A stretch of DNA of 64,000 nt from Rhynchopus sp. YZ270_cl-10. Taxonomy: Eukaryota. The notes under the pieces were generated by a model that was not told where the DNA came from, made no database searches, and saw only the letters and a list, made by a program, of their open reading frames with translations. This document shows positions 1-64,000 of the stretch, piece by piece (within the stretch, counting starts at the first letter, position 1; each line of letters opens with the position of its first letter). The stretch is from contig OZ037837.1 of the NCBI GenBank assembly GCA_964035575.1, positions 372,001 through 436,000 on the forward strand. Reading direction: 5' to 3'. The position numbers were made by a program, and so were the translations under genes.

Positions 1-778
1 GTTCCAAATAAAATTGGCATCCAAATAATTTTTTGGCGGATTTTGGGGGATTGGGAGCAATGCGACAACTATTTTTATTTTTTGCCAAGGGTAAATTGCG
101 ATAACAAGTATACTTTTTTCAAAACGTAACAAAAAGTATACGTGCTATCGCAATTTGCCCTTTTGCCAAACATATTTGGGATACTGTAATCCATTTAGAG
201 TGACTCCCCATTTGATGAGCACTCAAAACCCACTTCCTCTCATCAATCAGATGAAACGGGAATGTTTGGACAGGGTAATAGGCTTGTGTGATAGTAGGTG
301 CCGGCGGGGGTGGGGGACAAAAGCTTGAAAGACGAAAGAGAGCCTCTTGTGAGCAAAAAATCTAAAAAAAATAATAAAAAACGATCTCTCCTTTTCTTGT
401 GCCTTTTACTAAAACAGAAGCTACAGACATATCGGAATGCGTTTTTATTTATTTTTCGGTCGAAAAAAAACTTGATAAATAATGAAAGATGAAGAGAATA
501 GCTGTATGGGAAGCCAAACCTCTTTTGTGCGTCAAAAAAAATAAAAAATAAAACGAGCAAAACTAATTTGGCTTTCCTTTTGGCTATTTTACAGCGACAA
601 TAGAACCCAATGTAGCCTGGTTGTGTTTCACAACCATCAAATGGGAAAATCACGGCATAAACACTGAGTAATTCGGGTATCGAATACAAACAGGAATTCC
701 CGGTTCCCCTGGTAGCAGAAGTACGAAAGAATTTGGGTTCCGATCACCACCCACAACCCACGCCTCCTTTTTCCACCA

Positions 779-3700
779 CTAATCCACACCCTCCATGAAC
801 GATACCCTACGGAGCGGCGCTCCTCTGCCTACGGGCGTTGTTTCCCTTCTTGCCACCACACCACCTCCACCACCACCTCCACTCCCACTAGCACTCCCCG
901 CATCACTCCTCCTCGGCGATGGCGGTGGGCTCACCCCCCCACCAGCACCATTTTCCGCATGCAGAAACGACGACGCAGCACTGCCACGCCGGACACGAGA
1001 CAGCCTCCGATCCTTGAACAGCTGAACACGGTCTGCTGCGGCTCGCCCCCTACCAACGTGCGGTGACAGGTCTGCGTACAGAGGCGTTAATACGCTGGTC
1101 GATTTGCCGCTAATGTCAGAGCCATGCAGAGAGAGGTCCGCTGCGTCCTCTTCGTATACTTGGTCATCGGGAGGGAGGAAGACGCTCAGCTCAGAGACGG
1201 AGGGGAAGAGGTGGGTGGAGGCGGGCAGTGCGGGGCTGAGGCCTGGCTTGCCGTCGCTGGAGCGTGGGCTGTTTCGTGTGCTGTGGCGTGGGCTGTTGTT
1301 GCATTCAATTTGCCAGGCCTCGTCGGAGGCAGCCCACTGTGCGTCCTGCAGGCGTGCCCTGCTGCGTGTGACAAAGACAACGCATTCGGTAAAGGCGTCC
1401 AGCACAGCCTTCCCCATCAGCACTGCAATCGCAATCCCAAACATCCCGTTCGCAAAGTCAAAGAACCACCCATCAGGGTCCTCCATATAGTACCCAGCTG
1501 AGGTAAGAAACAGCGCCACCGCCTGCAGCAGCAGAACAGCAGGGTCGATGATGTTGTCCCTGAAGCGGACGTGTGGTTTGAGGTACAGCTCGAGTGTGAA
1601 CATGATGAGGAATATGCACCCCCCCGCAAGACGCGCATGTCCGCACGCAACCATGTCCGGTGTCGCAAAGGCCTGTGTAGACGCAAGCGCAAAGCTTGCG
1701 GCAAACTCAATCACACTGAACCACACCGCCCCGGGACGGAAGCTGCGCATCACCGACGCGTAGCGGTACACCCAGTGGTATTCACGCTTCAGGCTCAGCC
1801 ACTCGCCACGCCCGGCAAAGTGTCGCCAGAACATTCCCCGGTGTGGGTCGACGTAGTACATGGCCACATTCCGCCCACCATCACTCAACGCACTGAAAAT
1901 TAGTGCAGGTGCAACCAGCGCGACAGTGACGGCCAAGACACCAAGCATCAAGTAGTCCACTTCGAAGAGAAGCATCAGACCCGCAAAGCTTGTGCCCTGG
2001 TACAGAACCTGGAAGGCAAAGAGCGGTATGGAAGGGAAGCGGATGACAGCAGCAACGTCCGATGCCATCTTGATGCAGTGGCCCGCCCTCTGCGCGCGTT
2101 TCGAGAAGAACAGAATAAGCCACCCCACCAGCGCCAGCACGAAGCAGATGGACAGGTTCCCCACGACGGCGCCTGCCGCAACAGACCCACCCAAGTGGAA
2201 GCGCAGGGGGTGCAGTGGCAGAGGCAGCTCCTTCTGCCCCGACAGCGTGCAGCGCTGCGAGACCAGCACCAGGCGTGTTGCCGCACCCGCGCTCGCACCC
2301 ATCGTCACCGTCGCAGCAATCGCAGCACCCTGCCCACCACCGCTGACCACAGGCGTGTCGGGTGTGTCGACCACGACACGTGCCGGTGCTGCTGTTTGGG
2401 GTGTTGCTGTCCCTCTTGCTGCCAGCAGTGGTGCTTCTGTCTCTGTTGCTGTCGCCGTCGCTGTCGCAGCTGCAGTTGCATCTGCAGCTGCAGTAGCAGT
2501 AGCAGGCTCTGTTGTGACGTCATCTACAGGTACAAGCGACGACAGCACAGACGGCGCAAACGTGCCCTGCACAGGCACCGTGCCTGGCACTGATGTTGCC
2601 CCTGCTGATGGCGCTGTTGTGTCCGGCACATCTGACGTGAACACTGGCACCTCTGTGTCACCTGGCACCGCCACTGGCGCCACAGTCTCTGGCACCTGCG
2701 TCGCTGGCACACTTGTGACTGGCGGGAGGGTCACTGGCGGAAGGGTGCGTGGCACAGGTGACGGTGGTGACAGTGTCGTGGGCACCTTCGTGGAAGGCGC
2801 AGGTGTACGTGGGGCTGCTGTTGCCGGCACATCTGTTGGCGGTGCAGGCGTGCGCGGGGCTGCTGTCGCTGGTACCTCTGTTAGCGGTGCAGGGGTAAGT
2901 GGAGCTGCTGTTGCTGGCGCATCTGTTGGCGGTACAGGTGTTGGGCCCTGCGTGGTTGGGGAAGGTGTCGGCTCTGCTGTGGGCGCTACGGTTGCAGGCG
3001 GATCCGTCAGTGGCGGGAGTGTTGCAGGTGGCAGTGTAGGCTCGGGGGTGGCAGGTGCCAAGGTGTCTGGAACTGTCGTAGGTGGCGCTAGTGTGGGCAC
3101 CAGTGTAGGTGGTGCAGGTGTCGGGGCAGCGGTGATGGGCATGTCCTCAAAGAACACGTACTTGAAGAACTGGATGCAGTCGCTCCCGTCGCAGTCACCA
3201 CGGAACATACCCGCAAGAAACGAGTTGTCAGGAACACTGCACATGCCGCCAGCCTGCATGCACTGACGCACGTCCAGGATGTGCGTGCCACCGCGCACCA
3301 GCCGCGTGGCACCAAAGTTAACAGGACAGCACTGTATCTGGATGAGTGCGTCCAGTGTGTCGTCCACACCGTTCCCCAGGTTCCTCCATCCCTTGATCAC
3401 GTGCTCGGGTGTCGTACACTGGATCCACTCCATGCGCTTCCCCTGAAACCCCTCCGCCCCTTTGTTCAGGAAATAGCAGCCCGCCTGCACGTTCACCTGG
3501 TCGAAGATCGGTGCCGCACAGTTCAAACGGCCTATTGAAGACAGCCCCGTCGAGGCAGGGTTGCGGTACATCCCAACCACTGCTTCGTGCGCAATGCAGT
3601 TGCAGCGCTCAGGTTCATCAATTGCAAAACACAAGCTTTTGTTTCTGTCGATGGGTGGTCCGTTCCACTGCGCAATCATCCCGGGGTCCACAGGGTCCGC

Positions 3701-4045
3701 AGTGATCGAGTACACAGAATACCGGTCACCAGCACCACAGAACTTCCCGACATCTGGGGCTGCACACGCCGTCGTGCACAGAGACGTATCCGGGTCCACA
3801 GCGCTCGTGCTCCCGAACGTGAACCCACACCAGCACTCCACTGCGAGTGTGCTCGCACCTGTCATCCCAATCACTGTGTACGGTGCGCCAGGTGTCGATG
3901 GATTACTGCAGTAGGCCGTGCAGTCTGTGGGGTTGTTCCCGAGGCCCTTCAGCACCATTTCGTTCCCAGCCGTTGTGAAGCACTCTTGTGCGTGCACCTG
4001 CAACATGCAAAGACACGCCGTTGCCAGCACGACACTGGCACGCAT
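779..4045 (-). CDS. Surface protein: signal peptide, WSC domain, Cys-rich three-repeat domain, Pro/Thr mucin stalk, multi-TM region (DGF-1 C-terminal-like), low-complexity tail
   Basis: 1088-aa ORF with hydrophobic N-terminus; WSC-type C..YC...ECWCG...CTTAC...CGAGDRYSVY; PAT/PPT stalk; about 8 hydrophobic segments after GGSVAAGAVVGN; paralogue at 39060-42260. Confidence 0.85.
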   Translation of the reverse strand: MRASVVLATACLCMLQVHAQECFTTAGNEMVLKGLGNNPTDCTAYCSNPSTPGAPYTVIGMTGASTLAVECWCGFTFGSTSAVDPDTSLCTTACAAPDVGKFCGAGDRYSVYSITADPVDPGMIAQWNGPPIDRNKSLCFAIDEPERCNCIAHEAVVGMYRNPASTGLSSIGRLNCAAPIFDQVNVQAGCYFLNKGAEGFQGKRMEWIQCTTPEHVIKGWRNLGNGVDDTLDALIQIQCCPVNFGATRLVRGGTHILDVRQCMQAGGMCSVPDNSFLAGMFRGDCDGSDCIQFFKYVFFEDMPITAAPTPAPPTLVPTLAPPTTVPDTLAPATPEPTLPPATLPPLTDPPATVAPTAEPTPSPTTQGPTPVPPTDAPATAAPLTPAPLTEVPATAAPRTPAPPTDVPATAAPRTPAPSTKVPTTLSPPSPVPRTLPPVTLPPVTSVPATQVPETVAPVAVPGDTEVPVFTSDVPDTTAPSAGATSVPGTVPVQGTFAPSVLSSLVPVDDVTTEPATATAAADATAAATATATATETEAPLLAARGTATPQTAAPARVVVDTPDTPVVSGGGQGAAIAATVTMGASAGAATRLVLVSQRCTLSGQKELPLPLHPLRFHLGGSVAAGAVVGNLSICFVLALVGWLILFFSKRAQRAGHCIKMASDVAAVIRFPSIPLFAFQVLYQGTSFAGLMLLFEVDYLMLGVLAVTVALVAPALIFSALSDGGRNVAMYYVDPHRGMFWRHFAGRGEWLSLKREYHWVYRYASVMRSFRPGAVWFSVIEFAASFALASTQAFATPDMVACGHARLAGGCIFLIMFTLELYLKPHVRFRDNIIDPAVLLLQAVALFLTSAGYYMEDPDGWFFDFANGMFGIAIAVLMGKAVLDAFTECVVFVTRSRARLQDAQWAASDEAWQIECNNSPRHSTRNSPRSSDGKPGLSPALPASTHLFPSVSELSVFLPPDDQVYEEDAADLSLHGSDISGKSTSVLTPLYADLSPHVGRGRAAADRVQLFKDRRLSRVRRGSAASSFLHAENGAGGGVSPPPSPRRSDAGSASGSGGGGGGGVVARRETTPVGRGAPLRRVSFMEGVD

Positions 4046-5436
4046 CCTGTCTGTGACCTTTTTGCAGTACCTTAGTGCTGGGCTCTCATGTTGTCAATTA
4101 TTGCTGAGGGTTGTGCAGGTGTGATGTGCGAGAGCGATAGTCTGGGGGTAAGTTCTCAGGATAACTGGAAAAAGGGCTTTTTTTTTTTTTTGAAAGAACT
4201 GAAAACAGCCAGAGTTCGTCAGGATTTACCTCCCTGCCCTGACCTCTGATGTACAATAAGCATACGTGCGCACCGACTGTTCCACCTTAAGCTGAAAAAC
4301 CACCGCATGTTTTATCTTGTTTGTTGCTTGTAAAAACAACAAATAAAAACACGATAAAAAGAAAACACTTGCAAGAAGAGCCGAAGCTTCTCTTTTATAG
4401 AAAAAGGGAACTGAAATTGCACCTTTTTTCTGGTTTCTTTCTTTTTTGAAAACTTGGTTGTATTAGTGTAGACACCCGAGGATGAACTCCACTAACTTTT
4501 CTGTTTTATTTAGCGTATTTTTCCTCGCGGATATAAGACAAAATAAAAGTAAACAAGTTGCCGAAAACCACAGCGATTTTGTAATTTGCAACAGCAACGA
4601 ACAAACGTGCAAAGAATAAAACATTTTTGTAAGATACACACATACCCCCTCTCTGTGTTTGTCTATCTTTAATACACAAAAGGTAATTGACTTTTTTTCG
4701 ATACTCTTTTTTATGCAGCGTTTAAAAGAAAAAGGAAAAATAAGTATTCCCGAGTACGCCTCAGCCACGCCCGAGCCAGAGGCCGACTCTGCTTCTGTTG
4801 TATTGTATGTATTACGGTGCACACTAACGCCTGGTCCGCCTAAGCCTCAGCCTGGTCCGCTAAGCATTGCAGGAGCAGGTAGTGTCCACCGTATCGGATC
4901 AAATGGCATCCATTGTGGGGGCGGACGAAGATTGAAACCGCACTCCTACTTTTCCTTTTTGTGTTTCCCCACCCCCAAAAACAATAAAACAATAAAGACA
5001 ATAAAGACAAAAGAGAGAGGTTGTGGTGAAACACACACACCTCGACCTGTCGGTGTGTGCGTTTCGTAAAAATTATGGTTGTGAAAAAAGGATGAATATA
5101 ATTACATCTTTTCCACAAGTGTACTGATCTTGTGGAGCTTCTTCGCACTCTGTTGCTGTTCAGCTAGTTTCCTTGTAAAAAAAAACGTGGGAGTGATGCC
5201 GAGCAAGAGTGGGGAGAAATTCAAAAACGTAAAAAAAAAAAAACCGTCTCACAAAAACTTACAGTTCATCGCTATATCACGGGTGTTGTCTTTATTGCGC
5301 GCGACTTGGGTGGACATTAGGTCCAACCTCATAACTAGACACACCCGTAGTATTTGTGACACACTGTATTTAACATTGAAGAAAAAAACCTACACCACCA
5401 CCAACTGCGAATCCATCCATCCTCCCCCTATATTGG

Positions 5437-8400
5437 TCAAACATGCTTCCCACCCTCACACCTATTCACATGCATCACACTATCCGGTACTCTACCCCCC
5501 AGCAGACAGCCCTCCTCCAACACTGAGACCGGGTCATCCGAAACAGCGAACAGCGTACCTGCCAGAGAAACTTCCAATGTAGGCCGCGTCACGAGCGTGG
5601 TAATCCGGGTGGCCATCCATGCACCAAGCGCCGCACCACGCGAAGCAACCGATAAACTTTGTCCAAGCGCCCTGGCTATGGTGTCCACATCACACCCCCC
5701 AGCCTTCACATGACCCGCAAAGAGCGAGCACAGAACGGTCTCGATACCGTCCACACTGTCCACTGTGATCTGCTCCAATTCGTACATCCACTCTGCAGCT
5801 GCCTGAGAAGCCTTCTTTACCTCCAGCACGACCTCGGTGCACATCGGCTCCCCCCTCCCACCACACCCCACCACATCCGCAAAGGGCGCATGAATGAAAT
5901 ACGATGACAACGACTTAAAACTTTGAAGCGTCGTCGTAGATACCAGCACCGGAGCTCCTGAGGACTGCGCAACCCTCGCAAGCACTTCCGCATCCTGCAC
6001 GACACCACCTAAGATATGAAACGTCCTCCCCGCCGTGGGGCCCAATAAACACACATTAGAAGTGGCAGACGCGACTCCACAGTGATACCCGACATTACCT
6101 AAGGTGGAGGCTGCGCGAAGTGCACTGAAAATGGCGGCTGAAAATGGGATACTCCCAACGGCACCCCAGGTTGCAATGAAACTGCTTTCGGTGACCCGGT
6201 GGACGCAGCCGCGGAGTGCCTCTACTTCGCGATAACAATGCGCAAGAAGTTCGGAGAAAACCCCGGCACCCCCGTCTGTCGTTACGACCGAGGCAGGACC
6301 AAGGGAGGCACGTACAGTAAGGGCAACGACTTTGCGGTAGCCGTTCATTTCATTGCTTAAATCGAGCGGCTGTGCGATGGAGGATCCCGCAGTGGAGGCT
6401 GTATCGCTTTGGGTATTGAGGTATCCCTGTCTCTGCCTCGGGCTGTGTTGAGGAGACCGAGATGCCGCAGCTGACGACAAATTACTGTTCTTCCTTCGGC
6501 GAGGGGAGCGAAGCGATGCCACGGAGGACGACACATTGCTGTTCTTCCGCTGTTGGATTCGGAGCTGAACCTCCTGGACCGTCGGGTCTTCTGCAGCAAA
6601 GTCGGGGAGGTTGTCCTTCTCACCGTTGTACCCCGCTCCTTTGCGTTCCCCTAGGGTTTGCAGCACTGCGGAAGGGAGATACGGCGTGAACTGCGCCAAA
6701 TTCTTCAATAAATCGCGAAACGCCAGAATCAGCGACTGTGGAAGCCCCGAATCCTGCCGCCCCTCTGCAGAACTGAGCAGCCTCTCAGCCTCTTCAGTAT
6801 CCAGCGCGACCAACGATGCGGCAATATCCTCCGCAAGCTCAATGTACTCTCGCACATCCTCCCCTTCTATATGCCCAATATAAAACTGCTTCATCTGCTG
6901 CATTGCTGCTGTAGAATGCGCTACAGTAAAAAACGCTTCTGTTGCATCCCCACCAAGACGTGACGCAATGGCCGCTTCTCCACCAGGATGGCGTGAAGGG
7001 AAGATGCCAAGATCGTACACTTTGCCCTCAAGGATAAGCCACGGATCTGCTAAAGTAGTGTGCGCGGAAACCTCCGCTAGGGTGTAGAGTGGTGTGGATG
7101 AGCACGGTTTGACGTCGTGATTGGAACGTTCTTGGAGTGTTTTGCTTCGTTGTTTTGTTGCTTCAAGGATGATGGTAAGAAGTACGCCAGAGATGGAGAT
7201 GGTGTAAAAGAAAGTGGAGACATCAGAGCAGTCGTCCTTTTCACATAGTTTCCGTAAGGTTTTTATTCCGGTAGCGCATTGCGCCACGACGCACAGAAGT
7301 GTCGCCGCCCCACAGCCCCGATGGATCAACCCGCGGATCCTCACGAAGCATTTCCCGACCCTCCGGAACACACCCAGCAACACCGTAGTAGAAAAAAAGC
7401 CGATGGTGGTATACCCCATCACTTTGTGCCCGGTTTTTGTGGTAATTCCAGAAGACGGTTCCTTAAATGCAAGCACGATACCTACTGCCATAAAGGTTCC
7501 CCCCAGTACAGCACAGACGATGTGAATGATAAAGCCTGGACCAAACGGATATATTGATGAGTTGGATATACGGAAGACAGGTTTTGAGTAGCGCTTTGCC
7601 AACACTGCGAGAATCATACTCGCAAGCGAGGCAATCATGAAGAAGGCATGACGTCGACGATGCAGATGCACATCACTTCTTTTCCCTGCCTCAGAATCCC
7701 CACTGATGAGGTTGACCGTCAACGCAACATTCTGCGAAGGCGCATGCTGTGCTAGCTCCAACGACTCCATATCCCGCGCGATAATTATTGCAATTTCATT
7801 TTCATTTAATCCCGTTAAATTCAATCTAAAATGCACCACCCTACGCCCATTATTCACCTCATAAAGGAAATTGTCAAACTCAGAAAGCACAGCAGGACGC
7901 ACTCCGGAAAGACTTCGCTCTGTGATCCGATATGATACTGTACCAACCGAAGACGATATCACAGCACGCCCAGGGGACATCGTATTTGGACTATCCGGAA
8001 ACCCGACCCCAAGCCAGCCCTGCCCCATCTCATCAACAAGCGCTAGGTCCGCTGCAACCAGAGAGGGCTGGTAGCTCCAATGGAGTGATACCCCTTGCAG
8101 CGCTGTCTCGACCCGACAGGAGTACGATACATTGTCGTTTTGAAGCGTGGAGGGTGCGCACCGCTGTGACTGCTGGGGAGAAAAGGGGCAGTCCGCATCC
8201 TCGGCAGAGTACTGAGGTAACCCATTCTGGACCAACTCCGCCCAGGCTAGGGTATATGCTTCTAGAAAGGCGCTGTTATTGCGTGCAAAGGTTTCGACAA
8301 CACTGCGGGTTTGTTCGTTATGAAGCAAAGCAAGATCGCTCGAGAGAACCGTTAACCCATGCGAAGTGAAGACAATATCCCCTGAGGTGTTTTTGTACTT

Positions 8401-9171
8401 GGTCCAGACCATGTTGAGAAGGTTCTGATAATATGTGTTGTCGAAGACGTCTGGGTCTGCTGTGAACATCCCTTCTGCACCTGAGTTGGCAAAGTACATT
8501 CCACCCAAAGCATGCCCGCCCATAGCCGCCACCACCTTCGAAATGAATCCGTCGGAGTAGCGACCATCTGATATCGTTGTGTCCTCCGACGCAAAATAAT
8601 TCGCAAATTTATGAAAAACGACGTCAAGCATAAGCGGAAAGGCGTCACTATCGTTAGCAACATTCTTCGGGGGAAGCCGGTTTGGCGCGCATTTTTGGGT
8701 CGATTCATGAAAATCGCGTCTACCTGGCGTGAAAGGGAGTTCATTCGAACCGCGAGATTCGTGCACAATGGCGGCAACAATTTGTGTCATATCCGCAAAG
8801 CTGACAAAGGGGAAGGTGGCGACCAGGGTTGCGATGTAAGAAATCGCCTTCGAGAGCCCGGCGTTCGCTCCGTCGAAGCGCTCGGGTGCCATTCGTATAC
8901 ATCCTCCGTTGGTTCCACCGGGGGGTTTGACAGCAGCGTTGAACGTCCCAGCGCTGTGCCACGCCAGCCGCACAAAGGTCGCACCCTGCACGTCATGCAC
9001 ATCACGGAAGTACGTCTCCAGCCGCCCACGCACACCCACCACAACCGGGGCGTACCTTGCAACGCACATCTCACGGTGTGCGGTGTTCGCCACTTCCGCA
9101 CATAGTTCCACTGCAGTGACGGCAACACAAAGCGAAAGGCACACTACACACACAACGCGAAGGGACAGCAT
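5437..9171 (-). CDS. Fusion: class I heme peroxidase (APX/CCP-like), DOMON, cytochrome b561, cytochrome b5, degenerate cyclase-like domain
   Basis: First ATG at 9171 gives signal peptide MLSLRVVCVVCLSLCVAVTA; RLAWHSAGT, SFAD, PGRRD, GGHALG, FDNTYY, SDLALL (peroxidase); WLGVGF..TM..QH (DOMON); four His in TM helices (b561); WLILEGKVYDL..HPGG..GGDATEAF..HS (b5). Confidence 0.88.
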   Translation of the reverse strand: MLSLRVVCVVCLSLCVAVTAVELCAEVANTAHREMCVARYAPVVVGVRGRLETYFRDVHDVQGATFVRLAWHSAGTFNAAVKPPGGTNGGCIRMAPERFDGANAGLSKAISYIATLVATFPFVSFADMTQIVAAIVHESRGSNELPFTPGRRDFHESTQKCAPNRLPPKNVANDSDAFPLMLDVVFHKFANYFASEDTTISDGRYSDGFISKVVAAMGGHALGGMYFANSGAEGMFTADPDVFDNTYYQNLLNMVWTKYKNTSGDIVFTSHGLTVLSSDLALLHNEQTRSVVETFARNNSAFLEAYTLAWAELVQNGLPQYSAEDADCPFSPQQSQRCAPSTLQNDNVSYSCRVETALQGVSLHWSYQPSLVAADLALVDEMGQGWLGVGFPDSPNTMSPGRAVISSSVGTVSYRITERSLSGVRPAVLSEFDNFLYEVNNGRRVVHFRLNLTGLNENEIAIIIARDMESLELAQHAPSQNVALTVNLISGDSEAGKRSDVHLHRRRHAFFMIASLASMILAVLAKRYSKPVFRISNSSIYPFGPGFIIHIVCAVLGGTFMAVGIVLAFKEPSSGITTKTGHKVMGYTTIGFFSTTVLLGVFRRVGKCFVRIRGLIHRGCGAATLLCVVAQCATGIKTLRKLCEKDDCSDVSTFFYTISISGVLLTIILEATKQRSKTLQERSNHDVKPCSSTPLYTLAEVSAHTTLADPWLILEGKVYDLGIFPSRHPGGEAAIASRLGGDATEAFFTVAHSTAAMQQMKQFYIGHIEGEDVREYIELAEDIAASLVALDTEEAERLLSSAEGRQDSGLPQSLILAFRDLLKNLAQFTPYLPSAVLQTLGERKGAGYNGEKDNLPDFAAEDPTVQEVQLRIQQRKNSNVSSSVASLRSPRRRKNSNLSSAAASRSPQHSPRQRQGYLNTQSDTASTAGSSIAQPLDLSNEMNGYRKVVALTVRASLGPASVVTTDGGAGVFSELLAHCYREVEALRGCVHRVTESSFIATWGAVGSIPFSAAIFSALRAASTLGNVGYHCGVASATSNVCLLGPTAGRTFHILGGVVQDAEVLARVAQSSGAPVLVSTTTLQSFKSLSSYFIHAPFADVVGCGGRGEPMCTEVVLEVKKASQAAAEWMYELEQITVDSVDGIETVLCSLFAGHVKAGGCDVDTIARALGQSLSVASRGAALGAWMATRITTLVTRPTLEVSLAGTLFAVSDDPVSVLEEGCLLGGRVPDSVMHVNRCEGGKHV

Positions 9172-11295
9172 AGCAGGGGTGTAGGGGTGGAGAGCAGGAG
9201 GGTGGGGGTAAAGAATTATCTGTGGGAGGTGTAAATGTAGTGTGAACAACGTTGTCGGGGGCTAACAAAGGTAACGACTACGGCACGCTGTGGGACACCA
9301 GAGACGGAGGAGGCGAGTGACAGTGCAGAACACGAAGAAGAACAGGCAGATAAATAGGCAACAACGAGGAAGAAGTCGCCGGCGACGGAGCAGAACAAGA
9401 AGACCGCGCCGGAGCAACCGTTCTTACTTTTCCTCTTGATGTTTCCCCCCCCCCCACTCCCGCAAACAATAAAGCAATAACAATGAATACAAAAAGGAGA
9501 GGTATGGTGGAACGCACACACCTCGACCTGTCGGTGAAATGTGGCTCTACTCCAACCCGCCCCGGTTTAAGAAATAGAAAAAGGAGGGGAGTAGGGGTAC
9601 GGTGCTCAATTTCCTTTTAGCATTACATGGAGTCATAAAATAATTTTTTTTGTCTAAAAAACCTTACACAGTCTTCGCTAAAGAGATGTGCGTCTCCCTA
9701 CCCACCCACACAAACCCGCAGATATTTTATAATAAGTCACAGGAGGGTGTCTAAAAAGGTCAAAAATGGAAAAAATGGAAAAAAAGGTAGAAAAATTTGG
9801 GGTGTTTTTGACCAAAAAAAGAGTGAGGGGAGTTGGGTCCAGTCATAGGGGAGTAGAGCAATTTTTAAAAAATTCTACCAAAAATGCACAGCATTTTTCA
9901 AGCACATAGGCAGATTTTCGCTTTTTTATAAAAAATTGAGGAAACCGAAATATCCCACCGTAGCTGTCTTCCTCAGAGGTCGGAGCCCAAAATAGGCCGT
10001 TCTTCCTGCGGAAAGTAGTGCGTACACTGTCCATATCTTCGAAGATGAACTGTTTCGGCTCGCAGAACACCTCAAATTACTTGCAGCTTGCGAGTCTCCG
10101 TGTTGTTGAAGGGTGGGGCGTAGAGGGAGAAGGCAGCGATCACATTGAGCGGAGGGCGTCGAAAAATCTATGTATCTATGTGTCTATGTGAGCCGCGCGA
10201 CTGTTCACGATGCCAGTGAAGAAGTCTTTCGGGAATCCTTGCCGGAAGGGCGTACGACCGTGGGTGAGACACCTGAGGAGTATTGGAGCACCCTCCGCTT
10301 GATGGCAGACGGCGTATGTCCTGGCGCAGACGCTTGGGGCTCACACACCCTCGGTGCTACAGGATCTTGAGGGTTTGACGCACTGTTGGCTGCGTGCTCG
10401 GTGGGTCACAAGAAGAGGTTGAAGCTTGTAGACACCAGCACCGGCACGAGTCAAGTCACAAAGAGCTAAGGAGAACTGACGTGCGGTGGGGAAGGCCCCC
10501 TCCGACCGTCCGGACTTGGCGGTCTGCACCCCCATCCTCGTCAAGAATTGGCTAGAGCACATGGCACCCAGAGCAGTGACCGGTCCGACGCTCGCATGTG
10601 AGCGTCGCTCCTCCGGAAGCTGGTAGTGGCCCAAGTCCACACGGACTAGAGGCCGCCGATGGGCAGGAAACTGCAGGAGGGCATGCCACAAGGGCTAACG
10701 AAACCATGGTAATGGGCCTATGTGGGGTTACAGACGTGTATATGGTGTAACCACAGATGCTCAAAACACCCGATTTTTACGTTTTTTTGCATTTTTCGGT
10801 GCCCCAAGACCCACCCCAGGGGGCCAAAAAATTTTCGAAAAAAAAATTTTTTTTTTCAGATTTTGCTAAGGTAAAATGTGACTGTGAAAACGATCCTCAA
10901 AATAGAGGATCCTCAAAATTCCCGTTTTTCCCTTTTTTCCCCTTTCCCCTTAGTCATTTTTCCCGTTGCCTTGTCGAAAAAAAATTTTTTGGGTCAAAAA
11001 AAAAAAGTGAAAAATTTTCGCAAATTTCGATCCTACGACCACCCACAGGTGACGAAAACTCCGTTTTCGTGAAAAAAAAAATTTTTTTTTTGGGTCAAAC
11101 ACGGCCTTGCCTAGCCACTTTTGGGTATAGTATAGGCTTGTTCAGAGACGTGTATATGGTGTAACCACAGATGGTCAAAACAGCCGATTTTTGCGTTTTT
11201 TGGCATTTTTCGGTGCCCCAAGACCCACCCCAGGGGGCCAAAAATTTTTCGAAAAAAAAAATTTTTTTCACCTGAAAACAGGGTTCTAGCTCAGA

Positions 11296-12410
11296 CAGGG
11301 CTTCCCACAGGGGGGACCAGGGGGGACCACTGGTCCCCCTGGGGGAAAATAAAAATAATAAGGGGGGACCAGGGGGGACCAGCCTGCCCTTGAGTGTTCC
11401 GAGGCTGCCTATTAGGAATTTTCCACATTTTTTTTAATTTTTCCCACCCTCCCGTCCCCGCGCATCCAAATACAGGCAACTACACGACGGTGATGTACAG
11501 TACATTACAAGTGAAGTTACATGTAACGTTACAAGTGAAAAACCGTTACAAGTGAGTTACAAGTGGGATACATGAATTACAGGCAAAATCAGGTTGTAAC
11601 TGGTGGGTTACAAGTGAGTTACAAGTGAGTTACATGTAACAAAAGTTACATGTAACTCACTTGTAACTCCACTTGTAACACCCGTTACATCACCGTCGTG
11701 TAACAGGGGGAAAAGATGGCACCAAAAAAGTCCTCCGGACCAAGACAGATTTCCATAATGGAATTTGCAAAGCGACCGGCGGAGTCCCAGTTATCGGCTC
11801 AGGCTCCGAAGAGGCAGAAAATAACGGTTGCAAAGAACCACGAGTATGCCTCATGGGCAAAGTGACCCCGTCACAGCCAGAACGCGACTCAATTGGTCAA
11901 ACGCCGAAGGAAAAGGAAGCATGCAGCATGGCAAAAGAAAAAAGTAGCGTACCGTGCGCCTGCGGCGCAAGATTGCAAGCCACCCATGACATAGTGTGGC
12001 TGTAAAATGTGCAATTTTAATCACAGTATTTTGAAATGTTGCGTACCGTGGCTTCGCCAGGAACCTTTGCCATGACTGTCGTTTCTTTTTGTAGATGTCT
12101 ATACGAGGAAACGTCTGCACGCTACCGACCTGACATATTTTTTCTTATTCCGCAAAGGTGGGGAACGTGAGATGATATGCAATATGCGAGTTAATGCAGC
12201 AGTTTTAACGGTTTGCCGGGACATTTTCGCCGAAGTCGAAAATTTTTTTTGACCACTTAAAGTGCGTAAAGGCGCGTAACGTAACGTAGCGTCAGCGTTA
12301 ATGCTACACACCACACAAATTAAAATCATTGAAAAAAAAAAAAAAAATTCCACCTTTTTTTGGCTGGTCCCCCTGGGAGGCCAAAACCCCAGATCCTGCG
12401 GGAAGCCCTG
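11296..12410. mobile_element. Non-autonomous TIR element (CAGGG termini, 5-bp TSD) with nested insertions
   Basis: CAGGGCTTCCCACAGG ... CCTGCGGGAAGCCCTG; TCAGA at 11291-11295 and 12411-12415; GGGGGACCA subterminal repeats. Confidence 0.65.
11481..11702. mobile_element. MITE with TA ends (Tc1/mariner/pogo-like) and internal GTTACAAGTGA repeats
   Basis: TACACGACGGTGATGTA ... TACATCACCGTCGTGTA perfect 17-bp inverted ends. Confidence 0.8.
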
Positions 12411-12473
12411 TCAGAAGAAAAAAAAAAGAAACGGAAAAGGTGGCTCAAAAAAATTTTTTCTGCGCTTCGCGCG

Positions 12474-13000
12474 CAGGGATTACGCAGCTCCCCCAAAAAT
12501 AAAAAAAGTACGTATGGATTTTCAACACGTACAATTCTAAGCAAAAACAATTAAAAACCGCGCGCGCTTCGCGCGCGCTCTCCCTGGCAAAGTTGGTTGA
12601 GAAGGGTTGTGAAAGTTCGAAGAACTGGAGAAATCATCAGTCATGGCATCCAAATGTTCCTGGCGAAGCCACGGTACGCAACATTTCTAAAAATTGCGCT
12701 TAAAATTGCCTATTATGTCATGGGAAGGGTGTATTGCAATCTAGCGCCGCAGGCGCACGGTATGCTACTTTTTTCTTTCGCCATGCTGCATGCTCCTTTT
12801 CCGGTAAAAAAATACTACGGTGTCAATAACTATCTTCGCCCACACAGGAAAAACGGGAAACGAAATAGGGGGAAAGTTTGTTAGTTGTACGCTTCCACAA
12901 AACCCAAATTACCTACGTATGGACACGTATGGATTCCACCTTTTCAAAAACAATTCACGTATGGATTTCCATACGTTCCACACGTGGAGCGTAATCCCTG
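12474..13000. mobile_element. hAT-like non-autonomous element
   Basis: CAGGGATTACGC ... GCGTAATCCCTG; 8-bp TSD TTCGCGCG at 12466-12473 and 13001-13008. Confidence 0.8.
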
Positions 13001-14150
13001 TTCGCGCGGAAAAATTGACCACGCCAAGTCGCTGTTTTTAACAGCAAAGGGGACTGGCTGACGACACTGAGGACCTCCTTGGCCAACCGGTTTTTTGCAC
13101 CGTGTAAAAAAAACCCAAAAATACTACGGTGTCAATAACTATCTTCGCCCACACAGGAAAACGGGAAACGAAACAGGGGGAAAGTTTGTTAGTTGTACGC
13201 TTCCACCTCTTTTTGAAAACTGAATGTTTACAAAAACAGAGCCAAATAGAAAAGGTAAGAAAATGAAAGTCCTGAAGTACAGAAAGTGGTGTGTGAGAAG
13301 GGAGGAGCACAAGTGAGGGTGAAAACAGTTAGAGCGACCGTAGCATTTCCCCTGTCAACTGCGTTTGACCTATAAAAAAAAAAAAAAAAGAACGGAAAAG
13401 GTGGGCCACCTTTTCCGTTCTACTGAGCTAGGACCCTGCTGAAAATTGCCTTGTCAAAAAAAAATTTTTTTTTTTTGAAAAAAAAAATGGCAAAGACAAA
13501 GGGAAAAACGGGAGAAAAGGGAAAAACGGGAAATTTGAACACCCTCCACACCCTCAAATTTAATTGCCCGATTTGAACCGAAGCAGAATGACTGCTCTGA
13601 TGAGTGCTCATCAGTTTTGTAATTTTTCATGACGTTTCAGTTTCTCTATCCTCTGCGATATGAAGCGCAAACAACGCCGTTTTCAATTTGATTCGCAGAC
13701 CGATACTGACTCGCGAAGTTGCTGTGTCAAAAACACCTTCCTCTGCCGAGGCGGGATACCACAGCGACAACGTCTATCACTCATGCGCCTATGAGTCGCT
13801 CAATGGCGTCATGGCTTTATCATGACAACAGGGGTACAACCTTTTACATTTCTCTCACAATAATCTGATAACGCACACGGGGTAAAGAAAAATAACCTTG
13901 CAAGATAATCGTGCCCCTCGTCCACACAGCGCAGTACAAAACATAACAAAAAGAGAAGTTAACAGTACGAACAAAACAAAATGGCCGCTTCTGCTGCCAA
14001 TGATGTGTCACACCAGAAAACAATCTAATCATTGATCCAAAATAAAAACATGTACAAAATCGTGCACTTCTTTTTGGGAAGTACTGCAAAATCAAAAGTG
14101 GTTGTTTGAACAAGGTAATGAGCAGCGAGACTCTCGAAAGATGCACATCC

Positions 14151-14655
14151 TCACGTGCACACACAGTGACACTTGGTATTGTCCATGATGTTACGTCCAT
14201 GCACACAGTCTGACACAACACTGCTCGATCCGGTGATGTTGATGCTTCTTGTACGTATGTTGCATCCTTCGAGGAAGCCTGGCCCGATCACCGTCACATT
14301 GCTCCACCCAGAGAAGTCAAGTGTGGTGAATGCGCAGCCCTCGAGGAAGAAGTTGGCGATGTGCGTCACACTGCTCCACCCAGAAATGTCAAGGGTTCGC
14401 AATGCACTGCAGTTGCAGAGAAAGCGGCTCCCAACATGTGTAACATTGCTCCACCCAGATAAATCAACAGTGTGCAGTGAGGTGGATTCGTAGAGAAAGC
14501 TGCTGCCTATTGCAGTCACACCTGACACACCACTGAGATTAAGTTCTTCGAACGCGAGACGTTGCAAGAATCCATAGGGGATCTCGGTAACAACTTCCGC
14601 CTGCAGAAACAAACGAATCAGATTGGGATCTTCCAGGCCTTCGAACCTCTCTGTC
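14151..14655 (-). pseudogene. Ubl-LRR paralogue A: 3' part only (few LRRs plus C-terminus)
   Basis: Homologous to 21405-23282 from TERFEG to ...DNTKCHCVCT; 5' part replaced by an insertion; no ATG start. Confidence 0.8.
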
Positions 14656-14656
14656 G

Positions 14657-15218
14657 ATAAACGTTTTTAAAAATAGGATGGAACACCCCGTTCCGAAGAG
14701 GAATGCAGCCACCCCGAAAAAGTGGGGGTGTGTCGCCAGTCTGCGGTGAGAAACTCCTCCCTGAGTCAAAACTGCCGCTGGTTACCCACCCCCACAATTA
14801 GCCGACCAGCAGCCTAATTATGAGGATGGCACCACGTGTACACCATCGTTATCGAAACACCAGACGCGTCTGATTCACGTCGTGGTGACCCTTCTTGCAG
14901 CAGTTCGCCGGCGAAGCAATCATCGGGCGTCCGTCACGGTTCTTCTTCTTCCTCTCACTGGCCACACAAATATCGCAAGCTCCTCTGTCATGTCCTCTGC
15001 AGTTGTGGTGCTTGCCACAGCACTGCTTCGCCGTCATCGGTGTCGCTGCCCCCGCACACTGCCCGCACGCAGACATACTGTGCTGTTCACACGAGTCTAG
15101 TGCCTCATCGCATGTCTCCAAAATGTTCGCATCGCAGTGGTGTATCGCACAACAGTTGTTGATGTTGTTGCGGTTGAGGGTGCAGTCCTCGCATCGCAAC
15201 CTACTGTGTGTGACGCAC
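14657..15218 (-). mobile_element. Fragment of insertion element (long form) with a Cys/His-repeat ORF end
   Basis: Abuts the same host site as 16083-16703; shares 127 bp (14658-14784 = 16085-16211); encodes three CxxHxxxxCxxC..CCxx(x)HH units ending at 14849. Confidence 0.65.
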
Positions 15219-16992
15219 TCAAGTCTTGTCAATGCGCTGCAGTCCTTCAGGAAGTGGTTCCCGATGTGCGTAACGTTGTCCCACCCTGACACGTCAACTG
15301 TGGTCAATGCGTTGTGGTGGCAGATAAACGAGGATCCGAGCTGCGTAACGTTGGTCCACCCAGATAAGTCAACTGTGGTTAGCGCGGAGCACTCGGACAA
15401 GAAGCTGTTCCCGATGTGTGTGACATTCCTCCACCCGGATAAGTCAAGCCTTCTCAATGCACCGCAGTCATTCAGGAACGAGCATCCTATCTGCGTGACA
15501 CTGGTCCACCCAGATAAGTCAAGTCCTGTCAATGTGCTACAGCCCTTCAGGAAGTGGTTCCCGATGTGCGTCACATTGCTCCACCCAGTCAAGTCAAGTC
15601 TGGTCAATGCGCAGTCCTTCAGGAAGAAGCTGGCTATGTGCGTCACATTGCTCCACCCACGCAAGTCAACTGTAGTTAATGCTCTATGGCGGCTGAGAAA
15701 CGAGGATCCGATCTGCGTAACGTTGTCCCACCCAGATAAGTCAAGTGTGGTCAAAGCGGTGCAGCCACTCACGAAGCAGTTTTCAATGTGCGTCACGTTG
15801 CTCCACCCAGATAAGTCAAGTGTCGTCAATGACATGCAGTTGCCGAGAAAGCAATTCCCAACATGTGTAACATTGCTCCACCCAGATAAATCAACAGTGT
15901 GCAGTGAGGTGGATTCGTAGAGAAAGCTGCTGCCTATTGCAGTCACACCTGACACACCACTGAGATTAAGTTCTTCGAACGTACTACCTTGCAAGAATCT
16001 ATTGGGGATCTCGGTAACAACTTCCGCCTGCAGAAACAAATGAATCAGATTGGGATCTTCCAGACCTTCGAACCTCTCTGTCCCTAAACGTTTTTAAAAA
16101 TAGGATGGAACACCCCGTTCCGAAGAGGAATGCAGCCACCCCGAAAAAGTGGGGGTGTGTCGCCAGTCTGCGGTGAGAAACTCCTCCCTGAGTCAAAACT
16201 GCCGCTGGTTAGCGCTGGCTAAGGTTCCCTTTTCACCCGGTCACAGTCGAGTCTCGCTCCGTCGGCGTTGACTGCACTGCAAAGCCCCTTGGTCCACCGT
16301 CGTAAAAAGACACCACAAAAAGCGTAGGTAGGTGGGGGACCGGCAGGTTACAGACAGAGGCAGTACGGAGCTAAGGTGTCGGCGGTCGCGGGTTTCCGTG
16401 GAGGCCTGCCCCCCGTGGAGGTCTTGGGATCTGGAGTTTTGTGGGAGTGATCGGCTTAGAGTACCCTGCATAGTTCATGCTTACATGGTGTACTCGGATC
16501 CTGATCCATAATTGCGGTAGGATATTGGGGTCCCGGGAAGCACCCTTCGCACCGAGGTCCCACCACCCCAGACAGTTTATAGGTCTAAAAGCACAACGTA
16601 CTTGTCCAGGACCTGGCCGCTCTTGGGTTCTCTCAAAAAAAGATACTAATCCCGTACGCCCGTGCACCGCAAAAATGTGCTATGGGGGGCGGTCCGCCGT
16701 CGGGACCTTCGAACCTCTCTGTCGTCAGCCTTGTCTCACCCAAGTCACGAAGAGCTGCAATGGCGTCGTCCTTCTGCGACTTCCTCTTCGTCAGCACAAC
16801 TGTGTCCCCAGCACTCAGCTGCGTGATGTAGTCTCCTTCTGCCATCACCTTCCCACCAAAGCTAACGTCGAAGCCGTCTTCGCACAACTCTGCTGCAGAC
16901 GCCACCTTCCGCCGTATGTCCGCAGTTGTATCATCCACACCCACATCGACTGTGTACTTCTCTCCGTCAAAGCTCTCCACACATATTTCCAT
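15219..16992 (-). pseudogene. Ubl-LRR paralogue B, interrupted by a 621-bp insertion and lacking its native C-terminus
   Basis: MEICVESFDGEKY Ubl domain (ATG 16992) and 25-aa LRRs match paralogue C; split at 16083-16703; LRRs run in frame into foreign sequence at about 15219. Confidence 0.8.
16083..16703. mobile_element. 621-bp insertion element with 20-bp target-site duplication and no TIRs
   Basis: GACCTTCGAACCTCTCTGTC at 16063-16082 and 16704-16723; single copy of this site in the intact paralogue (about 22994-23013). Confidence 0.85.
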
Positions 16993-18154
16993 AGTTTTGT
17001 GTCTCTCTGTTCTGTGCAGGTGTTTTGGGTGCGGCTGCTGCTGACTTGTACCAGTAGTGGTCAGGTTTTGCACAAGACAGACACATCAAGGAGAACTTCG
17101 TAGTGAAAGGGGTGGTGTGGTGTGCAAGAGACAACAAACAGGTACAAGGGGAGAGGTCTTTTGTTTTGTTTCTGAAAGCTTCGTTGTGTGCACACCGCAC
17201 TCCGACTTTTCCTCTTTGTGCTTCCCCAAAAACCGCAAAATACAGCTCGTTAATATCCTCATGAGATACACATCGTATTGCTTTCTGAAAAGCGCACTTC
17301 ACATAACTCGGGAGCTATGGTTCCGAGTTGCATATTATGACCACTCGCTTCGCTCATGGTCATAAAAGTTATTGGTGCACGAGTGCAGCGAGTGCACCAA
17401 AAATTTCAACTCGGAACCATCGCTCCCTCGTGATGTAAAGTGCACTTTACATCGTGCAATAAATAGTTCATAAAATGCGTGTTCGGAGAGAAATTGGTGG
17501 AACAATTGGGTTTTTTTTTTTTTTTTGAAAAATAAATAAAACTCCTCTCGAAATTGTTCAAGATTGAACTGAGAGAAAGAAGAAACCCCAAACCCTCCCA
17601 GACCAAACGGTCTAACCTGTTCTATTGACATAGTGTGGGAGCACAAGAATCGTCTTCGCGTATACTAAAAGATTTCCTACGATATGTCACAAGTGTCATG
17701 TCACCGAAAAAAAAATGGGGACACATGCAAAAAAAGGAGGACAGCTCACTCCTGAACGAGTTTACACACACATAAACAGGGGAGGGGAAGTTGTGACTTA
17801 AATGCCGCCGAAGGCTTTTTTATCGACATAAAATCCTTACAGTATGGTGCACAGCCAGCACGTGGAACGGAGGGGAAGAGAGAGAGAGCGAAAGAGGGAA
17901 TGTCTAGTAACAGATGCACACAAAGCCCAGCAAAAGCTGATTGGGCGACTGTTGCTGACTGGACATTCCTCAGTCCCTCTTAAACCAACACGGATCCTTA
18001 AAGTAGTGTTGGGGTGTTTGGTGTGATTGAAAACCCCAACATAGGACACCTTTAAAGCACTTTCAAAGTACCTTTTTTGCACTTTATTTTGGGGGGGTGT
18101 CAAAAATTATTTTTGAAACTTTTTTTTTCCTGGGGGCTCCTGGGGGGCGAAAAA

Positions 18155-18412
18155 AATTATTACGCGTCCACTCGACGTTTGGATAAAGAAAACTAGAGAT
18201 GAAAGGGGGTTTGGGGGGAAGAGTTTAATTCTTGAACGCATCCCCACACTCAGTCACACACACAGGAAAAAAGTTTACGAAATATTGAATTGACAATTTT
18301 CCTGATGAAGATGTAATGTATGTGTGAGAGATGGGGAGCACGGGAGGGAAAAAACGACTCGTGGATACTGAAAAATTTCACTAGAAATGCACGCATGTCT
18401 TATAAAAAAAAT
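18155..18412. repeat. Dispersed ~250-bp repeat (SINE-like; other copies about 27867-28055, 45408-45530, 46940-47190, 62792-62897)
   Basis: Shared ATTACGCGTCCACTCGACGTTTGGA, GAACGCATCCCCACACTCAGTCACAC and GGGGAGCACGGGAGGGAAAA..CGACTCGTGG..TAGAAATGCA.CATGTCTT blocks; A-rich end in two copies. Confidence 0.75.
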
Positions 18413-18555
18413 TTTTTTTCCCCCCACCCCCAAAAATTGATCGATTTTTATAAGTTCTTGTGTCGTAGGTCATAGATAGGGGTCCTGGGTGAAAACTGCA
18501 CACTGTACACTGTATACCTGTATACTGTACAATGTGCACCATTTTACACTGTTTA

Positions 18556-19187
<632 letters not shown>

Positions 19188-21404
19188 CAACGAGTGTTCC
19201 GGCTCGTGGCGTCACGGAGCCACCAATACTCCCCTCTTCGGCTCGCGTATGTGACTAGGTACACTTATTTGAATCATATAAGATAGACAAAATCTCAAGA
19301 TGCAATGTCAGCAAAACTGCGAGTAATAAACGGCCCTTTCAGCAGAACACCTCCACTCCCTACCTCTCTTCCACACGATACGTGTCTTCCCCCACCCCCT
19401 TCACAGTTTTGTTTAGAGATGTGAACACAAGACGTACACTCATCTAGATTCTTTGGCTTCGCTGTTCTTCACACATTACTTATCCAAACACCCCACCTCC
19501 CCTCCCCAAATAAAACCCTTCTTCAGGGAAAGAAATCGAAACAAAGAAATGCGTGCCCACCCCAACCCTAGTTTTTTTTTGGCAAGATTATCGTGCCCCT
19601 CGTCCACATCATACAAAACATAAGGGAAAACAAACTTCTCGTCTGCGTGCGCGTCGGGACGTCCCCCAGAAAAACCCAGGCAGGCAGGCAAAAAAAAGTT
19701 TGTTTTAAAAAAAAGTTTTTTTCAAATTGTCCTTCTTTCATGGGGTGAGAACAGGCTTCGCGCTAATTTTTGGGGAAAAAATCTGAAAAATCGTGTTTTG
19801 GGACCAAAAAAACGCACCTCAAACAGCTGTGTATAAGGGGGTGAAAGAAACAGTGTTTTGTGGCATTTCCGAGCCAATCCCGTTCTGTGGTGGGGCATAT
19901 ACGGAAATATGGACACAATTTTAGTGACTTAAATTTTTACAAAATATGAACCCATACTCGTGAGCAAGGGTCATTTTCAGGACTGAAAACCCAACTTCAG
20001 ATCAAATTATGGTGTTTTTGACTGGGAACAGGTAGCGCCGCAGGCGCACGGTACCCAACATTTTCCTTTTCTTCTTTTCCCCTTTTTTCTGCTTTCTTTT
20101 GATTGCGCGAGCCGATTGCTCTCCACGGTGGGGTCACATGTGTGTACAAAAATACACTGAAGTACCCTTACTAGGAACTACGAGATTCCTCTGGTTTTAG
20201 TAAGGATACCGCATTTCCGAACCAATCCCGGCTTATGGTGGGGGATATACGGAAAAATGGACAAAATTTCAGTGACTCAAATTGCCACAAAGTATGAACC
20301 CGTACTCAACAAGGGTCATTTTCAGTCTGAAAACCCAACTTGGCATGAAATTGTAGTGGTTTACTGGAAACACATGTACTGAAGAAAGCTATGGTAATGT
20401 AGTGATGTCGGTGGGGTTTCAGTGACCACAGAGAAGAGTGAAAACGAAAAACCAGGACGGTTATGTCCTCGGAGGGGGTGCCCTCACACAGCGAGGGTGG
20501 AGACGGTTCAGCAGCTCATTATTCTCTGCGGCAGGCTTGCAGGTGTGCCCCATGGAATCCTAATTGATCTTTATCCGTGAGGGAGAAGGGATGTGGAGTC
20601 GTACTCAAAAGAAAATGAACACTGTACATAAATAAGTACATCATGTTTAAAAATAAAGGAGGGTAGGGAACAGGTAGCGCCGCAGGCGCACGGTACCCAA
20701 CTTTTTTCTTTTTTTTTTCCCCTTTTCTCTGCTTTCTTTTGATTGCGCGAGCCGATTGCTCTCCATGGGGAAATTTTTTTGGGGGAGACGGGGGTAGCAG
20801 GGGGGTCGGTATTCGCCTTTCCACAGAAAAAACTTTTTTTTTGAAAATCTCAAAAAAACCCAGGCACGCAGGACGCGCACGCAGACCGAAAGTTTGTTTT
20901 CCCTAACAAAGAAAAGTTGAAAGTACAAACAAAACAAAACGCTTCTGCACTGCCAATGGATGTGTCATACCATTAAAAAACAATTTAGGTCTCAAAGGCT
21001 TGACTCAATTTGTATCACAAAGTAGTTGTCCTTATAAAATGCTCGAGAGACTCGTTTCTCTTTGCTTGTTCCTGAAAAGACTATACACAGGGAGGGGAAC
21101 CTTACCGTAAGTAAGTGGTAGAAAAAACCAAAGAAAGAGGAATTGTCGCTATTATTATTGTCGTTGTATCCGAACGCAGCAAAGCTGCTCAAACAAGTTT
21201 GATTGTGACAGGGGAAAACAAGCGGGTAAGGGGATACGCAGAACGCGCGACGTTTCGCGAGGGTCTCGAGCATTTTGTCAAAAACTATGCGTTGAATAAA
21301 AGCATGTACAACATCGTGCACTTCCTTTTGGAAGTACTGCAAAATCAAAAAGTGGTTGTTTGAACAAGGTAATGAGCAGCGAGCCTCTCGAAAGATGCAC
21401 ATCC

Positions 21405-23282
21405 TCACGTGCACACACATTGACACTTGGTATTGTCCATGATGTTACGGCCATGCACACAGTCTGACACAACACTGCTCGATCCGGTGATGTTGATGCT
21501 TCTTGTACGTATTTTGCATCCTTCGAGGAAGCCTGGCCCGATCACCGTCACACTGCTCCACCCAGACACGTCAAGCCTTGTCAATGCGCTGCAGTCCATC
21601 AGGAAGCAGCTGCCGATGTGCGTAACGTTGTCCCACCCAGACAAGTCAAGTGTTGTCAACGCGGTGCAGCCAATCAAAAAGTGGTTCTCGATGTGCGTCA
21701 CATTGTTCCACCCAGAGAAGTCAACTGTGGTCAATGCTCTGTGGCGGCAGATAAACGAGGATCCGATGTGCGTAACATTGTTCCACCCAGATAAGTCAAC
21801 TGTGGTTAGCGCGTGGCAGTTGTCCAAAAAGCAGTTCTCAATGTGCGTCACACTGCTCCACCCAGATAAGTCAAGTGTGGTCAATGAGCTGCAGTTCCAG
21901 AGGAACCAGGATCCTATCTGCGTGACATTGCTCCACCCACGTACGTCAAGTGTGGTCAATGCCTCGCCGTCCTTCAGGAAGTAGTTCCCGATGTGCGTCA
22001 CATTGTTCCACCCAGACAAGTCAAGTGTGGTCAATGCCGTGCAGCCCTGCAGGAAGTAGTGCCCGATGTGCGTCACACTGCTCCACCCAGACAAGTCAAC
22101 TGTGGTCAATAACACGTGGTTGCAGAGAAACGAGGGTCCTATCTGCGTGACACCGTTCCATCCACGCAAGTCAACTGTGGTCAGCGGGGTTGTCGACCCG
22201 ACGCCGTTCCCGATGCAGCTGTTCTCGCTCGTGCTCCACGCCGCCAATATGTTTGCGGATAAGAAGTAGTCATCAATCAGCGTCATACTGCACCACCCAG
22301 ATAAGCTAAGCCTTCTCACTCTGCAGTTCCAGAGGAACCATTTTCCTATCTGCGTGACATTGCTCCACCCACGCAAGTCAAGTCCTATCAACGCGGTGCA
22401 GCCCTCGAGGAATAAGCTCCCGATGTGCGTCACATTGTTCCACCCAGATAAGTCAAGTGTCGTCAATGTTCTGCAGTGGCGCAGGAACGAGGGTCCTATC
22501 TGCGTGACATTGGTCCACCCAGATAAGTCAAGGGTTGTCAACCATGTGCAGCTTCCGAGGAAGCAGCTCTTGATGTGCGTCACACTGCTCCACCCAGATA
22601 AGTCAAGTGTGGTGAATATACACTCCGTCAGGAAGTAGCTCTCGATGTGCGTCACATTGTTCCACCCAGAAAGTTTAAGTGTTGGCAAGCGCGTGCCCAC
22701 GAGGAAGTGGTCGCCGATTTGCGTCACGTTGTCCCACCCAGAAATGTCAAGCGTTCGCAATCCATCGCATTTGCCGAGAAAGCGGCTCCCAACATGTGTA
22801 ACATTGCTCCACCCAGATAAATCAACAGTGTGCAGTGAGGTGGATTCGTAGAGAAAGCTGCTGCCTATTGCAGTCACACCTGACACACCACTGAGATTAA
22901 GTTCTTCGAACATGCGACCTTGCAAGAATCCATAGGGGATCTCGGTAACAACTTCCGCCTGCAGAAACAAACGAACCAGATTGGGATCTTCCAGACCTTC
23001 GAACCTCTCTGTCGTCAGCCTTGTCTCGCCCAAGTCACAAAGAGCTGCAATGGCGTCGTCCTTCTGCGACTTCCTCTTCGTCAGCACAACTGTGTCCCCA
23101 GCACTCAGCTGCGTGATGCCGTCTCCTTCTGCCATCACCTTCCCACCAAAGCTCATATCGAAGCCGTCTTCGCACAACTCTGCTGCAGACGCCACCTTCC
23201 ACCGTATGACCGCAGTTGTATCATCCACACCCACCTCGACTGTGTACTTCTCTCCGTCAAAGCTCTCCACACATATTTCCAT
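21405..23282 (-). CDS. Ubiquitin-like domain plus BspA-like 25-aa leucine-rich repeat protein (intact paralogue C)
   Basis: ATG 23282; Ubl-like MEICVESFDGEKYTVEV..IRWKV..LSAGDTVVL; about 19 LTTLDLSGWxNVTHIGxxFLxxC repeats; ends CQCVCT. Confidence 0.88.
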   Translation of the reverse strand: MEICVESFDGEKYTVEVGVDDTTAVIRWKVASAAELCEDGFDMSFGGKVMAEGDGITQLSAGDTVVLTKRKSQKDDAIAALCDLGETRLTTERFEGLEDPNLVRLFLQAEVVTEIPYGFLQGRMFEELNLSGVSGVTAIGSSFLYESTSLHTVDLSGWSNVTHVGSRFLGKCDGLRTLDISGWDNVTQIGDHFLVGTRLPTLKLSGWNNVTHIESYFLTECIFTTLDLSGWSSVTHIKSCFLGSCTWLTTLDLSGWTNVTQIGPSFLRHCRTLTTLDLSGWNNVTHIGSLFLEGCTALIGLDLRGWSNVTQIGKWFLWNCRVRRLSLSGWCSMTLIDDYFLSANILAAWSTSENSCIGNGVGSTTPLTTVDLRGWNGVTQIGPSFLCNHVLLTTVDLSGWSSVTHIGHYFLQGCTALTTLDLSGWNNVTHIGNYFLKDGEALTTLDVRGWSNVTQIGSWFLWNCSSLTTLDLSGWSSVTHIENCFLDNCHALTTVDLSGWNNVTHIGSSFICRHRALTTVDFSGWNNVTHIENHFLIGCTALTTLDLSGWDNVTHIGSCFLMDCSALTRLDVSGWSSVTVIGPGFLEGCKIRTRSINITGSSSVVSDCVHGRNIMDNTKCQCVCT

Positions 23283-24385
23283 AGTTTTGTGTCTCTCTGT
23301 TCTGTGCAGGTGTTTTGGGTGCGGCTGCTGCTGACTTGTACCAGTAGTGGTCAGGTTTTGCACAAGACAGACACATCAAGGAGAACTTCGTAGTGAAAGG
23401 GGTGGTGTGGTGTGCAAGAGACAACGAACAGGTACAAGGGGAGAGGTCTTTTGTTTTTGTTTCTGAAAGCTTCGTTGTGTGCACACCGCACTCCGACTTT
23501 TCCTCTTTGTGTTCCCCCCCACCCCCAAAGCAACAGACCATAAAGACAAACGGGAGAGGTTGTGGTGAAACACACACATATGTCATGTCATCAATCCTAC
23601 AACAAAGCGACAAGAAGCCGTGCATGATTTTGCATTCTTTTATCTCAATCGTGATATGAACTCTCTTCACATTTTGCGGATTTGACCGTAAAAGCTCGTG
23701 ACCTAATCGAAGCTTTACGTCACGACGTCAACGTTATGTTACCATGTGGGACAGTGGGCTCGTGACGCAAACCAATATTGCATGACATAAAGTACCCCTT
23801 CCTCAGAACATTCGTTTTTACAGGAAAATCTGCAAAATGCAGCTCGTTTATGTCCTCATGAGATAAACATCGTATTGCATTCTGAAAAGCGCACTTCACA
23901 TAACTCGGGAGCTACGCATATTATTTGGTGCCCTTGTGCACCAAAAATTTCAACTCGGAACCATAGCCCCCTCGTGATGTAAAGTGCACTTTACATCATG
24001 CAATAAATAGTTTAAAATGCGTGTTCAGAGAGAAATTGGTGGAGGGGAGAGGAGGGGTTGTGTTCAGGGAACAATTGGGTACGTTGAAAAAATAAAATGG
24101 GGACACATGCAAAAGAAAGGAGGACAGCTCACTCCTGAACGAGTTTACACACACATAAACAGGGGAGGGGAAGTTGTGACTTAAATGCCGCCGAAGGCTT
24201 TTTTATCGACATAAAATCCTTACAGTATGGTGCACAGCCAGCACGTGGAACGGAGGGGAAGAGAGAGAGAGCGAAAGAGGGAATGTCTAGTAACAGATGC
24301 ACACAAAGCCCAGCAAAAGCTGATTGGGCGACTGTTGCTGACTGGACATTCCTCAGTCCCTCTTAAACCAACACGGATCCTTAAA
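23014..24385. repeat. Segmental duplication of Ubl-LRR 5' end and upstream region (second copy about 16724-18003)
   Basis: Collinear near-identical blocks with indels, e.g. 17712-18003 versus 24095-24386. Confidence 0.85.
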
Positions 24386-24442
24386 GCACTGTGCTCGCCA
24401 GTCCATTCGTACCTGCAAAGACCCTGTTGAAAGACACAAACA

Positions 24443-24767
24443 TACCGCGTTTGGAAATATTATGGACCGAATAAATAAAGAAACAAAATATTATGGACCG
24501 AATTAATTATGGTACGTTTGAGGTTTTTGAGTTTCATTTGGTACTTAATTCGGTCCATCATGTTTTGGGGGGCAATTTTTTTTGTACTTGTCCCCCGAGG
24601 AAAGGGCGAATCTTATTTTTTTGACAAGTACTTTTTTGCCCAGAACGATATGAATCGAATTAATATTTGGTTCGGGTTATTGTTGGACCGAATTAATTAT
24701 GGTACGTTTGAGGTTTTTTCGGGACATTTGGTACTTAATTCGGTCCATAATATTTCCAATCGCGGTA
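24443..24767. mobile_element. MITE with TA ends (pogo/mariner-like)
   Basis: TACCGCGTTTGGAAATATTATGGACCGAAT ... ATTCGGTCCATAATATTTCCAATCGCGGTA. Confidence 0.82.
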
Positions 24768-25333
24768 TATGAACTTGGGAGGTGCCGTTCGGCGAAAGGG
24801 GGGTTTTAGAGTAAGTAAAAGAAATAAATTTATCTTTATTTCAAACAAAAAGGCGCTCCGTATCCAAAACAGGGGGGGGTGTCTGGGGACAAAAAAAACA
24901 GTTCTGCGAAGGGGGGTGTATGAAGTACCACACCTCACTACTGAAATAGTCTGGCGTTTGTGATGTATCTTCACAAAAAAACAAACAAGATCCCTGCCTA
25001 GAGTCTTTAACAGCGGAACAACAGGACACATCACAGTTACCATGTACAGGTACAGTGCGAAACATGTACAGGGCCAGAGGGTTACTAGAGCAAAGGGTCC
25101 GAATATGAAGTATAGCTCACTCTACTAAGATCGACTCTGGCGGAGGGGTGGGGTTGCGTGGTACACTCAAAACACTCAGTATACCACAACTAAAACGTTC
25201 GAGAGACTCGCTACTCTTTGCTTGGTGCTCTGTTTACTATAAACGAGGGGAGGGGGACAATAAAGGTTGTTTTGTTGTTCGCTTCGGCGATGTGTTTAAC
25301 TAACAACAATAAACACACACAGCGCCCCAACAC

Positions 25334-27643
25334 TCACAGCTCTACCACCGTCTTCTGGACCGCCCCCGATGTTCCGGTCTCGCCCTCCTGGTTGCCCCCT
25401 ACCACGAAGGTGTACTGCGACGGCGACACAAACACACGTGTCCCGTCGTCCATCGCAACCTTCATCGGATCGCTCCTCACCTCCAATACCACTGTCCGCG
25501 ACTGGCCCACTGAAAGGAAAACCTTTTGGAACGCTACGAAGTTGTGCTTCGGCACCACGACACCCTGCACCTGCGGGACAGAGGTATACACCTGAACGAC
25601 ATCTGCCCCTGCCCTGCTCCCTGTGTTGGTGACGGTGACAACAACTTTCGCAGCATAGGGACTGGCCGCCCCTTCGACTGTCAGGTTCGAGTACGCAAAA
25701 GAAGTGTAGGAGAGCCCAAACCCAAAACCGTGCTTCACGTAGTTCGGGTCGACGTATCTGTGGGTCCGTCCGTAGCCGAGGTTGAGGTCGAAATGGGCGA
25801 TGGAGGTGGAGTAGTTTACGTTCATAAAATCGGACCAGCCCTGCGTGTAGAAGGTTAGGGGCAGCTTCGCAGAAGGGTTCACATCCCCGAAGAGCACGTC
25901 CGCAACACCCGATCCCGCCTCCTCCCCGCCGTAGGGTGAGTAGATCACCGCGTCTGCAGCGTCTTCGTCGAGGTCCACCCCGCCCCCGCTTACGCAAATG
26001 ACAACCAACTTCTTCGCAACCGCCTGCACAGCCTCCAACAACGCCATCTGCACCCCAGGAAGCGTCATGTTCAGTCTATCCAAGCCTTCAGACTCCACCA
26101 AATTCCCCAACCCCACCACCAACACAACCAAATCCGATTTTGCAGCCACCGCAACCGATGCTTGAATCGCAACGTACTCCGGGGACGTCACATTGTTCCA
26201 ACATTCGGAATCAATAATGCCACACGTTGTGTTGCTCCCCAAGCTGTACACACTGTTCGTACGGTTAGAGATTCCTTCGTAAAAAGTGGAGTATTTTGAG
26301 GGCAGCCCGTTGTAGCTTTGCAGCAGGCATTCGGTACAGTTTGCAAACGGACCGATCACGGCGGTTACGGAGGTGGTCGAGGCGGTGAGGGGGAGGATGG
26401 CGTTTTTGTTTTTCAGAAGCACCGTCGTGGAAGAGGCGGATTCGCGAGCAAGCGCACGGTGCTGTGGAGAATCGAGGAGGTCCCATGGTGTAGAGGCATT
26501 TGTAAAGGGAAAATCGTCGGAGTGGCTGTCGAAGAGACCGAGTTTCATCTGGGATTTCACGATTCTTGCTGCGGCAGAGTCGAGCTGCGCCATCTGGAGA
26601 GAACCATTCGAGAGCAACACCTCAAATGCAGGAAGCAGGGAGTTCGCGCTGAATCCATAGTACACCTGCACCCCGGTTTCGACCCCGAGCTGCAGCGCTT
26701 CTGAGTCGGTCGTGATGCCGTTGTAGTGAAAAGGGTCGTTCATCGTGCGAATCGCATCACAACAGTCAGTCTGGACCAACGCATCCGACTCCCACACCTC
26801 ACGGAGCAATGTGGTGAGGAGGTATGGGTTCCCGCAGGAGGGGACGCCGTTGACAGAGGTCATTGCGCACATCATGCCGTCTGCGTTGCCGACAGAGGGC
26901 TTCTGGTAGGCGGCGTAGATCGGCAGATAGGAGTCAGCGAGGGATCGGTTGGTGACGTTCATGATGGCGTGGAAGGGCCCGAGGTCTGGGCGTGCGGAGT
27001 GGTACCCCAAGAAGTTGCATGTCGTGAGCCGCATGGCCATGAAGTGGTCGCCAGGGGAGTGTGGAACCTCCTGCTGGTTTTGCATGGAGCGTATAGCGGC
27101 CACACCGATCTCCTGCAGCAGGTATGGGTCCTCGCCGTAGGTCTCAGAGATACGCCCCCAACGGGGGTCGTGCGCAGAGTTTGCATGCGGCCCTCCGTCG
27201 CACGACAGTACCGACGCCTGCGACGCGCCGTTGGAGGAGGTGTACTTCTTCCAGGAGAGGATGCGGGCTTCGATGGCAGTAGCGTTCCCTACGCGGTAGA
27301 CGAGGTCCGGGTCGAAGGAGGCTCCTAAGGCAATGGCGTGGGCGAATACTGTGACGCCGGTTTCCTTGTTGAGTCCGTGGATGCAAGTGTGGTCCAAACT
27401 CCAGGATTTTACATTAAACCTCTCAACAGGAGTACTAGAAGGGTAGCTATGCCCCCACAGGTCAAGCTTCTCGCTCAGGTTGAGGCGTGATACCAAATCT
27501 ACGGAGCGGGCTTGGAAGCCGAGGGTGCGGTTGCAGAAAGGGAGGGAGGCCTCGGGGGAGCCGGGGGCGCAAGTGAATTGTGTCGAGATCTCTGCATGAA
27601 CGTGGTTCAGCAGGGATAAGAACAAAACGCTTGAACGGAGCAT
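25334..27643 (-). CDS. Secreted glycoside hydrolase family 3 (beta-xylosidase/glucosidase-like) with C-terminal Fn3-like domain
   Basis: ATG 27643 with signal peptide; LPFCNRTL, DPRWGRISETYGEDP, NGVPSC, TDC nucleophile, VLLKN, ESEGLDR, FGFGLSYTSF, VTNTG..VVQVY. Confidence 0.92.
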   Translation of the reverse strand: MLRSSVLFLSLLNHVHAEISTQFTCAPGSPEASLPFCNRTLGFQARSVDLVSRLNLSEKLDLWGHSYPSSTPVERFNVKSWSLDHTCIHGLNKETGVTVFAHAIALGASFDPDLVYRVGNATAIEARILSWKKYTSSNGASQASVLSCDGGPHANSAHDPRWGRISETYGEDPYLLQEIGVAAIRSMQNQQEVPHSPGDHFMAMRLTTCNFLGYHSARPDLGPFHAIMNVTNRSLADSYLPIYAAYQKPSVGNADGMMCAMTSVNGVPSCGNPYLLTTLLREVWESDALVQTDCCDAIRTMNDPFHYNGITTDSEALQLGVETGVQVYYGFSANSLLPAFEVLLSNGSLQMAQLDSAAARIVKSQMKLGLFDSHSDDFPFTNASTPWDLLDSPQHRALARESASSTTVLLKNKNAILPLTASTTSVTAVIGPFANCTECLLQSYNGLPSKYSTFYEGISNRTNSVYSLGSNTTCGIIDSECWNNVTSPEYVAIQASVAVAAKSDLVVLVVGLGNLVESEGLDRLNMTLPGVQMALLEAVQAVAKKLVVICVSGGGVDLDEDAADAVIYSPYGGEEAGSGVADVLFGDVNPSAKLPLTFYTQGWSDFMNVNYSTSIAHFDLNLGYGRTHRYVDPNYVKHGFGFGLSYTSFAYSNLTVEGAASPYAAKVVVTVTNTGSRAGADVVQVYTSVPQVQGVVVPKHNFVAFQKVFLSVGQSRTVVLEVRSDPMKVAMDDGTRVFVSPSQYTFVVGGNQEGETGTSGAVQKTVVEL

Positions 27644-28364
27644 CGTAGAGTGTGTACGCAACCTGTAGGTTGGGGGGGTCACAATGGAGGGGTGCAAGGG
27701 TGTAAATAAGCCGACTCACGACTCCCGACTCCCGGACCCCCAGACCTTATTTACACCCTTGGGGGGGTGGGGGTGGGTGAACTGAAGGCATTGGGTGTGA
27801 TGGAAACTGTGGGAGTGGGGGTCCTTGTTTGTGGGGTTCCAGAGAAAGTAACGGGGTACACATGAGAAATTATTACGCATCCACTTGCCGTTTAGATAAA
27901 GAAAAACAGAGACGAAAGGGGGGAAGAGTTTAACGAACGCATCCCCACACTCAGTCACACAAAATTTGACAATTTTCCTGATGTGTATGCAAGGTGTGTG
28001 AGTGAGCACGGGAGGGGAAAAAACGACTCGTGGTTAGAAATGCACGCATGTCTTGTAACAATATTACGCTCAACAGGGTTAAGGCGCCAAGAGACGTCAC
28101 GCCAACATTTTGCATTTAAATGTCGGTTGTGACTCTAAGTCACCTTTTGTGTAATAAATGGAGGAGAGCGAAGAGATGCACCGGTGAAAGGGTTTGGCAC
28201 AGATTGCATTCGTCTTGGAAAAGACGAAGGGTTTTTGGGCTCTCGCAGTGGTGGATGAGGTGCAGTTACTGCTGTGCCAACGCCGTATCTTCTCTTGTTA
28301 GTGCTCCTCTTGCTTCTTTCGGTTTTTCCTGTGGAGAAGATGAAACCAAGGCATTCCGCAGTTC

Positions 28365-31300
28365 CTATGTCCTGTCCAAAAGAATCAGTTTCGCAGATAC
28401 ACTCACTGAGTCAACATGGCTACACCCAAGTGCACGAGGGACTGTCGGAGTAGCCCCTATCACTCTCTTCAGCCGAAACGAGCTTTTGCAGACCTCCCAC
28501 ACACGCACGGTCTTGTCGCTGCAGCCACATACCACGGTACGCCCATCGGGGCTCACAGCAACACTGGAAACAGAACAAATGCGTGTTGTGGTTTCTGCCA
28601 CCCGAGTACGAGTGGCCATGCTCCACATAGCCAATAGCCCATCAGGATTGCAGCCCACCAAATATTCACCATCCTGCGTCGCTGCCACCGCAGACAATGA
28701 TGGTGAAGTCTGGGAGGTCCAGATTAAATCTCCCAACACTTTCCTGGTAGCAAACCCCCAGACGCGCAAAGAGTCGCTCTCCCCGCCCCACACCACAACA
28801 TGAGACCCATTAGGGGTCACTGTTGCACCCTCGAATCTGTACTCAAAATGTTCCGCGCACGCGCACACCTGTTTTCCGGTGTGAAGGTTGCACAGCAGGA
28901 CCTGTGAGCCTAAACATAGAACCAAGTGCATCCCATCTGGAGACACTGCAATTCTCTCTGCAAGGCACATATGACAACCTGTCCACACTGCCACCCTGTT
29001 CCCAGTTGGCAGGTGCCACACGCAGACACCGTCAGCCTTCGAGTGCGACACGACATGAGATGCGTCAGGGGTCACTGCTACCCACGTCACGCTGTCTGTG
29101 TGGCCTTCCAGCAAGTGAACTTCGTTGCCCGTCTGAATGCTCCACACACGCACGGTTTTGTCTGCAGAGCAGGACACAAGATGCGAGCCGTCTGCAAATA
29201 CGGCCACCTGCCTCACTATGTCAGTGTGGCCTTCAAACACCTGCGTCTGCTTGCCAGTGGCTGGGCTCCACATGCACACCGTTTCGCCACCACAGGAAAC
29301 AACAGAACCGTCAGGCGTGAGTGCAACACTTTGCACAGCGGAAGTGTGGACTTCCGTGCACAGCGCCTCCTTCCCTGTGAACATGTCCCACACACGCAGG
29401 GTGGTGTCCTCTGAGCAGGACACTATGCGGTGGCCATCTGGTGTCACGGCTACGGAGACGGAGTTCACGGCACCTCTGTGCCCTTCTAAGGTAAGCGTCG
29501 CTGTGCCTGTCGACATGTTCCACACGTATACGGCACTGTCCTGCGACCCTGCGACAACGTGGCCACCATCGGGAGTGACTGCCACAGACCTCAAAGCGCT
29601 GGTCGCCTCGAACACCAGCCGCTCCACCAGCGCATGCGACTCAGACAAGGTCCACAGGCACGCCGTTGCGTCTTCAGAGCACGACACAATGTGGCATCCG
29701 TCAGGGGCAACCACCCCGTGTACTGTGTCCTTGTGGCCTTTCAGCACCGCCACCTCTGCCTCCGTTGCCAGGTCCCATATGCGTATATCATTGTCCACGC
29801 AGGACAGAACCTGGTCCCCATCTGCTGAGACAGTCAGTGCGCATGCTTTCCCGTCCACGGTGTTTGTCCACGGCTCCGACAATAATTCGCAAGTGGAAAT
29901 ATCCCACACACACACAGCCTTGTCTGAGGAGCACGAAAAGAATTGACAACTGTCTGGACTCACCACCACGTCACCCATCCCAAAACTATCGAAGAAGTGG
30001 ATCTGCCTCTCAGTGCACATGTCCCACACACGCACGTCGCTAGCGGAGGAGGACACTATCCAGAACCCATCAGGTGTCACAGCCACAGCGCACACTGCAC
30101 TGGTATGCCCTACGAAGGTCATCACTTCTTTGCCCGTTTCCATGCCCCACACGCGTACGTGAGTGTCTTCGCACCCGGTAACTACTTTGGTTCCATCAGG
30201 TGTCACAGCCATAGCATGCACCTGCGAAGGATGGCGCATACTCGGTAGCGGAGTGCCCATCGTGCATGAAGGGAAGCTCATATCTCTCATGTCGCAGGCG
30301 TGGAACTCAGTGTGCTCCAGCCAGCAGTTCGAGAAGGAAGCTTCATCCAACCTCGTCTCCACAAACAGAGACCCACGCAGGTCGCAGTACGACAGACGGA
30401 GTCCTCTCAGGTCCTCCCCACTCACAGGGATGCGTGCGCGTGCCAGCAGTGCTGCTGCATTCGACGCCGGAAAACAAGATGACATATCACCCTCAAGATC
30501 AAGACTACCGTAATAATAGATGCGTGCCACCTTAGCCAGCGCAAGCAGCTCTGTGCAGGCACGTTCGTACAGCACACTGTCTGCACATAACAGTGCCGCA
30601 AAGAACCCAAGCACACGCTGCGAGTCCTTGCTGAAGCTCCGCTGCACTAGCTGCCCCAGTGTCCCTGCTGGATCACGTGCAAGCCGCCGTGCTGCAAGAT
30701 ACTCCCCAAGCGACTTGTGCCGGAACGTGAACGCACTCCGCTCCTCCCCAAAGTCCTCAATCCGGAACGGCAGGCAGCGGAAGCACGCATCGCGGACAGC
30801 CTCAGACAGATCGTGCTGCGACACAAGACTCTGAGATGCCACACCCACAGTCCCCTGCCACTCATTTACATCCAGCATCCTGCATGCAACAAGCTCCCCT
30901 GCACGCACCACTTCCTCCAAAGACAGATCTTCAGCACCAGACCCACACGCAGACGCCATCTCCTTCTTCGTCCACGTCTGCAGGTAGGCCTCGTAGATCA
31001 CCTCCTCAGAAGCCTTCCCGCTGCACTGTGCGTGACACGCCATGTGCAGCATAAATGGGTTCCGCAGCAGCACAAGTCCCTCAACGTCTTCTTCACGCAC
31101 GAAGACAGTGCGCTCTCCCTTAGTGACATCCTTCTTGCGTTCCTTCTTCCAGGCTTTGTTCGCACGCTTGATGTACGTTCTTGCATCCACCTCTGTGAAC
31201 GGCTGCATGTACACAGCACGCACACCAGCCCCACACACACCAGACGGAGACGCGTCCACGCTCTTCAGGTACTCACCACGCACAGTCACAACAACGCTGC

Positions 31301-33518
31301 AGTGTGCCTCCACCCACGGGTGCCGGCACAGAAGGCCACCCTCAGCCACCACAGCACGCACATCCTCCTGCGTCAGCCCCACCTCGTCCAGCGAGTCCAG
31401 CACCAGCACCACCTCGTACGTCTCCGCAAGGTACGCACGGTCCGCCTCCCTCAGCGCAAACGACTCCAGCACAAACCTGTCCAGCCCTCCCTTCTCAAGC
31501 AGGTGCTGCTTCACAGTCGGCAGTGCCACAAACACAGGGAAGTACGGCTTCGCATCTCCATCTTGGGTGCTGTCGCAGTCCTTCTTCTTCGCAGACGTTG
31601 CAAGGTCGCTCAGGATTGCAATCGAAGCAGACGTCTTCCCGCTCCCACCTTCTCCGATCACACACAGCACACCGCATTTCGCTTTCTTTCGCTTTCGACC
31701 TTCTTGCCCCCCACCCTCTGGCGTATTGGGTCTACTCGACCTGTCAGCACACTTCGTTTTCTTCTTCTTCTTTTGTTTACCTTCTTTACCCGTCTCCGTC
31801 TTTGTATTTATGTCTGCAGCTCCCTGTGCGCACACTGCATACGTCTGGTTCACACGTCCACGTGCACGAAGCCACCTCCGCACCTCTTTCATCAGAAGAC
31901 GTGTCTCCGACTCATCCACACGTGTGTCGTCCCCCACTCGTCCTTCCACGTACTGCGTAAGGTAGTACTTGAAAAACTCGACAGTGTGTCCCATCACCTC
32001 CTGCAGCGCACCCACCTGCTCAGCCGCAGTCGTCTCAAGACCCGTACACACCTCCTGCATCACAATCACGTCAAAGCGCAGACCCATCATCCGCAGCAGC
32101 GTCGGCGAAAGCTTCCACTGCACCCGGTACTCGATGTTCGCTGTGTACAGCAGCTCGTCCTCCGAAGCATACACAGATGAGAACTTCACGTCTGCAGCAC
32201 CCTCCTTCGCCACCACCACAAAGAACGTGCCCCCCTTCCCGTACATGAAGCTCTGAGCCACATCCCGCTTCAGTGTTGTCGACGTGAAGCAGTTCCACAC
32301 AATGTGCGTCCCCAACGCGTACTTCGCAGACACGTTCACATTGATCCCACGGAACACAGTCCGCAGCTGCTTCCGACGGCTCCCAATCAGCCGGTCCAGA
32401 CCACGGATCAGCGGTGCAAAGGTCGCAATCACATGCAGCTGCGGGGGTGCAGGTGACAGCTCAAACACGTTCGGTGCTGCCGTCCCCTTCCACTCCTTCA
32501 CCAGAGGCAGCCACCCCACAGCACGCATTGCAGTGTTCATCGTCATGTACAGCGCAAGCGACTGTGACTCAGCGGCACTTCCGTGGTTGTCCAGCACAGC
32601 CCGCTCCGTTAGTTTGATGTACCGCGGCTTCCCATCTTCCCCTTTCGCAATCTGCGGTGTCCCGTGCTCATCACACACAACATCCCCGCCGCTGTCCAGC
32701 ACATACTCCACACAGTCAGATGTGAACAGGAACCCCGACAGCAGCAGCTCAAACGGGTCGCGTGCCGCCATCCAGTCATCCACCTCCACGTGTCCACGTG
32801 TCCCCGCAGCCTCCCTCCGTCTTCTGATGTCCTCCAGCAGACGCTTGCACACCACACGTAACCCCGCCTCCATGTGCCGCACATGTTCGTCTGTGTAGCC
32901 CAACGGCGGATCCACCTTTGGCAGACCACGCAGCCAGCACAGCAGGTCTTCGCCTCCGTTGCTGTTCTTGTTGCTGTTGTCCTCTGTTTTCTGCAGCCAC
33001 TCCACCTTCCGTCCGTCTGTGTGCCGCAGTGCACCCGTGTCCCCGTCAAGATCGTCCTCTCCCAGCTGTCTGTCTCCATTCGAAGCGTTCGTGTCTTCCT
33101 CCTTTCCGTCTGTGTGGGTGTCAGTAAGAGGTGCTGTCGTTGCATCTCCACCGCTCCGTTCCACCGCCACACCTGTCGTTGTTGTCACAACACCGTCAGT
33201 GAGGTACACCTGCACAGCATCCTCCACCTCACCAAGGATCTCTCTTGCATGCGCCCCCAGCTCCGCCTCAAGTCGCCCCCGCACATCCGCGTCCCTGTGC
33301 TGCAGTGCGTACCACAGCGGCACCTTCCCGTCCCTGTCACGCACGTTCCCTGCACCGTTCTCCACAAGAAACCGCACTGCCTCCACATCCCCCGCAATCA
33401 CGGCGCTGTGCAGCATTGTCCTCCCGTCCACGCTGTCCACTACATCCACGGGCCTCTCCTTACTTGTAATTCCCTTTGCAATCTCGTCCTTTTCAGGATT
33501 CGACGCCCCTGATCCCAT
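28365..33518 (-). CDS. NLR-like protein: ankyrin, ADP-ribosyltransferase, STAND/NACHT-type NTPase, pentapeptide repeats, WD40 repeats
   Basis: ATG 33518 MGSGAS; GRTMLHSAV/GKVPLWYA ankyrins; VFRG, FTSTT, SEDE ART motifs; GEGGSGKT and VLVLDSLDE; FTFRHKSLGEYLAA; about 13 GHT..V..VAVTPDG..D.TVRVW repeats. Confidence 0.88.
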   Translation of the reverse strand: MGSGASNPEKDEIAKGITSKERPVDVVDSVDGRTMLHSAVIAGDVEAVRFLVENGAGNVRDRDGKVPLWYALQHRDADVRGRLEAELGAHAREILGEVEDAVQVYLTDGVVTTTTGVAVERSGGDATTAPLTDTHTDGKEEDTNASNGDRQLGEDDLDGDTGALRHTDGRKVEWLQKTEDNSNKNSNGGEDLLCWLRGLPKVDPPLGYTDEHVRHMEAGLRVVCKRLLEDIRRRREAAGTRGHVEVDDWMAARDPFELLLSGFLFTSDCVEYVLDSGGDVVCDEHGTPQIAKGEDGKPRYIKLTERAVLDNHGSAAESQSLALYMTMNTAMRAVGWLPLVKEWKGTAAPNVFELSPAPPQLHVIATFAPLIRGLDRLIGSRRKQLRTVFRGINVNVSAKYALGTHIVWNCFTSTTLKRDVAQSFMYGKGGTFFVVVAKEGAADVKFSSVYASEDELLYTANIEYRVQWKLSPTLLRMMGLRFDVIVMQEVCTGLETTAAEQVGALQEVMGHTVEFFKYYLTQYVEGRVGDDTRVDESETRLLMKEVRRWLRARGRVNQTYAVCAQGAADINTKTETGKEGKQKKKKKTKCADRSSRPNTPEGGGQEGRKRKKAKCGVLCVIGEGGSGKTSASIAILSDLATSAKKKDCDSTQDGDAKPYFPVFVALPTVKQHLLEKGGLDRFVLESFALREADRAYLAETYEVVLVLDSLDEVGLTQEDVRAVVAEGGLLCRHPWVEAHCSVVVTVRGEYLKSVDASPSGVCGAGVRAVYMQPFTEVDARTYIKRANKAWKKERKKDVTKGERTVFVREEDVEGLVLLRNPFMLHMACHAQCSGKASEEVIYEAYLQTWTKKEMASACGSGAEDLSLEEVVRAGELVACRMLDVNEWQGTVGVASQSLVSQHDLSEAVRDACFRCLPFRIEDFGEERSAFTFRHKSLGEYLAARRLARDPAGTLGQLVQRSFSKDSQRVLGFFAALLCADSVLYERACTELLALAKVARIYYYGSLDLEGDMSSCFPASNAAALLARARIPVSGEDLRGLRLSYCDLRGSLFVETRLDEASFSNCWLEHTEFHACDMRDMSFPSCTMGTPLPSMRHPSQVHAMAVTPDGTKVVTGCEDTHVRVWGMETGKEVMTFVGHTSAVCAVAVTPDGFWIVSSSASDVRVWDMCTERQIHFFDSFGMGDVVVSPDSCQFFSCSSDKAVCVWDISTCELLSEPWTNTVDGKACALTVSADGDQVLSCVDNDIRIWDLATEAEVAVLKGHKDTVHGVVAPDGCHIVSCSEDATACLWTLSESHALVERLVFEATSALRSVAVTPDGGHVVAGSQDSAVYVWNMSTGTATLTLEGHRGAVNSVSVAVTPDGHRIVSCSEDTTLRVWDMFTGKEALCTEVHTSAVQSVALTPDGSVVSCGGETVCMWSPATGKQTQVFEGHTDIVRQVAVFADGSHLVSCSADKTVRVWSIQTGNEVHLLEGHTDSVTWVAVTPDASHVVSHSKADGVCVWHLPTGNRVAVWTGCHMCLAERIAVSPDGMHLVLCLGSQVLLCNLHTGKQVCACAEHFEYRFEGATVTPNGSHVVVWGGESDSLRVWGFATRKVLGDLIWTSQTSPSLSAVAATQDGEYLVGCNPDGLLAMWSMATRTRVAETTTRICSVSSVAVSPDGRTVVCGCSDKTVRVWEVCKSSFRLKRVIGATPTVPRALGCSHVDSVSVSAKLILLDRT

Positions 33519-34850
33519 TTTGAAGTTTTTGAAAAATCTGTGAACATGTATAGAATGGAAAGACAAATCGACGAAGAGATGTGATCAACAGAATGAAGTG
33601 AAACCTGCCCTCCCCACTACGACGCAAGGAGGTGTGTTTGCTGTTTTGTTATTTCGGCAGATTTCTTTATTAAGTATGTACCAGTTTAGAGAAAGACTAC
33701 GAGAGACTGCAAGGATTCTGAATCGTGTATACTCTAGAATGGGTAGAGAAAAGGGAAAAGGGAAAAGGGAAAAGGGAAAAGGGGGTCATTTTGGTCCAAT
33801 ATCTTTTTTTGTTCAAACAAAAAGTGTAAAATGAATCGATATTCCATTATCCAACCCGTTTCTTTCTTTCAAGTTTAAAATGCCAAATTCAAAAAAAAAA
33901 TCAGCGGGGCAGATTGAAAAGCCCACCTAGTTATTTTTGAGGGAAAAAAAAAAAACAAAAACATGAAGAATGTATAATGCAGTGGGATATGCTTCGTTTC
34001 GTACCTGCTGCGCAGCCGAAATGCCACTGATCTGATGTAATAACGGTCTCAGCAACTTACGCACACAGTCACTGTTAATCTAGGATCGCCGCAACAACAA
34101 AATAAAATATAGAAGATACTAGTTGTTGCTGCAGGCATCCCACTGTACAATGCCATCCCCGGAAGGAAGCATCATAGTATGAAATTTCGTTCCATTTTTA
34201 TTATTTTCAGTTTTTTTTTCCAGAAACAAAACAAAATATGTCGAGAATTTTTGATAAATAAAAAGGGTTAAAAAAAATCAGAAATACAAACAAGTAATTG
34301 CTATCGGAAAAAAAACGGGGTGTGATGTGGAACTCCATCCTGTAGAAATAATCTACAACACGCCCAGCATTCTGCTCTTCTGCAGGTATGCTAACGCTCT
34401 TCGTACGCTGCCAGACCCACTGAGACGCCAGCATCTGAAACGTTCAAGAAGGGGGGCTGTCCTCTTCGTCCAGCACCATCTGCTCGATAGCGTTGTTGGA
34501 CGTCGGCTCGGCAGGCTCGGCGTGTTCCAGCTCGTTTTTGTTCACAGGCTCCCCACATTGTCGTCGTCGTTGGAGCAGTGCGGAAGGAACAGAATGCACA
34601 GACTACAACACATCGATCACACCAGGCGCATCAGCACCTCCAGCAAATCGCCAGGATGCTACGGTGGTTTCGAAAATCGCGCGGAGTTTTCCACAGCACA
34701 CCCCGTTTTATCTTAGCAATTACTTGTCCTTGTTGCTATTGTTGTTTTCAACCACCTTCCTTCAACCCTTGTAAGGATCATTTGTTATTTTTTTCGCGAG
34801 AACATGAAATTACACATTTCAAGAGAACAAATTAAAAAGGGTCCTTATTT

Positions 34851-35711
34851 CAGCGGTGAAAATCTTGGGCAGTAAGCCCGGGAAAACCCGGGCTTAATTA
34901 ATTTTGCGCAGAGCAAGCCCGGGTTCGAAGGCCGGGTTTACCCGGGCTTAAGCCTGGGTTTTCCCCGGGTTTTAACTTTTCTGGGGTGGGCTGCCCCACC
35001 CCACTCCGGGGGGTGTAGCCTCAGGGTGCAGCCCGGGGTAGTCAGTCGCCGAAACGAAGCTCTGTTGACAGAAAACAACAAAGTCAGTAAAGAAAACACA
35101 CGTCTATACTCAAGGGTTACCCACACCCAGAGCGCGACTTAATTGGTCAAACGCCGAAGGAAAAGGAAGCATGCATCATGGCGAAATAATAAAAGTAGCG
35201 TACCGTGCGCCTGCGGCGCAAGATTGCAACCCACCCTTCCCATCACATAATTTGGCTGTAAAAATGTGCAATTTTAAGCTCAATTTTTTGAAATGGTGCG
35301 TACCGTGGCTTCGCTTTGGGTGCCATGACCGCCCTTTCTTTGTTATAAATGTACTGTGGCTACTGACAATTCGCGCCTGGTGCACGAATTGTTATCAATG
35401 AAGTGCTGAATTAGATAACCGAGGAATTTTCATATTCCGCCGGAGGCAACTTGAGCTGGGTTGGGGACCGGCTCGACCGAGTTTCAGCGAAAACCCCCAA
35501 AACCTATAATTCCCCTGCGGAGGGGAAAATTATTTTTTTGGGCTGACCGAGCCAGCCCCTCGTGGGCGGAATTCTCTTTTGAACCCTGGGTTTGCAGAAA
35601 ATTTTTTTACACCAGTATTTTAATTATTTTCACAAAAAAACCAAGCCCGGGTACAAACCCGGGCTTCGAATTAATTTTGCTAGCTGGGGAAGCCCGGGAT
35701 TTTCAACCCTG
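34851..35711. mobile_element. hAT-like non-autonomous element with CCCGGG subterminal repeats
   Basis: CAGCGGTGAAAATCTTGGGC ... GCCCGGGATTTTCAACCCTG; 8-bp TSD CCTTATTT at 34843-34850 and 35712-35719. Confidence 0.8.
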
Positions 35712-36406
35712 CCTTATTTGCATTTTTGGGATTCACCCGTGCAGTGGTGGGGTCAATCTCGAAAATTGGACAATTTTTTGACCACTTAAATTTTGAGAAA
35801 TATGAGCCCGGTTCCTTATACGTGGGGCCCATTTTCAGCTAAAATTTTCCTCAAAATCTGGGTTTGTAAAATTGACCCTTTACTCCCCCCCCACATCGAT
35901 TTCAATACTATACCTTACTTCACCTACGGTTGCCCTTACAGGGGGGGTGAAGGAAGGTAGGTTGAAAAAACGAATTCCTCTGGAGGGTTTGGGTATACAT
36001 ATAGGGAAACTGTACCCCTCCCCCTGCGAAAGGGGAAGTGCCGAAAACACGACGATAAACAAAAGCATTGAAGACACGTGGTTACCAGAAAGGGGAGTTT
36101 TGAAAATGTTTTTCGTTCGTTTTGAAAGTGCTTTGTGCTCTGTTTATATATTTTTGATTAGTGGTGCTGTAGACGTGGAGTCAGAGAGGAAGGGGTGCGT
36201 TACTTTGTATGAGATTACGGCGTATCCTCTTTCTCAGCGACTGTAAAATGTCTTTGTTGTTTGTTTATTTGTTTGTATTAAGCATTGCAGACACGTGATT
36301 ACCAGAAGGGGGGGGTGGAGGTGGGGGTTGGGTGTTTTGAAATATGAGTTTTCGAGCTGTGCAAGCGAGCAGCACATTTTTATTTTTTTTGGAATTACGA
36401 TGTCTT

Positions 36407-36514
36407 CCACCTGATTTTTACCCCGCGTATAGGCGCGTAAAGGCTGGTAAAAATGGGTGGGGTTTGGCCTATACGGGCCTGTACGGGCCTATACGCGGGG
36501 TAAAAATCAGGTGG
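36407..36514. mobile_element. 108-bp fold-back MITE
   Basis: CCACCTGATTTTTACCCCGCGTATAGGC ... GCCTATACGCGGGGTAAAAATCAGGTGG; GTCTT on both sides. Confidence 0.72.
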
Positions 36515-39059
36515 GTCTTACGATGAAATCAACCATCTGATTTTCCCTGAAATCCTGGAGTTTGGGGGGAAGGTAGGGGGGGCTTAACACCACATCTCCA
36601 AACACCAAAAATTTCTGGAAAAAATCAGATGAATAATATTAAAAAAAGAACAATTACACCCACTACAGTTCTGTTTGCGGTTTTCATACACACGGGTTGG
36701 GCGCATCTGTTAACAATCATCTCTAATGCACTATGATCGTTTTATACGCTATTCTTGTGAAAGGTGAGAGGGACAAGACTAACGATTATATGATATCATG
36801 TATGAGATGTTTTTGGGGGGATACCTCTACTTTATCTTACAGTGTCCAAATATTAGTCTAGCGGATTTGAGCATTTTATTTTGGTAATTTGACTTCTTTT
36901 TAGAAGTTAAAATTGACAACAAAATCAAGAATCCTGCATTAACCCTTGATGGAAGAAAGAAGAAGTATTTCAAAATATGCATTCAATAAATTGATAGCAT
37001 AGGAGAAGGGAAAAGAAAAAGAAAAGTTTTATAAGATGACCCTAAGCCTCTCGTGCTTAGTCTGATTAGATTACTTAATGTTTTGAACATTGGTTATTCA
37101 TCAATCTTTTTTGTTGTGTTTTTGCCTCTCGTGCTTAGTCACCTTGTAAAAAAAGGGGGCAACAGTGCAGTTTTTTCTTTCATTAATTGAAGCGAGTATA
37201 CTCCAGCGTTGAGGTGCTGGAGTAATGAGTAGAATGTTTTGAAAATGTGTTCGCAAAATGAACGAAACAGAACCTGACTAATGTACAAGGAGTCCCTTCA
37301 GATAGGTATGCCTTGTCGTGCACACAGCATTGGAGAGGGAGGAATATACAAGTAAGACAACAAACATCGGATGGGTAAAAACCCCTCTAGAGTTTTGAAA
37401 TCCCAAAATGGTGTGGCTGGCGAGTGACGACCCCAAAATAGCAGAAAATAGCAGAAAATAGCACAACAGTAGCACCCCCTTTCAGCCACACCACAAAATC
37501 CACCTTAGTTTTTACACCACCGGTGTTTGCTGTCTTACTGTAATAAAAACCCTGTTCGTCTTTAGTTGGTACGCCACCCACATCAACTATCAGTTGGGTT
37601 ATTGTGGGTTCCGTCCACCACAAAGTCTTTTTCCTAATAAAAAACAAGAAGACAGACGAATCCGCCCATTTTTTTTGGGGCTCATTAAAAATAAAGTTAA
37701 AATAACGTTAAAGTTCAGAGGTGGACGCGTTACAGTGGTCCAACCTCCCGGCACGATTATGCGCCAATTAGTCAGAAAGTGATTAAAAAAAATTTAACCC
37801 ATTGAACACTGAACCAGATATGGTTTCGGAAAAGTCCTTTCGAAATCCTATTTGTCAAATCCTGAAAACGCTGATGTCTTTGGAACCTCTGGAAGAATTT
37901 AGGTAGTTCGAATAAAAGATGGCCCCATTTGACTAGTATACCCCTCTTTACTCCCAAGCGTCCCCCAGCAGCAACAACTAAAGTTACGGGGTTTACTCAG
38001 CACTACCAGCATGTGTTCACCTTAAATCCAAGGTACACAAAAGCCTCGGTTTTTCAAAAATATTTTTTGGCTGGAGTCTCTTTTGGTGACATGGTGCTTT
38101 CAAATTTCTTTTAAATGCGACCGATTTCGATCCGACTATCGTTATCTAAAAAAAAAAGGTCATTTTTTTTCAATTTTTTCAGTGTTCAATGGGTTAAGAA
38201 AGCTGGAGTGTTCTCCACTCAGCATCGTATCTCCCACAAAAAGAAAGGGAGCAGGGGTGACTCTGTTCTAAGGGTGGGAGGGGCCACGGGGAGGCCCAAA
38301 ACAAAAGTAAGAATATTTGTAAGACGATTCTAAGCTTACATGCTTCGTCACACCTTAAATTAAACGTTGACCACGTGCACACGAGACACCTTGTGTGGGT
38401 GCAGGCACGTGAGAAAAGATAGGTACCTTTTCCTGGTTGTGTAAAAAAATAATTATTGGAAAGTGGAGGTTTTGCGCAACTGTGAGCAACACAACAGAGG
38501 CACCTACACTACTCCAACAATATATCAAAAAAAGTGAAGCTGATAGTGCAAAACGCCTCTGGGACGCAGGCACTGAAACTCCACGGGGGGGGAAAAAGTT
38601 AAAACGATGAATGTGCCTTTCATGCAACGCACATCTATGATCAGTAAGAATCAAAGGAAAAAGGGACGGGAAACTGTCTCCATATATCACAGCTAGTAAT
38701 GCTAATAGAAGCAAATAAAAAGCTCACATATAAATTCTGGAAATATCCGAAAATCTAATCATATTCTTGTTAGCTTACTAGCTATGATGGACACATACGA
38801 TTTTTTTTAAAATTTTCCCTTCAAACTTCACGCTTTTGGTTTTCTTCACACACAAAGGCCAAAAAAACGCTGAACCCACGAGAAAAAAAAGCTGCACACA
38901 CACACACACCACACCCTCACATAAAACCCACCTTTTTTTTGTGTTCCTTTCTTTCTCCATACAAAAAAAAACAACCATATTTCCCCCCTTTTTTTATCCC
39001 CCTCTCGGCATCTCCAAATCCTTTCCCCACTCCACCCAGCTTCCTCTCCCCTCTTCCTC

Positions 39060-42000
39060 TCACAAAGCTGGCATATCGTCATCGAAGCGTCCTAGAGAGA
39101 CCAAGGGGCGAGGTGAGGCACGTGGAGCAAGCGGGATGTCGAGAGGGGACACGACGGGGCATCGATCGGGTGCGGGAGAGAGCAGAACTGATAGACACGC
39201 CGTGCTCGCCCCGCCGAGACCTGAGCTCGCAGAAAAGCCACTTCCTGCGGCAGCAGCGTCGCCAACGAGAATCGAGCTTGCACTGCCCCCTGCCACCTCG
39301 CCGAGAAGCAGGGAGCCAGCACTGCCTGCTGCAGCCTCACCGAGGAGGGAGCCACTTCCTGCACCGACCGCTTCGCTGAGGAGAACGGACCCCGCTCTGC
39401 TGCTTGGCCGTGCGTGGGGTGGTGTCAGCACTGTAGGTGATATGATGCTGCGTAGCCCAGGGTTGACCAGGGTTGTGTGACGCCGTCGCCCACTCCGTTC
39501 AGAGATGCCTGCAGGTGAGACAACCGAAGGTGAGAGCTCGGAAAGGAGCAACGGAGAGTCTGTGTCATGAGAGTCGCGGCTGGCAGAGATGCTTGGGTCG
39601 AGGGCAAGCCATTTGACGCTGTGGTGGTCGTTCACCTGGCGTACCCGAGACGCAGCGAGGAACGACGCAGAGCGTTGTCCGTCTGCAGACGACACATCAC
39701 GGTGGTTGCGTAGACAGAACAGAGGGCCCTCTCTGCCAGCATGGCTCAAGTCCATTTCGTTGACCCCACTATCCCACCGTGGCGAACCCGAAGGGGTAAG
39801 AGTGGAGGATCGGTTCCTAGGCGAGGCAGCAAAGAGGGTGCCAACTGCTTCAGGTTCTGCCGTGTGTAGGTGGTGTTCTTCGTGCAAAGTTGGTGACGGA
39901 AGTGGGTGTTCCCACACCCGGCGTTGCAGTGTCATGCGTGAGCGTGAGGTGAAGACAGCAATTTCGGCGACGATGTCGAGGCTCGCCCGACACACCAGCG
40001 CCACAACAGCAGCAGTCAGCACAGAGTTCGCTGCAGAAAACGTCGCCCCATCAGGGTCCTCCATATAGTACCCAGCTGAGGTAAGAAACAGCGCCACCGC
40101 CTGCAGCAGCAGAACAGCAGGGTCGATGATGTTGTCCCTGAAGCGGACGTGTGGTTTGAGGTACAGCTCGAGTGTGAACATGATGAGGAATATGCACCCC
40201 CCCGCAAGACGCGCATGTCCGCACGCAACCATGTCCGGCGTCGCAAAGGCCTGTGTAGCCGCAAGCGCAAAGCTTGCGGCAAACTCAATCACACTGAACC
40301 ACACCACCCCGGGACGGAAGCTGCGCATCACCGACGCGTAGCGGTACACCCAGTGGTATTCACGCTTCAGGCTGAGCCACTCGCCACGCCCGGCAATGCA
40401 GCGCAGCCACCACGACCGTTGTGGGTCGACGTAGTACACAGCCGCATCCCCGCCGTGCGACAACACCTTGAAGAGGCCCACCGGTACCGCAACACACAGC
40501 ACCACCGTCGCAACCCCTGCTAACGAATAAAGCGCAGCACTGTCAAAGAGAAGAACCAGGCCCGCAAAGCTTGTGCCCTGGTACAGAACGTAGAAGGCAA
40601 AGAGCGGTATGGAAGGGAAGCGGATGACTGCACGCAGGTCCTCGGCCTTGTTGCAGTGGCAGGAGTGTGCAAAGAAGAGCACGAGCTTCGCTATGAGTGT
40701 GAGCACGAAGCAGATGGACAGGTTCCCCACGACGGCGCCTGCCGCAACAGACCCACCCAAGTGGAAGCGCAGGGGGTGCAGTGGCAGAGGCAGCTCCTTC
40801 TGCCCCGACAGCGTGCAGCGCTGCGAGACCAGCACCAGGCGTGTTGCCGCACCCGCGCTCGCACCCATCGTCACCGTCGCAGCAATCGCAGCACTCTGCC
40901 CACCACTGCTGACTGCTGAGTCGGGTGTGCCAACCACGACACGTGCCGGTGCTGCTGTGGGCACGGGTGCTGCCAGCAGCGGTGCTTCTGTCTCTGTCGC
41001 AGCTGCAGTAGCAGTAGCAGGCTCTGTTGTGACGTCATCTACAGGTACAAGCGACGACAGCACAGACGGCGCAAACGTGCCCTGCACAGGCACCGTGCCT
41101 GGCACTGATGTTGCCCCTGCTGATGGCGCTGTTGTGTCCGGCACATCTGACGTGAACACTGGCACCTCTGTGTCACCTGGCACCGCCACTGGCGCCACAG
41201 TCTCTGGCACCTGCGTCGCTGGCACACTTGGCAGTGGCACCACTGTCCCCATAGCCGGCACCACCGTCGGAACTACAGTCGCCGGCACTTCCGTCGGCCC
41301 TGCAGTTGGCGCCACTGTGACGGGGTCCAGGCCTAAGGGATACGGTGTGGTCGGTGCCAGGGAGGCACCGGGCTCCTCGAAGTAGGCGTACTTGAGGAAG
41401 TGGATGCAGTCGGCCTGGTCACAGTCGCCACGGAACATGCCCACCACGAAGGCGTTCTCGGGTACAGAGCAGAAGCCTTCGGACTCCTTCTTCATGCAGT
41501 CACGCACGTCAAGCACGCGCACAGGGCCACGCTGCAGCGCCACACCGCCTAGCACCGCATCGCAACAGTACAGATTCTCAATCGCATCCAACGTGTCTTC
41601 AGACAAGATCGCGCTGCCTCGATTCCGCCAGCCCTTCAGAACCTGGTTCCCCGCACACTGCATCCAGGAGAGACGCGTTCCAGGGTAGTCATTTGACCGC
41701 GCCGACACTGAACAGGAGACCTGGGTGTCCACCATGTCAGAGTACGGGGAGGCGCAGGCCATTTTACCTATTGTGGACAGGCCGTTGTAGGTGCTGTTGC
41801 GGAAGACTCCTGTGAGGAGCTCCCACTCGCGGCAGATGCAGCGCTCAGCGTTGTAGTACGCAAGGCAGTGGCGGAAGTCACGTTGGTGTGGTGGTGCCGC
41901 CCACGTTGTGCGCACAACTGCTGCAGCTACAGGGGCGAGGGTGTACACAGAGAAGGCTTCTGCACCCCCGCAGAGGTGCGCGCTGTCTGGCGTTGCGCAC

Positions 42001-42260
42001 GGTGTGTCGCAGAGCGCAGCGTTTCCCGGTGTGTACGTGAACCCGCACCAGCATGCGGCATCGGTTGTATTCGTCGTGAGTGCCATCACAGTGTACCCCA
42101 GAGGCGACGCACTGCACCACTCAGAGCAGACCTTGAGGACCGGGGAAGGTGCGCGTTGCACGAAGCCGGCAGTGTTCGCAGGCACGCATGCCACCACCTC
42201 CCACGTAGCGGCAGGGAGGGGGAAGAGGAGGAGGAGGAGGAGCGGGTGTGAGCGTTGCAT
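39060..42260 (-). CDS. Surface protein, paralogue of 779-4045 (WSC, Cys-rich domain, mucin stalk, multi-TM)
   Basis: 1066-aa ORF with signal peptide; ACWCG..CDTPC..CGGAEAFSVY; long blocks identical to 779-4045. Confidence 0.85.
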   Translation of the reverse strand: MQRSHPLLLLLLFPLPAATWEVVACVPANTAGFVQRAPSPVLKVCSEWCSASPLGYTVMALTTNTTDAACWCGFTYTPGNAALCDTPCATPDSAHLCGGAEAFSVYTLAPVAAAVVRTTWAAPPHQRDFRHCLAYYNAERCICREWELLTGVFRNSTYNGLSTIGKMACASPYSDMVDTQVSCSVSARSNDYPGTRLSWMQCAGNQVLKGWRNRGSAILSEDTLDAIENLYCCDAVLGGVALQRGPVRVLDVRDCMKKESEGFCSVPENAFVVGMFRGDCDQADCIHFLKYAYFEEPGASLAPTTPYPLGLDPVTVAPTAGPTEVPATVVPTVVPAMGTVVPLPSVPATQVPETVAPVAVPGDTEVPVFTSDVPDTTAPSAGATSVPGTVPVQGTFAPSVLSSLVPVDDVTTEPATATAAATETEAPLLAAPVPTAAPARVVVGTPDSAVSSGGQSAAIAATVTMGASAGAATRLVLVSQRCTLSGQKELPLPLHPLRFHLGGSVAAGAVVGNLSICFVLTLIAKLVLFFAHSCHCNKAEDLRAVIRFPSIPLFAFYVLYQGTSFAGLVLLFDSAALYSLAGVATVVLCVAVPVGLFKVLSHGGDAAVYYVDPQRSWWLRCIAGRGEWLSLKREYHWVYRYASVMRSFRPGVVWFSVIEFAASFALAATQAFATPDMVACGHARLAGGCIFLIMFTLELYLKPHVRFRDNIIDPAVLLLQAVALFLTSAGYYMEDPDGATFSAANSVLTAAVVALVCRASLDIVAEIAVFTSRSRMTLQRRVWEHPLPSPTLHEEHHLHTAEPEAVGTLFAASPRNRSSTLTPSGSPRWDSGVNEMDLSHAGREGPLFCLRNHRDVSSADGQRSASFLAASRVRQVNDHHSVKWLALDPSISASRDSHDTDSPLLLSELSPSVVSPAGISERSGRRRHTTLVNPGLRSIISPTVLTPPHARPSSRAGSVLLSEAVGAGSGSLLGEAAAGSAGSLLLGEVAGGSASSILVGDAAAAGSGFSASSGLGGASTACLSVLLSPAPDRCPVVSPLDIPLAPRASPRPLVSLGRFDDDMPAL

Positions 42261-42601
42261 GGCGGCTGGCTACAGGGCTTGTGGCATTGTAAGGGGTTGG
42301 GGGGAGGGTGGGTAATCTGGTGAGGTAGTGGCGGTGGTGGTCAGTGAGGAAAAGGTCCTGGGGAAAAAAAAAAGTTGAGTTTGCAATGCAAAGCTCTCGT
42401 GATCAGTGTATCGTGGTATAAGTGGCTACGCCATGGTTCGTCTGGGCATCTCCAGCGGGTCAAGTTGCAAAAAAGAAACTACTCAAAATACTCACCCTGT
42501 TTCCCCCTCACACCTGATAATGACCGTCCTGTAAAGAATGTCTCGACTGAGCAGACATAAGCAATTTAGCGCGTGAAGAAAACGTAGGTATTTTCTTTCC
42601 T

Positions 42602-42873
42602 TACCGACCCTCCCCCGTGAAATTGTCCCCCCCCAAAAACCGGTATTTTGCCCCGACGGACAATTTCAAGGCAGGGGGGGACAATTTCAAGGGAGTCGCG
42701 GGGACAACCTTTGCTCTCCCTTCTTCACACCAAAACGGCCACCCCCCTACAGTACGAGAAATTGTCCCCCCTTTTTGCCGTACGTGATATTGTCCCCCCC
42801 TCACTTTTTCCCCCAGGGGGGACAATTTCAAGGGGGTCGGAGGGGGGGACAATTTCACGGAGGAGGGTCGGTA
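42602..42873. mobile_element. MITE with TA ends and GGGGACAATTTC internal repeats
   Basis: TACCGACCCTCCCCCGTGAAATTGTCCCC ... GGGGACAATTTCACGGAGGAGGGTCGGTA. Confidence 0.82.
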
Positions 42874-43235
42874 CTTCAAAAACTCTCTCTTTTTTAATTG
42901 ATTTGGTTGAGACACTGGTTCTGTGGAATCACTGAACCACCCATATCCTGTATCACATCGTTAACTCTTCTTTCCCTGCGTTGACTGCAGGAAAGCTCGC
43001 GAGCTATATCGCGACCAGGCGTATTTGCTGACTACTTCTTTTGGCTGAATAATAAACTCTGAAAACCCCACGCCCTGTACTTTCCTCTCACACCTGATAC
43101 TGACCGTCCGTCCTGTAAAGAACGTCTGGACTTCATAAGCAACTTAGCATGTGAAAAAAACGTTTCCAAAACTCACTCACTTTGCACCGTATGTGAGCTT
43201 GCAACCGTACAGAAGCAACAGTTGTAAGAGCACAA

Positions 43236-45317
43236 CTAAAACACATTGTTCGGTTCTGTATTGTCCTGTGCCTCAAGCACCCGGTAACAACCCTTGTGTT
43301 GCACAAGAACGTCTTCAAGTGCAGACGGCAGTGTTGTCCCTTCAGGAGGCTCGTACAGACACACAACCCCGTCACGCACAGCCTCCTCGCACAGCGCCCA
43401 ACTCCGACGCACAACATCCCCCATCACAGTCACAAAGCGCTGGCTCCGTGCACCAACATCCCCGTGCTGCACAGGGCCGCTTGCAAGCCCAGTACCGTTC
43501 AGTGCAGACTTCACAGACATGCGCTGAACAAACCGTATCGCGTTCTCCATGTGTGCAGGTGCAGAACGCGACACGTTCCACCCAACACACACACAGTTCC
43601 CAAGCAGCGTCACCAGACTCCCTCCACTCTGCTCCAGTGCCGTCGTCAGTGTCGTGAGTCGTGAACTCATCTGGTGAAAGGCTATGGTTTCTCCCACGTC
43701 ACCAACTGCAAGCTGTGCAACTCCCAGTATGCCCGAGGTCTGACGTGTGGAGACTGACAGGTTGTGTGTGGATGAAACAGACGACGCACATGCGGAAATA
43801 GTCATTGAATGATTGGCAGTTGGTGAAGAAGACTCGCAAAGTGGTGTTTCCCTTCGTCCCCCAAGTGAGGCAGGCCACAGACAGCACACCAACGTGTTCC
43901 CAGACACACCCTTCAAGTGAACTGCCTCTGGCACACCAGCAACAGCACTGCACGACCCAGAGACAGACGTCCACAGGTCAGAGGGAACAGCCACAGCACC
44001 AGGTGTGCATGTGCTCTCAAGGCGTGATGCAACGTTCACTGTGTGTCCGAAGTAGTCTGTCCGTCCCGTCAGTGTGTTCTGCTCCACAGTCACAGGGCCA
44101 GTGTTCACACCAATGCGCACAGTCAGACCACCCCACAGCGACCCCTGACGAGAACAGATGGGTGCATCCTCAAGCAGAGATGCAGGCCAGTCTGCTTCGA
44201 AAAGACGTTCCTGCACACGCAACCCAAACGCCACACCGTCGAAAGTGGATGCAAAGGCAATCATGAATGCGTCGCCAATGGTCTTCACCTCGTACCCACC
44301 ACACATCCGCATCACCTCACGCATCACAGTGTTGTGGATCTGCAGTCCAGCACGCATCCCCTCAGGTGCGTTCTCCCAGATCGACGTCGACGCACGGATG
44401 TCTGTGAACACAATCGTTGCTGTCTCGCTGTCAAGCCCAGGAGGTGCCACAGTCGGCTGCTGCACACCGTCCTCATCCACCTCAAACAGTGCAGCAGGGA
44501 GGTACGGACGGTACTTCCGCAGGTTCTCCTCCAAGTTCCGCAGTGCTGCTGTCATCCCCTCAGGCAGGTCACCCTCATGCGCCTTCAGCAGCTCCGCCAC
44601 CTGCTCCACGTCGTAGCCAGCCAGGAGTGCTGCAATTTCCTGCACAGCGTTGATCGTCCGCTCCATTGATGCCTGCTCCTTCAGTACCTCACGTGCGAAA
44701 CCACGTGTCACAATGAAGTCTATCACAAAGACAGCTACTGCAGTTATTAGGGTCGACGAAGGGAACGGCCTTGCACAGGGCAGCGTCTCACAGACAAACA
44801 TCTCCTCCCATAAACGCAGCCGTCCGTCCTGCTCTGTCATCCCAGGCATCTCGAAAAGACCAAACCTGAAGCTCTCCTCAACACCAAGCAACATCAGCCA
44901 TATGATAAAGAAACAGACAAGACCCAGACTGTACCGTGCGGGCACCTGCATCACAAGCAGCATGTCGATGATGAGCACGAGGAGAGGCCAGTGCGTCATA
45001 AAGAGAGCCCTCCCATTGAAATCCCACATCAGCAGTCCACATGTGATCACGTACAGCGTGCCCACAACTGTCCTTGTTGTCAACGGAACCCTGCACAGCA
45101 CTGCACAGATCGCAAGGCTGAGCCCAAGCAGCACCACCAGTGTCCCTGACAAAGATATCGCGGATGTCAGCTGTGCGTCATAATTGAACATCACGCTAAT
45201 CACATTAGCCCACCATCCCGCACAGGCAAATGTGAAGAACTGTGTGCGCAGCTTCCTCTTTTTGGTGCTCAGTGTCCCGTCCAAGGAGAGCACGCCATTG
45301 AGACACTGCATCCCCAT
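43236..45317 (-). CDS. Multi-TM class III adenylate cyclase with degenerate second cyclase-like domain (copy 1)
   Basis: About 6 N-terminal TMs; TIVFTDIRAST, YEVKTIGDAFM, VRIGVNTG, DYFGHTVNVASRLE (both metal-binding Asp, ATP-specifying Lys/Asp, Asn/Arg present). Confidence 0.92.
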   Translation of the reverse strand: MGMQCLNGVLSLDGTLSTKKRKLRTQFFTFACAGWWANVISVMFNYDAQLTSAISLSGTLVVLLGLSLAICAVLCRVPLTTRTVVGTLYVITCGLLMWDFNGRALFMTHWPLLVLIIDMLLVMQVPARYSLGLVCFFIIWLMLLGVEESFRFGLFEMPGMTEQDGRLRLWEEMFVCETLPCARPFPSSTLITAVAVFVIDFIVTRGFAREVLKEQASMERTINAVQEIAALLAGYDVEQVAELLKAHEGDLPEGMTAALRNLEENLRKYRPYLPAALFEVDEDGVQQPTVAPPGLDSETATIVFTDIRASTSIWENAPEGMRAGLQIHNTVMREVMRMCGGYEVKTIGDAFMIAFASTFDGVAFGLRVQERLFEADWPASLLEDAPICSRQGSLWGGLTVRIGVNTGPVTVEQNTLTGRTDYFGHTVNVASRLESTCTPGAVAVPSDLWTSVSGSCSAVAGVPEAVHLKGVSGNTLVCCLWPASLGGRRETPLCESSSPTANHSMTISACASSVSSTHNLSVSTRQTSGILGVAQLAVGDVGETIAFHQMSSRLTTLTTALEQSGGSLVTLLGNCVCVGWNVSRSAPAHMENAIRFVQRMSVKSALNGTGLASGPVQHGDVGARSQRFVTVMGDVVRRSWALCEEAVRDGVVCLYEPPEGTTLPSALEDVLVQHKGCYRVLEAQDNTEPNNVF

Positions 45318-45807
45318 CTCCCCCCCGACAGGTATCTGTGTTCTTGTGGAGGGGGTTTTTTTTTTTTTAAATCACCAAACGCTGCTCACAATGTTGAACG
45401 AAAGAATTTTGACAATTTTCCTGATGAAGATGTAGTGTGTGTGAGTGAGATGGGGAGCACGGGAGGGAAAAAGACGACTCGTGGATACTGAAAAATTTCC
45501 TTAGAAATGCATACATGTCTTATAAAAAATAAAAGAACAGAAACTTGAGTTGCCTCGTACATTACTTTTTGTGCACACACATCAGTGCCGACGAATCTTG
45601 TTTGCGCACCACGTAAGACTCTGTAAGGGGTAGCGCGGGACGCTATGTGGTAAACTGCCCATGGTATGTACATGTCTATGTACACGAGCACAACAACAAC
45701 AACAAGGACAGTAGCAACAAGTGCATTAAGAAGGACCCTGTTTCCTTTCATATTTCTTCAAACCCCCAAAAGACCCGAAAACCCCCGCATCCTGAAGTAA
45801 GGTACAC

Positions 45808-46016
45808 CCTCATCCTAATTAGGAACCCACCCTTGCCCTTACCTTTTATCACCCAAACCCCAAAGAATCATCAACGGAATGTGCCACGCAATAGTGAATT
45901 CCAACGGGGTCGGTTGACTCATTACTGGTGGTAAGTGGATTGATTATGTTGCAAAAAATAGATCTCAAATATCAGTATTCCCGCACACCCAGCCAACCCT
46001 CTCAACTCCTCCCAAT
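45808..46016. repeat. ~210-bp dispersed duplication (second copy about 54047-54252)
   Basis: Near-identical CCTCATCCT.ATTAGGAACCCACCCTTGCCC...CAACCCTCTCAA.TCCTCCCAATT. Confidence 0.85.
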
Positions 46017-46210
46017 TTTTGTACCCTGGGTACCTGGGTACTTGGGAAACCGCGTACGTTTTTGTTCGCGATAACACTTGAGTGCGGACTGGTTTCACAA
46101 AGGGTATTTCAAACCACCAAAAGTGCTGTGTGCTTTACTTGCAGTACGGACGAGGATAGATGCGATCAACAAACAACGAATAAACAAAGGGAGGGCATTT
46201 CATTTTTTTT

Positions 46211-46904
46211 TACCTACCCTCCCCCGTGCATAAGTCCGACCCCCATTACCCGTGCATAAGTCCGATTACCCGTGTATAAGTCCGGGCAGATTTGGGCTCA
46301 GGATCGGACTTATGCACAGGCCGACTTATACACCGGTTCTGTGTACTGGTGGTGGGGAGATTTTTTTTGGGGGCGTTTTCCCGCTCGCGAAGCGAGCGGG
46401 TGACAATTTTTGGGGTGTTTTTCCGCGAGCGAAGCGAGCGCAATTTTATTTTTATTGGCGGTGTGTTCACCAGGGATCATCTTCGCGCTTCTCATGTCAA
46501 AACATCATCCTCACAATTCTCAAAGATGTGAACCTATTACTGCAACATTGTGGAAAACTTTGCACCCCAAACAGTCTCAACAGCCAAAAGGTGCCCCTTG
46601 TTGCTGGGAGTTGGTTCTCATGTTTGATACCTGCAGCAGGCGTTCCTCTGAGTCAAACGCTGTTTTGCCTGCCTGCGGCGTTGAAAACGGTCGTTAAATT
46701 TTGCGGTGTCACATTCCCTCACGTGTGGGTCATTCACACTGAGGTCACGTGACACTGCGTGGGTCTGGGTACCTGGGTGCACAAAACCGGTGTATAAGTC
46801 CGATACCCGTGCATAAGTCCGAAACCCCGTGTATAAGTCCGGAGGCCCTCAGCCCCCCCAAAAATCGGACTTATACGCAGACTTATGCACGGGGGGGGTA
46901 GGTA
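46211..46904. mobile_element. MITE with TA ends and CATAAGTCCG repeats; contains a block also seen at about 61900-62140
   Basis: TACCTACCCTCCCCCGTGCATAAGTC ... GACTTATGCACGGGGGGGGTAGGTA. Confidence 0.8.
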
Positions 46905-47499
46905 TTTTATTTTTTGATAAATTGTTGGAGTAGTTTTAATTGACAATTTTCCAGATGTGTGTGTAATGTGTGTGTAATGTGTGTGAGTGAGATGGGGAGC
47001 ACGGGAGGAATAAAAAACGACTCGCAGATACTGAAAAACTTCACTAGAAACACATGTCATGCAGGGGGAGGGCGAAGGTGAGAGTATTACGCGTCCACTC
47101 GACGTTTGGACAAGAGATGGGGAGCACGGGAGGGAGAAAACGACTCGTGGATAGTGAAAAATTTCACTAGAAATGCACACATGTCTTCTCAAGATTAAAA
47201 TATCAATGTAAAGGGGGGGTCCAAATAACTATATTATCGGTAACTTTGAAAAGCCAAAATCGCGGCAAAAAAAAAAAAGTTATTTGGAACCTAAGTTATT
47301 TGGGGGTAAACTTATTTGGGCACTGAAAACAGGGTTTTTTCTCGTTGACAACTTGGTGAAGCTTTTAGACACGTAAGCACGACCGTAAGACGTAAGCAAC
47401 TTAGCTTGTGTGAAGGAAACTTTTCCAAAACTCACTCACTTTGCACCGTATGTGAGGTTCGTCGGCAACCGTACAGAAGCAACAGTCGTAAGAGCACAA

Positions 47500-49584
47500 C
47501 TAAAACACATTGTTCTGTTCTGTATTGTCCTGTGCCTCAAGCACCCGGTAACAACCCTTGTGTTGCACAAGAACGTCTTCAAGTGCAGACGGCAGTGTTG
47601 TCCCTTCAGGAGGCTCGTACAGACACACAACCCCGTCACGCACAGCCTCCTCGCACAGCGCCCAACTCCGACGCACAACATCCCCCATCACAGTCACAAA
47701 GCGCTGGCTCCGTGCACCAACATCCCCGTGCTGCACAGGGCCGCTTGCAAGCCCAGCACCGTTCAGTGCAGACTTCACAGACATGCGCTGAACAAACCGT
47801 ATCGCGTTCTCCATGTGTGCAGGTGCAGAACGCGACACGTTCCACCCAACACACACACAGTTCCCAAGCAGCGTCACCAGACTCCCTCCACTCTGCTCCA
47901 GTGCCGTCGTCAGTGTCGTGAGTCGTGAGCTCATCTGGTTAAAGGCTATTTTTTGTCCCACGTCACCAACTGCAAGCTGTGCAACTCCCAGTGTGCCCGA
48001 GGTCTGACGTGTGGAGAGTGCAATGTTGTGTGTGGATGAAACAGACGACGCACATGTGGAAAAACTCATCGTATTGTGTTCATCGTCAGTTGGTGAAGAA
48101 GACTCGCAAAGTGGTGTCTTCCTTCGTCCCCCAAGTGAGGCAGGCCACACACAGCACACCAGCGTGCTCCCAGACACACCCTTCAAGTGAACTGCCTCTG
48201 ACACACCAGCAACAGCACTGCACAACCCAGAGACAGATGTCCACAGGTCAGAGGGAACAGCCACAGCACCAGGTGTGCATGTGCTCTCAAGGCGTGATGC
48301 AACGTTCACTGTGTGTCCGAAGTAGTCTGTCCGTCCCGTCAGTGTGTTCTGCTCCACAGTCACAGGGCCTGTGTTCACACCAATGCGCACAGTCAGACCA
48401 CCCCACAGCGACCCCTGACGAGAACAGATGGGTGCATCCTCAAGCAGAGATGCAGGCCAGTCTGCTTCGAAAAGACGTTCCTGCACACGCAACCCAAACG
48501 CCACACCGTCGAAAGTGGATGCAAAGGCAATCATGAATGCGTCGCCAATGGTCTTCACCTCGTACCCACCACACATCCGCATCACCTCACGCATCACAGT
48601 GTTGTGGATCTGCAGTCCAGCACGCATCCCCTCAGGTGCGTTCTCCCAGATCGACGTCGACGCACGGATGTCTGTGAACACAATCGTTGCTGTCTCGCTG
48701 TCAAGCCCAGGAGGTGCCACAGTCGGCTGCTGCACACCGTCCTCATCCACCTCAAACAGTGCAGCAGGGAGGTACGGACGGTACTTCCGCAGGTTCTCCT
48801 CCAAGTTCCGCAGTGCTGCTGTCATCCCCTCAGGCAGGTCACCCTCATGCGCCTTCAGCAGCTCCGCCACCTGCTCCACGTCGTAGCCAGCCAGGAGTGC
48901 TGCAATTTCCTGCACAGCGTTGATCGTCCGCTCCATTGATGCCTGCTCCTTCAGGAGACCACGTGCAAAGCCTCGTGTTGCGATGAAGTCGATGACAAAC
49001 ACAGTCACAGCAACTATCTGACGGTTCAGACCGTAAATCCTGGTGGCGCAGGGGAGGTCTGTACACTGCTGTGCTCTCTCCATGTAGGCTGCCCTCTCCT
49101 CTTGTGGCAGGATACCAGGGATGTCGAGGATGCCAAACCTGAAGAAATCTTCCACACCCATGACAACGAAGTACACCACTGCGACACAGACGAGACACAT
49201 GCTGTGGCGTGTGGGCACCTCCATCACAAGGAGGAAGTCCACCACAACCACGAGCAACGGCCATGCAGTGTTCCCTACAGCACGGGCAGTGACGTCAGCA
49301 CCAAAAATTGCAAGAGCGTAGCTGTAGGCGATGAACACTATTGCGGGTGTGGTCAGCTTGACTTTGCAAGGCACCAGTACAGTGGCGTAGAGAGCAGCGC
49401 AGACTGAGAACACTCTTGTGGCACAATATAAGTACCGCCCTCGTGGGTCAGACAAGGCTTCGATAAAGCCAGTCATCATTGCCAACAACGCTGCAACTGT
49501 ATAGACGAAAAACAACTTCCGCTTATGTGTGTCCTTCTTGTCCAGTATTCCATCCAGCGACAGCACAGCATCCAGACAGCGCAT
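47500..49584 (-). CDS. Multi-TM class III adenylate cyclase (copy 2)
   Basis: Catalytic half nearly identical to 43236-45317; divergent TM N-terminus. Confidence 0.92.
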   Translation of the reverse strand: MRCLDAVLSLDGILDKKDTHKRKLFFVYTVAALLAMMTGFIEALSDPRGRYLYCATRVFSVCAALYATVLVPCKVKLTTPAIVFIAYSYALAIFGADVTARAVGNTAWPLLVVVVDFLLVMEVPTRHSMCLVCVAVVYFVVMGVEDFFRFGILDIPGILPQEERAAYMERAQQCTDLPCATRIYGLNRQIVAVTVFVIDFIATRGFARGLLKEQASMERTINAVQEIAALLAGYDVEQVAELLKAHEGDLPEGMTAALRNLEENLRKYRPYLPAALFEVDEDGVQQPTVAPPGLDSETATIVFTDIRASTSIWENAPEGMRAGLQIHNTVMREVMRMCGGYEVKTIGDAFMIAFASTFDGVAFGLRVQERLFEADWPASLLEDAPICSRQGSLWGGLTVRIGVNTGPVTVEQNTLTGRTDYFGHTVNVASRLESTCTPGAVAVPSDLWTSVSGLCSAVAGVSEAVHLKGVSGSTLVCCVWPASLGGRRKTPLCESSSPTDDEHNTMSFSTCASSVSSTHNIALSTRQTSGTLGVAQLAVGDVGQKIAFNQMSSRLTTLTTALEQSGGSLVTLLGNCVCVGWNVSRSAPAHMENAIRFVQRMSVKSALNGAGLASGPVQHGDVGARSQRFVTVMGDVVRRSWALCEEAVRDGVVCLYEPPEGTTLPSALEDVLVQHKGCYRVLEAQDNTEQNNVF

Positions 49585-49879
49585 TATGTTCGTGTGTTTT
49601 TGTGGAAACAGATTTTCCTGTGTCTGTGTAACATGTGTGTTCTTTGTAACACTGAATAAGCAAGAAAGCCCAAAGAGGGTAGTTTGACAGGATCAAGGTG
49701 CGCAAATGTACGTACGAATCTGTTCTTCTTATATGCACGGGTGCGAGAGAAGTGAATAATGCTGTGTTTCGGGGCGCACGTAGTACATAGTCAGAAATGA
49801 CCCAAAAAAAATGGATCAATTTCGACGAAATATTGTTTTGATATGTTTTGATTGATGTGAAGTAGCCACCGAAAAACAT

Positions 49880-49946
49880 TCTCTTTTTGGTGCTCAAGTG
49901 TCCCGTCCAGGAGAGCACGCCATTGAGACACTGTATCCCCATCTCC
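49880..49946 (-). pseudogene. Frameshifted remnant of the 5' end of a third cyclase copy
   Basis: Matches about 45256-45321 (MGIQCLNGVLS.. versus MGMQCLNGVLS..) with indels. Confidence 0.7.
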
Positions 49947-50766
49947 CGGAAGGACAAAAAGGAGACAATGTCCCAGGGGGGTGGATATAAAACTAGCGTC
50001 GAACAAAAGCCTATGGAGGCTACGCTAAATCTCGTAAAAATCGCAAAACCTGAAAAAACCTGCAGAATTTTTGGGGCTTTTTTAGGCAAAAAATAGTGAG
50101 GGGAGTTGGGTCCAGTCATAGGGGGCATAGCATATTTTTTGTAAAATTCTTCAAAAAAACGAGGATTTTTGCTGGGCACAATGCAAATTTCAGAAAAATC
50201 CCAATTTTCGACTGGTCATATTTGGAGCAAATTATGGCCCACCCACCCCGATTTTGTGTCAAAAACCGACTTTGCTCAGAAGTTGTGAGAGGTCCTCCCC
50301 TACACTTATTTTCATAAAAGTGGATCTGGTGGCGACTTGCAGAGCAGTCGTTGCGACACCGCGACAGAGGTTCCAATTCCATTAGCTATTTCCCTGTTCA
50401 AGGCTACCAATCCGACACAAACCACACGATGGAGTGGCCGGACCCTATTGGCCGGACCCCGAGTCAGCCCGGCGGACTCGGGGTGAGCGCTCAGTCCGGA
50501 TTGGACTGAGTACCCCGCGCGGACCCTATTTAGGGTACCCCGGTGCGTTGCACCACAACCGAGTGTGAGCAATGACACAAGGGGGTATGACTAGTTGCAT
50601 GACAAGACTAAATAATGACAAGGGCCTAACGCCACTCATTATATACAGGAGTCTTGTCGTTAGTTAGTCTTGTCATGTAACTGGTCATGCACCTTGTCAT
50701 GGCACATGTCACTTTACATGTAAAGTACATGTAAAAAAAGTTACATGGAAAGCACATGTAAAAGCG

Positions 50767-51079
50767 CATGTCATGTCATGTCATGTCATGTCATGTCATG
50801 TCATGTCATGTCATGTCATGTCATGTCATGTCATGTCATGTCATGTCATGTCATGTCATGTCATGTCATGTCATGTCATGTCATGTCATGTCATGTCATG
50901 TCATGTCATGTCATGTCATGTCATGTCATGTCATGTCATGTCATGTCATGTCATGTCATGTCATGTCATGTCATGTCATGTCATGTCATGTCATGTCATG
51001 TCATGTCATGTCATGTCATGTCATGTCATGTCATGTCATGTCATGTCATGTCATGTCATGTCATGTCATGTCATGTCAT
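50767..51079. repeat. (TCATG)n microsatellite, about 62 units
   Basis: Perfect pentamer array. Confidence 0.98.
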
Positions 51080-51099
51080 TTTACTTCACCGTCGTGTAT

Positions 51100-52860
51100 A
51101 CTCCGGACACGGATACCCACACAGAATACACGGTTACCCAGACATCTGTCAGGCAATCACTGATTCACTTAACACAGGTCGGGCAGGTGCTGCCTGCCCA
51201 TCCTCTTTTTCCTGTCTGCTATCGATTCCAGGTTCACAAGGGATACACAAAACCACACAAAGCGCGATCGCGCTTCTTCGGCAAAGTGTCGAAATCAGTG
51301 CGTCACACGGCCCCTCTAAGCCAGTGATGGCCGCAGACGTGTATGCGTCTGCGGACGCTGCAGGTTTTCTCTTAGTGGCTAAGCCAGGGGACCTGAGGTT
51401 CAACACCGTTGGGGGCGGGAAAGTGTCGGGGACACTGTATGGGCGGTTCTACGACAAGTCCGCTCTAAAACCCTTGTAGACGCGGTGGAATGACAGTAAA
51501 GGCAAAGTGCCGCATCCACTAGTGGGCCTGCCGAAGGTGTCCTCATTGGTGATGGGAGACTGGGTCTAGGAAACCGAGAAAAGGCGACGTGTGGTGTATT
51601 AGGTGCCCGCATGCAAATGTGGACTCTGAAGAAGATAAAGAAGACGAGGCACATGCGGGGGCAGTGCTATAGTCGAGTCTACGACCGGGCGTGTCTAGTA
51701 CAGGGCTATTGTAGACTGAGCTGCAAGACCAAGGGTAGGAATTGGGCATTGCCATCTCTGAAAGTCATACGAGGTATTTTTTTTCAAAGGGAGGGACCGG
51801 GTGAGGCAGTGACGGCAGATCTGATCCATCATTTACGCCAGAATAATTTCCCTTAACTTTGATCACTCCCCGACCCATTGATGGGCACCTAAGCGCATGA
51901 CATTGGTCACTACGATCCAAATACGGACTAAAGGTGACCACGTTGTCTTGGTTTAGCTGTATGCAAACACAATTACCCTACACAATGCCTGGGTACCAAA
52001 GCCCGCCTGCCCTGGGACAGGGCTGCGGACACCCCGTCACTTTCCGTGGACTTTGACTGGAGCCGGCTCCCCTCGAGGGCGCCTCCGTCGTGGAAATACG
52101 GCCCTGAGCGACACACTGCTTTTCTTGCGTGGCTGAGGTCTGTTGAGGACAGCAACAGTTGCATCAGCAACATTGAGCTGGGTATTAGCTTTGAGGTATA
52201 CTCAGGCATCTCGCTGCGACAGTGCAAACAGGTCGCCCATGCCCTGTCTGTGCGTGAGCGGGGGAAGGCGATGTCCCTCTGGCTTCGATGGTTCCGGAAG
52301 CACTGCGCCGAGAACAAGCTGGACTGCCCCGTTCCCGGAGAGAAAAGTGACGATGCTGCACTGCCTACGGCCTATCGGTGCACCTCCGGTCTGGTGGGCA
52401 CACTCCACGTGCCAAACTCTGCGCCGGCAGCATCGCCACTATCCTGAAGTACCTGACGAGGTCCATCAGTTCCCTCTCCGACCGTGACTGGGGCACCTGC
52501 CCCCTCCCCGCCTACAACACCACCATCACTGCGCGTGCCGCTCAGTGGACCTCGCCCTGACGACGCCTGCGTAACAATACCGCCACCCCTGCCACCCCTA
52601 CAAGCCTTGTTCGACGGGGAACGCCAAGGCAGTGCATCACCATCGTGACCCCTCCCGTACTACCAGAACCTGAGCCGCCTGCACTGCCTGATACAGTGCC
52701 CGACAAACCACCCACAGGTGACCCTGAGCCTGGTCCCACCGCCACAAAAGGGCGTCAATCAAAAAGAAAACGCTCAACTTCCCCCGAGCATGAAACAAGA
52801 ATAAAGCGGACTAGAACCGCCTACCCACAACGTCTGCTTCGCCCCCATCGATTTTCATTT
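51100..52860 (+). mobile_element. Possible degenerate retroelement/transposon coding remnant
   Basis: GC-rich, protein-like but stop-interrupted plus-strand frames (e.g. 52046-52447), opposite to all host genes; no diagnostic motif recognised. Confidence 0.3.
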
Positions 52861-53394
52861 TTTGGGCAGAGAAGTGCGTTTTAGGCGCCCACAGATGGTC
52901 AAAACATCAAAATTTTTGTGTTTTTGGCATCTGGACACCCAAGGACCCACTATCAGGGGTGAATTTTTTTTGCCTGAGATTTGCCTTTGCCAAAATCGGA
53001 AAAAAAAAATTATGAAGGAAATTGCTAAGAAAAAGTCGAAATTGTGGGCCCCTGTAGTGCATATGGCGGTACCCCAGATCGTCAAAACACCCGACTCTTG
53101 CGTTTTTTTTGCACTTTTTGGTGCACAAAAACCCTACTCAGGGGTCAAAATTTTCCCGGAAAAAAAAATTTTTTTTTTTGAGATTTTTCAAAAATCGACT
53201 TGTCTTTGGTAAAAACCACGAAATTTCGGGTTCGCAAAACCACGTTTTAGACCCCCACAGATGCTCAAAAGTGCCAAATTTTGCTTTAAATGGCCTCAAA
53301 TCGTCGAAATTAGCCCTATTTTGGGGCGAAAAAAAAAATTCGAGAGTCCCTTTCCCTGGGAGACAATAGCCAGAAATCTGAGAAAAAAAAAAAA

Positions 53395-53570
53395 CTGGCC
53401 AGATTTCCAGATCTGGCCAGATCTGGGGGGTTTTTTTTTTTTTTGAAAAAAAAATTTTCCCAGATTCCCAGATCTGGCCAGATCTGGCCAGATCTGGAAA
53501 CAAGATCTCCACATCTGGAAACCGAGCCAGATCTGGGAAATTGGCCCCCAAATCTGGCCAGATCTGGCAG
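53395..53570. repeat. Cluster of palindromic CCAGATCTGG repeats, likely transposon subterminal repeats
   Basis: Ten or more CAGATCT(GG) variants. Confidence 0.8.
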
Positions 53571-54598
53571 CATCCGTGTTGAAAAAGTAGTTGTCAAATT
53601 TTTCAAAAAAAAAAAATTTTTTTGAAAAAATTTTTCTCGACATCTACTTTTCCAAGCCTGGGAAAATACCGGTAGGGGTACGTCGTAGAGTAAAAACCAA
53701 TGCAGGAAAATACCAGTAAAATATCAGTTTTTCTCAGGCTTGGAAAAGTAGTTGTCGAAAAAAAAATTTTGGGAAAAAAAAATTTTTTTTTTCGACAACT
53801 ACTTTTCCCAGCTTGGAAAAAAAACTGATATTTACTGGTATTGACTGGTATTAACTGAGATTTGACGTAGCCTCCTATTATTTTCAAAAGCCGTCCAGAA
53901 GTGTTACACACCTCGTCCCAATGTCTACTGAAACGTTTCCTTTTCGTTTTCCTTTTGGATTGCCCCAAACCCCCAACCCAAACAGCCCGTATCCTGCAGA
54001 CGGTGGTGGAGAAGTAGAGCACAAAAGGGGAATATGGATGTCCTCACCTCATCCTGATTAGGAACCCACCCTTGCCCTTACCTTTTATCACCCAAACCCC
54101 AAAGAATCATCAACGGAATGTGCCACGCAATAGTGAATTCCAACGGGGTCGGTTGATTCATTACTGGTGGTAAGTGGATTATGTTGCCAAAAATAGATCT
54201 CAAATATCAGTATTCCCGCACACCCAGCCAACCCTCTCAAATCCTCCCAATTGTATCTTATCCAACTCATCCCAACAAACCCCACCACCTCACTCTGTCA
54301 CTCCCTCACAAAAAGACAAACCCCCTTTTGTGCTTCACTCCTTCTTTTCTTCCCTTCCCACCCTTTTTGCTAGTGTCGTCGTTCGCAACAGCAGCAACAG
54401 CAATGGTGTTGTCAGTTGGCGGTGCACATAAGTCGCACCTGTTTCGCTTGACAGGGTTGCACCACGTTCTCCTTGCAGACCTGCTGCAACCTGCAGCCTC
54501 TGCCACATGGGCACCTCAGGCACGCTTCAGGCATAGTGCAGAGCAGCTGTGCAGCAGACGAGAAGATGCACAACAACAACTGCTGCAAAGCGAGCTTC

Positions 54599-56290
54599 TC
54601 AATTGCGCAGATGTTCAGGCAGACTCTTGAAGACAGCATCGCTACACTTGTCCTTTCCATGCAAGGTCTTCAACTCTGTGCACCCATCCAAGAACCAGTG
54701 TCCGACGTCGGTGACACCTTGTAATGCACTCACATCAACGGTCGACAATGATGTGCACCCTCGGAGGAACGAGTTCCCAATCGACCGGGCACCTTGCAAT
54801 CCACTTAGATCAACTGTCTTCAATGATGTGCACGCGTAGAGAAACCCGTGCCCAATCGAGGTGACAGCTCGTAATCCACTCAGATCAACGGTCGACAATG
54901 ACCCGCAGTCGTCGAGCAGCCAGTTCCCAATCGAGGTGACAGCTTGCAATGCGCTCATATCAACTGTCGACAACGAGCTGCAATCGGCGAGAAACCCGTC
55001 CCCAATCGAGGTGAGACCTTGTAATCCACCAAGATCAACTGTCGACAATGATGTGCACCCTCGGAGGAACCCATTCCCAAACTTGGTGACACCTTGTAAC
55101 CAACTCAAATCAACTGTCGTCAATGATGTGCACCCGTAGAGGAACAGGTTCTTAATCGAGGCGAGACCTTGTAATCCACTCAGGTTGAGTGTGGTCAAAC
55201 TCGAGCAGTTACCAAGAAAGTTGTCTTCAATCGCAACCAAAGTAGACGCGTAACTGATATCAATGCACGTCACTGCAGTACCCGAGAAGAAGTTGTCTGG
55301 AATCGCAGTCGCAGCTCCTGCCTGGAGGAGCAAGCAAGCCAGCTTCGGATCACTGCGTCGATCAGTCACCTGCTGCAACCTTTCTGCTGTAAGTGTCTCA
55401 TCCAACTCACGAAGTGCTGCAATGGCATCTTGCACACTCACCTGCACAGCAAGCGCTGACTTCTGGGCAAGGGCATCATGCACGTTCGAAATAGGCAGCT
55501 TCAGGGGGAAAGAAAACGTTGCGTGTGGGTGTGCAGCACCCACAAGGCGGTGGCGGTCTCCACTCGCTGCCATGATGTTGATGCTCCGCACAACGGCCTG
55601 CGACTCTGTGACCGCACGCAGCACCTGGTCGTCCCCAAGTTGGCACACCGCCTCGCACTCAGCAATCACGCGTCTTGCCTTCGCAACAAACGTCTTCAGC
55701 GCACACACCTCCCCTTCACGACTGAGTGCCTGTGTGAGGAAGCTCCGTGCCACCTCCTCCTCACACACGACTTCGCTGCGCGACACATCCTCACGCATCA
55801 CGAGGTGCCCGACGTGTGTCTGCAGGAGAAGATCTTTGTACGTGTCCTCAGTGGGTGGGAGTGCCTCAAGCACACGGCACTTCTCCTCTGCAGCAGTCCG
55901 CTGTGTTGTCAGGTCTGCCACGTGCGAGCGGAAGGTGTCACGCTGGCGTTTCATGTAGTCTGTGATGTCAACTGTCTCGTGTCCCGCATGTGTGTCGCAC
56001 TTGTCACAGCGAGTGCAGATCAACGCGTCTCCACACGCAGGGTGTACACAAATGAGGCACAGCTCTTGGCCTGGGTGATGTGCACACTTCGACGACGTCC
56101 CGTACGAAGTCACAGAAGCTCGATGTGCCTCACGGTCACGTGCCCTCAAGGATGAGTGGAACACTTCGAAGCACGCAGGCTTGTCGCAGAAGAACAGCTC
56201 CGTGCAGATCCCGCACTGCAGCTGTGCAGGCACGCCACAGTTCTCGCAGCTGGGTATCTGTGGTGCGGTGGGCTGCGTGTCAGACACCAT
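54599..56290 (-). CDS. B-box x2, coiled coil, 25-aa LRR protein (RING-less TRIM-like); start at 56290 or 56350
   Basis: CENC..CGIC..FC..CF..FH..H and CAHH..LICVHPAC..LICTRC..HAGH; helical linker; about 8 LSTVDLSGLQGxTSIGxxFLxGC repeats. Confidence 0.85.
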   Translation of the reverse strand: MVSDTQPTAPQIPSCENCGVPAQLQCGICTELFFCDKPACFEVFHSSLRARDREAHRASVTSYGTSSKCAHHPGQELCLICVHPACGDALICTRCDKCDTHAGHETVDITDYMKRQRDTFRSHVADLTTQRTAAEEKCRVLEALPPTEDTYKDLLLQTHVGHLVMREDVSRSEVVCEEEVARSFLTQALSREGEVCALKTFVAKARRVIAECEAVCQLGDDQVLRAVTESQAVVRSINIMAASGDRHRLVGAAHPHATFSFPLKLPISNVHDALAQKSALAVQVSVQDAIAALRELDETLTAERLQQVTDRRSDPKLACLLLQAGAATAIPDNFFSGTAVTCIDISYASTLVAIEDNFLGNCSSLTTLNLSGLQGLASIKNLFLYGCTSLTTVDLSWLQGVTKFGNGFLRGCTSLSTVDLGGLQGLTSIGDGFLADCSSLSTVDMSALQAVTSIGNWLLDDCGSLSTVDLSGLRAVTSIGHGFLYACTSLKTVDLSGLQGARSIGNSFLRGCTSLSTVDVSALQGVTDVGHWFLDGCTELKTLHGKDKCSDAVFKSLPEHLRN

Positions 56291-56379
56291 GTTGTGTGTT
56301 TCGAAGAGGTGGGAGGGTGCAGGGGTGTCTGGAAGGGGTTGGGTGTGCATGGATGAAAATAGTGTGGGAAAAAAAGACT

Positions 56380-56530
56380 GCGTGACATTGTTCCACCGCA
56401 GACACATCAATGGTTTGCCAAGGTGTTGCAGTGGTCGAGGAAGGACTCCTCCATCTGCACGACATTGCTCCACCAGACATAAAGGGCAGTCGACGCGCTG
56501 CAGTAAACAACGAAGCCATGAATGTGCGTG
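56380..56530 (-). pseudogene. Degenerate LRR fragment of the Ubl-LRR type
   Basis: Frameshifted CSA..WSNVVQMEESFLDHC..WNNVTQ remnants upstream of the B-box gene. Confidence 0.55.
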
Positions 56531-57501
56531 GCTGTCAAAATCTCTTTGTTTTTCTCTTTGTCTATTTTTCCTGCATTTTTTATTCTCTTCTTTGTACTTT
56601 CTTTTGTTTTGGTTGTTGTTAGATAAGCTCAATCGCCTATCGAGTTCTGTGAATAGCACGGAACTCCTTTTCATGTGTATCCATGGAAATCAGTATCATA
56701 TGTGATACCGGGGGGAAATTTTTTGAAAAAAGGTGTCGTTTGAGAAAAACAAACAAACGGACGCGCTGTGTGAAAAACGAGTGTTTCTCTGCGCGTGATA
56801 TTTTGTGGGGAAGAATAAAACATTATGAAAAAAGCTCGTTGCGTTCCCACTATCGTTTCCGCTGCGCTCTCACTAGCGTTCCCACTCCATTCGGTTTTCT
56901 CTTACTTAGAAAAAAAAATACAGGAATACCCTATGTTGCGTACTTAGTGCGTAGTTGTTGGTATGAGTTCCTGGAGGCGTTCACAGAGGTTTGCCTAGCA
57001 AGGCAGTTGACCCATGACACAGCATCCTGGCACACCCTGGGAGGCCCTTTGGGTTGCGGTCTTTGTGAGGCGTGTGTATCTCAGATTAGTTTACGTAGGG
57101 TGGGCACCTGACATAGCGACCTTTAACTACCCGTCTTGAAACGGACAGCATTTTAAGAAAAACAACAAAGTGGATACTCTGGAACAATGGTAATTGTAGC
57201 AGAAAGTACACACTGTATGCTGCGTAAAAAAAAAAAACGCTCTGGAATATTGAGCGGAAAATAGGAAGGGGGCGGGAAGGAGGGTAGCAGGGAAGGTGGA
57301 GGAATGAAAAGGGAGAGGAAGTGCAGAAACAATGGTCATGCAGGCACCAGGCGGTGCATGCTCATCTTTCTACTGCAAAGAATGCAGCGTGTAAAAAAAG
57401 AAGCGTTCGATTTGATGTACTTTACATTAAAAGAAGAGAAAAGCACACAAAAAGGACGTTCAAAAAAAAAAAAACGAAATACTCCGTCTTTTGTAATTGC
57501 A

Positions 57502-58156
57502 CAGGGTTGTTTCTAGGGGGGTCGGGGGGGGTCACTGACCCCCCCCAGATTCTGGGGGGTCAAATTGACCCCCCCCGGGGGGGGGGTCAATTTTACCCCC
57601 AGAATCTGGCACGGTGCGCTGGTCAGCCTCACCCCCCTGTAAAAAATTACATATTTTCCCCCGAACTACACGTTTTCCACCCACCACCAGTGTTGGCACT
57701 GGTGAAGAGCGACAACACCCGCACCGACTACACCACGTGGAACGGTGATGGGAGTGTGAAAAAAGATTTGGCGAAAAGAATAAAAGTAGCGTACCGTGCG
57801 CCTGCGGCGCAAGCTTACATCACACCCTTCCCATGACATAGTTTGGCTGTACAATAGTGCAATTTTAAGCGCAATTTTAGAAATGTTGCGTACCGTGGCT
57901 TCGCCAGGAACCTTTGGGTACCATGCCACCGTTTCTTTACCTGTTTCATACCCGCACAGAAGCTACATACCACCATGATATTCTGAAGCTTTGGGGTATG
58001 GGGTTTTCTTGGTGAGATCAAGGCTTCGTCGAGAAAGCTCGGAATACACCCAAAAACCCTTGAAAGACCATTTTTTCCCGGCGGAAAAAAAATTTTTTTT
58101 GGGAAAAAAATTGACCCCCCCCGAGAAAAAAAAACGAGATCCTAGAAACAACCCGG
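57502..58156. mobile_element. CAGGG-terminated TIR element (no clear TSD)
   Basis: CAGGGTTGTTTCTAGG ... CCTAGAAACAACCCGG; TGACCCCCCC subterminal repeats near both ends. Confidence 0.55.
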
Positions 58157-59193
58157 GGATCTACGTGGACAAGTGTAGAGGGTGGGGTGGGGGGGCAGCA
58201 CTCTACCTGGGCTTCTAAAGAAGGGTATGTTAACCGCGGAGTGCAATGCGGGCTCGAGAAGTCATAAACAGACAGCACACATCTCGCCCCCTGGCTGTGG
58301 CAGCTCTACAAGCAATAGCTGGCCCTGACTCCAAATGCTCCAAAATAAAAATAACATTCATACAAACGAGGCTAAGTCGGACGGATTAAAAATACTCAGG
58401 CGTGTCTCGAGGCGCTTGGGAATACTTCAGCCACACCTCAGATATGTTTTCCAGCCAGGCCATTTTTCAGGCACACTTGGCCTCGCTGCATTGTATGGTA
58501 CTATGGTAGAGAAAAAGCTGTCCGAGGGATATCATATATTGTCGCCTTCAGGCATGCTGTTGGTGGGGGGCTATACGCTACCCACGTCATACGCACTGTC
58601 AGTTTTTTTTTTTGAGGATGTGTAATATACAAGAAAGTTTCTGTCGCGATGAAGTGATGCTTCAAGTGCAACACGAAACTTTGAGACAAAGAGACACAAG
58701 TAACTTTTCACCCCCAAAAAACATCCAGAAATGGATGTCAAAAGGGTTTATCTACTATCAGTATGCCTCTGTTGTACACCACATTGTTTTGTTCTTCCTT
58801 TTTTTTCTTTCAACATTTTTTATTACTTTTTTGTTGTTTGGGAGACACGCACCACATGTCGGTTCCGTGGAAAAACATGGCATGGAACCAACTGTGTGCT
58901 GCCCCTTTTTATGTCTAAACTGTATCACAAGTGATACCGGGGGAAAAAAGTTTGTAAACTGCAGAAGCAAAACAAGCTCGCAAACAAAAAAAAAAGTTTT
59001 GCGAAGTGTGTGGTGAGGGAGAGAGAATAAAACATTACGAAAAAACCTCCACTATCATTTTGCAAGCTTCATTTACAGGAAAAAACCCTTTGCTTAAAGT
59101 ACAGAAATGAGGTGAGTGCACAATAAAGGAGGAATAAACAACACGTCTCAGACGTTTGAATAATTACCCACCACAAAGTATTATTTGTCCTAA

Positions 59194-60246
59194 CATACAA
59201 TGCAACGAGGCCGAGTCGGCCTCGCCAAGGCCTGAAAATAAATACTCAGGCGTGCCTGAGGCGTACTCGGGATTAGTTACGTTTAAGTACGCCTCAGGCA
59301 CGCCTGAGTATATTTATATTTCTTACCAGCATTTTGGTCATGAACAAAAAAAGTATTTCCCCCCAAATTTTGTGGTTTTCAATTCAGAGGTAGCAAAATC
59401 TTTCAAATGCGGGGTCGCACGATGAAAAATGTGCCTCTGGGCCGAGTCGAAAAAATGAAAAGGGTTCGCTAAGCTTTGGTGCTGATGATATATATTTTGG
59501 TGGTATTTCATTGATTTAGAATCATTGGAAACAAATCTCGGGGGTGCTTTTCGACTGGGTCCCTTCGGGCCCAACTTGATGCAAGACGGAAGAGGCTCAT
59601 ACAAGGCTGGACCCTCTAACACTAGAGAGATCCCAGAATTTTACACAGGCCTCCTTGATCCACAGACCACAGCTCTATTTTTAGTACAACTATGGGGTGA
59701 CCAACGGACTTTTTTACATACCCGAGGTATGACTCATCTTCTGCGAAGCCTCTTTTTAGGAGGCAGTTTACTGTAAGCAGTAACCATGATATTTTTCCAC
59801 TAAAAATATCTTGCGACCCCGCAATTTTCTCAGGACACCGAAAGTTGATTTCAGCACATTTCAGGGGGAAATACATGGCATGCCTTAGAAACGTGATGAC
59901 CTGTGCATAATAATTTTATATTATCAGCAGAAATATGAAACCGGGTATACTTTCCCCTGATTTTTGGTACAAACTTAAAGTCACGCATTTTTTGCTAAAA
60001 ATATTGTCCGACCCCGGAATTTTTTCAGATCGCTCCGGAAATGCATCAGAGGCCCTTTTTTGCGGGGAAAAAATACACACCAGGCGCCTGAAACGCAAGT
60101 ATGCGTTGATATATACTCAGGCGTGCCTGAGGCGTACTTAAACGTAACTAATCCCGAGTACGCCTCAGTGACGCCTCAGGCGCGCCTCAGATATATTTTC
60201 CAGACATGAGTATTTTCAGGCGTACCCGGCCTCGTTGCATTGTATG
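59194..60246. mobile_element. Non-autonomous TIR element with long inverted ends; relatives at about 58358-58498 and 4745-4810
   Basis: CATACAATGCAACGAGGCC ... GGCCTCGTTGCATTGTATG; about 65-bp internal inverted block; TCCTAA (or TGTCCTAA) duplicated. Confidence 0.8.
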
Positions 60247-60252
60247 TCCTAA

Positions 60253-60638
60253 GGGTACCCTCACTTTATATTTTGTAGCCCGCTCGGATTGTTGAGAAAC
60301 CCACGAGACAATGGTGCTACGGAGGGGGCCTATATTGACATTTCCTTGACATTTCCTTGACATGTCCTTGACACTGGGGGGATACACTTTAAAATTTGTG
60401 GTGGTTTTTTTTGGCCGGGAAATCTGCCTCGTCCAAAAAAACCGGCATTTGCATTTTTGGAATCCGTCCATCCAGTAGTGGGGTCATTTTGCCAAAATGG
60501 ACAAGTTCTTGGTACATACAAAAATACACACAAAATAGCCTACAGATTATAAAATGACACATCCCCCCAAAATTGACATGTCCTTGACAGTTGTCCCGTA
60601 ACACCAGACAAGAAACAAAATATAAAGTGAGAGTATCC
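60253..60638. mobile_element. PIF/Harbinger (Tourist)-like MITE
   Basis: GGGTACCCTCACTTTATATTTTGT ... ACAAAATATAAAGTGAGAGTATCC; TAA on both sides. Confidence 0.7.
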
Positions 60639-60648
60639 TAATATAAAA

Positions 60649-62784
60649 GAGAAAAGTTCGATTTCGGCCTCGAAAATACCCGTGACACCGATTTGTCACG
60701 GTACTTTGTCACGGAATTTTTTTGAAAGATTCGATTTCGTGACAAAAAAAGTTCGATTTCGTGACAAGCCGATTTTTTCATTGACACACAAAATTCAATT
60801 TAGTGACAAATGACTTTTTTCATTGACAAAAAAAAATTTGATTTCGTGACAAATCCATTTTTTCATTGACAAAAAAATGTCATTGAAAAAAATGGATTTT
60901 GTCAAGGAAAAAGTCGTGACAGCCAACCCGCCAGTCACTGAAAAGTGACCAGACAGCCACTTGACAAACACAAAAGAGGCCATTCTTGAGCTGTCTAGAA
61001 ACCTAAGGGCAGAGACTGAAGACACAAGGTATGATAACTTTATGATTATGCAAGACTTAGTATATCGCGAACACGGTCAGGCTTGCACGCCTCTGGCCAG
61101 AGGCCAGCCCCACTAAATGATATGCAGCAGACACTCATTGCAGATTTCATTTTCATTCGGTAAAAAATTAATGGGTGCGCAAGTTTCTATACCTAATACC
61201 CCAACCCTCACCCATACATTCCATTACACACACCAAAACAGATCGAATCCACCAGCGCATGCGACGGAAGCAGATTCAGATTGTGGTTTGATAAGCAGAG
61301 TTCGGTTATTATGGTGGTGGAAAGGGGGGTGGGAACACTTTGTCAGTCACTGCTATAGCCATTAACCAGGGAGCATAGCTAGTGCAAGAAATTCGACTTT
61401 GGAAACCTTCCGGAAAGTCTGTCCTCTGCTTCCGGAGGACTAGACACAAGAAAATATTGTTTGTTCCCCCAGAAAACCAGTGCACAATTCACACTCCTTG
61501 TGGGTGGTCTTGTTGCCTTTTCGTCATAGTAATTTTGGCCCAGGCATGCTCTCGAAGCATGACAATTTAGTGTGTATGGGGCAGGGTGTTGTTTTGTTCT
61601 GAATTCTCTTTGTTATAACATCTAAGTCAATCGCGGGTGGTGGTTTGTGTAGCGTGAGGCACTCTTTTTAGCAAACTTCCTGCGGCTGCTAAAGTGTTAT
61701 TTCTTCGGATTTAACAACGTACAGCGTAACATAGTGGTTTAGCCTGGTCGACACAACCTTTGATAGATACGGGATAACCAACCCCCTTCGACCCCTTGTG
61801 GGTTCACTGAACAAGCCCTCGTGGTAGTTAAACGCGATTGACATTTACATTTCCTAGAGATGAAAGAACAAGATAACACTTCTGTACCCGCGCATCAAAA
61901 TTGTGGAAAACTTTGCACCCCAAACACCCTCAACAACGCCCGCCAAAAGGCGCCCCTTGTTGCTGGGAGTTGGTTCTCATGTTTGATACACTGCACAGCA
62001 GGCATTCCTCTGAGTCCAACGCATGTTTGGCCTGTCTGCGGCGTTGTACTTAAGGTGCACGAAGACAGGGTCTGGTGGTAAATTTTGCGTAGTACTGCGA
62101 CGTGGTACTACGTGGGTCTGGGAACCTGGTACCTGGGCACAGGATATTTGTTGTAAAGACATCTTCCATCATGCATTGAGGAGGGTAAGACAGTGTTCGC
62201 AGTTTCTACCTGATAGCATTACACATTTAACTTCTCCACGGGGGTCTTGGGCCGTTCACTCGGTTCTACCTTGACTACCGGAAGATATTCTTGAGGCCTT
62301 TTTGGTCTCTAGAATATCCGGTCTTCCCGAACGGAGGCACACTTTGTGTGTTACTACGACCTGGCAATTTCCAGCAGTAGGTTAAGTAATCTTTCTTGTA
62401 AATTGTTGGATCATTATCTCCTCAGTGCATGAATGCCCCACGTGACTGGACACTTTTGTGTTTGTCATGTGGAGCTGTGGTTGCTCTTTCACGACTTTTA
62501 TCCTTGTATCCAGTGTACCCAGTACCCAGTGCCCTGTCACGACTTTTTCCGTGACAAAAAGTTCGGTTTCCTTGACAAAATCCATTTTTTCATTGACATT
62601 TTTTTGTCACTGAATTTTTGGATTTGTCACGAAATCGAATTTTTTTTGTCAATGAAAAAATTGGTTTGTCACGAAATCGATTTTTTTTTGTCACGAAATC
62701 GAATCTTTCAAAAAAATTCCGTGACAAAATTCCGTGACAAATCGGTGTCACGGTAATTTTCGAGGCCGAAATCGAACTTTTCTC
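60649..62784. mobile_element. Mutator-like (MULE) non-autonomous element, 2.1 kb
   Basis: About 250-bp TIRs starting GAGAAAAGTTCGATTTCGGCCTCGAAAAT with TTCGTGACAAA repeats; 9-bp TSD AATATAAAA at 60640-60648 and 62785-62793. Confidence 0.88.
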
Positions 62785-63268
62785 AATATAAAATTATTAC
62801 GCGTCCACTCGACGTTTGGATAAAGAAAACTAGAGATGAAAGGGGGTTTGGGGGGAAGAGTTTAATTCTTGAACGCATCCCCACACTCAGTCACACAATT
62901 GTAATGGTGCAATATAAAAAATAAGTATTTCAACCGCACACCACATTGCGACAGGTAGCATTGTGCCGCCCTCGACGCAGATTCCAAAGGGGATTACTGA
63001 AACACCGCCGCAGAGGAAAAGATACAAATAGATTCACGACAGTGCCGACAGTTGCTTTAGACTCAGCTAAGCCTCTTATGTGCAGAGTCAAGCCTTTTGC
63101 ACAGCCATGTTTTGTCAATGTTTGCTTCGTATTTTGCGACCCACAAAATATGGGAGTCGTGACTTCCAGCTTACACTTAAAAAAACATTGAATGTAAAGG
63201 CGGGGGTCCAAATAACGTTATTATTCGGTAACTTTGAGAATTTTTTTCAAAAAGGGAAAAAATAAATA

Positions 63269-64000
63269 GAGAAAAGTTCGATTTCGGCCTCGAAAATTAC
63301 CGTGACACCGATTTGTCACGGAATTTTGTCACGGAATTTTTTTGAAAGATTCGATTTCGTGACAAAAAAAAATCGATTTCGTGACAAACCAATTTTTTCA
63401 TTGACACACAAAATTCGATTTCGTGACAAACCGATTTTTTCATTGACAAAAAAAAATTCGATTTCGTGACAAATCCAAAAATTCAGTGACAAAAAAATGT
63501 CAATGAAAAAATGGATTTTGTCAAGGAAACCGAACTTTTTGTCACGGAAAAAGTCGTGACAGAAATGGATTTTGTCAAGGAAACCAAACTTTTTGTCACG
63601 GAAAAAGTCGTGACAGGGCACTGGGTACTGGGTACACTGGATACAAGGATAAAAGTCGTGAAAGAGCAACCACAGCTCCACATGACAAACACAAAAGTGT
63701 CCAGTCACGTGGGGCATTCATGCACTGAGGAGATAATGATCCAACAATTTACAAGAAAGATTACTTAACCTACTGCTGGAAATTGCCAGGTCGTAGTAAC
63801 ACACAAAGTGTGCCTCCGTTCGGGAAGACCGGATATTCTAGAGACCAAAAAGGCCTCAAGAATATCTTCCGGTAGTCAAGGTATAACCGAATGAACGGCC
63901 CAAGACCCCCGTGGAGAAGTTAAATGTGTAATGCTATCAGGTAGAAACTGCGAACACTGTCTTACCCTCCTCAATGCATGGTGGAAGATGTCTTTACAAC
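63269..64000. mobile_element. Second, inverted copy of the same MULE-like element (runs off the window)
   Basis: Near-identical reverse complement of about 62150-62784 with extra subrepeat units. Confidence 0.88.

Follow-up and report, generated by a model that had tools for sequence, protein, structure and literature searches.

A single-chain peroxidase-DOMON-cytochrome b561-cytochrome b5-cyclase-fold protein of diplonemids and its possible role as an oxidant receptor

The window, a stretch of 64,000 nucleotides from Rhynchopus sp. YZ270_cl-10, contains an open reading frame on its minus strand whose product combines a signal peptide, a class I-type peroxidase, a DOMON domain, a cytochrome b561, a cytochrome b5, a helical linker and a class III cyclase-fold tail, in this order along the chain. 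The features are as follows.

5437..9171, minus strand (start 9171, end 5437): single open reading frame, P0001, 1244 residues, intronless and uninterrupted by stops
9112..9171, minus strand: predicted signal peptide, residues 1-20
8218..9108, minus strand: class I-type heme peroxidase, residues 22-318 (Pfam, alignment to CcP from the PDB, family columns)
7696..8160, minus strand: DOMON domain, residues 338-492; M398 and H476 are the predicted heme ligands (Pfam weak here and stronger in relatives, ligand columns)
7156..7674, minus strand: cytochrome b561 core and a fifth TM helix, residues 500-672, with H508, H550, H582, H617 and R527 (Pfam, hydropathy of relatives)
6865..7089, minus strand: cytochrome b5 domain, residues 695-769, with H728 (HPGG) and H752 (HS) (Pfam)
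6667..6864, minus strand: helical linker ending in PYLP, residues 770-835 (phmmer to the cyclases of the window)
6352..6666, minus strand: Ser/Arg-rich low-complexity spacer, residues 836-940, in the place of the active cyclase domain of catalytic members
5842..6339, minus strand: pseudo-cyclase of class III fold, residues 945-1110, without catalytic residues (AF2 and fold searches, HHalign)
5440..5841, minus strand: EWMYEL motif (residue 1127) and C-terminal helices (tail comparison, AF2)

The domain order and topology are those given in an earlier note on this DNA and hold, backed by Pfam, the ligand residues and the relatives. The boundaries have shifted slightly (peroxidase 9108-8218, DOMON 8160-7696), and the helical linker after b5 (6864-6667) had been overlooked. 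The proposed signal peptide is supported by a hydropathy peak at residues 6-24 and by similar N-termini in relatives, and hydropathy predicts five TM helices. The sequence of the protein retains each of the ten heme-iron ligands to be expected, along with the catalytic residues of the peroxidase. An AF2 single-sequence model of residues 1-1200 had a mean pLDDT of 38.9 and was set aside.

Homolog searches limited to lengths of 684-2177/2653 place the protein in a family with at least 29 members; word-indexed searches returned 4, 3 (then catalase-peroxidases) and 2 members and missed most of the family. All 12 source-named members are from diplonemids (7 species), 11 of them via transcriptome assemblies. 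Members are only 22-35% identical to the query and still keep the heme ligands. Because 11 of these 12 are transcriptome assemblies, we take the full chain to be one mRNA; it is present as single transcripts in relatives, which answers the concern of the earlier note about a split transcript and its call for full-length cDNA. The RNA data listings contained none with the window's own gene. Contigs from two public runs, which may include the source sample, match the window with 0 mismatches over 5022-8803 and 8779-9539, and these identical contigs together with the full-length transcripts of relatives rule out a mis-assembly or read-through artefact. A metagenome scan yielded 13 loci with peroxidase matches, none of them with a DOMON, b561, b5, linker or cyclase match.

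The peroxidase matches Pfam PF00141 over residues 50-298 (E 2e-24, 87 bits against a cut-off of 27), and its alignment to CcP reveals R68, W71 and H72 on the distal side, N103, the proximal H220 and D279. This is the full class I set (distal Arg/Trp/His, Asn, proximal His, Asp) and confirms the assignment made from the distal R/W/H and proximal H. The Cys pairs 24/36 and 91/161 are conserved in the peroxidase, and a full two-domain KatG model, used to look for a catalase-peroxidase, scored 48 bits against a cut-off of 770. In the CcP alignment, F236, T274 and V275 stand at the positions of Trp191 and Met230/Met231, which we take to be the CcP donor-site residues. Likewise, N229 aligns with CcP N184; read via this alignment, an Asn corresponds to APX Arg172, which we presume to be the ascorbate-binding residue and the equivalent of CcP Asn184. 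Ascorbate or cytochrome c had been named as class I donors; because the donor-site residues of APX and CcP are both absent, neither is likely here. As judged from these residues, their loss would fit an electron donor within the same chain.

The next two domains gave weaker Pfam matches in the window protein. The excised DOMON region matched with E 0.2 and b561 with E 0.005, both under the cut-off, and the corresponding regions of relatives reached E 1e-5 (DOMON, P0127 and P0137) and 1e-9 (b561, P0139). The candidate Met/His ligands and the four TM His noticed earlier are conserved: the DOMON Met (M398) in 27 of the 28 members including the domain, the His (H476) in 28/29, and H508, H550, H582 and H617 in 35/35 aligned proteins. 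The protein has the features of a CYBDOM, namely a Met/His DOMON preceding b561, H1-H4 and a basic residue near H1+20, which is R527 at H1+19 here and lies at H1+20 in most relatives. At H4-7, the position of the ascorbate-site Arg (cf. HYP1 R307), we noticed Val610, with Arg611 adjacent; 23 of the 35 aligned proteins have Arg and 3 have Lys, and we counted this Val against the receptor model described below.

The cytochrome b5 domain is matched by Pfam Cyt-b5 over residues 697-768 (E 2e-17, 63 bits against a cut-off of 23.7), and the HPGG and HS His that had been reported for it, H728 and H752, are present and conserved in 29/29 members. The linker that follows is common to the ordinary TM adenylate cyclases of the window at 43236-45317 and 47500-49584 (phmmer E 1.7e-9), where it sits between the TM helices and the cyclase; because these enzymes use the same linker before the cyclase, we consider it a generic cyclase input element. 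Linker Ala795 lies 43 residues beyond b5 His752 in 28 of 29 members and 44 beyond it in one, and the distance between b561 H4 and b5 His728 ranges from 103 to 117 residues, so b5 appears held at a set distance from the linker and only loosely connected with the membrane part. Among the 150 best matches, the family b561 is present in 32: b5, linker and cyclase fold all accompany it in 26, none of the three does in 6, and 0 are mixed. The search itself favours this count, since b5 and the larger part of the linker belonged to the query and the domain HMMs were derived from the matches. Because b5 was found only together with linker and cyclase, it seems to travel with the signalling output and not with the reductase.

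In one alternative, the modules are uncoupled: phenols, halides, prey compounds or other outside donors are oxidised by the peroxidase without help from the heme wire, which only rescues inactive states of the enzyme or is vestigial. We consider this very improbable, given that the wire ligands are all kept in nearly every member and that the fusion is retained in both diplonemid families sampled. On its side are the Phe at the Trp191 position and the conserved Cys pairs, which we take to resemble those of secreted peroxidases, and a DOMON-to-peroxidase heme path that lacks structural backing here. A complex prediction of the peroxidase and DOMON-b561 with 4 hemes, in which the alignment was not used, scored 0.14 against a mark of 0.34 and speaks neither for nor against such a path.

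The cyclase-like tail of the earlier note stands as to its fold and falls as to catalysis. An AF2 model of residues 935-1244 (mean pLDDT 61, core blocks at model residues 41-150 at 80-93) superimposes on class III cyclases in VIA (Z 13.7, rmsd 3.2 Å, 132 aligned, 3r5g), all of VIA rows 1-24 are class III cyclase-type chains, and the best Foldseek match is CyaC (E 6e-5). Early shallow profiles of the tail gave no significant match to cyclase domains; after relatives were added, HHalign matched the pseudo-cyclase to the second domain of catalytic members at 97.9%, and the tail profile found no sequence match to the catalytic domains. The six class III catalytic residues (Asp, Asp, Lys, Asp/Thr, Asn, Arg) are all absent from the window tail (VVALTV, HRVTES, VVQDAEV), and therefore the window protein itself is probably not a cAMP producer. 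The dead tail is nevertheless conserved, since P0001 and P0002 are more alike in the linker (83%), pseudo-cyclase (76%) and b5 (71%) than in DOMON (46%) and b561 (51%). The catalytic domain could simply have been deleted; as the EWMY motif of the window tail is missing from catalytic members, an output swap fits equally.

Across the family, the core DOMON-b561-b5-linker-cyclase is fixed and the outer module varies: a peroxidase in 15/29, superoxide-reductase (SOR)-type arrays in 6/29, extra DOMONs in 2/29, and none, other or truncated in 6/29. P0168 has four peroxidase copies and P0155 up to 10 SOR-type repeats, and P0127 and P0171, seemingly complete, have no outer enzyme, P0171 being a minimal catalytic member from D. 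japonicum. The SOR-type domains are matched by desulfoferrodoxin models (Pfam/TIGR00332) and weakly by PDB 1y07 (E 2e-5); by a rough regex, the His/His-His/CxxH ligand pattern is present in 16 of 39 repeats and missing in 23. The distal His is kept in 13 of 14 members with a non-truncated peroxidase, P0165 being the exception. The full adenylate cyclase signature D-K-D-D-N-R follows directly behind the b5-linker in 16/29 members, among them the R. humris protein P0004, and the closest PDB match of the relatives' catalytic domain is GRESAG4.3/4.1 (E 7e-28). Only the pseudo-cyclase is present in the window member and 8 others, and in a further 4 the catalytic domain is degenerate, so 13/29 are not expected to make cAMP. 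Six relatives without the tail carry DOMON repeats only.

With the predicted domains, their order, the ligand residues, the family, the co-occurrence and the fold of the tail in hand, we lean slightly toward reading the window protein as a redox receptor, in which H2O2 on the outside drains a five-heme wire, oxidises b5 and switches the cyclase module, here with a dead-cyclase output. The five-heme relay imagined in the earlier note holds as a prediction, with the ligands kept across the family, and would comprise the hemes of the peroxidase, the DOMON, b561 (two) and b5. H2O2, outside or luminal, would oxidise the peroxidase heme, which would pull electrons along the chain until the cytosolic b5 heme is oxidised, and the b5 redox change would switch the cyclase module via the attached linker. 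The 16/29 members with the full signature would thereby change cAMP directly; the window member would act indirectly, e.g. as the partner of an active cyclase or through another protein bound by its conserved pseudo-cyclase/EWMY tail. We infer the heme loading, the direction of flow, the coupling of b5 redox to the output and the location. The coupling of b5 to the output is the weakest step, and cytochrome b5 changes little in shape upon oxidation. Electrons to refill the wire could come from NADH-cytochrome b5 reductase, entering at b5, or from ascorbate, entering at the cytosolic b561 heme. According to the available part of the sources, a cytosolic NADH-cytochrome b5 reductase is listed for P. 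papillatum (PMC12697944), and in the plant CYBDOM HYP1 electrons move outward via the DOMON-b561 unit (PMC10784544). The P. papillatum member, KAJ9456028.1, which is of the SOR type, was not among the proteomics supplement rows listed in the part consulted.

The variants bear on what such a receptor would sense. The exchangeable outer modules look like electron acceptors for reactive oxygen (peroxidase, SOR-type); members with SOR-type arrays would respond to superoxide, and DOMON-only members to other outside electron acceptors. ROS cannot be the sole input, because 23/39 SOR-type repeats lack the full pattern, P0165 lacks the distal His and P0127/P0171 have no outer enzyme. The suggestion of an H2O2 receptor gains from the complete cyclase behind the b5-linker in 16/29 members and from the SOR-type swaps, and loses from the window tail without catalytic residues. 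It also counts against the receptor that the linker-cyclase module, which ordinary TM cyclases use as well, may fuse promiscuously, cyclase orthogroups being gained or expanded in diplonemids according to the available part of PMC10161547.

For destroying oxidants, the electron chain and the catalytic residues would suffice by themselves, and the multiplied outer enzymes of P0168 and P0155 suit capacity. The protein could accordingly be a trans-membrane ROS scavenger, whose wire feeds cytosolic reductant to a surface peroxidase/SOR array against prey, host or seawater oxidants, while the cyclase module rides along or regulates the wire and is not driven by it; the full cyclase signature missing in 13/29 points the same way. 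We consider this rather unlikely: outer enzyme, DOMON and b561 (with or without b5) lacking a cyclase-fold tail occur in none of the 150 matches, the six tail-less relatives having no outer enzyme, and conservation within the P0001/P0002 pair is highest in the linker and pseudo-cyclase. Still less probable is a metal (iron) reductase and sensor of CYBDOM type, in which outer domains bind or handle iron, the cyclase module reports iron or other extracellular acceptors and the peroxidase merely guards against Fenton chemistry. Characterised CYBDOMs are ferric/cupric reductases in the passages available of PMC10784544 and PMC10691727, SOR-type repeats are iron-binding folds, many of them ligand-depleted, and some members have just DOMONs or lack an outer enzyme. 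Yet the largest group (15/29, the window protein included) keeps the peroxidase catalytic residues, and these would compete with Fe(III) for electrons.

For the diplonemid family as a whole, we tentatively propose electron-wire receptors, with a chance of being right that we put just short of even: exchangeable outer oxidant-reducing enzymes would drain the DOMON-b561-b5 chain and b5 redox would gate the adenylate cyclase of the same chain, the signal being an electron and not a conformational change. The novelty is carried by the architecture; the receptor mechanism is what we infer from it. Our literature search found no described receptor design with oxidant sensing by electron drain, nor, to take the scavenger reading, a trans-membrane peroxide reductase with five hemes in one chain. 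Since the substrates of the outer enzyme types are known and an identifiable row of hemes leads to the cyclase, the input becomes predictable. If true, the electron-wire reading would add, in an abundant marine protist group, a receptor principle that differs from sensing by ligand binding or cysteine oxidation, put SOR-type domains at the exterior of a membrane protein of eukaryotes, provide a modular, genetically encoded ROS-to-cAMP converter, and name ligands for a set of euglenozoan receptor cyclases, whose ligands are listed as an open question in the part available of PMC4534343 (Box 1).

Several known systems share parts of this layout. The CYBDOMs (Arabidopsis HYP1/CRR, animal SDR2/FRRS1, Drosophila CG8399) have a signal peptide, a Met/His DOMON, a four-His b561 and outward electron flow, and the HYP1 model has five TM helices in b561; they are described as ascorbate-fed metal reductases and not as receptors, and no outer peroxidase/SOR, fused cytosolic b5 or cyclase is described for them in the passages at hand (PMC10784544, PMC10691727). 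The trypanosomatid receptor-type adenylate cyclases (GRESAG4/ESAG4) also place a large outer domain, a membrane part and a class III cyclase in a row, whereas they have one TM helix, an active cyclase and unknown ligands (PMC4534343, in part) and the window member has five predicted TM helices, a predicted heme chain and no catalytic domain. Leishmania HemAC-Lm, a globin-coupled adenylate cyclase, is likewise a euglenozoan cyclase under heme-domain control, but it is soluble with an O2-binding globin heme in the same excerpt (PMC4534343), in contrast to the predicted bis-His b5 heme ending a trans-membrane wire. In DUOX and the DOMON-containing ferric reductases (FRD superfamily), a trans-membrane di-heme carrier is joined to a peroxidase-like or DOMON domain on the outside; they differ, as far as the available text of PMC3591440 describes them, by an animal-type peroxidase (PF03098), an FRD membrane domain, FAD/NADPH domains and the lack of a cyclase, and DUOX makes ROS. 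The ferric reductase TM, FAD- and NADPH-binding domains of DUOX/NOX/FRE gave no Pfam match in the window protein at E up to 0.1.

The outer peroxidase itself resembles the Euglenozoa-specific heme peroxidases eHPX (Skodova-Sverakova 2020, PMC7237987), APX/CcP-related diplonemid peroxidases of unknown function, several of them predicted to be secretory and C-truncated. Compared by description only, they differ in having 0-1 TM helices for 30/36 places and no fusion described in the part of the paper available. Within our family, the peroxidases with a distal Trp and those with a distal Phe form two clades in FastTree, possibly sisters; independent origins of the two types are unsupported, since the clades can be sisters.

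P0001, the 1244-residue protein considered here, is encoded as follows:

9171 (ATG) to 5437 (stop), minus strand: single open reading frame of P0001, 1244 aa

Contigs of two public sequencing runs, X1 and X2, are identical to the window (0 differences) across 5022/5026-8803 and 8779-9539/9481; these runs may contain the source sample, and the match checks the sequence of P0001 rather than its spread.

Pfam recognised a peroxidase (residues 50-298, E 2e-24) and a Cyt-b5 domain (697-768, E 2e-17) in P0001, with b561 below the cut-off (E 0.005) and DOMON weak (E 0.2, excised region searched). Alignment to yeast cytochrome c peroxidase (CcP, from the PDB) places R68, W71, H72, H220 and D279 at the catalytic positions, F236 at CcP W191, which we take to be the radical site, and N229 at CcP N184, presumably the equivalent of the ascorbate Arg172 of ascorbate peroxidase (APX). 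In a core alignment of 35 proteins, the four b561 histidines are present in 35/35 and both b5 histidines in 29/29, the DOMON His is found in 28/29, and the DOMON Met in 27 of the 28 proteins that include the domain. These residues bear out the earlier note, which had read a class I peroxidase with distal R/W/H and proximal His, candidate Met/His ligands in the DOMON, four transmembrane (TM) His in b561 and two His in b5. H1/H3 and H2/H4 pairing in b561 and Met/His ligation in DOMON are assigned according to PMC10691727 and PMC10784544. The position of the ascorbate Arg (H4-7) of HYP1, an Arabidopsis CYBDOM protein (DOMON plus cytochrome b561), is Arg in 23/35, Lys in 3/35 and Val in P0001. Hydropathy gave a signal peptide and three TM segments for P0001 and, at the same threshold, five TM segments each for its relatives P0003-P0005; the HYP1 model (PMC10784544) also has five helices. 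With five helices, the b5 and the tail would lie in the cytosol.

A word-indexed search returned three relatives: P0002, with the architecture of P0001 (58%), and P0003 and P0004 (the latter from a Rhynchopus humris transcriptome), which have an adenylate cyclase in addition. P0003 and P0005 are paralogues on one contig of 2,860,802 bases, and P0006 is a frameshifted or truncated copy. A full HMMER search with residues 334-820 was then evaluated on the best 150 of 7393 matches, using family-built HMMs on all 150 and a Pfam scan on 32. Among these 150, 32 contain the family b561 and the remaining 118 are b5-only; 26 of the 32 carry b5, linker and cyclase-fold domain and 6 carry none of these, a co-occurrence count biased by the query. 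Together with P0002, P0004 and P0005, this gives at least 29 full-core members. Other matches, including P0124, P0126 and P0133, have 5-11 tandem cytochrome b5 domains, one of them fused to a Rab-GAP TBC domain.

Record look-up of 24 proteins gave a named source for 12 full-core members: R. humris, Diplonema papillatum (KAJ9456028.1, annotated only 'Adenylate cyclase'), D. japonicum, Lacrimia lanifica, Artemidia motanka, Namystynia karyoxenos and 'Hpha', which we read as Hemistasia phaeocysticola. Flectonema neradi is the source of one tail-less relative. No non-diplonemid member was seen among the looked-up proteins, a set that leaves out P0142, P0139, P0151, P0172 and P0220. Transcriptome assemblies are the source of 11 of the 12, which answers the objection of separate mRNAs for the family, though not for the P0001 gene. 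The architecture is real and conserved across two diplonemid families, Rhynchopus belonging to Diplonemidae and Artemidia to Hemistasiidae.

Every part of P0001 belongs to a known domain family. As a whole, however, it is not an APX, a CcP, a receptor-type adenylate cyclase or a DUOX; it extends the CYBDOM plan at both ends. A survey of DOMON architectures reportedly made by Iyer et al. in 2007 may bear on novelty. The earlier note knew of no described protein with this architecture, and we found no precedent in the literature searched (diplonemid peroxidases, DOMON/b561 with adenylate cyclase, SOR fusions; mostly open-access papers, judged in part from titles and the openings of abstracts). 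The supplement rows seen of PMC7237987 list diplonemid peroxidases of unknown function with 0-1 TM. A term search of PMC10161547 found neither cyclase nor DOMON in the text, and in the supplements gave only rows listing CYBDOM and adenylate cyclase orthogroups. Term searches of PMC12697944 did not show the architecture; its main supplement, beyond the portion covered, may list a member.

The outer module is a peroxidase in 15/29 full-core members (among them a protein with four copies, one truncated at the N-terminus and one lacking the distal His) and an array of 4-10 desulfoferrodoxin/superoxide reductase (SOR)-type repeats in 6/29; the others have extra DOMONs (2), none (2) or truncated or other modules (4). 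A rough His/His-His/CxxH pattern, which we take to reflect the SOR ligand set, was found in 16 of 39 repeats. In the core tree (quick IQ-TREE, support by SH-aLRT only), P0001 falls in one group with eight further peroxidase members that have a distal Trp (92), and SOR-type inputs appear at two separate places, which suggests, with moderate tree support, that input modules were exchanged. These secreted tandem arrays in eukaryotic membrane proteins (P0155, P0135, P0137, P0128, P0151 and P0172), their repeats set apart by short Cys-containing helical spacers, merit separate study.

The output end also varies. A D-K-D-D-N-R signature within a GRESAG4-like domain, followed by a second, degenerate domain, is present in 16/29 members (picked by FTD motif), the first cyclase domain is degenerate in 4/29, and in 9/29, P0001 included, a low-complexity spacer precedes a pseudo-cyclase alone, with an EWMY motif in 8 of the 9. 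A profile of these nine tails was tested on 18 second domains and matched every one, at E 1e-13 to 8e-4 (360 shuffles gave 0.057 at best); it matched 0/18 catalytic domains, and HHalign gave 97.9% against the second domains of catalytic members. Two fold searches with an AF2 model of P0001 residues 935-1244 (29-row alignment; mean pLDDT 61, core 80-93) each matched it to class III cyclases, in agreement with the cyclase-like tail noted earlier. In the core tree, tails with a pseudo-cyclase alone fall in six positions; this type of output therefore originated, or replaced another, repeatedly. Identity between P0001 and P0002 is higher in the linker (55/66), pseudo-cyclase (126/166) and b5 (53/75) and lower in DOMON (70/153) and b561 (86/169). 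The P0001 spacer (window about 6550-6450, residues 873-905) contains a duplicated RKNSN-x-SS motif and several RRxS/SP sites that, judged from the sequence, may be phosphorylated.

The helical linker that follows b5 shares homology with the TM-to-cyclase segment of two ordinary cyclases in the window (E 1.7e-9). These two TM adenylate cyclases (43236-45317 and 47500-49584, minus), nearly identical to each other, keep the complete catalytic signature and carry, besides this linker, a second cyclase domain that is degenerate. From b5 His752 to linker Ala795 there are 43 residues in 28/29 members, and the tether from b561 to b5 varies by 14 residues. The PYLP end of the linker coincides with the position of the cyclase transducer element of class III cyclases (PMC5995499), and by this analogy may be that element.

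We lean slightly towards P0001 being an oxidant receptor. H2O2 would oxidise the outer peroxidase, electrons would then be drawn from DOMON, b561 and lastly b5, and oxidised b5 would shift the linker and cyclase module. Potentials rise in the order b5 < b561 < DOMON < compound I, so outward electron flow would be downhill. The PMC12697944 supplement includes a cytosolic NADH-cytochrome b5 reductase of P. papillatum (DIPPA_03351). The output cannot be cAMP synthesis by P0001 itself; our guess is that P0001 joins an active cyclase or some other partner. Several points count against a receptor. Cytochrome b5 shows little redox-linked change of shape, which weighs against coupling. Moreover, 13/29 full-core members have no full cyclase signature, and members without an outer enzyme occur. 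Among the alternatives, we regard a scavenger as possible, at perhaps a one-in-four level of belief, an iron reductase or sensor as unlikely, and a peroxidase uncoupled from the rest as very improbable.

All Pfam-bearing long ORFs in the window are on the minus strand and intronless, a layout that, taken with the named relatives, suggests a diplonemid source. They include two secreted paralogues that combine a weak WSC domain, a Pro/Thr-rich stalk and a C-terminus with several TM segments (779-4045 and 39060-42260), three genes for BspA-type leucine-rich repeats, of which one has a ubiquitin-like domain at its N-terminus (14849-16093, 21405-23375 and 54599-56689), and a GH3 glycosidase and a large WD40 protein (25334-27715 and 28365-33584). 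A short intergenic element of ~55 bases lies upstream of genes (5000-5055, 9505-9563 and 23535-23578), with two copies exact over 20 bases and a third, partial one; in its bins the summed contig depth exceeds that of the ORF several hundredfold (about 90,000 versus 111 in run X1), and the element may be a repeat of high copy number or a signal for RNA processing.
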